Virus record (IMG/VR): IMGVR_UViG_3300020154_000003
Location: 302,039 to 366,038 of that record
DNA: 64,000 nucleotides
Direction: 5' to 3' (one strand)
Shown: piece by piece, positions 1 through 64,000 of the stretch
Position numbering within the stretch: the first letter of the stretch is position 1
How the letters are laid out: each line of letters starts with the position of its first letter
Program-made: the position numbers and the translations under genes
Notes under the pieces: generated by a model
What the model saw: only the letters and a program-made list of their open reading frames with translations
The model's database searches: none
Told to the model about the DNA's origin: nothing

Positions 1-79
1 TTTGTTCGTTACCTTCATTCCGAACATCATCGTAAATTCGTTTGATTATTGTGGTTAATTCATCCCACTCGTGTTTCAT
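1..79 (-). CDS. 5' fragment of a hypothetical protein running off the left edge
   Basis: ATG at 79 after an A/T-rich leader reads MKHEWDELTTIIKRIYDDVRNEGNEQ with no stop to the edge (my translation). Confidence 0.5.
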   Translation of the reverse strand, partial: MKHEWDELTTIIKRIYDDVRNEGNEQ

Positions 80-94
80 ATATTTTAAAAAGCA

Positions 95-120
95 AATGCT
101 TTGACGTTAATCAAAGCATT
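95..120 (-). terminator. Putative intrinsic terminator hairpin
   Basis: Perfect 10-bp stem AATGCTTTGA/TCAAAGCATT with 6-nt loop; T-run follows on the minus strand. Confidence 0.55.
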
Positions 121-158
121 AAAAGTACGTAAAATTCAAACAATAAACAAACTAAAAT

Positions 159-659
159 TTAGCCCCAATGTTTGTACTGTACATAATCATGTAGATACGG
201 AAATGTTTGTAAAAACATATCCAAAACTCCATTACGGAATTGCGGATTTGAGAAGGCTACCTGTTTAAAAGGTGTATTATACTTATTTCTACCAGTATAA
301 ACGTTCTCAAAGTGCTTGTACAATTCGATAACCTTTTCCTTTTCTGATTCACCAGAATCGAACCTAGGCATATTCACCCCTCCATTGCTTCTAAGTGCGT
401 TATTTTCTTGGGTCAAAAGAAGAATTTTATTCTCCATTTCTTCAACCTGCTGATTCAATGCATTTAGTTGTTGTTCTAACCATCTCGAAGCCTTGTCTTC
501 ATCTGCAACAGGAGAAATCATCTCTTCAGTTGCCACTTCTTGTTGATTTTCATCCGGTTCTTCCAAACCAGTACCTTTAAGAAGGTCATTAACCTTCTTT
601 TTCGCTTCCTTTATTTTTTCTTCGTCAACGGTGCTCACCGCAGATTTTTTTTTAGCCAT
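159..659 (-). CDS. Hypothetical protein with coiled-coil segment
   Basis: 166-aa ORF in a co-oriented run; heptad stretch LEQQLNALNQQVEEMENKILLL. Confidence 0.7.
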   Translation of the reverse strand: MAKKKSAVSTVDEEKIKEAKKKVNDLLKGTGLEEPDENQQEVATEEMISPVADEDKASRWLEQQLNALNQQVEEMENKILLLTQENNALRSNGGVNMPRFDSGESEKEKVIELYKHFENVYTGRNKYNTPFKQVAFSNPQFRNGVLDMFLQTFPYLHDYVQYKHWG

Positions 660-671
660 TGTAATTATAAT

Positions 672-2186
672 TTAAATAATATTATGTGAGAACTCAGCAA
701 CCAATCCGTTATCTTTCGCATATAGGAATGCTATTGCTGATTTCATACTCATATATCCTTTTCTGTTATGCCAATCATCAGTTCCACTCAGCGATGGCAA
801 TATTCTTACCGTAAAACCTTGAAATTCTTGTACATCCAAATATTTGGTTGTTTTTCGAGAGTGGAAGTGACCCAAATGCATTTGTCTACATTTTGTTTTA
901 GCCCACAGATCAGGTTTTTCAGTTGCCATGATCAATCCCAATTCTTGATGCTTCTCTTCATTACCGTGAGTAAATCCGATCAGGTTAATACCGTAAACAT
1001 GGTACTTTCTTTGTGTTGCATCATTATTGATTGTGACATTCGTAGACTTATGATAATAAGCTTGCAATACACATCCCAAATAGTACACTGTTTGATAATC
1101 ATGGTTACCACTAACCATCATTACTTTTACAGGCGCAATTGCAGATAATTTATTGATGTTTTCAATCAACAAATCCTTTGCTTTCTGAAACATTTGTTGC
1201 CATCTTGAGTCAACTCTTTGATCAGTACCTGCAGTAGTCTTATTCAACATGTTATCGATGTTGAATAAATCATTACCTACTGGAAGTAGTATTTCTTCGA
1301 TTTCATCTTTATAATGTGCAACGTGTGAAAGGAGTTTTTCAACAGATTCGTTGTATCGCTGAATAGCAATTTTTGTGTCGTAGTTTTCACCGCTTTCATC
1401 TTCCCAAGCCAATTTACCAATATGAAGATCAGGGAGTGAAAGTTCCAACATATACTTCTTTCCTTGTGCAGAATGAGGTTTAGTCAGATATGAAAGGTCG
1501 GGAGCATTATCACGAATGTTAACCAAGAAATTTTCCCACACTCGTTGTTCTTCTTGGGTGCGAATTCTTGATAAGAATAATTTAACTTGGAAGTTCTGGA
1601 AAGTTGCGGGGTCAGTAGTTGTTTGAACTGGTTTACCGTTTTCATCGTACTCAGTCTTTTTCAACTTCATGGTAACATCCCATTTGTTGGCAATTTCTTT
1701 GTCGATTTTCCAAACATTAAGATCAATATCTGCTGCCTTAACTAATTGTTCAGCAGTCTTGATAATCTCATTACCTCTATAATCAACTTCTATCGTATTA
1801 TCGGTTTTTGTTTGATGTGTTTGTTCTTTTTCGATGATTGTTTCGCCACCAAGTAAACCGTCATCACCACTCTCTTCAAGAATCTCTTTCTTGAGATCAT
1901 CAAATTGATTTGATATAAATGAGTTGTATTTTTTTATGAATTTGTCGTATATTTCTTTTTCTTCAGGAGTTGTTGGAGTTGATCCTCTTAAAGTTCTAAG
2001 AAATCTTTCTGGTCTTTTATAGAATATACAAGCTTGGGTTAGTGTGGTGTCATTTAATGCTGCGTGATCTATGATTTTGATGCCTGCAAGTAATCTAATT
2101 ATAAGCGTTTCTAACATTCGTTTCTTTGTTGAATAAGATAATTTTCTCTCGTTCGTAAATAAAAATAGTATTTTATTACCAAACAA
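672..2186 (-). CDS. Calcineurin-like metallophosphoesterase with N-terminal extension
   Basis: Motifs PDLHIG, GNDLF, SGNHD, FTHG, HLGHFH; track start is TTG, true start may be ATG at 2117. Confidence 0.85.
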   Translation of the reverse strand: MFGNKILFLFTNERKLSYSTKKRMLETLIIRLLAGIKIIDHAALNDTTLTQACIFYKRPERFLRTLRGSTPTTPEEKEIYDKFIKKYNSFISNQFDDLKKEILEESGDDGLLGGETIIEKEQTHQTKTDNTIEVDYRGNEIIKTAEQLVKAADIDLNVWKIDKEIANKWDVTMKLKKTEYDENGKPVQTTTDPATFQNFQVKLFLSRIRTQEEQRVWENFLVNIRDNAPDLSYLTKPHSAQGKKYMLELSLPDLHIGKLAWEDESGENYDTKIAIQRYNESVEKLLSHVAHYKDEIEEILLPVGNDLFNIDNMLNKTTAGTDQRVDSRWQQMFQKAKDLLIENINKLSAIAPVKVMMVSGNHDYQTVYYLGCVLQAYYHKSTNVTINNDATQRKYHVYGINLIGFTHGNEEKHQELGLIMATEKPDLWAKTKCRQMHLGHFHSRKTTKYLDVQEFQGFTVRILPSLSGTDDWHNRKGYMSMKSAIAFLYAKDNGLVAEFSHNII

Positions 2187-2189
2187 GCA

Positions 2190-2498
2190 TTATTTGAAAT
2201 ATGTATTATTTTCTTTTAAAAACTTAAATGTTTCCTCATACTTTTTACAAAGTTCAAGAAATCCAATTTCCTCTTCCAATGAAAAAGAAAACCATTCGCC
2301 AGTTTTTTTGAACGGGCTATAATAATTCTTTAAAGTTGTTTCGAGAAGATGTGGGTTTTCGCTTTCAAAGACATGTATGATACTAATGTTCTCTGCATTG
2401 CCAGTCTGATGCTGCTTACGCCTCTTGTGAGGATTTTTGCTCACTCCTATCTTATAGCATCCACTTTCATCGGATTGCATTAAATACACATATTTCAA
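2190..2498 (-). CDS. GIY-YIG nuclease, T5orf172-like single domain
   Basis: YVYLM...YKIGVSKNPHKRRKQHQTGN...LETTL...GEWF. Confidence 0.85.
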   Translation of the reverse strand: MKYVYLMQSDESGCYKIGVSKNPHKRRKQHQTGNAENISIIHVFESENPHLLETTLKNYYSPFKKTGEWFSFSLEEEIGFLELCKKYEETFKFLKENNTYFK

Positions 2499-2533
2499 AT
2501 TTTAGGTATGTTACAAAAGCAATAATAGTTAAA

Positions 2534-3148
2534 CTATTTAACAATTCCAAGCACCTTTAATCCTGAAAATCCTACCACATACGCATCAGACATATCATAG
2601 CTGGTCTCTTTCACCGCGCCACTCTTCTTATACATCCACTTAATTTGAGGCTCCATTTTCGAGACTTTATGCCATAGGTAAACCTTCTTATCCACGTCCT
2701 TCGGGAAGCTTAACGTTTCCTTAACTTTGCCCTTAACTTTCTTAACTTTAACTAATTCAGGACAGAATAACTTTCTTGAATTATACACAGAAATCAGGTA
2801 AGGTGGTACTCCAAAAATTTCTTTAAGAATATAACAAGCAATCCCATTGAAAGCCAGTAATTTAGCTGTAGTTTCAATATTAACGGGAGTGTTCATCAAA
2901 GGTGCCTCCACAAAAATATTCTTTATGGTGCAGTTATATTCCTTTTCTACTCGCTCTCTAAATAAGTGTACATATTGTTTAAATATGTCAGCCTTATCCA
3001 AATACCTAACTTCTTCAGGTACATTTTTATTCGTTTCCAACTTTAAATGCCTCAATTCCACGAGTTTACCCCGCTCATCCCATAATGCCATACCGACATT
3101 AGTTGTTGAGATGTCCAACGACCATGAATATTCTAACTCAGTACCCAT
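2534..3148 (-). CDS. RuvC-like Holliday junction resolvase
   Basis: SLDISTTNVG (D), FVEAP (E), DMSDAYVVG (D-x2-D) RNase H-fold acidic set. Confidence 0.75.
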   Translation of the reverse strand: MGTELEYSWSLDISTTNVGMALWDERGKLVELRHLKLETNKNVPEEVRYLDKADIFKQYVHLFRERVEKEYNCTIKNIFVEAPLMNTPVNIETTAKLLAFNGIACYILKEIFGVPPYLISVYNSRKLFCPELVKVKKVKGKVKETLSFPKDVDKKVYLWHKVSKMEPQIKWMYKKSGAVKETSYDMSDAYVVGFSGLKVLGIVK

Positions 3149-3154
3149 CCTTAA

Positions 3155-3358
3155 TTAATTACCGTTTAGCTTATCAATTTGCTTCTGCAACTCTTTAGGG
3201 TCGCTTAGGTAAAGCTTAATTAAGTCTTCGATCACGCCACCAATTTTTCTTTTGCTGCCCATACAATACTTTTTCATTCTCGCATGGAGTGCGCCATCAA
3301 TAATTACTGACTTAGATTTTTGATCGTCTTTCAGTGTGTTTTTTACTAATTCTTCCAT
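3155..3358 (-). CDS. Small ribbon-helix-helix DNA-binding protein
   Basis: KSVIIDGALHARMKKYC...IGGVIEDLIKLYL strand-helix-helix pattern. Confidence 0.6.
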   Translation of the reverse strand: MEELVKNTLKDDQKSKSVIIDGALHARMKKYCMGSKRKIGGVIEDLIKLYLSDPKELQKQIDKLNGN

Positions 3359-3441
3359 TTTTCATATTTATTACAATCAGATGATTTTATAATAAATACT
3401 AAAAATTTAGAAAAAAGAATAAAAATTTATAAGATTTTCTC

Positions 3442-4224
3442 TTAAAAATCCAAACTAAATTGGACTGTTCTAAATATTGTTGAATCCTTCGCAATAGGGT
3501 TGTTTAACTTACCCACAGCAACAAGATTATTATTATCGTCAAACACACCCACTTCACTGATTTGTACGGGGCTTGTGCTATCCCAAGTTGGGTTTGTTGT
3601 TGAATTATATTGATTCAAAGGCAATACAATTGAAATATCTGTTGTGTAAGCAATCGCTTGAATTTCACTCCTAACATTACCAAAGAAGAAAGCTTCTTCT
3701 CCAAATGCTAATTTATTTGTATCGCCACTCAGGGCACTTGGATAATTTAAATAATCTAACGTATAGGTCTCAGCATCATTGATCTCTTGAACGCCAATAG
3801 TTACTATGGTAGCAGAATTAAATGCAGCCTTAGGTATAGTTGTGCCTGAAAAAGATTCATAACCATCTAATTGATTGGTCAAATCAAGAATTTTCCATCC
3901 ATCCACATCAGGAGTGACCGTTGATCCAGTACCATCTACAATTTGAGCAACGCCAAAGAATTTAGTAGCTGACCAACCTTCACCCGTTTGTCCTGAAGCA
4001 ATGTCTAAGGTATTTTTCATAAATGGGAAGAGAGACCCATCAGGAACAATAATGCTCAACGTCTTATTCACCAAAGAATTCGTTTCCAATTTCTCAATGT
4101 AATTACAATGAATACTAGGCGAATAACCATAAGATTTTCCTAATTCATATGCATTGGCAGTACCGCCAGTAACTGAGTTATCTCCTAGTAAGTATGTAAA
4201 AAATATTGTTTTACCTAAACTCAT
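3442..4224 (-). CDS. Tail/baseplate structural protein
   Basis: C-terminal ISEVGVFDDNNNLVAVGKL motif typical of tail-collar/baseplate proteins; structural-gene context. Confidence 0.6.
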   Translation of the reverse strand: MSLGKTIFFTYLLGDNSVTGGTANAYELGKSYGYSPSIHCNYIEKLETNSLVNKTLSIIVPDGSLFPFMKNTLDIASGQTGEGWSATKFFGVAQIVDGTGSTVTPDVDGWKILDLTNQLDGYESFSGTTIPKAAFNSATIVTIGVQEINDAETYTLDYLNYPSALSGDTNKLAFGEEAFFFGNVRSEIQAIAYTTDISIVLPLNQYNSTTNPTWDSTSPVQISEVGVFDDNNNLVAVGKLNNPIAKDSTIFRTVQFSLDF

Positions 4225-4226
4225 AA

Positions 4227-5813
4227 TTATGAATTATTTACAAATGTAACTGAACCATCAGTCAAGGTTATTTCTACCGTATCAGTTAACGTATTGTTAG
4301 GTGCTGGTACAAAATTATCAGTAACAACAATTGTGTATGTTCCAGTACCCAAATTACTGAAGACATTTGATGCTTGACTAACGCCACCATTAATCGAATA
4401 AACTGGTTCAACAGCATTGCTAACGAATACAGTGATTTTACCATCGCTGACGCTAGATGATGTTGGATTGTTAATAACAAATGACATGTTAAACATATTG
4501 TTAACTGGCTCACAAGCAGATAAGTTGAAGCCAATCGTGGCTCTAGGTAGTGTCCAGTTTCTATTCGATTTATATGTCATGGCGAATAACAATTCCTGAT
4601 CTTCGATAACAAAAATCTTAAGATCATTGAAAACTTTCCCAACTACGTTTCCAAATCTGTCAACCAGATCATGATACGTTGCAGTCAATCCGCTCAACAC
4701 TTTTGGTGTGCTGTCACAACTCAACTTCAAACCAATAGTCCCACCAGTTTCATAATGCCACATGATTGTTGGTAGTTCCAGCACCGGAGTATCTTCAAAA
4801 AGTCCTTCACCATAATGATTTGATGGAGATGCATTGGTGAAATGGATAATACCAATTTTTTTTATCTCCGGGGTTAAACGTTCTATGTAACGAACAAACC
4901 CACCAAAGCTTTTAGTATAATATTGTGAATAATTTCTATCTGTCGATGCAACACCTGCAACTTCCTCAGTAAAAACAATCGCCATATTCCAAACTGGAAC
5001 ATCTCTAACTGGACATATACAGTTCTCCAAAAATGCAATCACACTTTCTTCAATGAAATCAGTTACATATGGTGCGCTATAATATGTTTGAATTGAATCA
5101 CCGCTAATTTCTCTATTGTTATTGTTTGGATACAAAAATGCTCCTGCAGCTATCGATCCTCCTTCACCATTGAAGTTAGGAAGTGGTTTATCAACAGTCA
5201 CAACTAAATTATCTGTGCTCAAAGCACCTGAAATCTTGTTTTCTATTTTATACCAAATATAAGGTACAGCCTCACTCACTGTCGGACTGACAGTTCCACC
5301 GCTTATCAATGGATTTGACCATTTTACAAGTAAATAATCACCAATTACAGGTTCTGTAATATTTGCCAAATAAGTTGGTGATTTTCTGATGGTTAACGTG
5401 GTTCCACCTGCTACTGTTGCAATGTTTATCTGCATGTCAGCCTGTTTCATTGTGAATGAATCGGTCAACAGCGTTGCGGATGTGCCAGTTATTGAGAAGA
5501 ATCCACGTTCAGTAGCACTATTTGTTAAAATATTAGTGTTCGAAACAACGGTAGGTAGTGCAGTATATATTGTTTCCTCATCATCGCTATTCTGTAGAAT
5601 ATGCGAAATAAAAGTCGGATTATTGTCCTTTGGCCTGAGAATATTGGCCATAAACGCATCAAAACTGATGTCATTATTAAACCCATAGTCAATCTCACTA
5701 TCACCAACAGCCCACTTAGTCATGGTCAATTTACCTTGTGAAAGTAATTGTCTACCAACATTCGTTAATTTAATGTTAATTACCGTAGGGTTATTTTTTA
5801 GTATGAAAGACAT
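4227..5813 (-). CDS. Tail/baseplate structural protein with C-terminal Ig-like domain
   Basis: N-terminal KLTNVGRQLL...VGDSEIDY; C-terminal YSINGG...GTYTIVVTD beta-sandwich pattern. Confidence 0.55.
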   Translation of the reverse strand: MSFILKNNPTVINIKLTNVGRQLLSQGKLTMTKWAVGDSEIDYGFNNDISFDAFMANILRPKDNNPTFISHILQNSDDEETIYTALPTVVSNTNILTNSATERGFFSITGTSATLLTDSFTMKQADMQINIATVAGGTTLTIRKSPTYLANITEPVIGDYLLVKWSNPLISGGTVSPTVSEAVPYIWYKIENKISGALSTDNLVVTVDKPLPNFNGEGGSIAAGAFLYPNNNNREISGDSIQTYYSAPYVTDFIEESVIAFLENCICPVRDVPVWNMAIVFTEEVAGVASTDRNYSQYYTKSFGGFVRYIERLTPEIKKIGIIHFTNASPSNHYGEGLFEDTPVLELPTIMWHYETGGTIGLKLSCDSTPKVLSGLTATYHDLVDRFGNVVGKVFNDLKIFVIEDQELLFAMTYKSNRNWTLPRATIGFNLSACEPVNNMFNMSFVINNPTSSSVSDGKITVFVSNAVEPVYSINGGVSQASNVFSNLGTGTYTIVVTDNFVPAPNNTLTDTVEITLTDGSVTFVNNS

Positions 5814-5832
5814 ATATTTTTTAAATAAATAC

Positions 5833-6774
5833 TTACTCCTTTAATTTTAACGCTGCGGCTGTTTCACATATTTCATTGACATAGAAGCTTGAGCAGTACA
5901 TGTTACTTACATACGACAAATCTTCATCGAATGGCGATTTTGCAATGAAATCACCTTTATAAAACATATGTGATCTATCATTTTCGGTAACACCTGCATT
6001 ATGATAGATATTATTACTTTCTAGTTCAGATACTGGCGAAGTTGCCCAACAAAACGACAATTCATCAATTATTTCCGTATCCAGACCCATCAACCAAATA
6101 TTCCACAACAATGCCCACATATCAGCAGTCCACGATTGTATTGGTGATTGAACTGCGTTCTTCTCAGAGGTTACCAACATTGTTTTATATAAAATGTTAC
6201 AATCTCGTTCCACTTTATTCCAGAAATCGTATGATAAATTAAAATTTGAAGTAAATAAGTACTGAGCACCACCGGACATTTCTTGGTTGTTGATTACATG
6301 TGTTGGATTGATTCCCACTACTCGACACATTTTTTCTAATAACCCTAAACCCTTTTCTCTAATATATGCTGCACCGATATACGACCTAGTATCGGACACG
6401 TATATTTTTCTTTTGTCAATATAATCTTTCAAGTTTGGTATTTTTGTAAATATTACATCGCAGTCCATATATAAAACTGCTTTATTTTGTAATATGTCTG
6501 CGTATTCTCCAGTATATAATTGTTTAATTATATGAGGTCTAAGACTAGGTAAATATAATCTTTGAGACAAGTCCCTCGTATCTGGGAGAAAAATTACTCT
6601 AGCATCAGTAGTTTCTTTAAACTCAATTGCTTTTTCATTTATCCCAATTTTAGGATTATAACCAAATAGTATAATAGTTTTATCTTCAATTCCAAATTTT
6701 TTGAAATTGTGCATTTGAACTTGTAGTTGCCAAACGTAGTAATCTGTATCTGGTTGAGCAGTTAAAAACTTCAT
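5833..6774 (-). CDS. GT-A glycosyltransferase resembling protein O-glycosyltransferases (HPAT GT95 / SERGT GT96)
   Basis: DxD motif YMDCDVIF; N-terminal YYVWQxxxxMHNFKK and C-terminal WTADMWA recall plant HPAT/SERGT motifs. Confidence 0.65.
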   Translation of the reverse strand: MKFLTAQPDTDYYVWQLQVQMHNFKKFGIEDKTIILFGYNPKIGINEKAIEFKETTDARVIFLPDTRDLSQRLYLPSLRPHIIKQLYTGEYADILQNKAVLYMDCDVIFTKIPNLKDYIDKRKIYVSDTRSYIGAAYIREKGLGLLEKMCRVVGINPTHVINNQEMSGGAQYLFTSNFNLSYDFWNKVERDCNILYKTMLVTSEKNAVQSPIQSWTADMWALLWNIWLMGLDTEIIDELSFCWATSPVSELESNNIYHNAGVTENDRSHMFYKGDFIAKSPFDEDLSYVSNMYCSSFYVNEICETAAALKLKE

Positions 6775-6788
6775 ATTCTATTGATTAA

Positions 6789-8201
6789 TTATACTGTAAG
6801 AGGCAGCTTAGAAGAAGACACACCAATACTTCCAGATAAAGTATCAAGTGATGCGTGATCCGAAATATTCCATGTAATTCCTCCATTATTAGAGTATAAA
6901 TACGATTTATTTAGAACTGTAGCACCAACAAATATTAACATACCTATGTGAGAGTCATCAGGGCTTTCAATTTGTGAGAATGAACTTCCAGCGGTGCCTG
7001 CTCCCAATATATCTTCAATAGGTTGTGTTATTGTCCAAGTTGCCCCATTATCAGTAGACCTACAAATATTTAATTTTGATGAACTTCCAATAGGTTTAGC
7101 TTGCAATACTAAAGTACCATCAGAAAGTACTACCAATCCAGTATAGTTCATACCTGCTGGCGATGTAGCTAACGTAGTCCATGTCAATCCACCATCGGTA
7201 GTATTAATTAAAACATCTGAAGTAGAACTACCGCCATTTGTTCTAATCATCCAACCAAATCCACTAGTATTTATTGAAAGTGAAGAGAAAGTCGATGATG
7301 GACTACCTAGACCAGTTGTCAAACTACCAGTAATATTTGTCCAAGTTACACCACCATTAACAGTTTTAATTAAACAAGACGTGAAAGGGCCGGGGTAATG
7401 ATACAAACCATATCCTATAGAAGCATTTGCGAAATGCCATTCTTGAACAGCCATAAGAAGACCCGGAAAAGTTACTACACTCCAACTATCCCCACCATTA
7501 GTTGATCGGTAGATATTATTACTCACCGTAGGGCCAGCCATCAATAAATTTTCTGTTACTGCGTATACGCTAATAATATTACTAACACCTGCAGGTTTAT
7601 TAGTCCAAGTAGTACCACCATCAGTAGTTTTCATAAACCCATCATACGTACTATTAATAACGTAACCAGTTAAATTACGGAATGATCCCCGATATGCTGA
7701 TGTAGTCATACCCGGAATTGTAATTTCGCTCCAATTAGCACCTCCATCAGCAGTTTTTAACATTTTTCCTCCAATTGTAGGCGAACCAAATCCTAACCAG
7801 TAATAAACTGGTGGTGGTAAGGTTGTTGTGGTCGTAGTGGTTGTCGTTGTTGTGGTCGTAGTTGTAGTTGTGGTGGTTGTTGGTGGTAAAATAATTGGAC
7901 ATGCAGTATAATCAATACCAACCGATTGAGTTTTTAATGTAGCTATTTGACCACTAGTGATGTCTGTAACCAATTCTAAAAATTCATCTCTTCTTGCATA
8001 GTATTCAGCATCAGTCATTAAACTAACATCACTTTCATTTATTGCTGGATATATATTAGTACTACCAGTAAACGCATTTTTCATATCAAATGAAAAATAT
8101 GTTGCGCCAGTAGTCGTTACTCCATACCAATCAGTGACACCAGTGATAACACTTTTTATCAGTACCGACCTTCTATATTCACCGTTTTGTATTATACTCA
8201 T
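6789..8201 (-). CDS. Virion protein with poly-Thr linker and 7-repeat Asp-box beta-propeller
   Basis: PP-T20-LPPP followed by seven (S/T)x(D/N)GGxxW-type repeats. Confidence 0.75.
   Translation of the reverse strand: MSIIQNGEYRRSVLIKSVITGVTDWYGVTTTGATYFSFDMKNAFTGSTNIYPAINESDVSLMTDAEYYARRDEFLELVTDITSGQIATLKTQSVGIDYTACPIILPPTTTTTTTTTTTTTTTTTTTTLPPPVYYWLGFGSPTIGGKMLKTADGGANWSEITIPGMTTSAYRGSFRNLTGYVINSTYDGFMKTTDGGTTWTNKPAGVSNIISVYAVTENLLMAGPTVSNNIYRSTNGGDSWSVVTFPGLLMAVQEWHFANASIGYGLYHYPGPFTSCLIKTVNGGVTWTNITGSLTTGLGSPSSTFSSLSINTSGFGWMIRTNGGSSTSDVLINTTDGGLTWTTLATSPAGMNYTGLVVLSDGTLVLQAKPIGSSSKLNICRSTDNGATWTITQPIEDILGAGTAGSSFSQIESPDDSHIGMLIFVGATVLNKSYLYSNNGGITWNISDHASLDTLSGSIGVSSSKLPLTV
7821..7880 (-). 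repeat. 20 consecutive Thr codons
   Basis: Plus strand is 20 NGT triplets = mixed ACC/ACA/ACG/ACT codons. Confidence 0.95.
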
Positions 8202-8202
8202 A

Positions 8203-11200
8203 TTATGATGTTATTGGGGTTCTCTCCCCTGAAAAGTTAATAAATAATTGTCCTGTTGGTTGATCGATAAATGTCCATGTCGTACCACCATCAGTAGTTC
8301 TAAAATATCCGTTATTGGACGTGCTCGGATCAATAATTAAATGACCAGATGCAACACCAATATTTTCATCAATGAAATAAAGTGCTGAATATGCACGACC
8401 AAGAGTATTAACTGCAGTCCACGTAGTACCACCATCTGTTGATCTAAGTATTTTTGCATCGTTTCCAGTATAACTCATTATCACGAAAACAATATTATCA
8501 TCAATAGCCCATACTTGATTAACACCAAATCCATCAGCAGGTAGATTAGCACTAATATCAGTCCACGTATCGCCACCATCAATTGATTTGTATAATACGT
8601 TATCTGTACTCGTGCTATGTGTAAAGTATGCAACATTATTAGATGGTGCGAACGAAAGAGCCTTAGGTTGGCCAACAGGAGTCGCCAATATTTTAGTCCA
8701 TGTTGTACCACCATTTGTGGTTTTATAAACGCCTTGATAACCACTATTAAACCCGTGATACCCTATTGCGTAACCAATATTTAAATCTTTAAAGTGTATA
8801 CCATTTACAGCCTGACTAACTGCCCCAATAACTAACTCAGATCGAGACCAAGTTACACCGCCATCTGTTGATTTTAAAAATCCGTTAGCCCCAACAGCAC
8901 ATAACACATTACTATTTAATGCTAACACAGCCTTAATACCACCACCATTATATCCTGCAGAATTTAATGCAGGTCTTCTACTAGTCCATGTAGCACCTCC
9001 ATCATTTGTTGTAATTATGTGAGGGAATGTTGCGTTTGAAGTAGATATGGTTGCACCCATAATACCAACTTGCCCAACAAAACTAACATGACTATATCCA
9101 ACACTATCAATTGTGGTTTGTGTGTTGACTGAAGTGAAGTTAAGTCCACTATCAATTGATCTATATGCTGATTCGTTAGTTGTGTACCCAAAATAATCTG
9201 CTGCCCAAAATGATGGTATAGAACCAGCAGGTATTGTTATGGCTTCATTAACTGAGAACGGTAAAGGAGCGTCAATTATAGCACCGCTATCTGATGCTGT
9301 TATGGTGTTAATGTTAAGTGTTAGTGAAGTAGATGCGTCATCACTACTATTAGGACTGTGTGCGCTCATAGTTATCTGAATTGTCAGAGAATCGCTGCTT
9401 AACATAGTGAAGGATGATGAATTGTTTTCAGTACCATCAGTCACTTCGTTCGAATATATCACACTGCCATTCTTTATAATTTCCACTAAATTGCTTGCAT
9501 CACTATCACCTTCTACCGTTGCAATTTGCCCCAAATCAAACCCTAACGTAAATATTGTTCCGTTAGATAAACTTGGGGTTATAGCAATTTCATATTCTAA
9601 GAATATGTCTGCATTACGATTTCCAGTAGTTGCACCGGAAGAGTATACTCTTTCAATTTCAGTCATAAAGAATTCATATTCATTAATAACATATTCTTGT
9701 TGAACACAAATAATATCATCCCACGCAAATGAAAATGTAGTATCCTGTACTCTTCTAACAAATTCACTACCGTCATTACCTAAATGGTTTAATGACTGGT
9801 CAAAACTAACTCCCCTTCTATATGGAAATTTTTGCTTAGTAAATGCTGTGTTTCTAACCAGTACACCACCTTTCTTTAGAATTATTGTGGCACTTAATAA
9901 TTGATCTATGAATCTATGGAAAAAGCTATTGAACTTATTGATAAATGGATAAACGTTAGTAAACGTATATCCATTACTACGTACTGTTGGATGATTGCTT
10001 CGCTTTAAATATTCTTCATACAACTTCTGAACTGTTGGATATAACCCACCTTCATGATCTGTCAGAGTTTTTCTATTTTTAACGTTAATTAATCGTCTAT
10101 TAATAAGTTCAAGGTATTCCAAGAAACTAATCTCGGACAAGTTAGGAAACTCAAAGTCGCCAAAATTAATACCAGTATCAGTACTACCATCAGCAGTAAT
10201 GTAGAAGACATTTATTAAATATCCTATGTTCAAAGCACTAGTATTGAATAAAATTTGTTTCCTATTGGATGAATTCAAAGTAAAATCTTTACCATTTTGA
10301 AGGGTAAGACCATTAATCACAACTTTAATAGCATCCACGTTAGGTGGCTCATAGTCCATAACATAGATGTATTTGTTGATACCACTATTGTAGAAAAATT
10401 TAGAGGTTGAAAAACTATCAATTCTATGACTTTCAGATTTTTTAAGTATCGGATCATTACCAGACGATTTGATGTAACTGATAACCACAACAGGATTTGC
10501 AATCAGGTAATTTTTCAAATCATTATTAACCACAATAATTTCACCAGAATTGATCACATAATCACCAGTATATAGCGAGTTACCTTTGGTTAATGTCATT
10601 CCATTTACCACTAATTGTACCTCACCCAATGGGTCTTCCAATAATGGGATAGACAATCCATCAGGATTGGCAGTAATTTTTGTAACCACGTAATCTACTT
10701 GATTATAAGTACCACCAGTAGATTTGTCGTTGAGATATGTTAATGTAATAACGTCTTTATGTCCATTCGTATAACTTTGTGCAGTCCCTCCTATCAAGAT
10801 AGCCTCTTTACTATCTAAAGGATTTATGTAATAATCAGCACTAGGATCAGTTGATCCTGAACCCTTGGTTAAAGTAAGACCATTAAAACTAACCTGTATA
10901 TCACCTTGAGGAACTTCTGGAATAGTAAATGAAGATGCAGAGGCACCATAAGTGAATGGTATATTAATGTAAAGATAAGGTTTAGTTACACCGCTAGTTG
11001 TAATTGGAAAATTGTGTTCAAGGTTGTAATTCCAAACATCAAATTCAATACCTCTTGAAATATCAAGAGTTATGTCAACTTCTTTAGTATTCAACACTAA
11101 ATTACTATCATTTTGATAATAGTTTGGTGTCGTGTAATGTCTTCTTTCAGTAGTACCTGATTGTACCCACGACTTTTTGTTGTCAACTTTTCTATTCAAT

Positions 11201-12819
11201 CTAAAACCAACATCTCTGAATACATCCATGTATTGTTGTCCAGAATCGGTACTACCGCTTACTTGGAAATAAAATGTTTTCGTTTCCTTAGGTGCTATTG
11301 GGTAACCTTCAGAATTGTATGGTAATGAAGCTGAAGGTAAATCAGCAAGACTAACAGTTACTGTGTTAGGATTAATTTTCTCATCTACAGTATAGATGTA
11401 TTCAGTTATATTAATAAATGGCTCAGGTATACCGACCATTAATAACATTGTTTTTATTGCATCCCTAGTACCTTTGGCTTTGAAAAGATAGTTGGTATTT
11501 AACAAAATTCTTCTCCACAACTCAACGTCTACCTCAGGCGGTAACAAATCATTTACACTTCTTTGCTCAGTTGAAAAGAAGCTATTCAATAAATCATCAT
11601 CATTCACCAAAGTGACTGCATCCCAACCCATCGTTTTAGCTAAGTTCTTAACCAATAGATCAGGAATGTTCTTTTTCTTATTATAGGATAATTTATTGAT
11701 TGTAACTAAAGCATCAATGAATAATTTCACATTGTCGAAACTACGACCATAAATTCTCAATAATTTAGACATTTTTTGAGATTCAGTATTGTCGCCTTCG
11801 ATCAATGACTCTGGAACCAACATTCTAATCAATAGATCAGACTTAAATTGATCATACAGAGTTCCAATTGCACCTAATTCACTCAAGAACACATCGTAGT
11901 TATAACCATCGATGTCTACGTTATATCCATCTGATGCGCTCCATATTATTTCTTGATCGCTATATGTAACGCCACCGTCTTCAAGTTGAATTGGTGATTG
12001 AAATTCGGTACGGTATCCTTTTGCAATTTTTTCATTCAATAAATATGATTCTAATCTTGAAAGATTCGATTTAAATTTATTGAAGTGAAGTGGTTTGGGT
12101 TTCAAATGATATTTGAATTTTCCTGCAGTAGTTCCACCAGAGGATAACTCAGGGAAAGGATCGCCTTTAACGACCACACTTATATACTGCTTACTCGTAG
12201 AAAAGCCAGTAAAACCTAAAATTTCTAAAGTATTTTCATCAGGTGTATCTTCCCTCCAAATTAAATATTCGTTATATGAAATATTTAAATTACGTAACGC
12301 TTGATCTTGGGGTAATTGATTATTTGTACTGTTAATTACTAATCCAAACTTATTGACTAACGTATTGAATGGAATGATAAATGACGAAACATCTAATGAA
12401 GGATCATACACATAATCAACCACACTATTAGAATTTGTGAATGTTGAAATTTGTGAAGTAACACGAATACTGGCAGGAAATTCAAGAATGATATTTTCAA
12501 CTGAAACTCTTAATATTTCTCTAAGTGAGCCAAATCTAGCATACGAAGTTAAGTCAGTTTTGTCAAAATTTAGGGCAACTTCTTGGGTACTATTATATAT
12601 TACTTCTGATTCATCGTCAGTAATATTTAATGACTCTAACGTGATGGGCTTAACGAAGGAACTTAAGGTGTTCGAGTAATTTCTTACATTTCTTACACCA
12701 AAATTCGTATCTACTGTGAATCTTCCGAAAGTGAATACTGTTTCAGATGTTATATTTCTGAAACTTGCACCAACCAAATCAGAACCAAGACGCTTATTTC
12801 TAACTTTTACCTTTGCCAA
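8203..12819 (-). CDS. Large baseplate wedge-like protein with C-terminal Asp-box propeller
   Basis: 1538 aa, TTG start; KGTRDAI motif of baseplate proteins; three V.(F/V/I)NG(L/M)TL repeats; seven C-terminal Asp-box repeats. Confidence 0.65.
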   Translation of the reverse strand: MAKVKVRNKRLGSDLVGASFRNITSETVFTFGRFTVDTNFGVRNVRNYSNTLSSFVKPITLESLNITDDESEVIYNSTQEVALNFDKTDLTSYARFGSLREILRVSVENIILEFPASIRVTSQISTFTNSNSVVDYVYDPSLDVSSFIIPFNTLVNKFGLVINSTNNQLPQDQALRNLNISYNEYLIWREDTPDENTLEILGFTGFSTSKQYISVVVKGDPFPELSSGGTTAGKFKYHLKPKPLHFNKFKSNLSRLESYLLNEKIAKGYRTEFQSPIQLEDGGVTYSDQEIIWSASDGYNVDIDGYNYDVFLSELGAIGTLYDQFKSDLLIRMLVPESLIEGDNTESQKMSKLLRIYGRSFDNVKLFIDALVTINKLSYNKKKNIPDLLVKNLAKTMGWDAVTLVNDDDLLNSFFSTEQRSVNDLLPPEVDVELWRRILLNTNYLFKAKGTRDAIKTMLLMVGIPEPFINITEYIYTVDEKINPNTVTVSLADLPSASLPYNSEGYPIAPKETKTFYFQVSGSTDSGQQYMDVFRDVGFRLNRKVDNKKSWVQSGTTERRHYTTPNYYQNDSNLVLNTKEVDITLDISRGIEFDVWNYNLEHNFPITTSGVTKPYLYINIPFTYGASASSFTIPEVPQGDIQVSFNGLTLTKGSGSTDPSADYYINPLDSKEAILIGGTAQSYTNGHKDVITLTYLNDKSTGGTYNQVDYVVTKITANPDGLSIPLLEDPLGEVQLVVNGMTLTKGNSLYTGDYVINSGEIIVVNNDLKNYLIANPVVVISYIKSSGNDPILKKSESHRIDSFSTSKFFYNSGINKYIYVMDYEPPNVDAIKVVINGLTLQNGKDFTLNSSNRKQILFNTSALNIGYLINVFYITADGSTDTGINFGDFEFPNLSEISFLEYLELINRRLINVKNRKTLTDHEGGLYPTVQKLYEEYLKRSNHPTVRSNGYTFTNVYPFINKFNSFFHRFIDQLLSATIILKKGGVLVRNTAFTKQKFPYRRGVSFDQSLNHLGNDGSEFVRRVQDTTFSFAWDDIICVQQEYVINEYEFFMTEIERVYSSGATTGNRNADIFLEYEIAITPSLSNGTIFTLGFDLGQIATVEGDSDASNLVEIIKNGSVIYSNEVTDGTENNSSSFTMLSSDSLTIQITMSAHSPNSSDDASTSLTLNINTITASDSGAIIDAPLPFSVNEAITIPAGSIPSFWAADYFGYTTNESAYRSIDSGLNFTSVNTQTTIDSVGYSHVSFVGQVGIMGATISTSNATFPHIITTNDGGATWTSRRPALNSAGYNGGGIKAVLALNSNVLCAVGANGFLKSTDGGVTWSRSELVIGAVSQAVNGIHFKDLNIGYAIGYHGFNSGYQGVYKTTNGGTTWTKILATPVGQPKALSFAPSNNVAYFTHSTSTDNVLYKSIDGGDTWTDISANLPADGFGVNQVWAIDDNIVFVIMSYTGNDAKILRSTDGGTTWTAVNTLGRAYSALYFIDENIGVASGHLIIDPSTSNNGYFRTTDGGTTWTFIDQPTGQLFINFSGERTPITS

Positions 12820-12861
12820 TGTTTTAAGATTTAATTATAAATACCCGCTAATTTAAAACAA

Positions 12862-13770
12862 TTAGCTGCCACTTAAATCTTCTAGTACATTATCAAAAGT
12901 TTGTGAATTGTCAATATTGGTTCGTTTTTGCTTCACTTCAAACAGTGAATCGTTGGTCACATCGTCCTTAATTTCAAATAGATCAAATTGCTTAACGATT
13001 TCTCTATCCTTATTAAATTGAGTTAGTATACCATTATCCACGTCCATTATCTGCTCACCAGCGACCACATCCATGATTGAATCGATAGTATTTTCAACTA
13101 ATTCAACCTCAATTACTTCAGGCTTAAAGTTGGTGTTTGAGATCAATATGGTCTGATTGGGCTTTCCAATGAATGGATTCACGTTAGGTTTAACATTTGA
13201 GGCACTACTTGGTGTAACCTGTAAAAACAAGAGATTACCAGCGTCATCGAATCTGTATCTTACTGCCGTTTGACTAGTATTGCCAATATTTTCTGTAACA
13301 GGGATGGCCTTATTTGACGTTGTGACGTATCTTACTGTATTTCTTATCTTAGTGCCATCGCTTTCGATATATTCAATTTTATAGCCCTGTAATGCGTTAT
13401 TTGAAACTAGATTTGACGGTAGATCACTAGAATTCAATACAATGCCTTTTATCGCTGGTAATGATGAAAGTACACCACAATCCTGAATATCAATGCGTAT
13501 TACTTTGGGTCTAATATATACCGTGTATATCCCAACCTGATTAAAAATGGTTGATGGCAATTTCAAATTGTAAAGCCCTTCCAAAAGATTTTCCTCACCA
13601 CTTTCCTGCTCATCTGTCGGAATTTTAACTTCTGAAATAACGTCAGACGCATTCAACCTTAAAAACGTAGTTGCTGCAGTGTCCCTATTAGGGGCAAATG
13701 AGTAGTATACATCTAAATCATCAATATCTACATCAGCAGGTCTAACCGTACCATAAATTCCCGTTGCCAT
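12862..13770 (-). CDS. Putative baseplate structural protein
   Basis: 302-aa beta-rich ORF between baseplate genes. Confidence 0.5.
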   Translation of the reverse strand: MATGIYGTVRPADVDIDDLDVYYSFAPNRDTAATTFLRLNASDVISEVKIPTDEQESGEENLLEGLYNLKLPSTIFNQVGIYTVYIRPKVIRIDIQDCGVLSSLPAIKGIVLNSSDLPSNLVSNNALQGYKIEYIESDGTKIRNTVRYVTTSNKAIPVTENIGNTSQTAVRYRFDDAGNLLFLQVTPSSASNVKPNVNPFIGKPNQTILISNTNFKPEVIEVELVENTIDSIMDVVAGEQIMDVDNGILTQFNKDREIVKQFDLFEIKDDVTNDSLFEVKQKRTNIDNSQTFDNVLEDLSGS

Positions 13771-13772
13771 TT

Positions 13773-14375
13773 TTACGTATTTTCATATATTGTAAAATAA
13801 TTACCACCCGCATATAAACTTACTTGATTAAGGTTGCCTATAGCCCTCAACCTTACTGAATTTTCAAATACAGGTAATTCTTGTCTAATAATAAATACGT
13901 CACTATCAATAAGTGGATTCTCAGCCATGTTCTGTTTGGCTTCAATCTTTAATATCGGTCTATTCTCAAAATTTACTGTAGACAATCCAGTACTTGTGAA
14001 GGTAAAGGTGGTCGCAGTCGTACTAGTCGTTTCAATATTGGTGTATGTTATGCCTCCGATGTAATAAATCAACGTTTTAGTTGAACCAGTAGTCGTTGAA
14101 GCACCTACATTCAATCCGTCCGTTGATGGGCTGGTTGAAGTTCTGTATCGAATCGAGTAGTCTGGATTGGAATTGTATTTTCTTAACTCAGGCAACCTAT
14201 TTGAGGAAGTTCCTGTGACTGTATATGAGCCGCTATAACCCGACAGGGAAGTAGAACCGCTATAGTATTCGCCTTCATAGGTGTCAAAAAAACCGTAGTC
14301 CAGACTATTGGATGTCAGGAGAACGTTCATATGGTATGAACTTCCAGAAACAAAGGGGAACGACTTTTTTATCAT
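13773..14375 (-). CDS. Ser/Thr-rich putative structural protein
   Basis: 200-aa ORF in the baseplate operon. Confidence 0.5.
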   Translation of the reverse strand: MIKKSFPFVSGSSYHMNVLLTSNSLDYGFFDTYEGEYYSGSTSLSGYSGSYTVTGTSSNRLPELRKYNSNPDYSIRYRTSTSPSTDGLNVGASTTTGSTKTLIYYIGGITYTNIETTSTTATTFTFTSTGLSTVNFENRPILKIEAKQNMAENPLIDSDVFIIRQELPVFENSVRLRAIGNLNQVSLYAGGNYFTIYENT

Positions 14376-14378
14376 GGA

Positions 14379-16235
14379 TTATACGAATAAATCAGTTTTT
14401 TTACGCAAAGTCAACTTAATATCCCTCTCAGGAAATTTGATTTCAAACATAGAATCTTCTACCGAATAAACTGTGTTATTAACCAACCTAATCTCTCTTG
14501 TAGTTGAATCAGCATACTCTTGTTCTATTTGATTTAGCGAATAACCATTTCCGACCTTATTATAGGCTGTTACACTTATGATGTTCAATACACCGTTAAT
14601 GTCATTAATTTGGTTTTGAAGATCACCTAAGAAAATATCCTCATTCATTTTCTTATCACTAACCGAGAAGTATGAGGCAACCGTTCTAATCACATTATTC
14701 GCTAACTCAGACTGATTAATAGAATCTGATATGTAAAGTTCTAAATCAAAAGCAAGGTTAAATATTTTTCCATCTCTAATTTCAACATAGTCATTGACCA
14801 TTCTATAACCACTCAAATATTCAGCAATATTTTCCTTCAATAGACTATTACTAGTATTATTCAATTTTCCATCACTACCTAATCCAAGAATCGATATTAC
14901 TACCTTATTATTTTCCTTGAATGCATTTGCTCTGAATGGTGAACCATAACGTCCGGGCATTTTAAACACCTGTAAAAGGTAATCATTAATGGTTACGTCT
15001 CTGTTCTGAGCACTGAAATTGTATCTTATAAGATTTCTGATCTGATTGATCGATAATCCATCGTTACCACCAATGGCAGGTATAGGGTTGGTTACACTTA
15101 AACTTCTTCTAACTTGGATATTAAAGTCTTGTCTAGGGCCATTTACTACTAAATTAACATTACCCAATGCATTTAACACACTAGCACCAACATTAGAATT
15201 AGCACCACCACCAGTACGATATTTTACAAATAGTGTGTAGTCTTTTTTTAGTTTTTCACCCAAAGATGTGTTCGATAAATAATTATCTAAAAACATCTGA
15301 TTGGTTATTCCAGCCTTCGCAAATCCATCTAAAAACAAATCACGTTCTCCGTTTCCACCACCAAAAATCAATTTACAAAATCCATTAGAAGTAAATTCTT
15401 TAATGAATTTGCGTTTAACATCAATCCACTTTGCAGCTTTCATGTAACTATTACCACTCGTAGCTGAATTTGACCCACTATTAGGATCATCAACAAAGAC
15501 ACGCTGTTGCGCCAAGTAATCAACTTCAAAATATCTATTATCAACATCAAGGAATTCTTCATCAGGAGGATTGCCAGAATAATTAGTACCAGCCAAAGCA
15601 ATCACACTAACAATTTCTATTACATCACTATCAGGCAAAAACAACTCATAAAACGGAACTGTTTCAGCATCTCGAATAACCTTCTTATAAATGTTTGTCG
15701 CACCATTAACAACAACCTCACGCTTTGTGATTGAATACCCTTGAATGATACCATTTCCATCAAATAGTGGTAATTCAGTCTTATTAGGATCACCTAAGTT
15801 ACTGTAGGGAGAAGCCCAATCAATATTGTCAGATGTTTCGAAAATCTTACCACCGCCCACTACTTGAGCACCTGCAGCCAGTACTGGCAAGTATGCTTCA
15901 TTAGGTCTATCACCTTTCGCAGGTACTTGGACTGTGAAGTCAACAACAGTAACTGACGATCTTTTACCCGGAATGTTAAAACCTAAGTTTTTTGCAATAT
16001 TTAGTATGGATTCGCTCTGTTGAGCATTATCCAATTGAGTTTCTTGAAACGCTCTGTCAGTGTTGACAGACAAATTATTGGCAACACCAGCATTGAGATC
16101 GATTAATAATGAACCAACGTTAGAGTCTGTGAAATCCTGAAACGTATCTGGATACATTTCCCTGATCATGCCAATCAACTCATCATGAATCTCACTAAAT
16201 GTTCTCTTATTATATGATACTTTATTATCTGCCAT
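14379..16235 (-). CDS. Baseplate wedge protein, T4 gp6 / baseplate J-like
   Basis: N-terminal YNKRTFSEI...FQDF..SNVGSLLIDL; GGA.SNV and QNRDVTINDY motifs. Confidence 0.85.
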   Translation of the reverse strand: MADNKVSYNKRTFSEIHDELIGMIREMYPDTFQDFTDSNVGSLLIDLNAGVANNLSVNTDRAFQETQLDNAQQSESILNIAKNLGFNIPGKRSSVTVVDFTVQVPAKGDRPNEAYLPVLAAGAQVVGGGKIFETSDNIDWASPYSNLGDPNKTELPLFDGNGIIQGYSITKREVVVNGATNIYKKVIRDAETVPFYELFLPDSDVIEIVSVIALAGTNYSGNPPDEEFLDVDNRYFEVDYLAQQRVFVDDPNSGSNSATSGNSYMKAAKWIDVKRKFIKEFTSNGFCKLIFGGGNGERDLFLDGFAKAGITNQMFLDNYLSNTSLGEKLKKDYTLFVKYRTGGGANSNVGASVLNALGNVNLVVNGPRQDFNIQVRRSLSVTNPIPAIGGNDGLSINQIRNLIRYNFSAQNRDVTINDYLLQVFKMPGRYGSPFRANAFKENNKVVISILGLGSDGKLNNTSNSLLKENIAEYLSGYRMVNDYVEIRDGKIFNLAFDLELYISDSINQSELANNVIRTVASYFSVSDKKMNEDIFLGDLQNQINDINGVLNIISVTAYNKVGNGYSLNQIEQEYADSTTREIRLVNNTVYSVEDSMFEIKFPERDIKLTLRKKTDLFV

Positions 16236-16246
16236 GTTTAATGTGT

Positions 16247-16645
16247 TTAAAATGTTAAGTCAATACTGCCTGAGGATGAAAATGCATCATCGGTATATGT
16301 AAAAAATATTCTTACGCTAATTTCAGTTTCATTCAAATCCTCATATCCAGAATCAGTATTTGTGAAGAAAGAAACACCATTTATAGTAATGGATGGCATA
16401 TATCGTCTAACGGCCTCCTTTAAATCTTGAACTATTTCATCTTCCGTAATGTCATCCTTTGGTTGGAAAAGGTGTTTTTCAAGGTTGGTGCCATAATCAG
16501 GCATGTAATACCTCTGTCTTCGCTTAGTTTTGAATAAAAGTGTCAAATCAGATACTAAAGCATCCTTAGTCACCGAATTCATCTTGAAAAGATTGTTTTT
16601 CTCAGTATCGTCTTCTAAAGGGAATTTAATATTGATTGATTTCAT
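16247..16645 (-). CDS. Baseplate wedge subunit, T4 gp25-like
   Basis: IKFP...SDLTLLFKTKRRQRYYMPDYGTNL..LF; start moved to ATG at 16645 because the intergenic motif lies at 16660. Confidence 0.85.
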   Translation of the reverse strand: MKSINIKFPLEDDTEKNNLFKMNSVTKDALVSDLTLLFKTKRRQRYYMPDYGTNLEKHLFQPKDDITEDEIVQDLKEAVRRYMPSITINGVSFFTNTDSGYEDLNETEISVRIFFTYTDDAFSSSGSIDLTF

Positions 16646-16673
16646 GTATTTACTTTTCAATAAATACATTTGA

Positions 16674-16705
16674 AATAAAAAAATCCGTCATTTCTAACGG
16701 ATTTT
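16674..16705 (-). terminator. Intrinsic terminator
   Basis: Stem AAATCCGT/ACGGATTT with T-run on the minus strand. Confidence 0.7.
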
Positions 16706-16735
16706 CAAACTAAACAAAAAAACGAGAAACTATAA

Positions 16736-17077
16736 TTATTCTTCAAATTCAAAGCTTTCTTCCACATGGTGTGCTGGTGTGTATTTTCCTTCGATCACAT
16801 CAAGCAAGGCCAATTTACCGTCTCTTACTCCATATATTTCCTTGATTGCCTTTCCAAATGGCGACTCTGGCAAGATACCATTGGTTGTTGTGTATTGGAC
16901 AGTAGCCTCACGCAAATAAATGACCTCAATAACTTCATCCTTAACTACAACGTTCTTCAATATTTTTTCGCCATACCCATCCCATACAAAGGTTGAAGTG
17001 GTGACAAAATTCACCCCGTTTGTATGATCACTCGAATTGGTTAGGATGTGATCTGTTTTATTATCTGCTGTTTCCAT
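16736..17077 (-). CDS. Hypothetical protein
   Basis: 113-aa ORF abutting the upstream stop codon. Confidence 0.6.
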   Translation of the reverse strand: METADNKTDHILTNSSDHTNGVNFVTTSTFVWDGYGEKILKNVVVKDEVIEVIYLREATVQYTTTNGILPESPFGKAIKEIYGVRDGKLALLDVIEGKYTPAHHVEESFEFEE

Positions 17078-17967
17078 TATTTTAATTCCTCAATTATTTC
17101 TCCTTTAAATTTTATTACATCATAGCGATACTTGTTTTCACCATCTTCTACATAATCCATGTAGGTTCCTCTTTTATAAAATTCAGTTATACGATAGGCG
17201 TGTTTATCACCATAATCGTCTTGAAACCAAATTTGTTCTATGTCGATCAATTCCTTGAATACTGCGCTTTCATTATCGAAATTCTTTAATTTGTACTTGG
17301 CGGGTATGAATAGTTCAATAATGAAATGTTTGGATGTTACTGACTTAACATGAACAAACTCAGATAATTGCTCTACTTTATTTTTAACCTCCCTCGATCT
17401 TACTACCATTAAAGGGAATTTCTGTTTTTGAGCCATTTCAGACAACTCAGGAACTTGAAACGACTCTTCCTTTTCTTTAAGTATGTTTAATGCATCAACA
17501 AAAGATAATTCGGCCTTGTTAGTGAACATGATAAGGATAGGATAATCATCATCCTTCAACTTCCTTTCCTGAATTTCAAGATCACGTATCTCTTTTAATG
17601 TTTTACCGTAATACTTATGTTTTGGATCAAGAAACCCGTGATGATCCCATCGCATACCCCACTTATCTTTCGCTCCAATGTTCACACCATGTCTATCCGC
17701 TACTTTAGCAGCCTTATCAGGATTTGTAGATCGAACAAACTCATCAGCCTTTTTTAATATCTCGTAAAACTGTTGAGTATATCTTTCGTCCTGTTGACCC
17801 TGATCCATTTTATTAAGGACAGGGTTTCTATGACGCTTTTTATGCTCAATAACATTACCTCTAAATAAATCTGCAGCATTAGCCCTTAGATCATCGTCAA
17901 TGTTCTTTAGTGCTAAGGAAATTCTTATTAGTATTGTTAATAAAAACGTTTTTAACCACTTAATCAT
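17077..17967 (-). CDS. Hypothetical protein, possible N-terminal hydrophobic anchor
   Basis: 296-aa ORF; MIKWLKTFLLTILIRISLAL N-terminus. Confidence 0.65.
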   Translation of the reverse strand: MIKWLKTFLLTILIRISLALKNIDDDLRANAADLFRGNVIEHKKRHRNPVLNKMDQGQQDERYTQQFYEILKKADEFVRSTNPDKAAKVADRHGVNIGAKDKWGMRWDHHGFLDPKHKYYGKTLKEIRDLEIQERKLKDDDYPILIMFTNKAELSFVDALNILKEKEESFQVPELSEMAQKQKFPLMVVRSREVKNKVEQLSEFVHVKSVTSKHFIIELFIPAKYKLKNFDNESAVFKELIDIEQIWFQDDYGDKHAYRITEFYKRGTYMDYVEDGENKYRYDVIKFKGEIIEELK

Positions 17968-18467
17968 AATTTAGAATTCTCCAACTTCAAAAAAGCAATC
18001 AAATCTTTATTCTTTAAAATTTTTAATTCAAACACCTTAATCTCGTCTTCAAGAAGTTTAATGTTTGCATTATTCATTTCAATTTTCTCATCCTTTTCTC
18101 TTGAAGCTTTATACGTTTCTAAAGTTTTTTCATTATGGCGTTTCACTTCATCACTTGTTAAGGGAACGGTAGTATCTTCAAGAAATTCTTTAACTTCGCC
18201 TAAATGAGTTATCCTATCTTGCATTGGATTAGAGATACCCTCAACATCTCCCATCCCTTTCAGAAATTCACTAACTTCGTTGATGTAGTTCATCTCTTCA
18301 CCCTGTTCATATTTTCTTACCCTCACTTCATCTATCCTTTTAGTTTCTCTTTCTATGGTTTTCTCTGTCGCCTTCTCAAGAATTTCATAATGAATTTTCT
18401 TAACAGCATCGTCAGCTTTACCAGTCTCAAGAGATTCTTTTAATTTTTTTAAGAAATCACCTTCCAT
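17964..18467 (-). CDS. Hypothetical coiled-coil protein
   Basis: 167-aa charged helical ORF with 4-nt overlap coupling. Confidence 0.6.
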   Translation of the reverse strand: MEGDFLKKLKESLETGKADDAVKKIHYEILEKATEKTIERETKRIDEVRVRKYEQGEEMNYINEVSEFLKGMGDVEGISNPMQDRITHLGEVKEFLEDTTVPLTSDEVKRHNEKTLETYKASREKDEKIEMNNANIKLLEDEIKVFELKILKNKDLIAFLKLENSKL

Positions 18468-18478
18468 CGATTCTAAAT

Positions 18479-19882
18479 TTATGATGGTACTGTAACGTTT
18501 ACAATTGACTTATAAAATTGCGCACGAGTTTCAGTAACATTTTTAAGGTTATATTTAACTTTAAAATCTTCATATAATTGATTCCCCAAGTCTTCTCTCA
18601 AATTAGGTTCAGTTGCTAGAAGCTTGATAGCTTTAGCCCAATCTCTATCGATTTTTCTATTGTATAAACTATTTTTAGTATATGGAATCAATATACAGTT
18701 CTTCATATGTACACCATCCACGTTATATGGGGGTATATCACTACAAATAATTGGAATTTTGCGTGTCCAGACTTCAACCTGCTTCAAATTTGATTTCATT
18801 CTGTTAAACATATTGTCAGCCAAAGGAGCGAGAGCAACATCCGTTTCATTCAATACTTGAGCGTAAGTATTTGCTTTCTGTGTCCATCTTCGAACATAAT
18901 TTACATTAGACTCATCATAATAATTATCTCTTTCAAATTTTTCCAACCATTTTATATAGTCTTCATTTCTAATCAACTTATGTTCGTCAGTAAAAATTTT
19001 TTCATAGTCCAAATAAACAGATTCTACTGAATGGATAGCCCTACGACTAACATCAAATACTTTTCCTCTGAAACGATCTTTAATGTCTGAGGGAAGTCCT
19101 TTAATCAAATCAACGTTACCATCGCATTTTTTTATTGACTTATACATTTCTTTGGTTAGAAGTCTTCTTTTTTGAAGTACATCAGCAAACTCAGGGTTAA
19201 ACTTAATGTCTGTAGTTACACCTTCGGTGTCCCATCCAGCGACAATGTATTTAACCTTATTCTTTAGTTTAACATCATTGTCAACAAGCTTAGTAACCCC
19301 AATCAATTGTTGAACGTCATTCTTGTGAGAAGAACCAGCCATGTATGTGTATCTAACATACTTTTCATCAGTGATTCTATTATCTTGAAATTGCTTCATC
19401 CATTCAGGATTAACTGAGTTAGGTAGAACAATCACATTATCCTTACGAGTAATTTTTCTAATTTCAGTGGCAAACAATTCAGTCGTAGTGGTAACATAAT
19501 CTGCCAACTTAAGATTGTCAATTATGTCGAGATGCATCTTATTTTTAAATGCAGTAGGATACATTGGGTGAGTCTTGTCGAGCAACCAATAGTCATCAAT
19601 ATCCATGATGAGAATTGTACCGTTCGCTCTAAGTTCCTGAACAAGCTTAATCATACCATTGACTGAAGGTACAATCGTTCTGTGGAAGTGAATTATTTGA
19701 AATGTCTTAAGGTAAGCTAATGCACCTTCAAAATCATTCAAATTAATGTCAGAGTTTATTTCAATTTGAAAGTCAGATGAGTGATCTCTTTCAAGCTGCA
19801 TCGCAGGGGTCAATGTTCTGTAATAATTTACACCCGCAACATCTTTGTTATAGAATAGAATTTTAATTTTCTCGCTCTCCAT
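18479..19882 (-). CDS. GT-B (GT4-like) glycosyltransferase
   Basis: GVNYYR, MDIDDYW, DYVTTTT, DVALAPL..N.FN.MKSNLK.VE...IPIICSDIPPY. Confidence 0.8.
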   Translation of the reverse strand: MESEKIKILFYNKDVAGVNYYRTLTPAMQLERDHSSDFQIEINSDINLNDFEGALAYLKTFQIIHFHRTIVPSVNGMIKLVQELRANGTILIMDIDDYWLLDKTHPMYPTAFKNKMHLDIIDNLKLADYVTTTTELFATEIRKITRKDNVIVLPNSVNPEWMKQFQDNRITDEKYVRYTYMAGSSHKNDVQQLIGVTKLVDNDVKLKNKVKYIVAGWDTEGVTTDIKFNPEFADVLQKRRLLTKEMYKSIKKCDGNVDLIKGLPSDIKDRFRGKVFDVSRRAIHSVESVYLDYEKIFTDEHKLIRNEDYIKWLEKFERDNYYDESNVNYVRRWTQKANTYAQVLNETDVALAPLADNMFNRMKSNLKQVEVWTRKIPIICSDIPPYNVDGVHMKNCILIPYTKNSLYNRKIDRDWAKAIKLLATEPNLREDLGNQLYEDFKVKYNLKNVTETRAQFYKSIVNVTVPS

Positions 19883-19974
19883 ATTTATAATAATTTATAG
19901 TTTATTATAAATACTGGAGTTTTTCGGAAAATTTATTGTTTTTTAGTAAAAACTGTAAAAAACTGTAATTTTTT

Positions 19975-20328
19975 TTATTTTTCTTTTCTGTACTTATTTT
20001 TCTTATCTGAATAAGACTGATAAGACGATTCTTCGACCTTTTTTGTTTCTTTTTTAGGAGTTGCTGGCTTTACTAATGCAGATTTAGCCTTATCATGCGC
20101 AGCACAGATTTTGATAAAGGTATTTTTGTCGATTTCAATAACACTCACAGTACCTTCGGCTCTAAGTTTATGAAGACTGATAGGTAAAAAATTGCATTCT
20201 AATGCACATTCGCCATTAGGTTCAAGAGTTACTTTTGAAGTTTTAATCTCAAATGATTGAGCGGTATTAAGTTTAGCGTGTCTTTTAGGTAAAAGATTAG
20301 TTATGTTCTTTATTTTGTAGTATCCCAT
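19975..20328 (-). CDS. Hypothetical protein
   Basis: 117-aa ORF with Lys-rich tail. Confidence 0.6.
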   Translation of the reverse strand: MGYYKIKNITNLLPKRHAKLNTAQSFEIKTSKVTLEPNGECALECNFLPISLHKLRAEGTVSVIEIDKNTFIKICAAHDKAKSALVKPATPKKETKKVEESSYQSYSDKKNKYRKEK

Positions 20329-20333
20329 AGTAT

Positions 20334-21140
20334 TTATTTGTCATCAATTGATTGAAGTAATTTTTCTCCGTAAAGTATTCCATCAATACCTTTTGTTCTT
20401 GCTTTCTCAGCCACCAAGGTGTTAATTAAGTCAGTTTCACTCATTCCAAAATCTTTAGTTTTGGCTTTAAAATCTAAAGTAGGAAACCAAAGTTCAGCCA
20501 AAGCCTTCATCGGATTTTCGTTATTGCCAATGCTCTTATCAATGGTATCAGTTTTCAATACTGACTTAAATTCAATTTCGTATGGTTTGTATCCGGGTAA
20601 CGGCTTTATCACAAAGAAATTACCTGATATATTCTTTTTCAAAGGAGCCTTACGGTATGCTTTAAGAACTTCTTTCTTAGTTTTTACTGGCTTATCGGGT
20701 ATATACATTGATTCATCTTCTTCAGATAAAACTCTCAACATATCACTCTGATCGTGCTTTAATTTAAATTCCTTAAAAGCATTTTGGATGGTATTCAATA
20801 TTTCCATTGCTGTTTTCTTATCACACTTCAATCTAATTGAAGGGACTGCAGCATCAGGTCTTACCAATAGATATGCTGCCAATCTGGAATGACCATCCAG
20901 TACATCATTATCTTTAGCCACCCATATAGGTGATAACTCTTCGCCCTTATTCAGTTTATCAACAAAGTAACTTACTGAATCATTATCAATAAAAGGTTGG
21001 GTTGGATTTAAGTCATTGACATTAATTCCAGCCACTTCATACGGGTGCTGAGTGTTATTCAACTCGCTAGTAACAAATTTAAAGGGAGCACTTACTTGAG
21101 GACTATCCTTAGGTTTGTATATATTGGTTTGAATTTCCAT
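20334..21140 (-). CDS. ParB/Srx-like N-terminal domain protein
   Basis: LSPIWV...VLDGHSRLAAY matches the ParB/Srx DGHxR motif. Confidence 0.65.
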   Translation of the reverse strand: MEIQTNIYKPKDSPQVSAPFKFVTSELNNTQHPYEVAGINVNDLNPTQPFIDNDSVSYFVDKLNKGEELSPIWVAKDNDVLDGHSRLAAYLLVRPDAAVPSIRLKCDKKTAMEILNTIQNAFKEFKLKHDQSDMLRVLSEEDESMYIPDKPVKTKKEVLKAYRKAPLKKNISGNFFVIKPLPGYKPYEIEFKSVLKTDTIDKSIGNNENPMKALAELWFPTLDFKAKTKDFGMSETDLINTLVAEKARTKGIDGILYGEKLLQSIDDK

Positions 21141-21175
21141 CGTACCAATAAATACTGGATATTTTATAAATTTAG

Positions 21176-24100
21176 TTATTGAGGCTCCTGAGGAACTATT
21201 TGTCTCAATAAAATTTCCTTATTGTTTCTTTGCTTACCAGAATAAATATCGAAAAGAAGTTTCTTCAGAATTTCACCGATCTGCTGACCACTATAACCCA
21301 AGGCCAATAAATCATTTCCATTAACTTGCAGTTCTCGCAACGAGAACGGCATACCCATAGACCTCATCTCCTTGATACTGTCTTTTATCTTATCAGGAAT
21401 TATTTGGGAGTTGATCGCATCGGGATAAATCTTATACATGTTGAAGACGGTGATTTTGTTTTTAACTGCACTATCCGAATCGTCTTTAAATGCAAGTTCC
21501 AATGCTCTCATCTCATTGTATGTTGTAAGGTCACCTTTCAAGCTGTTCTTATAAAACTCAGCAGGGTTAGGTATGCCGTACTTTGTCAATTGGTAAATAA
21601 ATTCACCCATAGTTTTAACGTTGTTGAATTCAGCAACGTTGATCTCAGTGTCAACACTAAATATCTGTTCATACAAACCAGTTTCTTTCAATAATTGAGC
21701 ACCAACTGTTGGCTTACCTTTCTTCACAATCTTATCGAATTCAATCAATATTCTCTCAGGAGAAATTTCTCTTATTTTAAAGGCATTTTGTTGGATTGCC
21801 TTTAATGTTTGAGGTTCTATTTTGAAATCAAATCTGGATGCAAATTGAACAGCACGTAGCATTCTCAAAGGGTCTTCCGAAAAGGCTTTCGGATTAACCA
21901 TTCTGATGAGTTTATCTTTTATGTCCTGACTTCCACCGTATGGGTCAATCATTTGTCCATGAGAATCCTTAGCGATTGCATTTATGGTGAAATCCCTTCG
22001 TTCTAAGTCTTTTTCAATGGGTAACGTGTGATCTGACGTAACTTCAAATCCCTGATACCCACCCTGACCCGTGGCCCTTTCGGTTCTTGGTACTGCAATA
22101 TCCAACTCCCCTGTTTGAGGGGTCGTAAATTTGATGATTCCAAACGATTTACCGACATTATCCACGCGACCGTACTTGGCTAAGATTTTCTCAATATCTT
22201 CCAATGGAACGCCTGTAATGAGCAAATCCAAGTCTTTAGATGGTTTGTTCAACATCCCATCACGAACAGCACCACCCACGGAGTAGATTTTACCGCCTGC
22301 GAGTTCAATATCGTTTTTGAAGGGTAGCATGTCTAAATTTGCAATATTTTCGTTGATTTTGCCCTTTTTTGGCTTTAAAACGGTTTTTTTCTTGTCTTTC
22401 GTTGAAAAAACTAGCTTTTCAGACTGCAATTTAATGTTTTTCTTGAACTTCTTACCATATTTCTTACCAGTACCCTTTTTAACATAAGAAATAGTCATGT
22501 GAGGATGATAATCCTTAAATCTATTGGTGTAAGGGAGTTCTTTTAACGCCTTATTTAAGTTTTTCAAGGTTTGAGTAGGGACAACATCAAATTTAACTAC
22601 GTCAAAGTCAGGAGTTTCGAAGTGAGACACCTCTTTTAACTCTATTTCGATGGGTTTTGAGATGTCGATGATGCTTTCCACAATAGCCCTTACCTGATTC
22701 GCGTCAACTCCATCATGGAAGCCATAAAGAATGGTTATATGCGGGTCTTTTTCAATACCAAAGGTTGGTTTGTCATAAATATCGTCTTTTTCGATCATGG
22801 ACGTAATTTCATCCCAATTCGAAACCTTTATTTCTAACATCAACACACCGAATTCTACCTTCTCCTTTCTTTCGGCTTCGGCAAGCATTTCCTTAATTAA
22901 GGGTTCTGCCATGTCCTGTACCTCACCGTCTTGATCCATAAACTCGTCCCAATATCCGCTCATGTCTTGTATTTCAACCATCTCAGGCTGAAATTTAACA
23001 TCAGGTATTTTCTTCCACGTATATCCACCACCAGTTTCATAGTTATATGGCGAAATATCAACATGCATCAATATTCTGTTAGCTGTATCATAAACATATA
23101 TCGAAGTGTGACATTCGTATTCACTGTATCTTGTAAAACACCCATAATCACTATTACTAGTGACTACATCACACATTTTATCTGCAATATCATCGCATAT
23201 ACCACCAGAACCATACATTTCATCATATCCTTCATGATCTTGTTCCCATTCATTATATACTTCCTGAGCAACTGTAGCAAATTGTGTCTTCAAGGATTCC
23301 AATTTAGACTTCAATGCTAAAACAGGAGAATTTTCATTCAGAGATTCATACATCTCATCTGTATCGTCAACTATTTTAATTGATGATGGTTCGAATACAA
23401 TATAGTTGGTTGCATCAGGATTGGTTTTATCACTCATCATATTCCCCACGTATCCAGCTTTACTTAGAAACATTGATGCTGCTTTATTACTACCTAGCAC
23501 GGCAGCTAACCATTCATATACTTGTTTATTTGTGATGTCATAACGATATGATTCATCGTAAAAGTCACTTTGAAACTGTTCAATATCAATATCACTCAAA
23601 CCTAAATTTCTGCCGCGACCAAGTATGTATGAAGCTAAATGATCATCGATGGTTTCATCAAAATTCAAATACCTTCCGTCTCTCAATTGAACGTTCAATA
23701 TCTTATCACCATAGATGGATGCCACTTGAGGGTCATTAGTGAAGTAAAAACCCCATCCTCCCAATTCTCTACCGTCTGATGAACCTATTTTTTTTAATGA
23801 GAAAGCATTAAATTTACTTTTACTGGAAGTACCGTGGTAAGCATCGATTTCACTTACTCTACTTAATTCTTCCTTAATTGTTTGTGTTACTATCGCATTG
23901 ATGTCGCCTTGGTTGCAGGGAGTACTGGTGCCATCACCATTACCGTTTATTTGACACTTCTTCTTGATACCAACAGCTTTCGCATCAGGCATGTACGTCA
24001 TTACTCTTTCAAGAATAGCATTTTCAAGCTTGAGCAATTCAACCTGATCCATCTCTTTATGTGCTGAATATCCAAGATCATAATATGCAAGTACACCCTT

Positions 24101-25393
24101 TCTAAAACCAAAATTCTCTTCAGTAAAATCCGCGCTTCTCACACCATGATCCATGAGTTCTTTAATAACCGCAAGCATTAGTCCAACATTGCGTTTCAAT
24201 TGAGGATTTTGAATCGTTGCCGATTTCTTAACTATTTCATTAAATGCAGGTCTGTCAGATTTTTTTATCATATCTGCAATTTGACTCCATCCAGCAGGTG
24301 ATAAATCCATAAAACCCATGAAGTCAGCGATTATGTCAATTACTCTTTCAGGATCAACGTCAAGTTTTTCACGAAGAATTATATAAATTTTGTCGTTCGG
24401 TTCGTTTAATCTATATGACCCATAAAAACGTCCAATATGTTTTGTGTTCTTACCAACCAATCTTGATGCTTCAATTGCTTCACCTCTATCTGAGGTAATC
24501 TTCAAGATTTTATTACCTCCAATATCAAACGCATAACCTTGAGTTCCCTTACCTAAATTAGCAACAATGCTATGACCTAATTTATTTGCTACTTTAGTGG
24601 CGAAATCATTGATATTAGAATTCTGCCTCATGAGATGTCTTTCTATATCTTCTACCGCCTCATCAACAACTACATTCTCCAATGCCAGTACATCCGCATT
24701 AGGTTTGTCCTTATCACCAGTCATCCCATAATCAAAAAATCCTATCTGACCATTCTTCTTATATCCTAAATTATTGGCACTCAAATCCAAACTTTTCATG
24801 TTATTGGATTTAAGTTCTTTCACAATATTTAAAAGTGAATTGTAGAAATGTTTTTCATTGGGATAATCATTAAGTAAATGCTCAATGTCTGCAGCAAAAT
24901 GTTCATACATTTGAGGTTTACTGGTAGCCATGTCGATAAAGGCTACAGCAAAAAATTTATGGCCAAATCTACTTTGCAATAAATCATCTAAATTTTCAAA
25001 AAGTGTATCAAATTTGGTGGGATCAACCGTTAGTTTTTCACAGATAATGAGGAATACTTTTTTGTTAACACCCCTTTTGTCGATTTCGTAAACTTGATAT
25101 ACATCTGCTAGAAGTTTGTTCCGTTTGCCTTTGATTTTTAAAGCTTCAATAGCTTCAGAGGGATCAATAGTCAATTTATAAACCTTGTCACCAGAAATGT
25201 ATGCGATACCATTGTATCCTTCGCCAGCATAAGTTGGGAGTTTTAAGATTCCTAATTTACCTACCACATCCTTTAATATTTCATCAGCTACTTTTCTATC
25301 CAAAATAGTTTCATTGATAATATTGGAAGCAATGAAGTCTTCAGCAATTACTCGTATAAATTCTCTTCTAATAATTTCTGGCTGTTTACTCAT
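21176..25393 (-). CDS. Polyvalent protein: kinase-like x2, ADP-ribosyltransferase-like, unknown domain, 2H phosphoesterase (Acb1/gp57B-like), CCA-adding nucleotidyltransferase
   Basis: Kinase 1 GEGYNG/VYK/DLSANN/FDYG; kinase 2 GKGTQG/LKI/DFTEEN/YDLG; AYHGT..GFYFT; HITI and HMTI; VGGAVRD..DLD, RRDFTINA, DPLRMLRA. Confidence 0.85.
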   Translation of the reverse strand: MSKQPEIIRREFIRVIAEDFIASNIINETILDRKVADEILKDVVGKLGILKLPTYAGEGYNGIAYISGDKVYKLTIDPSEAIEALKIKGKRNKLLADVYQVYEIDKRGVNKKVFLIICEKLTVDPTKFDTLFENLDDLLQSRFGHKFFAVAFIDMATSKPQMYEHFAADIEHLLNDYPNEKHFYNSLLNIVKELKSNNMKSLDLSANNLGYKKNGQIGFFDYGMTGDKDKPNADVLALENVVVDEAVEDIERHLMRQNSNINDFATKVANKLGHSIVANLGKGTQGYAFDIGGNKILKITSDRGEAIEASRLVGKNTKHIGRFYGSYRLNEPNDKIYIILREKLDVDPERVIDIIADFMGFMDLSPAGWSQIADMIKKSDRPAFNEIVKKSATIQNPQLKRNVGLMLAVIKELMDHGVRSADFTEENFGFRKGVLAYYDLGYSAHKEMDQVELLKLENAILERVMTYMPDAKAVGIKKKCQINGNGDGTSTPCNQGDINAIVTQTIKEELSRVSEIDAYHGTSSKSKFNAFSLKKIGSSDGRELGGWGFYFTNDPQVASIYGDKILNVQLRDGRYLNFDETIDDHLASYILGRGRNLGLSDIDIEQFQSDFYDESYRYDITNKQVYEWLAAVLGSNKAASMFLSKAGYVGNMMSDKTNPDATNYIVFEPSSIKIVDDTDEMYESLNENSPVLALKSKLESLKTQFATVAQEVYNEWEQDHEGYDEMYGSGGICDDIADKMCDVVTSNSDYGCFTRYSEYECHTSIYVYDTANRILMHVDISPYNYETGGGYTWKKIPDVKFQPEMVEIQDMSGYWDEFMDQDGEVQDMAEPLIKEMLAEAERKEKVEFGVLMLEIKVSNWDEITSMIEKDDIYDKPTFGIEKDPHITILYGFHDGVDANQVRAIVESIIDISKPIEIELKEVSHFETPDFDVVKFDVVPTQTLKNLNKALKELPYTNRFKDYHPHMTISYVKKGTGKKYGKKFKKNIKLQSEKLVFSTKDKKKTVLKPKKGKINENIANLDMLPFKNDIELAGGKIYSVGGAVRDGMLNKPSKDLDLLITGVPLEDIEKILAKYGRVDNVGKSFGIIKFTTPQTGELDIAVPRTERATGQGGYQGFEVTSDHTLPIEKDLERRDFTINAIAKDSHGQMIDPYGGSQDIKDKLIRMVNPKAFSEDPLRMLRAVQFASRFDFKIEPQTLKAIQQNAFKIREISPERILIEFDKIVKKGKPTVGAQLLKETGLYEQIFSVDTEINVAEFNNVKTMGEFIYQLTKYGIPNPAEFYKNSLKGDLTTYNEMRALELAFKDDSDSAVKNKITVFNMYKIYPDAINSQIIPDKIKDSIKEMRSMGMPFSLRELQVNGNDLLALGYSGQQIGEILKKLLFDIYSGKQRNNKEILLRQIVPQEPQ

Positions 25394-25400
25394 AAATGTA

Positions 25401-25426
25401 GAAAACCCACGATTTTGTGGGCTTTC
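25401..25426 (-). terminator. Hairpin plus T-run just upstream of the polyprotein ATG
   Basis: CCCAC/GTGGG stem with AAA/TTT extension. Confidence 0.5.
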
Positions 25427-25452
25427 ATATAATAAATACTTTAAAAAGTCGA

Positions 25453-26184
25453 TTATTTCAGGTTTTGTTTCCTCTTTTGAATGTCAAGAATCGTTTCAAC
25501 CACAACTTTCTTAAATTTACCTGAGTCGATAAATTCGTTAATAACATTTTCGATTTTCTCTCTAGTATACATCTCAGTGATAACGTTTCTGAAGGTTTCT
25601 TCAACCAATTTATCAAAGGTGTTACCACCCAAAACATCAATCATAGTCTTACGAATCTGCTCATTCAATAAAGCGGGGTTAACTGCACCATAATGCTGCA
25701 CTTCATTCAAAGGCTGTTGTGGAGCACCAGCACCAACATACTGGCTTGTAGAATACTCGGCTAATTGTTGTGACAATCCAGCATTCGGATTGCTTGTAGG
25801 CTTTTTAGTGATTAATTCCTTGGCTCTAGCCATTTGTTCCTCAAAAAAAGTATCTCTCTTATCAACCATTTGACTTTGTTGTACTGGTTGAGTATACTCA
25901 TTTACTGCTTGTCTACTTGCAGACTGTGTTGGAGGATTATAGTGTGATTTAGCAACAGCTACTGGCACTCCGTGATTGGCTTCAGTACTTTCTGATACTG
26001 CTCTGATTGCCTGAACCGCAGGAGTAGGAACACCACTGTTTACTGAATTAAGTAATTCAACTATGAATCTCTTGCTATCACTTTTACGAATCCCACTACC
26101 AGTACCAAGAGTTTCTTCCTTGATTATTGATTGATTTCTTCTTTCTTCAATCTCTTTCTTAATATTATCTAAATTAAAATTCAT
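25453..26184 (-). CDS. Hypothetical protein, possible internal head protein
   Basis: 243 aa, Q/P-rich linker, several IxE/LNE motifs. Confidence 0.6.
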   Translation of the reverse strand: MNFNLDNIKKEIEERRNQSIIKEETLGTGSGIRKSDSKRFIVELLNSVNSGVPTPAVQAIRAVSESTEANHGVPVAVAKSHYNPPTQSASRQAVNEYTQPVQQSQMVDKRDTFFEEQMARAKELITKKPTSNPNAGLSQQLAEYSTSQYVGAGAPQQPLNEVQHYGAVNPALLNEQIRKTMIDVLGGNTFDKLVEETFRNVITEMYTREKIENVINEFIDSGKFKKVVVETILDIQKRKQNLK

Positions 26185-26848
26185 TTTGATTATCTTGTTT
26201 TTTTATGGTATTATCAAACTCACGTTTCTTTTGATCAAACCAGCTTTTTGAAGCATTATCATTGTCCACACCCTTGTTTCTATTGAAGAATGAAGATTTT
26301 TTAAATCTATCCAACTGTGTCTGAAACCAATTTTTATCGTTAGTCATCCCTTGATAAGTGTCAGGCTGGTTTATTGATTTATCACCTGAAACTTGCTGTG
26401 GTTCTTCACTGCTTGGCTCTGCAGCCAATATTATTTGGGTCATTTGACTATCCTTCGGATTATAATTTGGCCTGTTTGTGCGCATATAATTCGCATCAGT
26501 CTCAAATTTTTTCAATGTTTTAGCCATTGAAGTAATCCCATCCAATCTGAATAATCTCCAGCCCGGAATCTCATCATTTGGCCTCTTTGGTGCGTTCCCT
26601 GTATCGGTAGCACCTGCTTGCTGCCATGCTCTTAAAACTAAATTCCCTGCTTTAGATACACCTAAAACATACGGTTCAATTGTACGATAACCTCTATTCA
26701 CGGTTTCATCGCCTGCATAGTAAATAAAGACAACATCTTTATTGTTGATTGCATTGGCGACAGTATTCCTATCGACCCATTCATTCAAACTTCTAAGTTT
26801 GTCGATTTGGGCCTTAAGATCGTCCTTTCCGAGAATAGGTTTATCCAT
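26174..26848 (-). CDS. Stand-alone WYL domain protein
   Basis: FIYY...YRTIEPYVLG...LRAWQ...WRLFRLDGI. Confidence 0.75.
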   Translation of the reverse strand: MDKPILGKDDLKAQIDKLRSLNEWVDRNTVANAINNKDVVFIYYAGDETVNRGYRTIEPYVLGVSKAGNLVLRAWQQAGATDTGNAPKRPNDEIPGWRLFRLDGITSMAKTLKKFETDANYMRTNRPNYNPKDSQMTQIILAAEPSSEEPQQVSGDKSINQPDTYQGMTNDKNWFQTQLDRFKKSSFFNRNKGVDNDNASKSWFDQKKREFDNTIKKQDNQNEF

Positions 26849-27108
26849 TATACTTTCGATCCGTCATAAGGATTATTCGAAGAATAAATGTTCTTTGCTT
26901 GTTGAGCATTTCTAGTAACGATGTCTGTACGACTACCAATACTACCATTTTTTTCTCCTTTACCTAACTCATCACCATCCGACAATGAATCAGGGTGTGT
27001 TCCTTCATAGGCATTATTTCTACCGTACTTGTTTTTAGCAAGTTCCTTTTGTCTAAATTGAACGCTGTACTCATCAAGAGGTACGTTCTTTCCATCGATA
27101 ATTGGCAT
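26848..27108 (-). CDS. Small protein with internal two-fold repeat
   Basis: RQKELAKNKYGRNNAY vs RNAQQAKNIYSSNNPY. Confidence 0.65.
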   Translation of the reverse strand: MPIIDGKNVPLDEYSVQFRQKELAKNKYGRNNAYEGTHPDSLSDGDELGKGEKNGSIGSRTDIVTRNAQQAKNIYSSNNPYDGSKV

Positions 27109-27155
27109 TTTGTTTCTGTTAACTAAATTATTAAGTTATTTATCAATAAATACTC

Positions 27156-27989
27156 TTATTGATTTAATGTATCATCATTATCTACTGACCATACAATTAA
27201 TTTTTGCTTTGCAAGAGCGATAAAATCATCCAAATGAGGTGTTTTATCTAAATCTCTTATCTGATCGGTTGAAAACCATGCGTATTCAGTATGCTCTTCG
27301 TTAATAACTACGGCAGGTTGACCCTCAACGGAGGTAACAAACACATATTCTACGCTATCTTCAGAAGTTCTAATCACAAAATCACCAATGAAATCAGTTA
27401 TTTGAAGACCAGCTTCTTCCCAAATTTCTCTTTTAGTCCCTTCCTCAGGAGTTTCGCCTGCTTCAATTTTACCACCAACTAACGCCCATTTATTAGGTTC
27501 CCAATGATCGTCTGGATTACGCTTTACAAGCAATACCTTTTCATCACCATCTCCACGACTAAAAATCACTGCCAAACCATTCTTTTGCAATCCTTCAAAC
27601 TCTTCAGTAATCCCCAAGTTAACAGCACCGCCTTGTGCATGTAGTGTTCTATTATCTAATTGAGGCATGAACATAACGTTAGTATTTTTTTTACTTGCCA
27701 CAAGGTTCCTTTCTGCACCTAATGTTCTTTCCACAAAATCCTTCATGTCCTTTCCACCTGCCAACTCATACTCATCTTTCTGAACGGCAGGATTAGCATA
27801 ATCGAAAAAGTTTTTCAATCTTTTAAGCATGGCATAAGTACAAATACCATTATTTACAATCCATTTTCCTCTTTTCGTACCGTTTGTAACTCCATTAACA
27901 GTTGCAAGCTTTGCACGAATCTTTTCAACGATATGTTGTGGTATTCTATATGGTCTTTCTTTGCTCTTATTATAGAGTTCTCTATTCAT
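27156..27989 (-). CDS. Nudix hydrolase with uncharacterised N-terminal domain
   Basis: Full Nudix box GGKIEAGETPEEGTKREIWEEAGL. Confidence 0.85.
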   Translation of the reverse strand: MNRELYNKSKERPYRIPQHIVEKIRAKLATVNGVTNGTKRGKWIVNNGICTYAMLKRLKNFFDYANPAVQKDEYELAGGKDMKDFVERTLGAERNLVASKKNTNVMFMPQLDNRTLHAQGGAVNLGITEEFEGLQKNGLAVIFSRGDGDEKVLLVKRNPDDHWEPNKWALVGGKIEAGETPEEGTKREIWEEAGLQITDFIGDFVIRTSEDSVEYVFVTSVEGQPAVVINEEHTEYAWFSTDQIRDLDKTPHLDDFIALAKQKLIVWSVDNDDTLNQ

Positions 27990-28531
27990 TACTTCAACTG
28001 TTTTATTAAATCACCTTTATCTCTGTCGGATAAATCCGCGAACAGTGATTTGATTTTCACCACTTTATCGCTCATTAAATCATTATCGTTTTTCTTATTT
28101 TTCAATGAAGAATCTTTTCTTTTAGTAATCACATCTTCAATGATGCTTGCCATTTCAGATTCTGTTAATGTTTGATCTTCCTTACTTTTAGGTTTAAAGA
28201 GATCAGTAATTTTACTTGAAAAGAGCAAATACTTATCCTTAACTTCCTCGCTCAAACCATCCCATCCTTTATCTCCAAGTCCATCGTCACCGTCAAAATA
28301 ATTGTAGGCTACCCTAGCTATTCGTAAATTGATAGGCTCATTACCTTCAGATTCGTTATAGTACCCGAAAATTCCCAAAAAATCGTTGGCATAATGCTGA
28401 GAATGTATCCTCGCATTATGATCCGTGGTTCCGTCTGCCGTTACCTGATTAGGTTGATTCTGTGGTTTATCGTCATTTCCAATCAAATTGCCATCAGAGT
28501 CCAAAATTTCTGAGATTTCACGCTTTTTCAT
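27989..28531 (-). CDS. Hypothetical protein
   Basis: 180-aa ORF coupled to the Nudix gene, upstream motif at 28544. Confidence 0.65.
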   Translation of the reverse strand: MKKREISEILDSDGNLIGNDDKPQNQPNQVTADGTTDHNARIHSQHYANDFLGIFGYYNESEGNEPINLRIARVAYNYFDGDDGLGDKGWDGLSEEVKDKYLLFSSKITDLFKPKSKEDQTLTESEMASIIEDVITKRKDSSLKNKKNDNDLMSDKVVKIKSLFADLSDRDKGDLIKQLK

Positions 28532-28555
28532 AGTTTTTTACTTATAAATACTAGA

Positions 28556-31500
28556 TTAATCATCATCTTCTTCACTATCCTCATCATTATCATCCTCTTC
28601 GTCATAAGCTTCTGCAGCTAACAAGTCATAATATTCATCATCGCTGGTCATTTTCTTCTTTTTGTTCAGTTTTTTCAGCGCAGCAAGTTCGATTGCATAA
28701 TATTCCTCAAAAATCTCAACACCTCTAGGGATGGTTGATAATTTTACCTCATCAGGGATGTTGAATTGGTTTTTGAATTTTTTCACGAATTGGGTTTTCA
28801 ATCCAAAGGTAGCCTTAGACATACCTGCATTTAAAAAGTCGTATTCTTTCATATCCTTATCAGCGAATAAATCTTTACGGGCACAGCTTAAATAAAGCCC
28901 ATTAAAATGATAGAGATCATAAACTCTAAAGTTCTTTATCAGTACGAAATCACCCTTTTCAAGAGTATCATTAACTGATTTAACTACTTTATTCTGATTG
29001 CTTTCCTTCAGCTTATCATTTAAAGTTTTGATCTTTTCTTGGTATTCATCCAACTCTTCCAAAGCATTCTCTGCAGGTAGTTTAAACCCTTTCCAAATCA
29101 ATTCTGGATTATAACCAGTACGGTTCCAGAACTCTAATTCCTTTTCTTCGAGAACTAACGATTCTTCATAGTCATCAGCATCAAAATTTTTCAATTTCAA
29201 TTCATCGCCTCCAAAATATTCTCTTTTCGCAGGGTCTTTAATAAGTATCTGCTTTCTTATTTCAGGGGCGAATCCTTCAAGCAACGCACTAACCCTTTTA
29301 TTGAATGATGCAACATATTTTCCAACGTTATAATCGCCAGTCATCTCAGGGTTTTCTTCCAAATCCTTCGGAGATATTAATTGAGATGCAATTATGTCCT
29401 CTCCCTTTTCATTCTTAATCATGGCACTATCACCATGTCCGGGTTTCGTACCGATATTTACATAATATACATAACTATCTTGTTCAGGTTCTGGTGGCAA
29501 CATATGTGCAGCCTTTTGATATTTTTCTTCTAACGTAGAATCATCCTGACCATAAATTTTTTCATACTCTGCAATGACTTGTTGGTTTCGTTGCTGAATA
29601 AGTAACTCCATGTGCGCCTGCTTGGCCTTCTTTTTACCTGTCTTATCATTCCCTCTATTTACATAGGTGGAGATACTATTTTTCAATTTCTTCTTAGTAG
29701 CAATTTTCTTTAAAGGAATTTGTTTGTAATAAATTTTCTTCAAATACTCATTGTAGTATTCCACAAATTCATCACCCTTACCCATCAAGATCAACTTCAA
29801 ACCTTTGTCAATGAAATCTTCAATATATTCAGACATAGTTTTGGATTTGATTGTATTACCAGTCAACTTGATTTTTGGTGGGACAACCTTTCCAGTTTTT
29901 TCATCAATGCTTTCTTCAGTTAAGTTGGCATAATTGATACGAGACAAGTTTAGTGAACTCTGCCACATACCATCCAAGTCAACTCCGATATAAGGTGAAT
30001 CCATTAGATCGTTGAATTTCTCAACAACCGCTTCAACACCCGTATATTTTTTACCACCACTTTCATATACCCATGCATCTTCAATGGATATTGGCTCTTC
30101 TCTACATACATTTCCCTCAATATCCAATAGAGTAAATTTAGGGTACGAAAAGTTAATACCGTCAGTTACCGCCAGCAACGGTACGAAAGTGTACTTCTTA
30201 AAATAAGTTATCGCTTGACGTAATTGAATACGTCCAGTACATGTAATCCTAGCTGCACAAATGTTATCAGACCAGTTAAAAGCAACACCTGAACCCAAAG
30301 CACCAAACAATGAGTTGTTCAAGATTTTAATAGGTAGCTGCTTAACCTTAAACTTATTTCTCTGATCTTTCGGTAGCGGAGATTTATCACCAGCTAAAAA
30401 CTTAAACTCATTACGAGTCGTAGTCAGGTATAAAAGAATTTTCTTAATAACGCCAGTGATGTCGAAAGTAGGGAAGATACCATAATGCAACTGATTTGAA
30501 GGGTACATACCCTTGAAGTCAATTTTCGTAATATTCTCACTAAACCCTTTTTTAAAACACCTTGCAAGGCCACCAGAGAACTTTTCTTGCTTATCGGGGC
30601 AAGGTATCGCCAATCCATTTTCATAACTCCATGTGGTCATAATCAAGTTCCACACAGCAGCATTACCCATTGTACAAACCCTTTGATATGAGGTTGGTAC
30701 AATTTTAGCCAACAAGAATGAACTTTGATTGTACAGAGAATCTACCTTATCGGTTTCCCACAAGTCATCCAACAAATAACGTCTTACAATGTCAGCACCC
30801 TTAATGAATTTATATTTACCGTACTGTACAGTTTTAGACTTGAGCCACGTAATTGCCTCAGGACTCATTTGAGACAAAATTGAATTTCTTAAATTCTTGC
30901 GAGTCTCTTCATCGGCTTGAGATAACTGTAAATCGTATAAGTGAACAGCTTGATCCTGATATTGTAATGGTACACGTTCATACTCATTATTTTCAGGATT
31001 AATAATATAGACCTTATTCTCACGCCATGTTTCATGAATGAATTCACCATCCACGTACATACGATTAGGTTTTGCAATTTTCTCGAATTTGCAAATATAT
31101 TTTAACTTATTACTTTTTATCTCGCTATTTACTGCTGCAGTCTTTTTAACTGCATGAAGAATATCGAGAATTGAGTAGCCCCACATTTTTGTGGCTTTGT
31201 ATCGCTCAGTAGTGCCTCCGAATTTCACACTACTCTTTTTAGTTTCGTCCTTCTTAATTCTACGACTAAACCTTCTCACTCCATCTTTGTCAACATATTC
31301 AGTGTTGTCTAATGTTGTGCGAATCAACGACAAATTAATACCTAATATCCCTGCTCTCCCAAGAATAAAATCAAAGTCAAAGTCTTCCGAGTTAAATCCT
31401 GCAATTACTGCTGGTTTGATGTGGTTAACTAAGTTAAAGAACTTGATGATTAGACCCTTCTCTTCTTCATCATCATTTTCTTTTTTTACTTCAAGAATTT

Positions 31501-32365
31501 CTTCAAATCCTCGATTATCCCTTACACCTATTTGAAATATTCTACCATTTTGCCATTTCAAACTAGTTGTCTCAATATCGAAAACTAATTTATGTAAGTC
31601 TTCATAATCTTCAAACCCTTTATACAAACGGCAACCTGTCGATATGAAAAATTGTTCATCTGGCTTAATGGAATAGAAGAGGTGTTTATATTTATATTCA
31701 TTCTTTATCAATTTCAGTAAGAAATCACAAAGATCATTCGCCCATTTCAGAACGCTTTTCTTAAAAACATTTCCAGCAAACTCGTAATAAGCTTTACTGA
31801 TAAAGTTCAAAGCTTCTATTTTATTATCGACCTTACTACCACCTTTATCATCGTCTTTTTTCGTGTCTTTGTTATTTTGTTTTAACAACTTAACAACGTC
31901 ACTATGAAATTCCTCATTATAAAAGGAGGGGAGTGGTAATGGAAATTTAATGTCTTTGAATCTTGTCAATTCGTATTTTTCCCACATATCAATACCGCCT
32001 TGCTTCAAAAATTCAAGAATGGCATTGTATGATTTAGTACTTGATACTTTGATAGTAAATCCATCTTCGAGCCTTGGATGCTTACCAGTAGCAAGATTCT
32101 CCATTTTGATCTCGAACTTTTGTTCGGCATCTCTGCGTTTATTTATGTCGCCACCAAACAGTTCAATACCGTTTTTTTCAAGGTTCTTAAGATAAACGAA
32201 TGGAGTATATTGTATTCTTTTAAGTGCAGGTTCCTTTTCAGGATGATGAATTATACAATCTGCATAATTCGTGTGATAGTATGTTTCAACATTAACTAAA
32301 TACTTTAAATCGTTGTGCCCTTCTAAAAATGAACTAATTTCTTTTATTATCGCTTCTTTCTGCAT
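28556..32365 (-). CDS. Family B DNA polymerase with 3'-5' exonuclease
   Basis: ExoI FDIET, ExoII FNSEDFDF, ExoIII YLLDD; motif A DFKGMYPS, motif B KILNNSLFG, motif C AVTDG. Confidence 0.92.
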   Translation of the reverse strand: MQKEAIIKEISSFLEGHNDLKYLVNVETYYHTNYADCIIHHPEKEPALKRIQYTPFVYLKNLEKNGIELFGGDINKRRDAEQKFEIKMENLATGKHPRLEDGFTIKVSSTKSYNAILEFLKQGGIDMWEKYELTRFKDIKFPLPLPSFYNEEFHSDVVKLLKQNNKDTKKDDDKGGSKVDNKIEALNFISKAYYEFAGNVFKKSVLKWANDLCDFLLKLIKNEYKYKHLFYSIKPDEQFFISTGCRLYKGFEDYEDLHKLVFDIETTSLKWQNGRIFQIGVRDNRGFEEILEVKKENDDEEEKGLIIKFFNLVNHIKPAVIAGFNSEDFDFDFILGRAGILGINLSLIRTTLDNTEYVDKDGVRRFSRRIKKDETKKSSVKFGGTTERYKATKMWGYSILDILHAVKKTAAVNSEIKSNKLKYICKFEKIAKPNRMYVDGEFIHETWRENKVYIINPENNEYERVPLQYQDQAVHLYDLQLSQADEETRKNLRNSILSQMSPEAITWLKSKTVQYGKYKFIKGADIVRRYLLDDLWETDKVDSLYNQSSFLLAKIVPTSYQRVCTMGNAAVWNLIMTTWSYENGLAIPCPDKQEKFSGGLARCFKKGFSENITKIDFKGMYPSNQLHYGIFPTFDITGVIKKILLYLTTTRNEFKFLAGDKSPLPKDQRNKFKVKQLPIKILNNSLFGALGSGVAFNWSDNICAARITCTGRIQLRQAITYFKKYTFVPLLAVTDGINFSYPKFTLLDIEGNVCREEPISIEDAWVYESGGKKYTGVEAVVEKFNDLMDSPYIGVDLDGMWQSSLNLSRINYANLTEESIDEKTGKVVPPKIKLTGNTIKSKTMSEYIEDFIDKGLKLILMGKGDEFVEYYNEYLKKIYYKQIPLKKIATKKKLKNSISTYVNRGNDKTGKKKAKQAHMELLIQQRNQQVIAEYEKIYGQDDSTLEEKYQKAAHMLPPEPEQDSYVYYVNIGTKPGHGDSAMIKNEKGEDIIASQLISPKDLEENPEMTGDYNVGKYVASFNKRVSALLEGFAPEIRKQILIKDPAKREYFGGDELKLKNFDADDYEESLVLEEKELEFWNRTGYNPELIWKGFKLPAENALEELDEYQEKIKTLNDKLKESNQNKVVKSVNDTLEKGDFVLIKNFRVYDLYHFNGLYLSCARKDLFADKDMKEYDFLNAGMSKATFGLKTQFVKKFKNQFNIPDEVKLSTIPRGVEIFEEYYAIELAALKKLNKKKKMTSDDEYYDLLAAEAYDEEDDNDEDSEEDDD

Positions 32366-32706
32366 TTTGTAATCTTAAGCGTCTTCTTTGACGGATTGTA
32401 AATATAGTTTTTATCTTGAAAAATACACACATGTTTCTTTAAATATTTTTCAGGATTGGGAGGGAATACGTTGATTATCCACAGTGCTGACATCAAATTA
32501 CCACCAAATATTTCAACCAGAGAATAATCTGAAGAAATTAAGAATTCCATCGATAATTTTTCAACTATTTCTGGCCTTATTTCCTTTTGTGTGATTAAAA
32601 ATCGACCACATTCATTAACTATTTCTCGTAAACGTTCTTCGGTAAAATCTTGTATGAGAAAACTTTCTAGTATTTCTTGTATAGAACTGTAAGGATATTC
32701 ACTCAT
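32347..32706 (-). CDS. Hypothetical protein
   Basis: 119-aa ORF overlapping the helicase stop and polymerase start. Confidence 0.55.
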   Translation of the reverse strand: MSEYPYSSIQEILESFLIQDFTEERLREIVNECGRFLITQKEIRPEIVEKLSMEFLISSDYSLVEIFGGNLMSALWIINVFPPNPEKYLKKHVCIFQDKNYIYNPSKKTLKITKCRKKR

Positions 32707-34520
32707 TTTTTATATTTCTTCCTTAAGAAAGCAAGGACTTCTGACAAGACAGTTTCATCTACATTGGATTTGTAATCCTCATTGTCCATTACTTTAGTTA
32801 TTTCCTTTCTCTTCTTTTCAATCATATTGAATACATGCTCATCAATACTATCCTTTATAATTATTGGATAAATGAATACCGTGTCTTTTTGCCCGATCCT
32901 ATGTAAACGATCAGATACTTGATCATATTCACCCACACTAAATGGTAACGAGGTCATAAATAACTTGCTTGCTGCTGTTAGAGTAAGTCCATACTTTGTT
33001 GTAGCCACACTAGCAATAAAAACTTTGGCTTTTCCGTTAGGGTCTTGGAAATCGTTCTTTACCCTATTTCTTTCAATTTCATCTTGATCGCCAGTATGAA
33101 GTACCGCAACGTCCTTCCCTATTTTTTCATAAAGTTTAAGAAGGGGAGGTTTGAACATATCAACGATTACTGCTTTCTCACCCTCATCCAATAATCTATG
33201 TGTTAAATCGGTAACTGCATCAATCTTCAATAAAGAAGTGTATTGTCTTAGTCTCAGCATGATTGTGAGTACGTTAACTGCACTCATCTCATCGGACGAG
33301 AAGATTTCATTAGCAACTCCTTCTTCAATCTTATTGTATGTTTCGAGTTGGTCGGGGTTCATCTCAATGACAATTCTATTATAGATTTTGTCAGGTAAGT
33401 TTTTAAGAACATCAACCTTTCTCTTGCGATATGTATATGGTGTAATTTTGTGGAATAACTCTTCCAATTTGGCCATCCCTTCTTCGAACCTCCAACCACC
33501 GCGAACATTTTTGTCCTGAACCATTCCGCAATAGCTTTCATAAAAGACTTTCTTGGTAGGAAAATCGAGAGGTGCAATCTGATTCAAGATTGTGTAAAGT
33601 TCTATCGCTTTATTTGGTGCAGGAGTACCTGAAAGAAATACTTTACATGGAATTTCTTTAAAAATTCGTTTAAAATTCTTGTAAGTGTTCGAATCAGTAT
33701 TCTTCAAAAGATGTGACTCATCACAAATGATACATTCAACAAATCCTAAGTCAAGATCAAGAAATTTTTTCATTGTCTTTTTCTTATCACCACCATTAAA
33801 GTAGTCATAATTAACAATGACATATTTAGCTTCCTTGATTGAATATTTATTGTGTTTAAAATTTATAATGTGCGCCTTGGAGCCTCGACTAAACTTATCA
33901 ACCTCATCGTAATAATTGAATTTTAAACTGTTAGGAGTAATTACAAATACCTTTTTAAAGCCCATCATCTCAGCGAAGGCAATGGAGCACAAGGTCTTCC
34001 CTAATCCCATTTCTAATGAAAGAAGACCAGATTTGACCTTTTTAAGAAACATTGCAGCAACAACCTGATGCGGATATAATTTAGTACCTTCCTTTAAGTA
34101 CCTTAATACTTCAGGTTCATACTGCTGGTAGTTTTTTTCGAGTTCATCTTTAAAGGCAATCGCTTCGGTATTTTTTAGCCGCAACGCCTCTAACTTGTTA
34201 ACCTTTTCAACCTCAATTTCATCAAGTTTTTTTATTTGGGCGAGGAATTCTTGTCTACCTTCTACACCAAATTCGAATTTGATTTTTTCTGATCTCTTGT
34301 ATGATTTAATAATTTCATACAATCCTTTTGTATGGACATGCCAGCAATGATCTTCTACACTGAAGGTTCTCAATTCTGCTGGCAACGCTTTTATACGGTC
34401 GTTGAGTTGGTTATTTGACAAAAACCTAACCAGATACCATGCTTGTTTTTTAATTCTTTCGCAGGTAACAACAAATACAGGTTTGGTTAATATAACACCT
34501 CCACGCCCAAAATTACTCAT
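32703..34520 (-). CDS. SNF2-family (SF2) helicase/ATPase
   Basis: LYPHQ, EMGLGKT, CDESH, LSGTP, GLTLT, DRLHRIGQ. Confidence 0.92.
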   Translation of the reverse strand: MSNFGRGGVILTKPVFVVTCERIKKQAWYLVRFLSNNQLNDRIKALPAELRTFSVEDHCWHVHTKGLYEIIKSYKRSEKIKFEFGVEGRQEFLAQIKKLDEIEVEKVNKLEALRLKNTEAIAFKDELEKNYQQYEPEVLRYLKEGTKLYPHQVVAAMFLKKVKSGLLSLEMGLGKTLCSIAFAEMMGFKKVFVITPNSLKFNYYDEVDKFSRGSKAHIINFKHNKYSIKEAKYVIVNYDYFNGGDKKKTMKKFLDLDLGFVECIICDESHLLKNTDSNTYKNFKRIFKEIPCKVFLSGTPAPNKAIELYTILNQIAPLDFPTKKVFYESYCGMVQDKNVRGGWRFEEGMAKLEELFHKITPYTYRKRKVDVLKNLPDKIYNRIVIEMNPDQLETYNKIEEGVANEIFSSDEMSAVNVLTIMLRLRQYTSLLKIDAVTDLTHRLLDEGEKAVIVDMFKPPLLKLYEKIGKDVAVLHTGDQDEIERNRVKNDFQDPNGKAKVFIASVATTKYGLTLTAASKLFMTSLPFSVGEYDQVSDRLHRIGQKDTVFIYPIIIKDSIDEHVFNMIEKKRKEITKVMDNEDYKSNVDETVLSEVLAFLRKKYKK

Positions 34521-34595
34521 TTCGTAAATATATTTAATTATTTGAATTTGTTACAATATTCTCACAATATTTGTGAAATATGTGACAGAAATGAA

Positions 34596-34988
34596 TTATA
34601 TCACCGTAGTTTTGGTGATGCTGTCTTGGATGATGATATTTATTTTATGATCTACAGGAAAACTGATTTTTCCGCAATATTTACCTAAAAAATCAACCTT
34701 GAATTCGCCTTCAAAGTGCCCTGCTTTCGAAGTTTCACTTAACGAAAATTTGTAAACTAAAGTAAATTTATCCTCATCGGGATAGTTGATCCTATCATCG
34801 TTAATTAAGAGTTTGGCCTCTTTGTTCGCTATTTTATACACATCATCAGCGACATTATACATAGAAAATGTAACAGCACAGTCCTCCAACATATCTTCGG
34901 TGATGTCGTATTTTTCCATTAACCTTTCAGTTAAGGGAAATTTCAACATTGGTAAAGTGCTATTCTTTTTTATGAAAAAAGTCATCAA
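34596..34988 (-). CDS. BppU-N-like beta-sandwich structural protein
   Basis: FFIKKNSTLP..L..VTFSM...Y.F...T.KAG.FEGEF pattern. Confidence 0.45.
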   Translation of the reverse strand: MMTFFIKKNSTLPMLKFPLTERLMEKYDITEDMLEDCAVTFSMYNVADDVYKIANKEAKLLINDDRINYPDEDKFTLVYKFSLSETSKAGHFEGEFKVDFLGKYCGKISFPVDHKINIIIQDSITKTTVI

Positions 34989-34989
34989 A

Positions 34990-35361
34990 TTATAGTTGTT
35001 CAGGTTCCTCTTTACCGCCTTTGTCTATTTTTTCTTGGCGAAATTTATCCATTGCTACCCGACCAGTAAGTGCAAAAAGTATGATAGCATCTAAACTCCA
35101 AAACACTGCTTCAGTCGCATGTAAGTCCAAAAACACGTCAGCTAAGACGATTACAGGGTATAAAATCATGCAAATAGTTATGATAATTTCAGGCAATTCG
35201 AGTACTCCATCCTTACCTTTAATGCCCTCCCATAAATCCTTCTTCTTTTTAATACTTATATACAATAAGTATAATAATACAGAACCCATGATTACAAAAC
35301 CGATGAGTTTCTCAATTGAGATCGTTGAAAATTGATTGAGGATGTGTTCGAATAAGAGCAT
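34990..35361 (-). CDS. Small membrane protein, holin-like candidate
   Basis: Three hydrophobic segments and a charged C-tail (KFRQEKIDKGGKEEPEQL). Confidence 0.45.
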   Translation of the reverse strand: MLLFEHILNQFSTISIEKLIGFVIMGSVLLYLLYISIKKKKDLWEGIKGKDGVLELPEIIITICMILYPVIVLADVFLDLHATEAVFWSLDAIILFALTGRVAMDKFRQEKIDKGGKEEPEQL

Positions 35362-35393
35362 TGGGTCGTTGTTTATTAATAAATACGTATATC

Positions 35394-35660
35394 TTATAGT
35401 TTAGCTGCTCTTACTCGCTTAAATTCAATAATTTCAGTGAACCTTTTTTTATCACCACAGTAGCCCATACCTGTAAAAAAGTCTGGATTAGCATCATGTA
35501 TAACTAAACCGTCCTCTATCAATTGAGTAAATTCTGCTGCTTTTTCGAGTATTAATTCTTTATTTTCAAGAGTTACAGGAGTTACTTGTAGTAATTCAGC
35601 AATCTCCCTTGTTTTAGTTCTACGATATTCTAAATCGGCAATCATTTCTTCTTTTGTCAT
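35394..35660 (-). CDS. Hypothetical protein, possible fibre accessory
   Basis: 88-aa ORF downstream of the fibre/LRR genes. Confidence 0.55.
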   Translation of the reverse strand: MTKEEMIADLEYRRTKTREIAELLQVTPVTLENKELILEKAAEFTQLIEDGLVIHDANPDFFTGMGYCGDKKRFTEIIEFKRVRAAKL

Positions 35661-35688
35661 TGTATTATAAAAATTTTACGTTGTGTTA

Positions 35689-36171
35689 TTATTCAATACC
35701 CAAGTATGTGTTTATTTTTCCCACAAAATAATCTTGATGCCCTTGCGTCCAAAAAGAACCAAAATCAGTAGTACTGATCAAAAGAATTTGATTTTTAGCT
35801 TGGATAACATTACCCATTTGAAGGGCAAATAGTACATATTGAAAAGCATCAATCATTTGTTTATATATTTCAGCAGGAACGCTGGTTTCTTGCTCCTGAG
35901 CGTTAAATTCGTCCAGTAATCCTTGGCAGAATGCCTTATCTTTTAACGTTTTTTTCATATCTTCTAGTAATGGAATGTCAATATTATTTTGTTCAATAAA
36001 GTCCAATATCGGTTGAGGGGATAGCCCAAATGATAATGCTTGAGGGAGTATAGCTTCTGCTCCACCCTGTAGTATCCCCATAGTTTTTTCATTAAAAGCA
36101 GTTAATCCATCTGCAGATAATAAGATGGTTGTCACTTCTTTTGTTTCTATTTCATAAACTATTCGTATCAT
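35689..36171 (-). CDS. Hypothetical protein, possible fibre assembly chaperone
   Basis: 160 aa directly downstream of the LRR genes, with its own upstream motif. Confidence 0.5.
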   Translation of the reverse strand: MIRIVYEIETKEVTTILLSADGLTAFNEKTMGILQGGAEAILPQALSFGLSPQPILDFIEQNNIDIPLLEDMKKTLKDKAFCQGLLDEFNAQEQETSVPAEIYKQMIDAFQYVLFALQMGNVIQAKNQILLISTTDFGSFWTQGHQDYFVGKINTYLGIE

Positions 36172-36207
36172 ATCACTTATTTTTTATAAATACTTATTTA
36201 TCAACTT

Positions 36208-38418
36208 TTAATTCATCGTGATTATCCATTCATAATTGTTAACTAACACATATACCTCTTCCTTGGCACTTGCAGGAGTTCCGTCATTCGACCCTAAAAC
36301 AAATCCAGTAGGTGCTTGGAAAGTACCTGAAGGTGCTGAATTAGTACCACCAATATTCAGAGTTTTACTCCCTACAGGCCATTTCGCCCTGTTGGTGTAA
36401 ATATTATTTAATGTATTATCCACATTAGTTCCTGACATTCCATTGTTCTGTAGAAGGATATTATTCGGAAGAAAATTATTACTACCTATTTGAAAGGTAA
36501 TATTTAACGAACAATTGTCTCCAAAGAACCCTTTGTTTGTTGCACCGTAATTTATATATTCATGGTTTGTGATTGCTGTTAATGATGGACAACTATCAAA
36601 CTGAACGTTATTATTGAATTTACACGTAGCTTCGCTTGTAGGGAACGTTATCCTTTCCAAATTAAGTGAAGTATTTATCGCAAATGAAGAAATTCCTGCA
36701 GTGGAAGTGATACCCGATAAATTTAAGTGAGTAAGACCACAGTTTGATGCAGTAAAAAAAGCAACATTTTTCATAACAGATAAATCAATATCCAAGGACG
36801 AGCAATCATAGATATTTAAGGTGGAAATGTTTGTGGCATGTCCATTAAAATTTTCAATAGTTGTTAAACCTGTATTCCCTCTAACTACTAATTGACGAAG
36901 ATATAACCAAGGTTGTGCCTCTAAACCAGTTAGGTCTGGTAAATATAATGATCCCGATATTTTACAGTGGTTTAAATACAATTGTTGGAGATTTATTAAA
37001 TCACTGAAATCAGGATTTGCACCTAAACCATTAGCAGATACTTGTCCAGACGTGCCTGCGTCACCTAAGTGTAAATATAATAGGTTAGTATACCCATTTA
37101 TTTTACTTATTAAATCAGAATTCGTTACAATATCCAGTTTGTTATCATACGCAAATAGAGTTGTCAAAGATGATAAACCAGAAGGAAGAGTTAAATCTTC
37201 ACATTCCACTCCCTGAAGATGAAGTGTCGTTAATGCACCACCATTTAACCCACTTAAGTCAATATTAGCAAATCTATTAAGTTCACTTGCTGAAATACCT
37301 AATCGCAAATCCTTAAGTAGCGTTTGGGAATTGGTAAGAGTAAAATCACCAGTTATTCGATTACCATAGAGATATAATCCAATTAAAGAGGGTGATATAT
37401 CACCATTAGTAAAACTTTTTGTCCAAAGTCTATTGGATTGGTGTATTCCAAAAAATTCTAAATTACTTGAAGCCAACGCATCATTAAAAATACTATCTGG
37501 TGTTGATGCTACTGCAGCGTTGCATAACCACATGAAGAAAATGCGCCAATTATTGGCGGGCACTGTAGGGTAAGTTACACCAGTAAGATTAACCAATCCT
37601 AATGCTAACTCTTTTAGATTTGTCATATGAGCAATATCCAAATTACCACTCAAGGCATCATAAGTATTTAGGAAATTGGGACTTGGTGACCAATGACCAA
37701 ATTGAATGACTTCACAATTAACTGCATCTGAAAGGAAATTATTAATATTGTTTAATGGCGTAACACTCCCTATTTTAAATTTCTTAGTAGATGCGGGGGC
37801 TTTACCATTCAATGTACTTAAATTTAATAATTCAGTTAGTTCAATAGTTTCTATCTTACTTAAAGAATCAGCATTGAAATTTAGAGTATCAATCCACATC
37901 TCATTTAATGTTACATTCTTTAAATTTTCAAATCCCTTTAAATTTAATGTCAATGTGCCAGTGCCATTATTGTTAGTTGATGTTCTCCCTTGATTATTAG
38001 TTCTAGGTACAATTGATATTACTTCCACAATTCTAGGATCAGTAATAACAAATTTATATTTACGAGTTGCAGGTGTTAACACACTTGAACTAGTATATCG
38101 CCATCCTCGAAGTGTTGCATTTTTAGGTAGATATGTTTCATCAAATAATCTGTTTCCTATCTGATTTGCTTCGTTCCAACCACCAACCAATAATGGAACT
38201 GATTCGACCCCATATGTATCTAAAGTATTTGTCTGCGTATTGTCAGGTTTAGTACCACTAACATTTTCAATATCAAATAACATGAAACCACCACGAGATT
38301 GACTAGGCACAGGTACTATTTCACTACCTAAATAAAAATCAAAAAAACGATTAGTACTTGGTAGACCGTTACTTTCAACCTCAATTTGACCCTGATGTTT
38401 ACCTATAAATCCGAACAT
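36208..38418 (-). CDS. Leucine-rich-repeat protein A
   Basis: LxxLxxLxLxxN/C repeats (LINLQQLYLNHCKISG etc.); paralogue of the next gene. Confidence 0.8.
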   Translation of the reverse strand: MFGFIGKHQGQIEVESNGLPSTNRFFDFYLGSEIVPVPSQSRGGFMLFDIENVSGTKPDNTQTNTLDTYGVESVPLLVGGWNEANQIGNRLFDETYLPKNATLRGWRYTSSSVLTPATRKYKFVITDPRIVEVISIVPRTNNQGRTSTNNNGTGTLTLNLKGFENLKNVTLNEMWIDTLNFNADSLSKIETIELTELLNLSTLNGKAPASTKKFKIGSVTPLNNINNFLSDAVNCEVIQFGHWSPSPNFLNTYDALSGNLDIAHMTNLKELALGLVNLTGVTYPTVPANNWRIFFMWLCNAAVASTPDSIFNDALASSNLEFFGIHQSNRLWTKSFTNGDISPSLIGLYLYGNRITGDFTLTNSQTLLKDLRLGISASELNRFANIDLSGLNGGALTTLHLQGVECEDLTLPSGLSSLTTLFAYDNKLDIVTNSDLISKINGYTNLLYLHLGDAGTSGQVSANGLGANPDFSDLINLQQLYLNHCKISGSLYLPDLTGLEAQPWLYLRQLVVRGNTGLTTIENFNGHATNISTLNIYDCSSLDIDLSVMKNVAFFTASNCGLTHLNLSGITSTAGISSFAINTSLNLERITFPTSEATCKFNNNVQFDSCPSLTAITNHEYINYGATNKGFFGDNCSLNITFQIGSNNFLPNNILLQNNGMSGTNVDNTLNNIYTNRAKWPVGSKTLNIGGTNSAPSGTFQAPTGFVLGSNDGTPASAKEEVYVLVNNYEWIITMN

Positions 38419-38419
38419 A

Positions 38420-40648
38420 TTAATTCATCGTTATTGTCCACGCATAATTATTTACTAATACGTAAACTTGTTCTTTAGCACTCGCAGGAGTACCATCATT
38501 TGATCCCAATATAAATCCGGTAGGGGCTTGGTAAATTCCGGTTGGAGTGGCATTTGTTCCTCCAATATTCATACTTCTAGCTACACTCACATTAAAAAAA
38601 CTCCATTTAGACCTATTTGTGTATAAATTATTTATTGTAGCATCAACATTAGTAAGATTTATTCCATTATCTTGGATAAGAATATTTGTTGGTATAAAAT
38701 TATTTGTTCCAAACGGGAATGTCATATCTAAATTACAACCATTGAAATGGAATAAGGCTGGTACGGCTGGACTGTTGTAATTAACGTTTTCTAAATTTAT
38801 TATTGTTGTTAATCCAGTACAACCAATACCACTAAACGCATGACTATTAGTGAATCTACTACGTGCTTCAGTTGTCGGCATAACCAATTCAGTTATTGGA
38901 GTATTATCAATAATAATAGCAGTAAATTGTGAAGTACTTGTTTTACCACTTAAATTCAACGAGGATAATTGAGTATCAATTGCACGTATATCTGTCAATG
39001 AGGTAAAAGTACTTGGTATTGATGCATCCAATTGAATACATCCATTACATCTGAACGATAATAACCCTGTGTGGGCTGTAAAATTGACTAAATTAGTTAA
39101 GCCAGTATTAAATCCAACGCCAATATGTTGTAATTTGTTTACGTTAGGCAGTATCCAATTACCACCTATCTTACAACTACCTATCATCAGAGTAGTCATA
39201 TTTATCAATCCACTCAAATCGCCATCATCACCTAATCCATCAGAAGTTTGAGAAAAATATGAATTACTTGCAGTATTTACATTATTTGAAAATGATAATT
39301 CGGTTAAAGATGAGTAACCGTTAATTTTAGTTAATAAATCAGGAGTTGTGGTTATAGATAATTCATTATCATATAAAACCAAGTCTTGAATAAATGGTAG
39401 TGTATTGGGTAATGTTATGTTACTACATAACACACCCGGAATATGTAATGATCTTAATTCTCCACCATCCAGACCACTTATGTCAATATTGTCAAATCTA
39501 TTAGTTTCACTTTGATTTAAACCAACTCTAAAATCACGTAAGGTAGAACGTGATTCAGTAATACTTATATCACCAGTCCAATTATTACCATAACAATAAA
39601 ATGCTAATAAATTTGATGAAATTTCATTATGTGTTATATTTTTACTATACGTTTTATTATTACTAATAAAAACCATACACCTCAAATTCGGGCTATTAGT
39701 AATAATTTCTTCAAAAACATTCATATTGAATGAAGATGAAGCACTAGCAGAGAGATTTTGAATATGTACCCAACTCCAATCTGTTTTACCACTCGGCAAG
39801 ACCAAAGAAGTCATATTAGTATTCGTTGATATAAGGAACTCTTTCAAATTAGTCATATGACTAACATCTAAAACACCCCTCAATGTAGTTGTACCTACTG
39901 CAGGACTAGATATTAAGCCAGAATACAATCCAAACACTAATGCACGAGCATTTGTGGCTTCTGACAAGAGAGTAGTTACCCCTGTTAAATTACATTGTGC
40001 TAGAACAATACTTTCAACAGTTGAAGGGATTTGTCCAGTTACACCAGTCAGACCTAACGTCTCTCTAAGTTGAAAATGTATTAATTTTGGATTATTAAAC
40101 TTAAAATTTACTCTTGTGATAAATGATTCGTGTATATCAACAGCCTCTAAATTGGGAAATTGCCTCATATCCAAATCAATTTCACCAACCAAATTGTTTA
40201 TTGTAGCTTGAGGTGTTGAATTTAGTAAGTGAGCAAATTGTACCAAAACAGTTTCATGATATGGAAGTATTGTTTTAATTTTTCTGGTTGGTGGAGAAAA
40301 TGCCGCACTTGAACTATGACGGAAATATCGAATCTCAGTATTTGTGTAAACAAATGTGTATTCCATTGAATAGTTTATACCCCCTATTTGAGCACCGCCA
40401 GCAAAAATTTGAACCCTAGCTGGTAATAGTGTTTTTGGATTGCCATCATAAGCGGTTAATACAGTAGATAATAATGCTTGTAAATTCGGATTCGTTCCAC
40501 TAACATCATCAAAATCAAATATATAACGAGCATTAATTCCCCCGTATTTACTTCCATGTCGAGATGCAATATCTCGATTAGAACCATTGACAATGCCGTT
40601 GGCTTCCTGTATAATAAAACATGTTGGTGTTCCTTTAAATCCAAACAT
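38420..40648 (-). CDS. Leucine-rich-repeat protein B
   Basis: LRRs; C-terminus QAPTGFILGSNDGTPASAKEQVYVLVNNY.W.ITMN nearly identical to LRR A. Confidence 0.8.
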   Translation of the reverse strand: MFGFKGTPTCFIIQEANGIVNGSNRDIASRHGSKYGGINARYIFDFDDVSGTNPNLQALLSTVLTAYDGNPKTLLPARVQIFAGGAQIGGINYSMEYTFVYTNTEIRYFRHSSSAAFSPPTRKIKTILPYHETVLVQFAHLLNSTPQATINNLVGEIDLDMRQFPNLEAVDIHESFITRVNFKFNNPKLIHFQLRETLGLTGVTGQIPSTVESIVLAQCNLTGVTTLLSEATNARALVFGLYSGLISSPAVGTTTLRGVLDVSHMTNLKEFLISTNTNMTSLVLPSGKTDWSWVHIQNLSASASSSFNMNVFEEIITNSPNLRCMVFISNNKTYSKNITHNEISSNLLAFYCYGNNWTGDISITESRSTLRDFRVGLNQSETNRFDNIDISGLDGGELRSLHIPGVLCSNITLPNTLPFIQDLVLYDNELSITTTPDLLTKINGYSSLTELSFSNNVNTASNSYFSQTSDGLGDDGDLSGLINMTTLMIGSCKIGGNWILPNVNKLQHIGVGFNTGLTNLVNFTAHTGLLSFRCNGCIQLDASIPSTFTSLTDIRAIDTQLSSLNLSGKTSTSQFTAIIIDNTPITELVMPTTEARSRFTNSHAFSGIGCTGLTTIINLENVNYNSPAVPALFHFNGCNLDMTFPFGTNNFIPTNILIQDNGINLTNVDATINNLYTNRSKWSFFNVSVARSMNIGGTNATPTGIYQAPTGFILGSNDGTPASAKEQVYVLVNNYAWTITMN

Positions 40649-40656
40649 TTCATAAA

Positions 40657-43600
40657 TTAATTAGACTGCATATCAGGAGTGGTCACAACATCTAACCTAC
40701 CACCATTCATGCATATTGCAGTTATTATATCTTCTGAATGCGCTGGAGAACTACCATTTGTTGTTGGATTAGTAAGTACAGGAGTAGTTCCGAATGGGAA
40801 TCTATAACGACCACTAGCCCAAGTAAATGATTTGTTTGATGTATCCATTATAATCTTAAACATATACTGTTTACCAATTGTTTCACCAGTATAATTGAAC
40901 GATGTTACGTTACCAGTAACATTAAGTAAGAATATATCGGCAGTTGTAAGGTCTACTACAACATTTCCAGCAACACTACCGCTAAATACAACTAGAGTTG
41001 GTGTTATTTGACTGGTTATACCTGTCACATAATTCACATCAACCAACGAATGTTTGGTGAAACCAGTTGCATAATTACCTTTATATTCAATACCTGCTTT
41101 TATCGCTCTACCATCAGTAAATGTAGTACCTGTTTTAGTGATAATGAATCTAGCAAGTTCATCATCATCATTGTTTCTAAAAGTAACATCAAATCCGTAT
41201 GGTGAGAACAACACATCATTAGCAGTGCCATCATCTTCAATGATTTGTTGAAGTACTTGAGGTTGCTCATCTGGTTTATCGTATTGATTTGCATTACTTA
41301 CGTCTAAATGTGCATACCTACCGAAGTTATTCCCGTTGGCAGTCGCTTCAATACCTGAACTACGAACTTTAAATTCATTATATTTATCTGTCAAATCATC
41401 AAAGCTGATGGTCGTTCCATTAAAGTGTTTTACTTCAAAAGAAGTTGAACCCATCGTAAAACCATCATCATATTCAGTTGTTACCGAAAGAGCAGCATTA
41501 AAAGCACTGTTACCGAACGTAACTGTACTGCTATGACTCAAACTAGTTGAGTCTAACGAAGTATCACCACTCAATGAACCACCCAATATTATCACACCAT
41601 TATTGTCTGTCAAACCATTACCAACAAGAATGCTAGTACTACCACCAGTTAACGTGGAAGTTATGCCAGTTACATAAGCAACATCAGGTATTGATCTGGC
41701 AGTATATAATTCATGTAGATTTTCATTATACTCAATGACAGCATTTCGCATCACTAATTTACCAGCATCAAGTAATCCATTTTCGTCTAATCGGTAAAGT
41801 CCTGTATTTAATGTTTTGGGATCGTGGTATGTATATCCGTTTAATAATATCTTATTTTCAGGCAGTAATGAGACAAACCCACCAGTTAGACTTATACTAC
41901 CACCACCGTATCCTAATTTGAAATCATGGTTAATAGTACCATCGATATTCAAGTTTATTAAATTACCTCCTTGTCCATTTTCATCTGATAGATTATTACC
42001 ATTATATCTATTAAATGCTCCCGATGCTAAAATAGTACCGTTTGGCAACCAACATACTTTACTTACCTCAGTAGATGGTATATGAAATGTATATGTAAAA
42101 CCAGTACCCGGATCAAAACTACCCACATTAGTTCCACCACTAGTTATAAGCTTTAATCTAGGATTATTGAATCTGGCAATAATAACTTCACCAGTCTCTT
42201 GATTAACATCAAACCACATACCTCTTTCACCGTCAGAAAGAACATTAAAACCAGCAACTCTCGAACCGTCTGAATTTAATTTTGTAAAACCCGGAGAAAA
42301 CACACCATCATAATAATTATACGCACCGCAGGCATATATTGATCCACCAGACAATTGAAATACTCTCTCAACCCAACTATTGGCTGTTCCACCTGCGCCA
42401 CCCCATCTAAATCCACTACCATAAGTAAATCCTGTATCAACACCCCCATTCTCATTTAGACGAACAATACTCCATGCACTAGTCCCATCAAATTCTGTGA
42501 AAGTACCACCTACAAGAATCTTATCATCATCCTGTACGAAGATTGAATAAACAGAACCGTTAAAACCAGTACCGCCTGAGAAAGTAGCGTCATAACTACC
42601 ATCTGAATTCAATCTAGCTATTCTATTTACCGTATTTCCATCAATTTGAGTAAAATCTCCACCAATAATTATCTTACCATCTTGTTGCACATCGACAGCC
42701 CTTATTGTGTTATTAATGGAGGCAGGGTTAAAATCACCACTATTAGTACCATTTTCAATTAAGACTGTTATATATTTTTTAGTTAAATCGGTATTCCATG
42801 ATGTGAAATTACCTACAACAATCACTTTATATGCTCCATCACTCGGAAATTGTGGATCAATAACTTTAGTTTGAGAAACATAGCCAGAATTTCCACCTAG
42901 ACCAATATTAAATCCACTTTCAACATCGAAAAATAACCCCATTCCGTAATTTTGTAGCTGAAGTCTACTACTAGCGATATTAATTTCAGTATGTCCTTCA
43001 AGGGTTCCTCCGAGTCCAAAGTTTCCTGTACCACCTGTGTTCACTGTTCTAACCAATCCATTACTAGCGGTTTCACCTTGAGATATTACCCAAGCCTTAT
43101 CAACTAATGATCTATCAACATAATTTTCTGAATAATCAGCATCATAGATTGCAGCACTTCCACCGATAATGATTTGATCAATCACTGGAATAGTCCCAAT
43201 ATTTACTTCTCCATTACTTTTGAATCTAAAAACACCGGGATTGTTTAAATTAACATCTGTTGCGTATGTACCAGCATAAATAAAACCATCTGAATTTTCT
43301 ATAATAGTATACGAGTAAATCTGTGAATCCAGAGAGTCTCCAAAATTTAACTCATGTATACCATCAGCAGATAATTTACACAAATACTTAGTAGCCGTAC
43401 CGTTATAATTTTGAAAACTACCTGCAACAAGTATTTTATCACCTTCGGTGAGTTTCATTGCATTTATATCATTATCAAAACCAGTACCACTAGAGAAAGT
43501 AGTGTCATATGTGCCATCCTCATTAAGTCTATGAATACGACCTGTATGTCCTTCAAAAGTTGAGAACTCACCTCCTATGATCAATTTTCCTGATGACTGT

Positions 43601-44409
43601 TGTAAAATACCTCTAAAATAGCCTCCAGATGATCCTGTAACTATGTTTGCACTAAAAGTTGTATCTACGCTACCATCACTATTCAATCTAGCGATACCTA
43701 ATGCAGGTGTCGAATTAACTGCTTCAAAATAACCTCCAACAACAATTTTACCATCTTCTTGTATGCAAATAGCCGACACTTCACTATCAAAACCACTTCC
43801 AAGGTTGGTCATAAATGAGGTATCTTGAGTACCATCTGAATTCAGCTTAACAAAATGGCTACTAGAATTACCGTTAAAATCATCAAACCATCCACCAACA
43901 AATATTTCTCCGCTTTCAGACTTAGCTATACAGTTAGCATAATTACCCACACCACATGCAGTGCCAATAGCAGTGTTAAAATCAGTATCTAAAGTACCAT
44001 CAGCATTTAATCTAGTGAACCCATTTGTTGTTGTTCCATTAAATTCACTAAAGTAACCACCTATTAGTATTTTATCATCGTTTTGCATTGCAACACACAA
44101 ACCGTCACTGTCAAATCCAGTTCCCGTATTTGTTGTAAATGTGGCATCAAGTTCACCAGTCGCACTTACTTTTTGTATTCCGTAACCAGTCTCAACGCCA
44201 TTCCATGATGAATCTTCACTAGCCATTATTACACTACCATCCGCTTGAAGACCAAAACCATACGCAGTACTAAAATTAAGACCAGTACCGGGGACAAAGA
44301 ATGTCTCGCCTCTAAATGTAATTGTTGATGCTGATTTACCTATTGTTAGGTCATTTTCATGACCGTGATAAAATTTACTGTTATCTAGTAATTGTTTTGT
44401 TATTAACAT
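40657..44409 (-). CDS. Tail fibre/appendage protein with two delta-60-type beta-propellers
   Basis: Repeats of QxDGKI(L/V)(V/I)GGxF...RLNxDGxxDxxF; FTKHSLVDVNYVTGITS connector. Confidence 0.75.
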   Translation of the reverse strand: MLITKQLLDNSKFYHGHENDLTIGKSASTITFRGETFFVPGTGLNFSTAYGFGLQADGSVIMASEDSSWNGVETGYGIQKVSATGELDATFTTNTGTGFDSDGLCVAMQNDDKILIGGYFSEFNGTTTNGFTRLNADGTLDTDFNTAIGTACGVGNYANCIAKSESGEIFVGGWFDDFNGNSSSHFVKLNSDGTQDTSFMTNLGSGFDSEVSAICIQEDGKIVVGGYFEAVNSTPALGIARLNSDGSVDTTFSANIVTGSSGGYFRGILQQSSGKLIIGGEFSTFEGHTGRIHRLNEDGTYDTTFSSGTGFDNDINAMKLTEGDKILVAGSFQNYNGTATKYLCKLSADGIHELNFGDSLDSQIYSYTIIENSDGFIYAGTYATDVNLNNPGVFRFKSNGEVNIGTIPVIDQIIIGGSAAIYDADYSENYVDRSLVDKAWVISQGETASNGLVRTVNTGGTGNFGLGGTLEGHTEINIASSRLQLQNYGMGLFFDVESGFNIGLGGNSGYVSQTKVIDPQFPSDGAYKVIVVGNFTSWNTDLTKKYITVLIENGTNSGDFNPASINNTIRAVDVQQDGKIIIGGDFTQIDGNTVNRIARLNSDGSYDATFSGGTGFNGSVYSIFVQDDDKILVGGTFTEFDGTSAWSIVRLNENGGVDTGFTYGSGFRWGGAGGTANSWVERVFQLSGGSIYACGAYNYYDGVFSPGFTKLNSDGSRVAGFNVLSDGERGMWFDVNQETGEVIIARFNNPRLKLITSGGTNVGSFDPGTGFTYTFHIPSTEVSKVCWLPNGTILASGAFNRYNGNNLSDENGQGGNLINLNIDGTINHDFKLGYGGGSISLTGGFVSLLPENKILLNGYTYHDPKTLNTGLYRLDENGLLDAGKLVMRNAVIEYNENLHELYTARSIPDVAYVTGITSTLTGGSTSILVGNGLTDNNGVIILGGSLSGDTSLDSTSLSHSSTVTFGNSAFNAALSVTTEYDDGFTMGSTSFEVKHFNGTTISFDDLTDKYNEFKVRSSGIEATANGNNFGRYAHLDVSNANQYDKPDEQPQVLQQIIEDDGTANDVLFSPYGFDVTFRNNDDDELARFIITKTGTTFTDGRAIKAGIEYKGNYATGFTKHSLVDVNYVTGITSQITPTLVVFSGSVAGNVVVDLTTADIFLLNVTGNVTSFNYTGETIGKQYMFKIIMDTSNKSFTWASGRYRFPFGTTPVLTNPTTNGSSPAHSEDIITAICMNGGRLDVVTTPDMQSN

Positions 44410-47400
44410 TTTTTTATTTTATATAAATACTTAAATTATTATCCTAATATGGTGCCGCCCATCCAATTTATACCGTTATACACTAACATAATTGACGTAT
44501 AATTTGCGTTAATTATCGCTGTTGAACTTCCATTAATTAAATACCCATTACCATCAACAGTTATATTATTATCTAACGCACCACCTATTGCATCGCAAAT
44601 ATAAATCTGCTGTTTAAAAGTAGGCGATGGCGGTAAGTAAATAACTCCTGCGGTATCCCCAAAATAGTGAATGAAATGAGATGACGTTGACGCTGTAAAG
44701 GATGAGCCAGTTACAATCTCCAAACCAACTACATTTACTGCAATCCCTGATGTTATGCCAGTTACGTAGTTAACATCCACCAATGAATGTTTCGTAAAAC
44801 CTGACGATAGATCAGTAACATAACGGAACTTCTGTGTCGATAATAATTCAGGATGTACAACAAAATATTCTTCAAAATCAGAATAATTGCGCTTAAATAT
44901 TGGATTTTCCTGTACTCCACTATTGATATACATTAGAGTATCAAATACAAAAACCATATTATTAGGGTTGTTATCTGAACCTGTATGTTGATCAATATAA
45001 TTACCATTCAAATCTACCCTAACCATTTGAGATTTAGATGACATGAATATATGATAGTCTTCATTTACGAATACATTACTATATGTACCAATACTTGGTA
45101 CTTGAGCAACGTTCGTATTGAATTCTTCATCGAATACTCCTGTCGCATCAACAACCATAAGGCCAGTATTCACCGATGAACTTCCATATGTTGAAAATGA
45201 ACCTGATAGTAAAAATCTATCAGTACTATCCAATTTTATAATTGAAGAAACTTGTCCATCAAATATTTCAGGAATAAATGTTTCACTTATTGTCCCATCT
45301 GTATTTAAAGCAACTATATAAGGAGTGCTTAACGTATTTCCACTATACTCAGTAAAAGCCCCAACAACTATAAGAGTATCATCATTTAATACCGCAAAAT
45401 CATATGGAGTGTCATTAAATCCAGCACCAGTATCAAAAGTATTATCTAAAGTACCATCTGTGTTTACTCTTCTTATATAAGTCACACCACTTACGGATTC
45501 AGTTATTCTTATGTAAAGTTTACCATCACTCAAACCTAACACTTTACCCACATTATGGATAGATTCACCACTTAAATAAAACGTAAAACCAGTATCAACA
45601 GTACCATCATGTAATAATTTAACAAGACAAGTACATTGGAAGCTATTAAAACTGTTAAATACACCATACACATAAATGTTTTCATCGTCATCAACAAAAA
45701 TACCTGAAATATTATTCGATGGGCCTGAACCAATATTGCTTGAGAAATTTTCATTTATAACTCCATCACCACTTAATAATGCTATACCACTTGAATTAAT
45801 ATCGTTAACGTCAGTAAATGCACCTGAGATCAAAAGATCACCTGTTGAGGGTATTCTTGCCATCCTATTGATACTTGCATTGACAGAAATATAATTGAAC
45901 TGGTTTAGTTTTTCATATGATGTTGAAATAGTCTTTGACGTTTCAGAATAATCACGGAAATTTAAATGGAAACCATCATTAACTTTATCTAAAGTTAACG
46001 TAACTACATCACCAGAAATGGCTGTTTGACCTGTCAATTCACCACCCAAAACCACCGTGTCAAGAGCACGTTTAACGCCATTATCTGCCAGATTAAGTAA
46101 GTTGCTCGTTAAACCAGTTACATAGTTAACATCGGCAATACTATGTTTTGTAAATCCTGACGAATAATCAGAATTATAGTTCATTTTATCATTTAGAGTA
46201 ATATTTTCTAAAGGAAAATCTGCTTCAAGACCAGTATCTGAAAGTAATGCCAAGTTAATACACGAATTTCCTTGATATGTCGTAAATGCCCCTCCAACTA
46301 GATATTGAACTGGTGAAGAATCCACTTTTTCAATTACTTTTGGCCCTCCACTAAAACCAAACGCAGCATTGAAGCCAGTACCAATATTAAATGTATTATC
46401 ACGAGTACCATTACTATTCAAACGAACAATTCTATTTGTTGTTGTTCCTGATAAAATAGTAAATCTACCAACTGCAATAATTTTAGTACTATCTACTAAC
46501 ACATCATGTACTGTATGAATAACACTGCTACTAAAACCAGCATCCATATCAAAGGTATTGTCAACACTACCATCAGTATTTAAGCGAATTAATTTATTAT
46601 AACCAGTAACCCCGCTATATGAAGAAAAACTACCACCCACCAAAATTTTATCATCTGGTTGAATTTCAATCACAAATACTGTGCTATTAAAACCAGCACC
46701 AGCATCAAATGTATTATCAACACTACCATCAGTATTTAAGCGAATTATTCTATTGAATCCAGTAACACCACTGTATGAAGTAAAATTACCACCAACCAAA
46801 ATTTTATCATCAGATTGAATCTTAATTGTATTCACTGTACCATTAAAACCAACACCGACATCAAATGTGTCATCAATACTCCCATCATTATTTAATCTAA
46901 CAATACGATTAGATGTGACTCCATCATAACTAGTAAAATCACCACCAACCAGAACTTTACTGCCGACAACTAATTCATCTACTTCAATAATATTCACATC
47001 ACCATTAAAACCATCACCAACAATGAAGGTATTATCGAATGCAAGACTAGAATCGTTTAATCTTAGTATTCTATTTTGCGTTGAGGCATTAAATGTTGTT
47101 GAGAATCCACCACCAACATAAAGACCATCAGTAGTCCTCGCCAATGTTTTTATATTTGATATATTTACCGATCTTTCAAGATTATATTGTGTATCATACT
47201 TTAAAAGTGTTATGTCGTTTCCAACATAGATGGCCGCACCGTATGATAATATTGCTAATACTTCACCGCTACTATAAAATTTACTATTTAATTGAATTCC
47301 CTTACTATATGAGTTCCAAAGATTGAATTGGGATGACTTCTGTGTAAAAATACCATCACTAGCTATAGTTGTCGATTCGGTTAACTCCCCACCAATTTTA

Positions 47401-50400
47401 ATAACTCCATCACTGCTTTTTGTAATACCATTCTCACCTTGAATATAATTATCTACATACGATTTTGGTGTTAAATAAGAATCTCGTAATCTAGTTGCAT
47501 CATAAGTTCCATCATATGCTATAAAACTATTTTTAGCAATAATATTTGCCTCACCAGTTAGCAATTCACCTTCGGTGGAAATTTTAATAAATCTATTTAT
47601 ATCATTTCCGTTATAGCTAGTGAAATCTCCACCAGCATAAACACTACTTCCACTACTTTGGACGACCCACACATAACTATTAATTCCACCTTTAATGTTG
47701 AATAACTCATCAATAGTACCATCAGAATTTAATAAAACAATATCACTAAATGGAATTGAGTTATACGTATCAAAATCACCACCAAGCAGAATTTTACCGT
47801 CATCCCTAATCTTTACTGAGTTAACTGTTGATGTTCCCCCTTCTATTCCACTACCAATTTCAAAAGTATTGTCAACACTACCATCACTATTTAATCGAAT
47901 TACACTATTTGCAGAAACACCATTAAATCCAGTAAAAAGACCTGCTAACACTATTTTACCATCACTCTGTAGTCCCATTTTGAGAGCATATTCACTACCA
48001 ACAGCGAAGCCAGTTCCTACGTTGAATGTTTCATCAATGCCACCGTTAGAATTTAATCTTATTAACGAATTAGCGGTGACACCACTATATGTTGAATATA
48101 AACCAGCCACAACTATTTTACCGTCATCTTGTATCAAGATGTCAGAAACAAACGCATCAAACCCTGATCCAGTAACAAAGCTATCATCTAAACCACCATT
48201 ACTATTTAATCGAACAATCCTACCCACAGTAATTCCACTATAAGCAGTGAAATCACCACTCACAACTATTTTACCGTCATCTTGAATGGCCAAACCATTA
48301 TATATCGCCCCATCGAAACCACTACCCACTTCGAACGAATCATCAATAGTACCATTTGAATTTAATCTCACTATTCTATTAACTGATTGAGAATTGAAAG
48401 TAGTAAACTCCCCAACCAGCACTATTTTATTATCTGATTGTATCGCTATTCGTTGAACATATCCACTAGCACCAGCACCAATATTATTGTTAAAATCTTC
48501 ATCCAAAGAACCATCACTATTTAATTTAGCTAACCCACCAACAACAACTCCATCATATGCTTCGAAATCACCCCCAATTAATAATGATCCATCAACAAAA
48601 TATTGTATGTCCCATACAGTTCCAGTAAATCCGCTTCCAATCCTAAAATCATAATTAGTAATATCAATACCAACATTTTTAAATGTAGTTGTATCACCAC
48701 TAAGTTTAGAAATATATGTTTGACCAGTTAAAATTAACTGATCGTTTGAACCTTGATAAAACTTATCTTTACTTAATTTTTGTTTTGTAGTAAACATTTT
48801 TTATAATATTTTTATATTTTAATTTTATGCGAACGATACAACTGTCCAATTCACTGTGTTATAAATTAAAGTTACTGCGCCGTAATTTGTGTTAATTAAT
48901 GCAGTGATCGATCCATTTATTGTTTTTCCATTACCATTTATTGTGATGTTTGCCGTTAACGCATTGCCTTTTATGTCCGCAATAATTATTTTTTGATATG
49001 GTGTTGGCGCTAAAGGTAAATACAGAGTAACTGCACTTTCTCCTGAGATTCCAATGAAATCTGTAGTGGTCGTTGCAGTGTATGAACCACCAGTTATATT
49101 AATACCATTAATTGTGGTTGACCCACCAGTAATTCCACTTACTGCAGATGAAATAGCACTATCAACATATTTTTTATTAGGTATCCATAAATCACCATGT
49201 CTTGAAACACCTGATACTGTGTAATCTGCGTAATAACGCATACCTGATTCGTGGGCATCCTTAATAACAGTTAAAGTATCTGTCATTTCTATACTGCTAA
49301 CGAATTTACTCTCACTATTTATGTATCTTAGAGATGCAAGTGCGTTATTTGCTTGTAAACCATTTACTATATCAGTACCATTAGTTGACCCAACAATAAC
49401 TTGATGTTGATTAAATTGTGCAATTGAATAATTAGGACTAGATGCTGTTTTTAATACTAATGCATTTGCTCCTGAATCTATTGTTGTAAGACCACTTAAT
49501 GTTGTTGTTCCACTAGTTTTCCAAAAACTACCACCAACTAATGTTGATGTAATGCCAGTTACATAATTAACGTCAACTATAGAATGTTTACTGAAATTTG
49601 ATGAATAATCACCTCCATAAGTTAAACCTGATGAATTAAAGGTTACTGTTTTTGGTGACCCATCATAATCTTGGGTAAATACGATATTTCCTACCGAACC
49701 CATATATATTGTGTTGCTAGAAGCAATTGGTCTATAACCAGTTGTCGTACCTACGCCACTAGGGTTACCAATAACCATAACGTTATCGACCAGTAATGTC
49801 GATAAATGAAGACCAGTACTTGGGCCAATAAAAGTATTACCATTACCTGTAATCGTTGCTGTCATGAAACCACCATAAGGGCCAATACCCATGTTGTGAT
49901 GTCCACGAATTCTTGGAAGAGACCAAGAGCCGTATCCCGTATTCTTTTGACCTATTACAACCCCTTGTCCAGCCTCACAACCAACATAAGTGCCCTTTTC
50001 TGATGGCCCACTACCTTCCATTGCGTGAACACCAACAGCTACGTTGAATTGGTTGCTTCCTGTTCCGATAGCACCCGGAGAACCACCTTGTGAACCCCAC
50101 AATGCTCTTTCTCCAATACCAATATTTCCACGTCCAAGAGATGCTTCCTGACCAGCACCACCAATCAAGACTTCGTAATCTTCAAGCATGGTTGCATTCA
50201 TACCTGCACCATAACCAAGTAAAACAGTTCCATATCCATCTCTAAAAACAGCGTCTTTACCTGTATAACCACCTACTGCGGTTATATATCCATATGAGCC
50301 AGTGGCACCTGAAAGAAAATCTGCACCACTTAATGCATATGTACCTATTGCAACAGTGCTTTCCCATGTTGTTGCATCACCAGTAATTCCTGCAGAAGCT

Positions 50401-52240
50401 TCAAAACCCATTACAACACTATAACTGAACGGTTGAGAGGTTTTACCTGCTCGAACACCCATCATAATGTTTGATGTACCTTGATTCGACCCCATACTTG
50501 TCCATCCAGTTGCAATATCAAATCCGATACCTATATTTCTATCACCTCTAAATGTTGAGAACCACGGAGAAGTACTAAATGAACCAGATGTTACTAACGA
50601 TGTTAAAATATTTTGACCAATCGTAATATTACCTCCTGCAGGTGAATTCGGATTTCCTGCATTTGTTCCAAGTTTAATATCGGTAAATCCATGTGTTAAC
50701 GATCTTGCAGAATTATGTCTGAATGCTAAGTGTGCTACATCTTGAATACCCCCAACAGTTGCTCGTAATACAGGAGTGTTTCCAGTTTCAAAAGTAGTTC
50801 CGTAATCAAATATTAGTGAATGATTGTTTGAATCAATTATTGTAGCACCAGTTAATGTGCCTCCTAAAACGATGTTCTTACCAACGGTTGTCAATCCGTT
50901 AGATGAACCTGTGATTGATCCACCCCCTAAGTTTGATGTGAGACCAGTAACATAGTTTACATCAACTAATGAATATTTTGTAAAACCAGATGAAAAATCA
51001 GAGGGATATTTGATACTAGCCTTATCGATTTCAATGACTTTCTTTTCTAAGCCATTAGCATGTACAGTAACATCGTATCTACCATCTTCAGAAGATTCAG
51101 TTGCGTCATTCCAAATATATGCGATACCAGCCTCTGCATTAGGTACGTTTAATAATGAGTTGGTTAAATCAAAATTTAATTTAACACCAAAGCCTGTTTG
51201 AGGCCCACCAGAACCTGCAAATAATTCACGACTAACATATAATGAGGTCGTAACACCGCTTCTTACATTACTGGTATTACGTGCATATAATCCATTATAA
51301 TGGACATTTAATTCAGCTTTATTGCTCGTATTATCACCATTGAGTTTACTTTCTAATAAAACGCCTGAACCACCAAACGCTTTGAATTCTATGTCACCAT
51401 TTTCATAAGTGTCAACATGGAAACCACCGCCCAATAAATCATTGATGTAAATACCATAATCGGTATTCATTTCAAGATAACCTATCGGGCCACTACTACT
51501 ACCTAAATATAATTCTCTATAGTCAGTATCGTTGTCGCCAGTACCTTCAATTACGGTTGATTCAATATCCAATACACCACCTAATCTTACATTTATTCCG
51601 TTTTTCGTTAAACCATTATCTGCAGTGAATCCACCAGTTATACCAGTCACAAAATTCACATCAACCAAACTATGTTTTGTAAAACCTGACGAATAATCAG
51701 CAGCATATTTGATACCTGTTTCTCCAGTTCTAGTATCTGTTATAGTAAAACCGCTTAAAGAGAGATTTATCCCTATTGTTTCGCTTGTTGATAAATTTTT
51801 AGCACTTAAACTTATTTTGCGAGTATCTGTTATTGCAAAAGATTGATCATTACCTTCAATAAGTGTTTCTTGTGTTAATGGATTTCCTCCAAGAACTATT
51901 GTGTTATCAATTTTTAACAATCCACTACCCGCAAACGTCACACCAGATGCAGCAGCTATTTGGGAAGTTATACCAGTAACGAAATTAACGTCAACCAAAG
52001 AGTGTTGTGTAAATCCAGTTGAATAATCACCACCATACTCAAGACCTTTCTTAATTGCTCTGGTATCAACAAATATAGTATCACCAGTCAAAGTCCCACC
52101 AAGACCGATTACGTTATCTATCTTAGTTAATCCACCACCGGCCTGTGTGAAACCAGAACCAGCAGTCAAACCAGTTACGTAATTAACATCCACTAACGAA
52201 TGTTTTGTAAATCCGCTTGAAATGTTTGTAACGTATTCAA
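41011..52240 (-). repeat. Connector repeat Y-x-x-(D/N)-(Y/F/I/L)-S-x-x-F-T-K-H-S-L-V-D-V-N-Y-V-T-G-(I/L)-T (approximate consensus) shared by three fibre genes
   Basis: Eight close copies near 41020, 44760, 46120, 49560, 50950, 51650, 51975, 52180, plus four degenerate copies. Confidence 0.9.
44439..48797 (-). CDS. Tail fibre/appendage protein with three delta-60-type propeller regions
   Basis: Many 52-54-aa QxDxKI...RLNSxGxxDxxF repeats; connector modules; C-terminal fibre-tip domain. Confidence 0.75.
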   Translation of the reverse strand: MFTTKQKLSKDKFYQGSNDQLILTGQTYISKLSGDTTTFKNVGIDITNYDFRIGSGFTGTVWDIQYFVDGSLLIGGDFEAYDGVVVGGLAKLNSDGSLDEDFNNNIGAGASGYVQRIAIQSDNKIVLVGEFTTFNSQSVNRIVRLNSNGTIDDSFEVGSGFDGAIYNGLAIQDDGKIVVSGDFTAYSGITVGRIVRLNSNGGLDDSFVTGSGFDAFVSDILIQDDGKIVVAGLYSTYSGVTANSLIRLNSNGGIDETFNVGTGFAVGSEYALKMGLQSDGKIVLAGLFTGFNGVSANSVIRLNSDGSVDNTFEIGSGIEGGTSTVNSVKIRDDGKILLGGDFDTYNSIPFSDIVLLNSDGTIDELFNIKGGINSYVWVVQSSGSSVYAGGDFTSYNGNDINRFIKISTEGELLTGEANIIAKNSFIAYDGTYDATRLRDSYLTPKSYVDNYIQGENGITKSSDGVIKIGGELTESTTIASDGIFTQKSSQFNLWNSYSKGIQLNSKFYSSGEVLAILSYGAAIYVGNDITLLKYDTQYNLERSVNISNIKTLARTTDGLYVGGGFSTTFNASTQNRILRLNDSSLAFDNTFIVGDGFNGDVNIIEVDELVVGSKVLVGGDFTSYDGVTSNRIVRLNNDGSIDDTFDVGVGFNGTVNTIKIQSDDKILVGGNFTSYSGVTGFNRIIRLNTDGSVDNTFDAGAGFNSTVFVIEIQPDDKILVGGSFSSYSGVTGYNKLIRLNTDGSVDNTFDMDAGFSSSVIHTVHDVLVDSTKIIAVGRFTILSGTTTNRIVRLNSNGTRDNTFNIGTGFNAAFGFSGGPKVIEKVDSSPVQYLVGGAFTTYQGNSCINLALLSDTGLEADFPLENITLNDKMNYNSDYSSGFTKHSIADVNYVTGLTSNLLNLADNGVKRALDTVVLGGELTGQTAISGDVVTLTLDKVNDGFHLNFRDYSETSKTISTSYEKLNQFNYISVNASINRMARIPSTGDLLISGAFTDVNDINSSGIALLSGDGVINENFSSNIGSGPSNNISGIFVDDDENIYVYGVFNSFNSFQCTCLVKLLHDGTVDTGFTFYLSGESIHNVGKVLGLSDGKLYIRITESVSGVTYIRRVNTDGTLDNTFDTGAGFNDTPYDFAVLNDDTLIVVGAFTEYSGNTLSTPYIVALNTDGTISETFIPEIFDGQVSSIIKLDSTDRFLLSGSFSTYGSSSVNTGLMVVDATGVFDEEFNTNVAQVPSIGTYSNVFVNEDYHIFMSSKSQMVRVDLNGNYIDQHTGSDNNPNNMVFVFDTLMYINSGVQENPIFKRNYSDFEEYFVVHPELLSTQKFRYVTDLSSGFTKHSLVDVNYVTGITSGIAVNVVGLEIVTGSSFTASTSSHFIHYFGDTAGVIYLPPSPTFKQQIYICDAIGGALDNNITVDGNGYLINGSSTAIINANYTSIMLVYNGINWMGGTILG

Positions 52241-52943
52241 TAGCATGACTAAACTTAACTGTAGCACCTGAAATAGTAGTTCCTGATTCAACATTAGTTA
52301 CACCACTACTTTTCCAGTAGTTGTTACTTCCTCCCAATGCATCATTTACAAATTGGCCAACATACAAAAACGCTTCAACAAACCCCGGTCTTGCAGCACT
52401 TACATTATATCCTGCTGGAGGGTCTTGCACAAATAAAATACCATTGTAGGTATCTAAATACCAATTTATAGAGTCAAATTTTGTTATTTGAGTACTACCA
52501 TTTGTTTGATATACTTTGGGATCATATTCGGTACTACCATCTGACTTCAACGTACCGTACAATGAAGGTACAACCTGCAGTTTACCTAACGTTTGATGTA
52601 AATATGTCCCTGCGCTAAAGCTAGGGAAAAGGTAACCGTTGGCATTGTAGTCTGCAGGAAGCTTTAATCTATAACCTTGTGAACGACCTACTAATATCTC
52701 AGTGTCGGGTATAATGTCAACTTCAAATTTTATGCGTTCAACAACACCATCATTTTGATATTCTGATACCAAGCCATTAGTTTCTGGTAAGCCATCTATT
52801 TCATTACCAAAAACTGTCGTATATGAGATTTGAATATTTGAAGAAATACCTTCCTCTGACACAGCAAAATTTTGTTGTGTATGAGCCTTACCACTTAACT
52901 TTTTAAATGAAATCGCGTCAGTATTTTGTGTATTTAATGCCAT
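48825..52943 (-). CDS. Tail fibre protein with YadA-like beta-roll
   Basis: Five connector repeats; NxxIGxxA-type repeats; C-terminal domain shared with the preceding gene. Confidence 0.7.
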   Translation of the reverse strand: MALNTQNTDAISFKKLSGKAHTQQNFAVSEEGISSNIQISYTTVFGNEIDGLPETNGLVSEYQNDGVVERIKFEVDIIPDTEILVGRSQGYRLKLPADYNANGYLFPSFSAGTYLHQTLGKLQVVPSLYGTLKSDGSTEYDPKVYQTNGSTQITKFDSINWYLDTYNGILFVQDPPAGYNVSAARPGFVEAFLYVGQFVNDALGGSNNYWKSSGVTNVESGTTISGATVKFSHAIEYVTNISSGFTKHSLVDVNYVTGLTAGSGFTQAGGGLTKIDNVIGLGGTLTGDTIFVDTRAIKKGLEYGGDYSTGFTQHSLVDVNFVTGITSQIAAASGVTFAGSGLLKIDNTIVLGGNPLTQETLIEGNDQSFAITDTRKISLSAKNLSTSETIGINLSLSGFTITDTRTGETGIKYAADYSSGFTKHSLVDVNFVTGITGGFTADNGLTKNGINVRLGGVLDIESTVIEGTGDNDTDYRELYLGSSSGPIGYLEMNTDYGIYINDLLGGGFHVDTYENGDIEFKAFGGSGVLLESKLNGDNTSNKAELNVHYNGLYARNTSNVRSGVTTSLYVSRELFAGSGGPQTGFGVKLNFDLTNSLLNVPNAEAGIAYIWNDATESSEDGRYDVTVHANGLEKKVIEIDKASIKYPSDFSSGFTKYSLVDVNYVTGLTSNLGGGSITGSSNGLTTVGKNIVLGGTLTGATIIDSNNHSLIFDYGTTFETGNTPVLRATVGGIQDVAHLAFRHNSARSLTHGFTDIKLGTNAGNPNSPAGGNITIGQNILTSLVTSGSFSTSPWFSTFRGDRNIGIGFDIATGWTSMGSNQGTSNIMMGVRAGKTSQPFSYSVVMGFEASAGITGDATTWESTVAIGTYALSGADFLSGATGSYGYITAVGGYTGKDAVFRDGYGTVLLGYGAGMNATMLEDYEVLIGGAGQEASLGRGNIGIGERALWGSQGGSPGAIGTGSNQFNVAVGVHAMEGSGPSEKGTYVGCEAGQGVVIGQKNTGYGSWSLPRIRGHHNMGIGPYGGFMTATITGNGNTFIGPSTGLHLSTLLVDNVMVIGNPSGVGTTTGYRPIASSNTIYMGSVGNIVFTQDYDGSPKTVTFNSSGLTYGGDYSSNFSKHSIVDVNYVTGITSTLVGGSFWKTSGTTTLSGLTTIDSGANALVLKTASSPNYSIAQFNQHQVIVGSTNGTDIVNGLQANNALASLRYINSESKFVSSIEMTDTLTVIKDAHESGMRYYADYTVSGVSRHGDLWIPNKKYVDSAISSAVSGITGGSTTINGINITGGSYTATTTTDFIGISGESAVTLYLPLAPTPYQKIIIADIKGNALTANITINGNGKTINGSITALINTNYGAVTLIYNTVNWTVVSFA

Positions 52944-52970
52944 TTATTTTTTTGTATATCTATCTTAATA

Positions 52971-55900
52971 TTATATGTTACTTACTGTTACAGTTTGTAT
53001 TCTGTTTGTCCAACCACTAGAAGCAATTATTCTCACAATTACAATATCACCCAACGCAACTCTAGGTACGGTCGATAAAGTACAACTTACTGTGGTCGTT
53101 GAACCAACATGAGATATTGATGTGTTTGCAATACCTTCAGTATTTCCTACTGATGCAAATGGGTTCGCCCAACCATGTTTTGCACCTCCCGATCTCATAA
53201 TTAAGAATTCAAATTTTATATTATTACCACTCACCGTACCGCCAGTACCGCCATTGGTTAAGAAATTCGATGAGGTTCCATTATGTACTATAGCGAATGT
53301 CAACGTTGACTGTGTTGCACCTGCTGTAGATTTAAATAGTCTATAATGACTTCTATTACCTGACGCAGATGTGTAATTATCATTTCCTACTGGAGCATTT
53401 GTAACTGCAGCAAAATTACCTGTTGTTATACCGTATTGTGTTGTTAAATATGCTGCATTTGGATACATCAATTCGTCATTGAACACTAACAAACCTGTAT
53501 TATGGAATGCACTAGCACCAACTAAACTTGATGTTGAATCCCAATTATAAGTACCACCATCCACATTCGCATAAGTCAACGAAGTATAATCTCTAGTCTG
53601 TAATCTATAAGTTTCACCAATAAAAGGTTCACTTTTTTCTGTTGCACTATCGCTTACATTATAGAATAAGAAACCAGTTAATGTTGAAAGACCACCACTA
53701 ACTTGTTTTGACGTGAATGGATGTGCAACTGATATTGCTGATGCTATTCTACCTGTAGAGCCTACGTTACCCAAAAGTTTGGTTGTTGAGATAGGTAAAG
53801 TTGCAAGTACACTCAAACTTGTCAAATGAGAATTAGTACTTGTAAGTAACGGAGGTAAGGTTTTAAGAGTTGAAGATGTTCTTCCTGTCGTACCAGTGCC
53901 TATAACGTTCATTGACGTAATATCACCAAGGTTTTCCCTATTAGGGAAATCAATTGCCGATGATGATGTACTATACACATTTCTATAAGCGTTTGAAATT
54001 GTACCTTGGTACTGTACAGTACCTGACGTATGGAATTTAACACCAGAAACCCATTTAGTACCACTCAACGTTAAATTGGTCAAACCAGTTGAACTTAATG
54101 CGATGTTATTTGCATTATTATCGTAAACAAATTCCAAATAATTAGTCAAAGTACTGAAAGTTGCACCAGTATGCATAATGCGAATGTAATTGAAACCACC
54201 AGTCATTCCTGAAACAGGAATTGTGTATGTACCTGTTCTATATTTGAATGTCGTTACAGGACTTCCATTATCTGACTTAACATTTTTAACAGAAGTTACT
54301 GAGAAATAAGAATTACTTGTTGCTGCAGTTGTTCCTGATAAAGTTAATTGAGCAATTATACTTCCGTTGCGATACATGACCAACTTACCTTGATCACCAT
54401 TACTAAATGCATTATCTAAATATGGAATACCAGATGAATCGCCAGTAACTGCGCTATTTAATGTACCTGAAACAGGGCCATTTATAATACCAAGTCTGGT
54501 TCCTGATGCACTGTATGTTCCGTTCAAATCCACTGCAGCATTACCTGCATTTGTTCCAACGTTTACATAACCACTCATCGTTTTACTTACACCCCAAGTC
54601 AATTTTCCACTAACAAAAGAATTAATTGTGTTGATACTTGTTAATGAAGATGGTTGTGCAGGCAACAAAAGCAAGAATAACTCATTAAATCTATCAATTG
54701 CAGTACCAGTAGGAGTTGTTGGAGTAAAATCAGTAAATACACCGTCAGTATAATCACCATCTTCGGCAGGGCCGATAACGCTTGCAGGAAGATCGATGAC
54801 ATTGAATGTATCACCAGTGCCTCTAACAACAAACTGACCAGTTGTCCCCCCCGTTGTTTGGAATTTAACTCTTGTTGCATCAATTGATGACTCCTTAACT
54901 TGTAATGAATTTCCATTCACATCGATGTAAACATCATCATAATCAACACTAACTGTCGTATTTCCAGTACCACTATTTGTTACATCAATTCCATCTCCAG
55001 CCGTTATTTGATTAACAAGTGCTGGTATATCCGTTATATCATTATAGGAAATGTGGACTGTACTTGTAGTAGCAGACCATTCCAAGAAACCTGTCGTGTC
55101 AATAAATTCTACAGACCCTGTAAGACCTGAAGTTGTACCTGTCGATCCTGATGTTTGTATTACAAACACTTTCAAACCTTCAAAAGATTCGATCTGTCCA
55201 GCACCCGGAGTGGCACCACTAGCCACAAATCTTGAGTCTCTTTCAGCAATATTTGCTACAACAAAAATTTCTTTAAGGTTTCCGGGGATGTATGAAATAT
55301 CAATTTTAGAATCAACACCCAATGGGACAATACCACCCGGAGCACCGATTTCAGATGAATCTATTTTACTGTCTAACTCTGTTTGTAGGTTTGTAATACC
55401 TGAGATTGGTAAAAATGTTGGAGTACCTTTCTGATTAACTACAATACCATCAAATGCATTGATAGATTGGTATATCGGTTTTACTAACTGCCCTGCTGCT
55501 GTAGGTTTTGTTTTTGTTAATTTACCGGGAGATGTTGGTGAAAGATAATATGTTGTGCTGGCTGTGATAGGACTTCCTAAATCATCAGTTGCGGTATTCA
55601 TCCCTTCAATATAACCAGCGAAGGTCAACATAAAGGTGTTCGCATCAAATATTTCACGTACCAAACCTACTGGAAAACCGTGTATAGATTCAAGTGCGAC
55701 TGCTTTGTGATAGCTACCACCACTATACATAACAACATCACCCAACGAAAAGCCATGACCAGTTTGTTCGGTCTGTCTTTCAATTCTTAAACCACTTGCA
55801 GTACCACCAGTAATAGATTCACTAGAAACTGTAAAACTTCTCATCATCAAAACAAGACCCTTTGTTGACTCTTGTGTCATTAATATTGGTCTTGAAGATT

Positions 55901-56525
55901 GACCCGGAGAAAACGGTTCTACTGGTGTAATTGCTCCCGGAATGGTTGGGGATACAAAGTATGTTGTGTTCGCACTCATACCAGTAAGGGATGTTAAATC
56001 CATGAAACCAGCATAGGTCAATGTAAAAGTATCTGCATCGATGACGCTACTTACAAGACCAAGGAACTCATATGTATTTGCTTCATCAGCAATACCTTTT
56101 ACGTAACTCGTACCGTTAAATGACACAACATTACCAACTGAGAAACCGTGACTAGGTTGTGAGTATTTTTTCTTGATCGCATCACCACCACCTGAAGAAA
56201 ATTCAATCCAATTGGAGTTGTTCGCAAGTGCTGATACTTTTTGTGAACTGGTTAATCCAGTCCATGAAGGATACGGTAAAAATAATTGATATATAGTATC
56301 TGTTTCTGCAACATATACCAACATACCTAAACGTCTTCTACCTGATCCTAAACCAGATGCATCAAGATTACCTAATGTATCAGTTGGGATGTTATTTCTC
56401 TCATTTAGAGAGGCAAATTCTTGCCAACCTCCAACTCCAAGATATGAATAATGTGTTCCGTATGTGTCACCCGATGAACCGCCTACTACTGGCGAAGCTA
56501 CTACTGTACCTAAAGGATATGCCAT
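52971..56525 (-). CDS. Large virion structural/fibre protein with tandem duplicated domain
   Basis: GGWQ...R..IP...RRRLGMLVYV N-terminus; two HGFS(V/L)G.VV...Y.K domains; G/T/S-rich. Confidence 0.65.
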   Translation of the reverse strand: MAYPLGTVVASPVVGGSSGDTYGTHYSYLGVGGWQEFASLNERNNIPTDTLGNLDASGLGSGRRRLGMLVYVAETDTIYQLFLPYPSWTGLTSSQKVSALANNSNWIEFSSGGGDAIKKKYSQPSHGFSVGNVVSFNGTSYVKGIADEANTYEFLGLVSSVIDADTFTLTYAGFMDLTSLTGMSANTTYFVSPTIPGAITPVEPFSPGQSSRPILMTQESTKGLVLMMRSFTVSSESITGGTASGLRIERQTEQTGHGFSLGDVVMYSGGSYHKAVALESIHGFPVGLVREIFDANTFMLTFAGYIEGMNTATDDLGSPITASTTYYLSPTSPGKLTKTKPTAAGQLVKPIYQSINAFDGIVVNQKGTPTFLPISGITNLQTELDSKIDSSEIGAPGGIVPLGVDSKIDISYIPGNLKEIFVVANIAERDSRFVASGATPGAGQIESFEGLKVFVIQTSGSTGTTSGLTGSVEFIDTTGFLEWSATTSTVHISYNDITDIPALVNQITAGDGIDVTNSGTGNTTVSVDYDDVYIDVNGNSLQVKESSIDATRVKFQTTGGTTGQFVVRGTGDTFNVIDLPASVIGPAEDGDYTDGVFTDFTPTTPTGTAIDRFNELFLLLLPAQPSSLTSINTINSFVSGKLTWGVSKTMSGYVNVGTNAGNAAVDLNGTYSASGTRLGIINGPVSGTLNSAVTGDSSGIPYLDNAFSNGDQGKLVMYRNGSIIAQLTLSGTTAATSNSYFSVTSVKNVKSDNGSPVTTFKYRTGTYTIPVSGMTGGFNYIRIMHTGATFSTLTNYLEFVYDNNANNIALSSTGLTNLTLSGTKWVSGVKFHTSGTVQYQGTISNAYRNVYSTSSSAIDFPNRENLGDITSMNVIGTGTTGRTSSTLKTLPPLLTSTNSHLTSLSVLATLPISTTKLLGNVGSTGRIASAISVAHPFTSKQVSGGLSTLTGFLFYNVSDSATEKSEPFIGETYRLQTRDYTSLTYANVDGGTYNWDSTSSLVGASAFHNTGLLVFNDELMYPNAAYLTTQYGITTGNFAAVTNAPVGNDNYTSASGNRSHYRLFKSTAGATQSTLTFAIVHNGTSSNFLTNGGTGGTVSGNNIKFEFLIMRSGGAKHGWANPFASVGNTEGIANTSISHVGSTTTVSCTLSTVPRVALGDIVIVRIIASSGWTNRIQTVTVSNI

Positions 56526-56529
56526 TTTA

Positions 56530-57456
56530 TTATGCTACGCTAAAATTAAAGTTACCTGTCAATAAATTGTTTGTTCTCCAAACGACAAACGACTCAGAAT
56601 ATCCATTAGGATTTGTGAACGTAAATGTTTGAGATGAAAAGTCTGTGTTTGATAAACCATTAATTACAAATGATGGTGTACCGAAAGATGCTGGTATTAC
56701 GTAATAGAAGAATTGACTTGCAAGGGATACCGAGAATGTGCTTTTTACTCTTGAAGTTGCAAATTCGGCCTGACCTGACGTTTCATTTAAATTTACATTG
56801 TTACTAATGTCAGTATCAGATTGTCCTATTAAATTCTGGTTATCACCATAATAATATCGCTTATGTCTGAATGTGATGGTCGTTGAAGCACTATCAGAAG
56901 CACCGTTAGTATCAGTTACCAATAAAGTGAATGTTTGATTGGTGTTCGGAGTGGTTAACGTTTTACCGCTAGTTCCTGATTGTGTGTTCCCATCAACAAC
57001 GGGAACACTAACACCATCTAAGGTTATTGTTTGTATAGGAAGGGTATTTCTTGTGGCTGTGAACGATAAATTAACTATCGCGTTATTACCGAACATTCTA
57101 GTACCACCACCAGAGATAGAAGCCGCAGGGGCCACTGAAGGAAAGAAATATCCTTCAAGAAATTCTGTCACCGTTGCACCACCCACATTTACGGCAGGAA
57201 TGCCTGATCTTGTCGTGGCTCTAGCACTATCAAAGTCAGTCTCACCACCTCCTGTAGGGGGCTGTAATTGAATTTTACCACCAATATATGTAAGCACATG
57301 ACCTGAAGCAGATGCACCAGATACTGTCGCATCAATTTCAATGTTTTTGGATTTTAATATCCCTAGAATATTGGTTGTTCCAGACAACGTGAGCGTGTCG
57401 CCTGAAAGCTGTTTAACCTGAATATCGTTTAACGGTAATTTTGTAAAAAAGCCCAT
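56530..57456 (-). CDS. Virion structural protein
   Basis: N-terminus FFTKLPL..Q..D.L.LSG similar to the fibre N-termini; Ig-like YTL.VTD..GAS and YYG motifs. Confidence 0.6.
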   Translation of the reverse strand: MGFFTKLPLNDIQVKQLSGDTLTLSGTTNILGILKSKNIEIDATVSGASASGHVLTYIGGKIQLQPPTGGGETDFDSARATTRSGIPAVNVGGATVTEFLEGYFFPSVAPAASISGGGTRMFGNNAIVNLSFTATRNTLPIQTITLDGVSVPVVDGNTQSGTSGKTLTTPNTNQTFTLLVTDTNGASDSASTTITFRHKRYYYGDNQNLIGQSDTDISNNVNLNETSGQAEFATSRVKSTFSVSLASQFFYYVIPASFGTPSFVINGLSNTDFSSQTFTFTNPNGYSESFVVWRTNNLLTGNFNFSVA

Positions 57457-57561
57457 TTATATAGTATTTATTTTTGTAACTTACCGACCGTTCAATGAGT
57501 TACAAGAATTCATTGATTTCGCTCGTCTTTCGTTACAGATAAATACTATCTAAACCGATAG

Positions 57562-57598
57562 AAAATAAAAAAACCTTATCAATTTCTCGATAAGGTTT
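57562..57598 (-). terminator. Intrinsic terminator after the TerD-domain gene
   Basis: Perfect 10-bp stem AAACCTTATC/GATAAGGTTT plus long T-run on the minus strand. Confidence 0.8.
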
Positions 57599-57632
57599 CA
57601 TTGGGATTTACCCCTAAGTTGTTTCGCGTTCT

Positions 57633-59771
57633 TTACATCAACTGTGCAGCTTTGTCGTAGCTGGTTATAAAGTCTTCATACTTGAATTGAGTAGTGCTAC
57701 CATCAGGTGAAGATACCGCCACGCCTCTACTTCTAGCATGTAAACATGCAAGATCGTACACGGATAATTTGTCTTTGGTGATCAACGATCTCAGAATTTG
57801 TGAAGTCTGACCTCTACTGTTCTCCAGAGTAGCAAGACTTCCTGATTCCAGTTCCAAATCAGCCCAAATGTATTCTTTCATCAACAAATCGATGATACAG
57901 ATAACCACTGTCGAACTCTCATTAGCCAATGTCATGGCATTACTGATCGTTTTAGGAACGAAAAGAGGGTTCGATTCAGGATATTCTCTTTCCATCAGAC
58001 CAAACACGCAATCCTTCATGGTATGCATAGGTCTGCTTTGGAAATTATGTACTTGAACCACAGCATATCTCGCACCAGCATCATTACATGCGTTCACGTC
58101 AATATCAACGTATTCAGCACAAGCACCTTGTCTATGTCTTACGTCACCTGAGTGGCAAGAATTCAACGCAGCACTTTGCAAACGAGTAAATGATATATGA
58201 TCAACATTTTTCAAATCATTTGCATGAAATGAAACACTCAAATCCAAATCTTCGTAACCCTGTTCATCAAACCAATGGATGTAAGGTCTGATAACTTTTG
58301 CAGACTCAGCAAAAGGAATTCTTGTTCCTCTCACGTAAGTTTTAACAGAAGTATTGATACTTCTCATTGCCGATGGCAATGGAATGTTTTTCAACCTTTC
58401 ATCAATCCAGACACTACCCAACGGTTCAAGGTTACCAAACTGATCGGAGATACAGTTCAAAATAACTCTCTGAATTAAGGAAATTAACTCAGCATTTATC
58501 GGAGGTAGTGGCTCCAACTGCTTTTTGATTGATCTCTTACCTTTGATCATCACGCTTCTCGGAACATTTACTGTTGCTCTGTTTAAGAAATGGTTATATA
58601 GTTCCCACAAAACCTTTCTACTCACTTTAGGAGCGATTTTTTGAAATGTTTCCAGTACTGGAACAGCATCAAAGTTTCTCAACATCCAGTCAAGCCTTCT
58701 AGCATATTCTCCGGGTCTTTGGGATAGAACAGCCATACCTTTCAATTGACTTTCCTTAAAAGCAGCCTCAACTAAACCATTGAAGGTCTTAATTTCCTTT
58801 GCAGCGTTTCTCAACACATCGAAGGCAGATGCAGTTCTAGGAAACTGTTTTGCATATTCGGATGGGTGAAGAATTTCACCGAGTCTCAACCATCTTCCGA
58901 TTTTGAGTTTCATTTCACCCAAGTCGAGATTGGTTTTTTCAAGTAACCCAAGAAGATACTTTCTTTCACTTCTTGAAAATTTCTTGAACTTAAAACGTTC
59001 TCTTGCAGCTTCTTGAAACGCTTTGATATTGTTAAAAAACCATTTTTTTCTACCGTCTTTAACCTCACCGATAGTGACTTTTGGAACAGCAGGCAATGAA
59101 ATATCACCACCTGAAAGGTGTGTAGCGATTCTCAACACATCGGTTGCTGTTTTAACAGGTACGTTTAAACCATGACCAGCAAGCAAGCACAATGTTTCCT
59201 TGAAAGGAACCGTTGATGGCATAACCAAAGAATCACGCTGATTCAATATAAACCATTCAACTACAGCTTTATCGTTTTCAGTGATTGACTGATTGATAGA
59301 TACAAGTCTTGTGAAGATATTCGCAAACCCTTCTTCAGTACCAAGCTGGATAAGTGAAAACTCAGTGTTTTCAAACTTAATACCTCTGTCAAGTAATTCT
59401 TGATCAGGTTCCCATTTACCTTCAGACCAGTAATGTTTAACAGCCATTCTGAACAAGCCTATAAGACTTGTTTCCATGACTTGCTTAGGAAAATTCTTAA
59501 AAAGAGGGGAATAGTTGCCAACACCTAATTTCTTTTGAAGATGGGCAACAGCTTCGATATACCAATCGATGGAAACTACTTCCAAAGCTTCGGGGGATAG
59601 GATGTACCCCAATTGCATTAACTCAGCTTGGATTGTGTCAGCCACCGCAGACGAAACTGAACCGTCAGAAGTCGGAATCATCATCCCTCTTTGGAGGGCA
59701 ATGATATTTTTGGTTAAAGAACTTTCATTAGTTCTAACTTTAACGGCAGCGTTCGCAGTAGATGTACTCAT
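57633..59771 (-). CDS. Large alpha-helical protein with C-terminal TerD-like domain
   Basis: C-terminal DLDLSV...HSGDV...AEYVDID...RYAVVQVHNF TerD pattern; helical N-terminal region of about 480 aa. Confidence 0.7.
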   Translation of the reverse strand: MSTSTANAAVKVRTNESSLTKNIIALQRGMMIPTSDGSVSSAVADTIQAELMQLGYILSPEALEVVSIDWYIEAVAHLQKKLGVGNYSPLFKNFPKQVMETSLIGLFRMAVKHYWSEGKWEPDQELLDRGIKFENTEFSLIQLGTEEGFANIFTRLVSINQSITENDKAVVEWFILNQRDSLVMPSTVPFKETLCLLAGHGLNVPVKTATDVLRIATHLSGGDISLPAVPKVTIGEVKDGRKKWFFNNIKAFQEAARERFKFKKFSRSERKYLLGLLEKTNLDLGEMKLKIGRWLRLGEILHPSEYAKQFPRTASAFDVLRNAAKEIKTFNGLVEAAFKESQLKGMAVLSQRPGEYARRLDWMLRNFDAVPVLETFQKIAPKVSRKVLWELYNHFLNRATVNVPRSVMIKGKRSIKKQLEPLPPINAELISLIQRVILNCISDQFGNLEPLGSVWIDERLKNIPLPSAMRSINTSVKTYVRGTRIPFAESAKVIRPYIHWFDEQGYEDLDLSVSFHANDLKNVDHISFTRLQSAALNSCHSGDVRHRQGACAEYVDIDVNACNDAGARYAVVQVHNFQSRPMHTMKDCVFGLMEREYPESNPLFVPKTISNAMTLANESSTVVICIIDLLMKEYIWADLELESGSLATLENSRGQTSQILRSLITKDKLSVYDLACLHARSRGVAVSSPDGSTTQFKYEDFITSYDKAAQLM

Positions 59772-59798
59772 AACAGGTATAAGGTTAAAATAAAAAAA

Positions 59799-59870
59799 CT
59801 CTGGTAATTAATTACAGTAATTGGTCAAACATGAATTGATTTTTAGAAGTAACCATATTTGTAGCCAGAG
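59799..59870 (-). ncRNA. Structured 72-nt RNA unit 3 (closed by CTCTGG/CCAGAG)
   Basis: Terminal inverted repeat; GGCTA-N6-TGGTTACTTCTAAA...AATTACTG-N10-CC; followed by T7. Confidence 0.65.
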
Positions 59871-59880
59871 TAAATTGTAA

Positions 59881-59953
59881 ATATAAGGAAATTTGAATCA
59901 GTAGTTGTTTATCCATTTGTAGTTTAGAAGTAACCAACCCGATAGCCTTATAT
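59881..59953 (-). ncRNA. Structured 73-nt RNA unit 2 (closed by ATATAAGG/CCTTATAT)
   Basis: Terminal inverted repeat; same motif spacing as unit 3; carries TTCAAAT, a T-loop-like heptamer. Confidence 0.65.
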
Positions 59954-59968
59954 TGTACCTTTGAAAAG

Positions 59969-60040
59969 TAGGGATTAAGGGATTTGCACCCATATCTGTG
60001 TTCGCAATGAACACCGTTCTAAAAGTTAAACTAAGCCCCT
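59969..60040 (-). ncRNA. Degenerate 72-nt tRNA-like RNA unit 1
   Basis: Cloverleaf AGGGGCT-TA-GTTT/GAAC-G-GTGTT CATTGCG AACAC-AGAT-ATGGG TGCAAAT CCCTT-AATCCCT-A; lacks D-loop GG, TTC, U33 and CCA. Confidence 0.7.
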
Positions 60041-60058
60041 ATTTTTCTTATGAGGTTG

Positions 60059-60089
60059 CAAATATAGTTAAAAGTAACTTATTGTCAAC
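60059..60089 (-). promoter_or_regulatory. Bacteroidetes-type housekeeping (early) promoter
   Basis: GTTG-N19-TATATTTG matches TTTG-N19-21-TAnnTTTG with one mismatch; also reads TTGACA-N16-TATATT. Confidence 0.7.
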
Positions 60090-60197
60090 CTCTTTTTGAT
60101 ATTTTTTTGTGGTTTTACCCTTATTTTTCGAAGGGTAAAGATAAATACGAATTTTAATGGAAAAAGTTATAGAATTTTATAACTTTTTCCTATTTTT

Positions 60198-61274
60198 TTA
60201 GAATTTGAACTCGCTAAAATCGTCATTGGACGAATCTTTATTGAGAGAACCCACAATATAACTTGAAATTTGCGTTTCTTGGGGTGCCACTTGCACATTC
60301 TTGTTCTCAATCCAGTCGTTAATCCACGTTATCGGATTGCTGGTTTTTTCGAAGATCGGATTCAGGCCGATGGTCTTCATTCTCTGATTAGTAAGAAACA
60401 TCATGTATTTCTTAAGAATTTCAGAGTTTAAACCCAACATACTTCCGTTGCTGAACAGGTAATCAGCCCATTGCATCTCTTCTTTTGCCGCATCTTCAAA
60501 CATTTTAACCACCAACGGCTCACATTCTTTCACAACTTCCGTAAATCCTTCAGTCGGCTCTTCTTTCAGTTTTTTCAACAAGAATTGTGTAAAGCCAAGG
60601 TGAAGATTTTCGTCACGACAGATCAACTTAATGATTTTCGCGTTACCTTCCATTTTCTTGTTTTCAGCAAAGCAGAAAGAACAGGCAAAACTTACGTAAA
60701 ATCTTATGCCTTCAAGAATGTTGATTGAATTCAACGTCAGGTACAATTTCTTTTTCTTCTCATGATCGTCTTCGTCCGAAAGGGCATTGATCATGTTGTC
60801 ATAATATTCAGTAACTGATGAGGTTCTTTTCAGTACTTCGTTATCGTTCAACACGTTATCAAATATTTCAGAAGGACTAGGATAGACATTCTTAATAATA
60901 TAAGTGTACGAGTACGAATGTAATTGTTCAAAGAACTCCCATGCTTTGGCAAACGCCTCTACTTCCGGGGACGAACAATTTTCAAGCAAGTTAGAGATAC
61001 CTCTGGACTGCACTGAGTCCAGAAGTATTTGGTAACTTAAGTTTTTCGTGAAAATGAACTTCTCGTTCTTTGATAATGTCTCAAAATCCGCTCTGTCCTT
61101 ACCAGCAATATCCACTTCCTCAGGTCGCCAGAAGAATCCTAGCTGCTTTTTGTAAAGTTCGAACAAATTCGAGTATCTGAATCTGTCATACCGTTGGATA
61201 TTCAAACCTTCGCCAAAAAACATTGGCTCTTTCGTAAAATCTACAGAGTTGTTGAGATTTATTATTTTTTTCAT
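60198..61274 (-). CDS. nrdB: Class Ia ribonucleotide reductase beta subunit
   Basis: FFWRPEEVD, LLDSVQSR, EQLHSYSY, LEGIRFYVSFAC, RDENLH, VAPQE; probable start MKKII at 61274. Confidence 0.95.
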   Translation of the reverse strand: MKKIINLNNSVDFTKEPMFFGEGLNIQRYDRFRYSNLFELYKKQLGFFWRPEEVDIAGKDRADFETLSKNEKFIFTKNLSYQILLDSVQSRGISNLLENCSSPEVEAFAKAWEFFEQLHSYSYTYIIKNVYPSPSEIFDNVLNDNEVLKRTSSVTEYYDNMINALSDEDDHEKKKKLYLTLNSINILEGIRFYVSFACSFCFAENKKMEGNAKIIKLICRDENLHLGFTQFLLKKLKEEPTEGFTEVVKECEPLVVKMFEDAAKEEMQWADYLFSNGSMLGLNSEILKKYMMFLTNQRMKTIGLNPIFEKTSNPITWINDWIENKNVQVAPQETQISSYIVGSLNKDSSNDDFSEFKF

Positions 61275-61288
61275 TTTATAAACTGTTT

Positions 61289-63586
61289 TTAAATTGAACA
61301 AGCACCACTTTCACATGAAGCGTCAGCAAAATTGGATGAGAAATCATCGGTAGACGCATCGTTAATGTTCGCATAATATAGAGTTTTAAGTCCCATTTTA
61401 TATGAATACATTATATCTTTTATAACCACGGACAAAGGTAATTCATTATTTGGATAATTACTATAGTCGTAGTAATGATTTGCACTAATTGATTGATCCA
61501 TCCACTTCTGCATTACAGCACAGATGTTAGTAATTCCACGGTTATCCCCCATTCCGAAAGCAAATTGGTATTTATTCTTCAATTTGCTAATGTCAGGCAC
61601 AACCTGTCTCAAAACCCCCTGTTTTGACACTTTAGCGACAATAAGTGAACGTACTGGCTCGATACCGTTCGTTGAATTGGTGGTTAAAGAACTGCTTTCA
61701 CAAGGCATTTGAGCACTTAGGGTTGAATTTCTCAATCCGTGCTGAAGAATGCTTGCTCTAAGCCCTTCCCAATCCAAAGAATACGATCTTTTCACTAAAT
61801 TATCGACTTCTCTATTATAAGTATCAATCGGAAGTATGCCTTTTGAGTATTTTGTTCTATCAAACCACTCACAAGCACCCTTTTCTTTCGCAAGTTCGTT
61901 GCTGGCCTTCAAAAGATAGTACTGGAAGTGCTCCATAAGTTCATCAATCAATGGCAATGCTGCCTTATCGGTATAAGATACGTCATTTTTCGCTAGGAAA
62001 TAGGCCAAATTTGTCAAACCAACGCCAATTGATCTTCTTTTCAACATTTTTGTTGCTGCCTTCACCGGATAATCTTGATTATCGATTACAAAATCCAGAC
62101 TTCTCACAATATTATCACAGATACCTTCCAATTCACTTAAATTTTTAAGTTCACCAACATTAATTGCAGACAATACACACAATGCTATCTCACCAGCATC
62201 ATCAATTGAGTTTTCAATGTGAGTAATCGGTGTTGTTGGTAAGGTAATTTCAACACAGAGATTTGACATCTTTATAGAATCTAAGAAAGAACTATGAATA
62301 TTTGCATGATCCATGTTCATAACATACATTCTACCAGTTTCAATTCTTTCCTGAGCGAAATTATTCATCACATCTTTTGCGGGAATTTTTTTCACAGATA
62401 TTTTTTTCTTCCCTTCATATTCTTCGTACAACTTTTCGAAGGCATCATTATCGCCTGATACGAATGCTTCATACAGATCAGGTACTTCACCCGGAGAAAA
62501 GAGTGTAATATCTTTTCCTTCAACGAATCTCTTATAGAATAAACGGTTGAATTGAATTCCATAATCCATTTTACGCACTCTGTTGTCATCAGTACCTTTG
62601 TTATTCTTCAATACTAGAATATCCAATATTTCCTTATGCCAGAACGGAAAAAATGTTGTTGATGCTCCACCTCTAATACCATTCTGAGTACATGATTTTG
62701 TGGTGGATTCAAATTTCTTTAAGAAAGGAATTACACCAGTATGAATTACTTCACCATTTCTAATCTTATCTCCAATCGCACGAATACGTCCGAAGTTCAA
62801 ACCAATACCAGCACGTTTCGATGTGTAATACATCACTGCTAAATCGCTGTGGCCAATACTATCCAACGAATCTCCAACATCAACTAGCGTACAGCTTGAA
62901 TACTGTCTGTTAGGGGTTCTAACTCCTGACATGATAGGTGTGGGCAACGAAATTTTAAAGTTGCTTATATCGTTGTAGAATGATCTAATTTTTTGAAGTC
63001 TACTCTCAGTCTCTTCAGCATACAAGGTCATCGCGATCAACATAAACATGAACTGTGGAGTCTCATACACTTTACCAGTCTTTCTATCTTTCAATAGATA
63101 CTTATCAATCAACTGTTGCAGACCAGCGTAAACGAATGTGAAATCTCTTTGATGTCTTAGATAAGAATTTAATTTTTCAAATTCTTCTTCAGTGTATTTT
63201 TCTAAAACTATTTTATCATATACTCCCACCTTCACATTTTTTTTCACAACCTCATAAAGAGATGGTAAGTTATCGCCAGCAGAATTAAAAACTTGTTTTC
63301 TCAATAAATAATTTTGAAGGTTCGCTGCAACGAATTGATAGTTGGGGGTTTCTTCCTTAATCAATGATGCTGCTGACTGAATCAATATTTTATGTATTTC
63401 CTCAGTTTTAATCCCGTTGAACAACTGCAGATTAGCATTCATCGCAATATCTGATGCAGAGACATTATTTATCCCCTCTGTTGCCCATATTAGGACTTTA
63501 TTAATTTTTTCATAATCAAGCTGAACTTTAGTGCCATCGCGCTTAATAATTTGTATGTTATCTGTTTCTACGTTATTTGAACCCAT
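61289..63586 (-). CDS. nrdA: Class Ia ribonucleotide reductase alpha subunit with ATP cone
   Basis: IIKRDG ATP cone, PTPIMSG, YSSC, SNLCVEI, LCVLSA, MPCESS, GLKTLYY, C-terminal CESGAC. Confidence 0.97.
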   Translation of the reverse strand: MGSNNVETDNIQIIKRDGTKVQLDYEKINKVLIWATEGINNVSASDIAMNANLQLFNGIKTEEIHKILIQSAASLIKEETPNYQFVAANLQNYLLRKQVFNSAGDNLPSLYEVVKKNVKVGVYDKIVLEKYTEEEFEKLNSYLRHQRDFTFVYAGLQQLIDKYLLKDRKTGKVYETPQFMFMLIAMTLYAEETESRLQKIRSFYNDISNFKISLPTPIMSGVRTPNRQYSSCTLVDVGDSLDSIGHSDLAVMYYTSKRAGIGLNFGRIRAIGDKIRNGEVIHTGVIPFLKKFESTTKSCTQNGIRGGASTTFFPFWHKEILDILVLKNNKGTDDNRVRKMDYGIQFNRLFYKRFVEGKDITLFSPGEVPDLYEAFVSGDNDAFEKLYEEYEGKKKISVKKIPAKDVMNNFAQERIETGRMYVMNMDHANIHSSFLDSIKMSNLCVEITLPTTPITHIENSIDDAGEIALCVLSAINVGELKNLSELEGICDNIVRSLDFVIDNQDYPVKAATKMLKRRSIGVGLTNLAYFLAKNDVSYTDKAALPLIDELMEHFQYYLLKASNELAKEKGACEWFDRTKYSKGILPIDTYNREVDNLVKRSYSLDWEGLRASILQHGLRNSTLSAQMPCESSSLTTNSTNGIEPVRSLIVAKVSKQGVLRQVVPDISKLKNKYQFAFGMGDNRGITNICAVMQKWMDQSISANHYYDYSNYPNNELPLSVVIKDIMYSYKMGLKTLYYANINDASTDDFSSNFADASCESGACSI

Positions 63587-63627
63587 GTCTATGTTAATAT
63601 AAAATGATTAAAGTAAAGCATCCCCAT

Positions 63628-63650
63628 CCCTCACCATGAATGAGGGTTTT
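63628..63650. terminator. Hairpin upstream of nrdA
   Basis: CCCTCA/TGAGGG stem; T-run on the plus strand only. Confidence 0.4.
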
Positions 63651-63747
63651 GAATACATAATAAATTTTGGTTTTACGACTTCCGAAGTGTTTTTATAAAT
63701 ACAACTCAGACTTTTAATTTTCCAGAAGAAAGTGAAATTTTATCTTC

Positions 63748-63999
63748 CTATATATCAGTCGGTTGTAAATTCACTGTTTGCCCAATTATTGGTTGCTCAA
63801 CTACTTCGTCTTTCTTTTTGATGGTCTTTTCTCGCTCAATGTAATCGTCCTTGGCTTTATCAAGTGCTTTATTCAAAAATTCACTTTTCATCTGCCTATC
63901 CAAATCTGAATCTAAAGAACCAGTAGTATTTTTAGTGATTGTTGCGTTAGGCTTCGAATGTTCGATACACCTAATCTCCAATGTATCATTATTAAGAAT
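63748..63999 (-). CDS. 3' fragment of a gene entering from beyond the right edge
   Basis: Frame stays open from the edge (ILNNDTLEIRC...); track start is an internal TTG. Confidence 0.55.
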   Translation of the reverse strand: MLNNDTLEIRCIEHSKPNATITKNTTGSLDSDLDRQMKSEFLNKALDKAKDDYIEREKTIKKKDEVVEQPIIGQTVNLQPTDI

Positions 64000-64000
64000 A

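What the first reader, a model, noticed from the sequence alone, without database searches (positions are those of the whole stretch)
59799..59953. Two sibling RNAs with identical motif spacing but different closing stems
Seen: both read stem-GGCTA-N6-TGGTTACTTCTAAA-N16/19-AAYTACTG-N10-CC-stem. The closing stems differ in sequence (CTCT/AGAG vs ATATAA/TTATAT) yet both pair perfectly, i.e. compensatory change within one locus. TGGTT can also pair downstream (TGGTTA/TGACCA; GTTGGTT/AACAAC), giving a Y-RNA-like rod. Inference: a protein-recognised ACTTCT loop on a conserved scaffold.
Basis: partly seen in the sequence, partly recalled or inferred. Interest (0 to 1): 0.78.

Follow-up and report, generated by a model that had tools for sequence, protein, structure and literature searches.

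The report
New small RNA family beside TerD-domain gene
The two look-alike ~70-base RNAs are real members of a previously uncatalogued, strongly structured RNA family that sits next to one particular protein gene (a TerD-domain protein with a possibly Ro60-like front half) in giant phages and many bacteria, so it probably forms a new RNA-protein particle comparable to Ro/Y-RNA.

Summary
On the minus strand lie two tandem ~72-nt elements, W1 (59954..59880) and W2 (59871..59798). They share the stated motifs and have different, perfectly paired closing stems.

They belong to a large RNA family. Its layout is P1 closing stem (ends GG/CC), internal loop 5'-CUA/3'-nUUU, a 10-bp P2, then an apical loop starting U(A/C)CUUCUA.

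- **Structure:** covariation is strong, with 90% of pairs kept in 51 phage copies and 96.7% in 70 bacterial copies. Slid controls give 32-52%.
- **Gene linkage:** the RNA is found only beside homologues of the downstream 712-aa gene, on the same strand. It occurs in 29 of 33 phage loci and 78 of 79 bacterial loci. In 61 sampled Paenibacillales genomes, 9 have both RNA and gene and 52 have neither.
- **Known families:** Rfam 15 has no matching family.
- **The protein:** it has a C-terminal TerD fold and a helical N-domain. The only long structural matches of that N-domain are four Ro60 structures, and they are weak (Z 5.8-7.0).
not supported; P2 replaces it.

Best reading: these are stable partner RNAs of this protein, by Ro/Y-RNA-like logic. 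They are co-transcribed with a tRNA-like element from one promoter. A cis-acting leader or attenuator remains a serious rival.

The parts
60061..60088 (-). Promoter-like site TTGACA-16-TATATT (11 of 12 matches). It also reads as TAtaTTTG, a Bacteroidota-style -7 box. It lies about 20 nt upstream of the tRNA-like element.
   Evidence: sequence.
59968..60040 (-). tRNA-like element, called tRNA-Gln(UUG) by ARAGORN. It has no G18G19 in the D-loop, a T-loop of UGCAAAU, A33 and C37. The 'anticodon arm' can be drawn as a plain 6-bp hairpin. It is probably a processing or structural module, not a decoding tRNA.
   Evidence: (36 bits). The alignment with relatives (A6) shows a UUCG tetraloop or another hairpin in place of the anticodon arm in L165, L166 and L168.
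59880..59954 (-). RNA W1. P1 is 59953-59946 with 59888-59881. CUA is 59945-59943. P2 is 59942-59933 with 59902-59893 (9 of 10 pairs, 4 of them G.U). The apical loop is 59932-59903 and begins UACUUCUA (59932-59925). The 3' internal-loop strand AUUU is 59892-59889.
   Evidence: (67.5 bits).
59798..59871 (-). RNA W2. P1 is 59871-59865 with 59804-59798. CUA is 59864-59862. P2 is 59861-59852 with 59818-59809 (8 of 10 pairs). The apical loop is 59851-59819 and begins UACUUCUA (59851-59844). The 3' internal-loop strand AUUA is 59808-59805.
   Evidence: (66.3 bits).
59792..59798 (-). Run of seven U immediately after W2's closing stem. It looks like a terminator or 3'-end signal and lies 20 nt before the start codon.
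   Evidence: Family-wide, T is enriched after the last copy of an array.
57633..59771 (-). 712-aa partner gene. The N-terminal part (about residues 18-478) is a helical domain. Residues about 480-660 have the TerD fold. It is related to NCBIfam NF041916 (RING_SCO0854) but lacks the RING and scores below that family's cutoff.
   Evidence: (phrog_33734).

Best explanation
**What it is.** W1 and W2 are two tandem genes of a conserved, structured small-RNA family. The family is functionally tied to the adjacent TerD-domain protein.

**Shown**
- The fold: a terminal stem P1, a conserved 3x4 internal loop (CUA / nUUU), a 10-bp P2, and an apical loop opening with the invariant U(A/C)CUUCUA.
- The exclusive, same-strand adjacency of this RNA to the protein family in jumbo phages and in several bacterial phyla.
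- In this window, a single strong promoter-like site, then a tRNA-like element, W1, W2, a U-run and the gene.

**Inferred**
- One promoter makes a polycistronic precursor.
- The tRNA-like element and the terminal stems direct processing into stable ~70-nt RNAs.
- These RNAs bind the encoded protein, probably through the conserved GG/CC-CUA/UUU region.
- They present the conserved pyrimidine loop to a third partner or target RNA. That is the logic of Ro60/Y-RNA particles.
- Read-through past the U-run yields the mRNA, so RNA and protein are made together.
For: **Structure**
- RNAalifold independently predicts P1 and P2.
- Covariation: A3 87.6% paired, 0 of 500 shuffles reach it. A5, 51 phage copies: 90% paired, with 10 of 10 P2 pairs and 4 of 6 P1 pairs covarying, against 32-45% in slid controls. 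A7, 70 bacterial copies: 96.7% paired, 13 of 16 pairs covarying.
- Invariant unpaired nucleotides are listed.

**Linkage to the gene**
- Model R1 hits 29 of 33 phage loci and 78 of 79 bacterial loci. All but one weak hit (E 0.39) are on the gene's strand.
- Whole-genome scans find copies only at the gene.
- In 61 Paenibacillales genomes, 9 have RNA and protein and 52 have neither, and every hit abuts a protein match.

**Arguments for separate RNA genes**
- Copy number is 1-4 at E<=0.001 (more with weaker hits), and arrays lie upstream (54 loci), downstream (7) or on both sides (2) of the gene.
- Arrays share loci with tRNA or tRNA-like genes.
- In L181 a YopX gene separates an array from the TerD gene.

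**Protein**
- TerD fold: Z 14.6.
- N-domain: the only matches longer than 240 residues are Ro60 of phage phiLo (Z 7.0), Xenopus (5.9), human (6.2) and Deinococcus (5.8). Foldseek gives probability 0.91 to D. radiodurans Ro60.

**Precedent**
- Y RNAs lie next to rsr and are made as polycistronic precursors with a tRNA (PMC4201824).
- A phage Ro60 has two Y-like RNAs upstream of its gene (PMC12135203).
Against: - There is no direct evidence of stable small RNAs or of protein binding.
- In Paenibacillus, RNA-seq contigs run continuously from the first RNA's 5' end into the coding sequence. In most bacterial loci the RNAs sit in what looks like a 5' leader, 10-70 nt before the start codon, often followed by a U-run. 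Both points fit a cis-regulator equally well.
- The Ro60 resemblance is weak. Z is below 8, the tool's own caution level for helical folds. hhalign against a TROVE profile gives 1% probability, and Pfam TROVE does not hit.
- The closest AlphaFold cluster is auto-named 'ZorC EH domain'. This lead is neither confirmed nor excluded.
Confidence: 0.55

Rival explanations
1. The RNA is a cis-acting leader or attenuator. It is a 5'-UTR element, in tandem copies, that controls transcription read-through or translation of the downstream TerD-family gene. Control would work either by binding the gene's own protein (autoregulation) or by binding a small ligand (riboswitch).
For: - 54 of 63 loci have the RNAs directly upstream on the same strand.
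- In Brevibacillus and Polycladospora a -10 box sits a few nt before P1, so the RNA starts the transcript.
- P1 is often followed by a U-run just before the start codon.
- RNA-seq contigs join the RNAs to the coding sequence.
- The CCUUCU loop is complementary to Shine-Dalgarno-like purine runs in Firmicutes.
Against: - Arrays lie downstream of the gene in 7 loci and on both sides in 2.
- Copy number varies, reaching 4 at E<=0.001 and more with weaker hits.
- An unrelated gene is interposed in L181.
- Arrays cluster with tRNA and tRNA-like genes.
- The motif is kept in phages whose start regions, including this window's, show no Shine-Dalgarno sequence.
- No alternative (antiterminator) pairing is conserved.
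Confidence: 0.3
2. They are true Y RNAs, that is, ligands of a Ro60/TROVE protein, misplaced or highly diverged.
For: - They have a terminal stem plus an internal loop.
- Two copies lie beside a protein whose N-domain weakly resembles Ro60.
- The polycistronic layout with a tRNA-like element parallels that in Deinococcus (PMC4201824).
Against: - The GNCGAA/GGUCCGA Ro-binding motif is absent (sequence; PMC4201824).
- No Rfam Y_RNA hit appears even at E<=10.
- No PF05731 TROVE gene is found in the phage genome.
- Bona fide Ro60 genes coexist elsewhere in 6 of the 9 Paenibacillales genomes that carry this system (one search compared with 123), so this is a separate system.
Confidence: 0.04
3. They are decayed or specialised tRNA derivatives, for example tRNA-Arg(UCU) anticodon-loop mimics. 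They would act as decoys for anticodon nucleases or as odd decoders.
For: - They are of tRNA size (about 72 nt) and follow a tRNA-like gene.
- CUUCUAA equals the tRNA-Arg(UCU) anticodon loop.
- In L177 the same string lies in an intron-containing tRNA-Arg(UCU) call.
Against: - ARAGORN and the Rfam tRNA model do not call them.
- The conserved fold is a two-helix rod, not a cloverleaf.
- The three bases after CUUC vary in close relatives (CUUCAAA, CUUCUAC, CUUCCGC).
- The motif is not closed by a 5-bp stem into a 7-nt loop.
Confidence: 0.05
4. They act only at the DNA level, as repeated operator or recombination sites.
For: Two direct repeats of a 14-mer lie upstream of a gene.
Against: - Base-pair covariation preserves RNA helices, including G.U pairs, which is strand-specific.
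- Nearly all model hits are on the gene's strand.
- The region is covered by RNA-seq contigs in Paenibacillus.
Confidence: 0.02

Closest known systems
Y RNAs with Ro60/Rsr (including bacterial YrlA/YrlB and phage phiLo Yrl1/Yrl2)
   Same: - Small RNAs (about 65-110 nt) whose 5' and 3' ends form a stem next to a conserved internal loop.
- One to several copies lie right beside the partner gene.
- They are co-transcribed with a tRNA or tRNA-like module.
- They occur in phages and bacteria.
- The partner protein has a helical N-domain whose only long structural matches are Ro60s, followed by a metal-binding beta-rich domain.
   Different: - There is no GNCGAA/GGUCCGA motif; the conserved strand is GG-CUA.
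- The tRNA-like module is a separate upstream element, not embedded in the RNA.
- The protein has a TerD domain instead of vWA and shows no sequence-level TROVE signal.
- True Ro60 genes coexist in some of the same genomes.
Tandem cis-regulatory leaders (tandem riboswitches, ribosomal-protein autoregulatory leaders)
   Same: - It sits in the 5' leader in most bacterial loci.
- It occurs in tandem copies.
- It is often followed by a U-run.
- It is strictly associated with one gene family.
   Different: - The position can be 3' of the gene or separated from it.
- Copy number varies widely.
- No expression-platform alternative pairing was found.
TerD-family proteins and NCBIfam NF041916 (MXAN_6230/SCO0854 RING-domain family)
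   Same: - The C-terminal domain has the TerD beta-sandwich (Z 14.6 to 2qz7).
- The whole protein matches NF041916 at E 7e-80.
   Different: - It scores 269 bits against a cutoff of 600.
- It has no RING finger.
- Pfam TerD is not detected by hmmscan.
- No RNA partner has been described for TerD proteins in the literature I could search.

Membership tests
New RNA family defined here (model R1) | P1 and P2 helices supported by covariation | tested here: met
   W1 has P1 9 of 9 and P2 9 of 10 paired. W2 has P1 7 of 7 and P2 8 of 10 paired.
New RNA family defined here (model R1) | Invariant GG/CC, CUA, U(A/C)CUUCUA and (n)UUU nucleotides | tested here: met
   One search gives the consensus. Both window copies carry all of them, except that W2 has AUUA instead of nUUU. 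Scores are 67.5 and 66.3 bits.
New RNA family defined here (model R1) | Adjacent, same-strand SCO0854-like TerD-domain gene | tested here: met
   In the window the gene starts 27 nt after W2.
Y RNA | Rfam Y_RNA / known covariance-model match | tested here: not met
   No Rfam 15 hit at gathering score, or at E<=10, over 59600-60250.
Y RNA | Ro-binding motif GNCGAAN0-1G / GGUCCGA in the 5' strand of the terminal stem (PMC4201824) | tested here: not met
   The 5' strand reads GGCUAU / GGCUAC, with no CGAA.
Y RNA | Neighbouring Ro60/TROVE protein | tested here: inconclusive
   PF05731 is absent from the genome and hhalign gives 1%. However, the neighbour's N-domain aligns over 248-269 residues to four Ro60 structures at Z 5.8-7.0.
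Y RNA | Physical binding to Ro60 | not testable with these tools
   This needs EMSA or RIP.
tRNA | Cloverleaf recognised by ARAGORN or Rfam RF00005 | tested here: not met
   Only 59968-60040 is called. W1 and W2 are not.
Riboswitch / cis leader | Constant position in the 5' UTR of the regulated gene | tested here: inconclusive
   54 loci have it upstream, 7 downstream and 2 on both sides.
Riboswitch / cis leader | Conserved expression platform (alternative pairing, terminator) | tested here: inconclusive
   A U-run follows the last copy in about half of arrays (34 of 72 have at least 6 T in the next 10 nt). No conserved antiterminator was identified.
NCBIfam NF041916 RING_SCO0854 (protein) | Score above the curated cutoff, and a RING domain | tested here: not met
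   269 bits against a cutoff of 600. The match covers residues 326-704 only.
TerD domain (protein) | TerD beta-sandwich fold | tested here: met
   VIA Z 14.6 and 13.7 to 2qz7 and 2kxt. Foldseek gives TerZ/TerD at E 4e-6 to 1e-4.

The most novel reading that the evidence does not exclude
The 712-aa protein is a previously unrecognised, highly diverged Ro60-type (TROVE-like ring) protein in which a TerD domain replaces the vWA domain. W1, W2 and their roughly 200 detected relatives are its dedicated 'Y-like' RNAs. Together they would define a second, widespread Ro-like ribonucleoprotein system in bacteria and jumbo phages.
Probability: 0.3. Interest if true: 0.9.

Novelty: new variant of a known kind. 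Interest (0 to 1): 0.78.

Why it matters
- TerD-domain proteins are widespread stress and phage-resistance factors with no known molecular mechanism.
- An RNA partner, co-occurring with the gene in all 61 sampled Paenibacillales genomes (9 with both, 52 with neither), would give a direct experimental handle on one branch of the family.
- It would add an RNA family to the catalogue that spans jumbo phages, Firmicutes, Acidobacteriota, Planctomycetota and others.
- If the Ro60 resemblance is real, it extends the Ro/Y-RNA paradigm to a second protein lineage. It would also show that giant phages carry such particles.

Tried and rejected
- **Rfam 15.** Gathering and E<=10 scans of the window and of 8 bacterial loci found nothing for these RNAs.
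- **blastn against the phage collection.** No match.
- **Exact 14-mer scan of viral contigs.** It returned only chance hits. The 16-base gapped motif gave 41 hits, of which one locus (L149) was a true relative and the rest lay in coding DNA.
- **Single-protein search for related loci.** Found nothing; the alignment-based search worked.
Rejected.
- **MFE folds of single sequences.** They disagree with each other and have modest z-scores of -0.7 to -2.4. Only comparative analysis resolved P2.
- **TROVE and RtcB in the phage genome.** Absent.
- **PADLOC.** No defence-system model hits the protein.
- **hhalign against a TROVE profile.** 1% probability.
- **PDB sequence search.** Nothing.
- **ZorC lead from AFDB naming.** Not corroborated by Pfam, PADLOC or PDB fold searches.
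- **Downstream neighbours.** The 308-aa downstream ORF is not homologous to the bacterial downstream neighbour. The 147-aa ORF that follows the arrays in some phages is absent from this genome.
- **Read laying.** Only assembled contigs were available, which gives no small-RNA resolution. Runs holding the phage itself are probably DNA.
- **Literature.** Searches linking TerD, SCO0854 or Prok-RING proteins to an RNA found nothing. Two Aravind-group papers that might discuss the protein family were not held.

Full report
**Setting.** The window is the last 64 kb of a 366-kb jumbo-phage record from a soil metagenome. The genome carries 54 tRNA genes. All genes near the finding run on the minus strand. 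The order is ribonucleotide reductase large and small subunits (61289-63586 and 60198-61301), an intergenic region of about 430 nt, then a 712-aa ORF (59771..57633).

**Observation.**
- Read on the minus strand, the intergenic region holds a strong promoter-like site, TTGACA-16-TATATT, at 60088..60061.
- Next comes a tRNA-like element at 60040..59968.
- Then come two ~72-nt elements, W1 (59954..59880) and W2 (59871..59798), followed by a run of seven U. The start codon lies 20 nt after that run.
- The shared 13-mer occurs only at these two places in the genome.

**Finding relatives.**
- Short exact-motif scans of the viral collection gave mostly chance hits. They did reveal a syntenic 371-kb phage, L149/G001. 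Its order is RNR small subunit, promoter, two tRNA-like elements, two sibling RNAs, then a 59%-identical homologue of the 712-aa gene.
- The protein has more than 1000 homologues.
- An alignment-based search fetched 33 phage loci and 79 bacterial loci. The bacterial loci come from Paenibacillus, Brevibacillus, Bacillus, Priestia and Cohnella, and from Acidobacteriota, Planctomycetota, a Puia (Bacteroidota) MAG and a deltaproteobacterial MAG.
- Inspecting the flanks showed the same element in many variants, for example GUUACUUC, GCUUCCUUC and UUAUUCCUUC.

**Structure.**
- An 11-sequence seed (A3) supports two helices. P1 is the closing stem and always ends in two G-C pairs. P2 is a 10-bp helix that pairs the segment just 5' of UACUUC with the segment beginning AC(U/C)G.
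- RNAalifold finds the same two helices on its own.
- Covariation is strong in three alignments.

| Alignment | Copies | Cells paired | Covarying pairs | Slid controls |
|---|---|---|---|---|
| A3 | 11 (seed) | 87.6% | 11 of 17 | 31-47% |
| A5 | 51 phage | 90% | 14 of 16 (all 10 P2 pairs, 4 of 6 P1 pairs) | 32-45% |
| A7 | 70 bacterial | 96.7% | 13 of 16 | 34-52% |

- The consensus is nnnnGG-CUA-[P2]-U(A/C)CUUCUA...variable 12-50 nt...-[P2']-nUUU-CCnnnn.
- Single-sequence MFE folds were uninformative.

**Association with the gene.**
- Model R1 hits 29 of 33 phage loci at E<=0.001 and 78 of 79 bacterial loci. Apart from one weak hit (E 0.39), every hit is on the gene's strand.
- In the loci analysed at E<=0.001 there are 1-4 copies, with more at weaker thresholds. 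Arrays lie upstream in 54 loci, downstream in 7 and on both sides in 2.
- Whole-genome scans find copies nowhere else. This holds for the phage genome and for three complete or large bacterial genomes.
- In 61 evenly sampled Paenibacillales genomes, the RNA and the protein occur in exactly the same 9 genomes. Each RNA hit abuts a protein match.
- Rfam 15 has no family matching the window or the bacterial copies. Literature searches found no description.

**The partner protein.**
- Pfam and PADLOC give nothing. PHROGs places it in phrog_33734, of unknown function.
- NCBIfam relates it to the MXAN_6230/SCO0854 RING family at E 7e-80, but below the cutoff and without the RING.
- AlphaFold models show a C-terminal TerD beta-sandwich, with VIA Z 14.6 and Foldseek E 4e-6.
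- The helical N-domain gave the following in a Foldseek-independent search of 48,161 chains. The top hit is Ro60 of Thermus phage phiLo (Z 7.0, 248 residues). Xenopus Ro60 (Z 5.9, 269 residues) and Deinococcus Ro60 (Z 5.8, 252 residues) are also in the top 11.
- Human Ro60 gives Z 6.2 over 268 residues.
- All other hits align only about 90-165 residues, most of them generic helical repeats.
- Foldseek against AFDB/Swiss-Prot gives D. radiodurans Ro60 a probability of 0.91.
- These Z-scores are below the tool's own caution level, and hhalign against a TROVE profile gives 1%. I therefore call the Ro60 likeness suggestive, not established.
- The best AFDB cluster (33% identity) bears the automatic name 'ZorC EH domain'. 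ZorC's core domain binds nucleic acid (PMC11946911). However, neither PADLOC, Pfam nor the PDB fold searches link our protein to ZorC.

**The upstream 'tRNA-Gln'.**
- It lacks G18G19, has a T-loop of UGCAAAU, and has A33 and C37.
- Its relatives in L165, L166 and L168 keep the odd D and T loops. They replace the anticodon arm with unrelated hairpins, two of them UUCG tetraloops.
- It is therefore a tRNA-like module.
- More distant phages have ordinary tRNA-Gln and tRNA-Ser at the same place.

**Expression.**
- Only assembled RNA-seq contigs were available.
- In Paenibacillus they run from the first RNA's 5' end into the coding sequence. The RNAs are therefore transcribed and at least partly co-transcribed with the gene.
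- Nothing can be said about processed small species.
- In Brevibacillus and Polycladospora a -10 box lies just before P1.

**Interpretation.**
- Several facts point to separate stable RNA genes that work with the protein: the exclusive linkage, the variable copy number, the variable side of the gene, the company of tRNA-like genes, and the conserved unpaired nucleotides.
- The layout parallels known Ro systems. Examples are Yrn2-tRNA-Yrn1 and rsr-yrlBA (PMC4201824) and phage phiLo Yrl1/Yrl2 (PMC12135203).
- I give this reading 0.55.
- A cis-acting leader or attenuator gets 0.3. It is favoured by the 5'-leader position in bacteria, the U-run, and the anti-Shine-Dalgarno-like loop.
- It is not a Y RNA by membership. 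The Ro-binding motif is missing, there is no Rfam hit, and there is no Pfam TROVE gene. True Ro60 genes also coexist in 6 of the 9 carrier genomes.

**Novelty.**
- The RNA family and its protein link appear undescribed.
- I rate the finding a new variant of a known kind, namely a protein-partnered structured small RNA of the Ro/Y type.
- There is roughly a 0.3 chance that it defines a second Ro-like RNP lineage.

Noticed in passing
G000:C1:123540-123613 and 125586-125659 (outside the window): The phage genome has 54 tRNA genes, including two with anticodon CUA (amber-reading; ARAGORN labels them Pyl). This suggests TAG suppression or recoding somewhere in the genome. ORFs in this window look intact under code 11.
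   Followed up: no
window 60159-60190: A 14-bp perfect palindrome (GGAAAAAGTTATA..TATAACTTTTTCC) flanked by T/A runs lies between the RNR small-subunit gene and the promoter. It is a likely bidirectional terminator.
   Followed up: no
L170, L172, L173, L174, L176, L177 (positions about 3590-4250 and 975-1400): In a related phage clade the RNA arrays lie downstream of the TerD-domain gene. They are followed by a conserved 147-aa ORF with no Pfam hit, which is absent from this genome. Two of them, L170 and L176, also carry a gene that looks SmpB-like by eye, and most carry true tRNA-Gln and tRNA-Ser upstream.
   Followed up: partly
L269:1799-1808; likewise L224 and L233, between the two RNA copies: In several Paenibacillus loci the spacer between copy 1 and copy 2 holds a Shine-Dalgarno-like AGAGAGGAGG. 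It is almost perfectly complementary to the invariant CCUUCCUUCU loop. This could be a regulatory pairing or a coincidence.
   Followed up: no
61 Paenibacillales genomes (G002, G007-G066): Canonical Ro60/TROVE genes occur in 10 of the 61 genomes, and 6 of these are among the 9 that carry the new RNA-protein pair. The two systems coexist rather than replace each other.
   Followed up: partly
L280 (Paenibacillus sp. SYP-B3998), positions 1-4613 and 9282-10652: The bacterial gene sits just downstream of a type I restriction-modification operon. It is followed by a SUKH (SMI1/KNR4) plus HEAT-repeat protein. This looks like a defence or conflict-island context.
   Followed up: no
AFDB cluster A0A5C5XM72, matched to protein residues 18-478: The closest AlphaFold cluster (E 3e-23, 33% identity, N-domain only) is automatically named 'Zorya protein ZorC EH domain-containing'. 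I could not corroborate a ZorC relationship.
   Followed up: partly
G000:C1:181454-181518: A weak third match to the RNA model (16.4 bits, E 0.25) lies elsewhere in the phage genome. It is probably chance.
   Followed up: no
window 8203-56525: A run of very large minus-strand ORFs (1184-1538 aa). The four I scanned have no Pfam or only unknown PHROG matches, and phrog_5490 hits two adjacent ORFs (40657-44409 and 44439-48797).
   Followed up: no
L211 (Bacillus toyonensis): This is the only one of the 79 bacterial loci without an RNA hit. Sequence that looks coding runs right up to the start codon.
   Followed up: no

What the first reader, a model, noticed from the sequence alone, without database searches (positions are those of the whole stretch)
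59969..60040. tRNA mimic with perfect cloverleaf spacing but translation determinants removed
Seen: arm lengths match a 72-nt tRNA with a perfect 5-bp anticodon stem, but the loop CA-TTG-CG lacks U33 and purine 37, the D-loop has no GG, the T-loop is TGCAAAT, the acceptor stem has a C-A mismatch and no CCA is encoded. Inference: shape kept for a decoy or scaffold role rather than decoding; it could be a substrate of the CCA-adding domain encoded at 21176-22330.
Basis: partly seen in the sequence, partly recalled or inferred. Interest (0 to 1): 0.75.

Follow-up and report, generated by a model that had tools for sequence, protein, structure and literature searches.

The report
Orphan non-decoding tRNA-like RNA of GOLLD operon
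This is a real tRNA-shaped RNA gene in a 366-kb soil phage that cannot decode; in related phages its relatives sit right beside the giant GOLLD RNA, so it is a conserved companion of that poorly understood RNA, left behind here after GOLLD was lost.

Summary
Window 59968-60040 (minus strand) folds as a cloverleaf. ARAGORN calls it tRNA-Gln(UUG) and Rfam's tRNA model gives 36.2 bits. It has A33, C37, no D-loop GG, T-loop UGCAAAU and a C6•A67 mismatch, while all 52 array tRNAs of the same phage have GG and TTC. It is not a simple pseudogene. Sixteen homologous units from 12 phage loci keep the cloverleaf by covariation (94.7% paired, 17/20 pairs compensatory, 0/500 shuffles). None conserves an anticodon, and 15/16 "anticodon arms" close to 3-6-nt loops. 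In 7/7 GOLLD-bearing relatives the unit lies 11-142 nt 3' of a GOLLD RNA, under one orthologous promoter, and abuts a new covarying leader motif before a TerD-family gene. The window's genome has no GOLLD, so its unit is an orphan. A sister lineage has deleted its interior. Missing CCA is the norm here (46/52 real tRNAs), so the link to the CCA-adding domain is not specific. The most likely role is a tRNA-shaped processing (RNase P/3'-end) module bounding RNA domains. This is inferred, not shown.

The parts
59968..60040 (-). tRNA-like RNA: cloverleaf with A33, C37, no G18G19, T-loop UGCAAAU, C6.A67 and U50.U64 non-canonical pairs, and discriminator A plus C74
   Evidence: ARAGORN; Rfam tRNA 36.2 bits; family model R1 79.4 bits; determinants compared with the genome's tRNAs; family covariation
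60059..60088 (-). Promoter TTGACA-16-TATATT(TG), with the -7 motif TAnnTTTG. It ends 20 nt before the tRNA-like 5' end and is orthologous to the promoter that drives GOLLD in relatives.
   Evidence: Consensus scan, 11/12 match; the same promoter in all 11 loci
59882..59952 (-). Leader RNA unit 1 (P1 UAUAAGG/CCUUAUA, GGCUAU, GUUACUUCUA loop). It starts about 15 nt after the tRNA-like 3' end.
   Evidence: Unit definition (L048:2320-2390); covariation in 13/15 pairs over 33 units
59798..59871 (-). Leader RNA unit 2 (P1 ACUCUGG/CCAGAGU), followed by a U-run at 59785-59797 just before the start codon
   Evidence: L048:2401-2474
57633..59771 (-). Downstream gene: 712-aa TerD-domain family protein with no Pfam hit. 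It served as the anchor for finding all related loci.
   Evidence: ORF; no Pfam match; phrog_33734; ESM Atlas TerD-family / SCO0854-like clusters, TM 0.8; more than 1000 homologues
60198..61301 (-). Upstream gene nrdB (class I ribonucleotide reductase small subunit). In the relative L015, GOLLD lies between nrdB and the tRNA-like unit.
   Evidence: Pfam PF00268; synteny
21176..25393 (-). 1405-aa polyvalent protein with a C-terminal CCA-adding/poly(A) polymerase-type nucleotidyltransferase, a 2H phosphoesterase and ART-PolyVal. It is a possible but non-specific 3'-end maturation enzyme.
   Evidence: Pfam PF01743, PF12627, PF13735, PF13563, PF18760

Best explanation
The element is a genuine, transcribed-strand, tRNA-shaped RNA that does not decode. 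It belongs to a conserved family of tRNA-like units that form part of a GOLLD-type non-coding RNA operon in a clade of roughly 360-kb soil phages. The ancestral unit is: promoter, (tRNA-like), GOLLD of about 0.8 kb, one or two tRNA-like units, two or three structured leader units, TerD-family gene. In the window's phage GOLLD has been lost, so the same promoter now sits 20 nt upstream of a single orphan tRNA-like unit. Proposed mechanism (inferred): the unit keeps only what tRNA-end enzymes need, namely a 7-bp acceptor stem stacked on a 5-bp T-stem, a 7-nt T-loop with U54/A58, the U8-A14 / A15-U48 core, and discriminator plus C74. RNase P would cut at its 5' end, and the tRNA 3'-end pathway (trimming plus CCA addition) would act at its 3' end. 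This would separate and define the ends of the neighbouring RNA modules: the GOLLD 3' end upstream and the leader or mRNA 5' end downstream. Loss of the anticodon loop and of the G18G19/U55C56 elbow would keep it out of translation. What is shown: the structure, the family, the covariation, the absence of any conserved anticodon, the GOLLD linkage, and orphan status in this genome. What is inferred: transcription, RNase P / 3' processing, and the boundary-defining role.
For: Cloverleaf and missing determinants. Family of 16 units in 12 loci with 94.7% of cells paired, 17/20 pairs with double changes, and 0/500 shuffles reaching the observed value (slid controls 37-64%); the 8-unit set is. G.U pairs fit only the minus-strand RNA. 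15/16 'anticodon arms' fold to loops of 3-6 nt and no anticodon is shared. GOLLD (RF02032, 156-174 bits against a gathering score of 150) lies directly 5' of the unit in 7/7 GOLLD+ loci; L140 has units on both sides of GOLLD. There is one orthologous promoter in all 11 loci. The unit's 3' end abuts the first leader unit, 5-20 nt away. The window genome and L017's genome hold no GOLLD. GOLLD was lost at least 3 times independently while the tRNA-like unit was retained (tree; unit matching). The N73-C74 3' design is the same as in 46/52 real tRNAs of the phage, and L013b, L128 and L131 encode a full CCA. U at -1 occurs in 7/10 members. Close variants in other soil samples keep the unit, with changes only in its loops. 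Literature: GOLLD lies near tRNA islands, with linked, embedded or pseudo tRNAs.
Against: No RNA data are available; the runs that hold the locus are DNA or contigs only, so transcription, cleavage sites and CCA addition are all unobserved. The altered elbow (no G19-C56) removes a contact that bacterial RNase P normally uses. A sister lineage (L132-134, flanks about 95% identical) deleted 58 nt of the interior and left only the acceptor hairpin, so the L-shape is dispensable there. The window copy has the weakest predicted fold in the family (MFE -16.2 kcal/mol, z -0.85). Substitution density inside the unit is not significantly lower than in the flanks in close variants (p=0.33). The family tree rests on one protein.
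Confidence: 0.45

Rival explanations
1. Trans-acting tRNA mimic. The unit is matured to a stable CCA-ended RNA that stays off the ribosome. It then binds or soaks up factors that recognise tRNA shape or the acceptor end, such as host tRNA-end-targeting defence toxins or the phage's own CCA-adding / 2H-phosphoesterase polyvalent protein.
For: It has its own strong promoter with a short leader, like a tRNA gene. Some members encode CCA, and C74 is conserved. The changes to the elbow and anticodon would exclude it from translation. The phage encodes tRNA-end repair-type domains. The same genome holds another anticodon-arm-less tRNA with encoded CCA. L128's member lies next to a T4 Rnl1-type RNA ligase.
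Against: No conserved loop or acceptor sequence exists that a specific partner could read. The unit is always wedged 5-20 nt from neighbouring RNA modules, not free-standing. There is one locus per genome. It is deleted in a viable sister lineage. There is no expression or binding evidence.
Confidence: 0.2
2. Vestige in this genome. The family is functional only together with GOLLD, for example as tethered partner or cargo of the GOLLD nanocage, or as its end-forming signal. After GOLLD loss, the window's copy is a neutral relic on its way out.
For: G000 has no GOLLD. The window copy has the weakest fold in the family. The sister lineage deleted the interior. Constraint against the flanks is not significant. 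Kretsch et al. propose that GOLLD cages may carry covalently linked tRNAs.
Against: tRNA-like units were retained after at least 3 independent GOLLD losses, and L017 keeps two well-folded units (z about -2.2 to -2.5). The window's two non-canonical pairs recur at the same positions in the GOLLD+ locus L138 and in L140b, so they are subtype traits and not decay. Variants X2 and X8 change only loop bases.
Confidence: 0.25
3. It is a working, if odd, tRNA-Gln(UUG) that is charged and decodes CAA/CAG.
For: ARAGORN and Rfam call it a tRNA. UUG sits at positions 34-36 in three members. L013a and L139 have a canonical-looking loop, CUUUGGG.
Against: A33 and C37 are present, and C32-G38 can close the loop to 5 nt. 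There is no GG or TTC. Orthologues have UCG or no anticodon at all, with 3-8-nt loops. The phage already has canonical tRNA-Gln(UUG) and (CUG) genes with U1-A72 that are only 42-49% identical to it.
Confidence: 0.03

Closest known systems
tRNAs and pseudo-tRNAs linked to GOLLD RNA (Rfam RF02032; Weinberg et al. 2009 as cited in the papers read; Behra et al. 2019, PMC6582537; Kretsch et al. 2024, doi 10.1101/2024.12.08.627333)
   Same: Encoded in phages, in the same transcription unit or locus as GOLLD, and immediately adjacent to it. A 'pseudo tRNA' inside a mycobacterial GOLLD gene has been reported, and tRNAs in the GOLLD linker have been noted.
   Different: This is a defined homologous family with covarying stems, no anticodon and a changed elbow. 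It lies at the 3' boundary of GOLLD (and in L140 also at the 5' boundary), not inside it. It is retained after GOLLD loss. The window's genome has no GOLLD at all.
tRNA-like processing elements such as MALAT1-mascRNA (PMC8457004, seen), tRNA-snoRNA/miRNA dicistrons, and tRNA punctuation of polycistronic RNAs
   Same: A cloverleaf without decoding function, placed exactly between functional RNA modules. In those systems the ends of the neighbouring modules are made by RNase P and RNase Z, followed by CCA addition. That is the way this element is proposed to work.
   Different: Those systems are eukaryotic, organellar or herpesviral. No cleavage has been demonstrated for this element. This one belongs to a bacteriophage and has its own bacterial-type promoter.
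Canonical bacterial/phage tRNA (Rfam RF00005)
   Same: Cloverleaf arm lengths, U8, A14, A21, G53-C61, U54, A58, discriminator plus C74, and a score above the Rfam gathering threshold.
   Different: No U33/R37, no G18G19, G55 in place of U55, variable position 56, no anticodon conserved among orthologues, and a score at the bottom of its own genome's tRNA distribution.
Non-proteinogenic tRNA-Gly of staphylococci (cell-wall synthesis). This comparison rests on my own recollection and was not checked in a paper.
   Same: Recalled to replace G18G19 and the T-Psi-C sequence, giving a tRNA that stays away from the ribosome and EF-Tu.
   Different: Those tRNAs keep a functional anticodon loop and synthetase identity and are aminoacylated. 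The family here has no conserved identity elements.
Bacterial Y RNA (YrlA) tRNA-like domain with Rsr/Ro60
   Same: A tRNA-like module in a non-coding RNA that is also found in phages.
   Different: The neighbouring 712-aa protein belongs to a TerD-domain family and is not a TROVE/Ro60 protein. No Y-RNA Rfam hit was found.

Membership tests
Canonical decoding tRNA (RF00005) | Cloverleaf with 7/4/5/5-bp stems and a score above Rfam's gathering threshold | tested here: met
   36.2 bits against 29; ARAGORN call
Canonical decoding tRNA (RF00005) | 7-nt anticodon loop with U33 and a purine at position 37, and no Watson-Crick 32-38 pair | tested here: not met
   The loop is CAUUGCG (A33, C37) and C32-G38 pairs in the MFE fold. 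By comparison, 50/52 array tRNAs have U33 and R37.
Canonical decoding tRNA (RF00005) | Elbow nucleotides G18G19 and T54-Psi55-C56 | tested here: not met
   The D-loop is AACUUUUA and the T-loop is UGCAAAU. All 52 array tRNAs have GG and TTC.
Canonical decoding tRNA (RF00005) | Anticodon conserved among orthologues | tested here: not met
   Orthologous units have UUG, UCG or no triplet at all, with loops of 3-8 nt.
Canonical decoding tRNA (RF00005) | Aminoacylation and use on the ribosome | not testable with these tools
   Needs an acid-gel northern and polysome analysis
GOLLD-linked tRNA-like unit (the family defined here, model R1) | Sequence and structure homology to the family | tested here: met
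   79.4 bits for the window copy, which was in the training set. Independent members score 44-74 bits. Shared D-loop AAYUNUUA, T-loop YGNRAAU and A15/U48.
GOLLD-linked tRNA-like unit (the family defined here, model R1) | Same locus: orthologous promoter upstream, with leader units and the TerD-family gene downstream | tested here: met
GOLLD-linked tRNA-like unit (the family defined here, model R1) | Adjacent GOLLD RNA | tested here: not met
   G000 has no GOLLD (best hit 8.7 bits), whereas 7/7 GOLLD+ relatives have the unit. The window copy is an orphan.
tRNA-like processing element (mascRNA type) | Cleavage by RNase P at the 5' end and by RNase Z or trimming at the 3' end, then CCA addition | not testable with these tools
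   No RNA reads were available. The only support is indirect: position at module boundaries and C74.
Y RNA / YrlA with Ro60 | Neighbouring TROVE-domain Rsr protein and a Ro-binding helix | tested here: not met
   The neighbour is a TerD-family protein. No Rfam Y-RNA hit was found.

The most novel reading that the evidence does not exclude
Anticodon-less, elbow-altered tRNA-like RNAs are obligate boundary modules of GOLLD operons in huge phages. They recruit host RNase P and 3'-end enzymes (or stay tethered) to release or present the GOLLD nanocage RNA. Together with a previously undescribed covarying leader motif, they couple GOLLD to the expression of a TerD-family gene. This would give the first defined operon context for GOLLD and a testable maturation pathway. 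The window shows that this module can outlive GOLLD.
Probability: 0.3. Interest if true: 0.75.

Novelty: new variant of a known kind. Interest (0 to 1): 0.55.

Why it matters
GOLLD is one of the largest bacterial and phage non-coding RNAs. It forms a 14-mer nanocage, and its function is unknown. Its association with tRNA genes has been noted for years without explanation. Here one clade of huge phages shows a fixed operon: promoter, GOLLD, non-decoding tRNA-like unit(s), a new structured leader motif, and a TerD-family gene. Natural variants have lost GOLLD at least three times, or have lost the tRNA-like interior once. That set of variants is a ready-made deletion series for asking how GOLLD ends are made and what the tRNA-like units do. 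It also shows that tRNA-finder calls in phage genomes can be conserved non-decoding RNAs, and so should be read neither as extra isoacceptors nor as dead pseudogenes. For this window alone the element is an orphan of modest importance.

Tried and rejected
1. An exact 18-mer search of the anticodon arm in IMG/VR gave 6 hits, all in unrelated GC-rich contexts with no tRNA call. These are chance matches.

2. blastn of the locus, and of GOLLD plus the tRNA-like region, against deposited phages found nothing. tblastn of the anchor protein found only distant phage hits of 30% identity or less, so the host remains unknown.

3. The idea that the unit is a recent copy of the phage's tRNA-Gln(UUG) was rejected. 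Identity to canonical Gln tRNAs is only 40-49%, and they carry U1-A72, GG and TTC.

4. The idea that the 712-aa neighbour is a Ro60-like RNA-binding partner (the YrlA analogy) was rejected. It belongs to a TerD-domain family.

5. My first reading was that the window copy is eroding because of its two mismatches. I weakened this, because the same C6.A67 and U50.U64 pairs recur in L138 and L140b. The weak predicted stability still stands.

6. The motif GGTTACTTCTA was rejected as a genome-wide phage promoter. It has only 2 exact copies in 366 kb, both at this locus, and it is part of a covarying RNA. It was also rejected as a short ORF, because the start codon is not conserved.

7. The acceptor stem plus U-run was rejected as a terminator, because the U-run is not conserved among members.

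8. Expression evidence could not be obtained. The runs holding the locus are DNA or contig-only, so no ends or CCA tails could be read.

10. Two papers (Morgado 2020 and Weinberg 2009) were not held in the library.

11. Model R1 also scores ordinary tRNAs at 20-49 bits. Membership of L128, L131, L141 and L015b therefore rests on their shared D- and T-loop signature, not on score alone.

Full report
**What is at the coordinates**

The window is the last 64 kb of a 366,038-bp, 36% GC phage genome from a soil metagenome. ARAGORN finds one tRNA in the window, tRNA-Gln(ttg), at 59968-60040 on the minus strand. Rfam's tRNA model matches 59969-60040(-) at 36.2 bits against a gathering score of 29 when the region is searched alone. 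The whole-window run with default filters missed it.

- Acceptor AGGGGCU/AAUCCCU, with G5.U68 and a C6xA67 mismatch.
- D-arm GUUU-AACUUUUA-GAAC, with no GG.
- A perfect 5-bp stem GUGUU/AACAC closing the loop CAUUGCG (A33, C37).
- T-arm AUGGG-UGCAAAU-CCCUU, which also has a U50xU64 mismatch.
- Discriminator A, then C, with no CCA.

**How unusual it is in its own genome**

The phage has about 54 tRNA calls, and 52 of them lie in arrays at 89-126 kb. All 52 have GG in the D-loop and TTC in the T-loop, and nearly all have U33 and R37. The candidate fails all four tests. Its Rfam score ranks 52nd of 56 hits, where genuine tRNAs score 45-70 bits.

One listed "removed determinant" is not special. 46 of the 52 genuine tRNAs also encode only N73-C74 and no CCA. 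The CCA-adding domain in the 1405-aa polyvalent protein is real, but it therefore has dozens of ordinary substrates.

**It is not a simple pseudogene**

I anchored on the downstream 712-aa gene, which has more than 1000 homologues, and on nrdB. This recovered related loci from IMG/VR, JGI metagenomes and Logan/ENA assemblies. A covariance model built from six units found 16 units in 12 loci.

On that alignment:
- 94.7% of helix cells are standard pairs.
- 17 of 20 pairs show changes on both sides.
- 0 of 500 shuffles reach the observed value, and slid controls give 37-64% (the 8-unit set is).
- G.U pairs fit only the minus-strand RNA.

Every unit lacks the D-loop GG and has a T-loop of the form Y54-G55-N56-R57-A58. 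The tRNA core nucleotides are kept: U8, A14, A15/U48, A21, G53-C61.

The anticodon arm behaves differently. Its stem covaries, but the loop varies in sequence and length, and in 15 of 16 units the arm folds to a 3-6-nt loop, often cUUCGg-like or closed by C32-G38. No anticodon is conserved. The canonical tRNA-Gln genes of these phages are only 40-49% identical to the family.

The family is therefore a structurally constrained, non-decoding tRNA-like RNA.

**Context: a GOLLD operon**

In L013, L014, L015 and L137-L140 the unit lies 11-142 nt downstream of a GOLLD RNA (RF02032, 156-174 bits against a gathering score of 150). That is 7 of 7 GOLLD+ loci.

L140 has tRNA-like units on both sides of GOLLD. 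The first sits 21 nt after the promoter.

A single orthologous promoter (TTGACA-N16/17-TAnnTTTG) heads all 11 loci. At its 3' side the tRNA-like unit abuts, within 5-20 nt, the first of 2-3 structured leader units that precede the TerD-family gene.

The window's genome and L017's complete genome contain no GOLLD. In both, the promoter sits about 20 nt from the tRNA-like unit.

On a tree of the anchor protein the GOLLD-less loci are not monophyletic:
- L141 is nested in the GOLLD+ clade (support 96/94).
- L017 is sister to L140 (support 93/91).
- The window plus L132 sit on their own long branch.

This implies at least three independent GOLLD losses, each with the tRNA-like unit(s) retained. 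L017's two tandem units match L140's 5' and 3' flanking units, which points to a precise excision of GOLLD.

The literature read here says GOLLD is a phage/prophage RNA near tRNA islands. It forms a 14-mer nanocage, sometimes carries tRNAs in its linker, and in one mycobacterial case contains a "pseudo tRNA".

**State of the window's copy**

It has the least stable predicted fold in the family: MFE -16.2 kcal/mol, z -0.85, against z -2.1 to -3.7 for most homologues.

In the closest lineage (L132-134; anchor protein 90% identical, flanks about 95% identical) 58 nt of the interior are cleanly deleted. What remains is the acceptor hairpin GUAGGG-UUAGU-CCCUAC.

Several observations argue against simple decay:
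- The C6.A67 and U50.U64 pairs recur at the same positions in L138, and C6.A67 also recurs in L140b.
- Contigs from two other soil samples keep the unit, with changes only in loops: U17>A in the D-loop and C56>U in the T-loop. The density of changes is not significantly below that of the flanks (p=0.33).

**Mechanism**

The following are shown:
- A covarying cloverleaf RNA with no decoding features.
- A fixed position at the boundaries between RNA modules of one transcription unit.
- The same 3' design as the phage's real tRNAs, with a full CCA encoded in L013b, L128 and L131.

From this I infer that it works as a tRNA-shaped processing module. RNase P would cut at its 5' end, and tRNA 3'-end enzymes plus a CCA-adding enzyme would act at its 3' end. 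That would define the GOLLD 3' end and the leader 5' end, in the manner of MALAT1-mascRNA or tRNA punctuation. The missing anticodon loop and elbow would keep it out of translation.

No RNA data exist to test this. The rivals are:
- A trans-acting tRNA mimic or decoy.
- A partner of the GOLLD cage that is vestigial in this genome.
- A working tRNA-Gln, which is very unlikely.

**Verdict**

The element is a new variant of a known kind: GOLLD-linked tRNA(-like) elements and tRNA-like processing modules. Its main value is the operon context it reveals for GOLLD, together with a new leader RNA motif. The window's copy itself is an orphan.

Noticed in passing
window 59798-59871 and 59882-59952 (minus strand); also 44 further units in related loci, e.g. 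L054:2410-2484 and L073:2397-2469: A previously undescribed structured RNA motif, absent from Rfam 15, occurs in 1-4 tandem copies in the leader of the TerD-family gene. Its layout is P1, GGCUAY, P2, loop GUUACUUC(U/A)A, optional hairpin, (A)CCACU, P2', AUUUCC, P1', often followed by a U-run. 13 of 15 pairs covary over 33 units from phages of 19-64% GC. GGTTACTTCTA occurs only twice in the 366-kb genome. It is a candidate riboswitch-like or protein-bound attenuator.
   Followed up: partly
G000:C1:190147-190206 (minus strand), outside the window: A 60-nt tRNA with no anticodon arm at all. It has a 7-bp acceptor stem, a canonical D-arm (AGUUGGUUA) and T-arm (UUCGAUU), discriminator A and an encoded CCA. 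It scores 45.4 bits on Rfam's tRNA model and ARAGORN missed it.
   Followed up: no
G000:C1:249729-249818 (minus strand), outside the window: A 90-nt tRNA-like element with canonical D- and T-arms and a long insert or extended helix in the anticodon arm (44.3 bits). It may be an intron-containing tRNA or another mimic.
   Followed up: no
G000 tRNA arrays at 89-126 kb, outside the window: There are two suppressor tRNA(CUA) genes (123540 and 125586), two calls with 6-nt anticodon loops (89259 and 93896), and several 85-91-nt versions of normally short tRNAs (Lys, Met, Asn, Thr). These hint at TAG recoding or tRNA introns, but the window's ORFs are intact in code 11.
   Followed up: no
window 21176-25393 (minus strand): A 1405-aa polyvalent protein combines ART-PolyVal (ADP-ribosyltransferase), a 2H phosphoesterase / Acb1-like domain and a C-terminal CCA-adding-type nucleotidyltransferase. 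This looks like a tRNA-end repair and counter-defence fusion.
   Followed up: partly
L027:2252-2325, L040:1730-1801, L085:495-568: Distant relatives carry a second odd tRNA type just upstream of the same TerD-family gene. It is a 'tRNA-Cys(GCA)' with C33 in place of U33, no D-loop GG and T-loop UUUAAAU/UUUGAAU. In L027 and L040 it is directly followed by a tRNA-Sup(CUA) call.
   Followed up: no
L013:~1990-2015, L014:~2035-2058, L015:~1995-2020: A hairpin with compensatory changes (CUUCGGG/CCCGAAG, CUUCGAU/AUCGAAG, CCUCGGUUU/AACCGGGG) sits between the GOLLD 3' domain and the tRNA-like unit, 5-8 nt before the latter. It may cap the 3' end of GOLLD.
   Followed up: no
window 60059-60066 and the orthologous promoters: The -10 region has the form TAnnTTTG, which matches the -7 element I recall for Bacteroidota sigma-A promoters (from my own knowledge, not checked). 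This hints at a Bacteroidota host, but no cultured relative was found.
   Followed up: no
L137:243-1151 (minus strand): An HNH endonuclease gene is inserted between nrdB and the GOLLD promoter in one relative.
   Followed up: no
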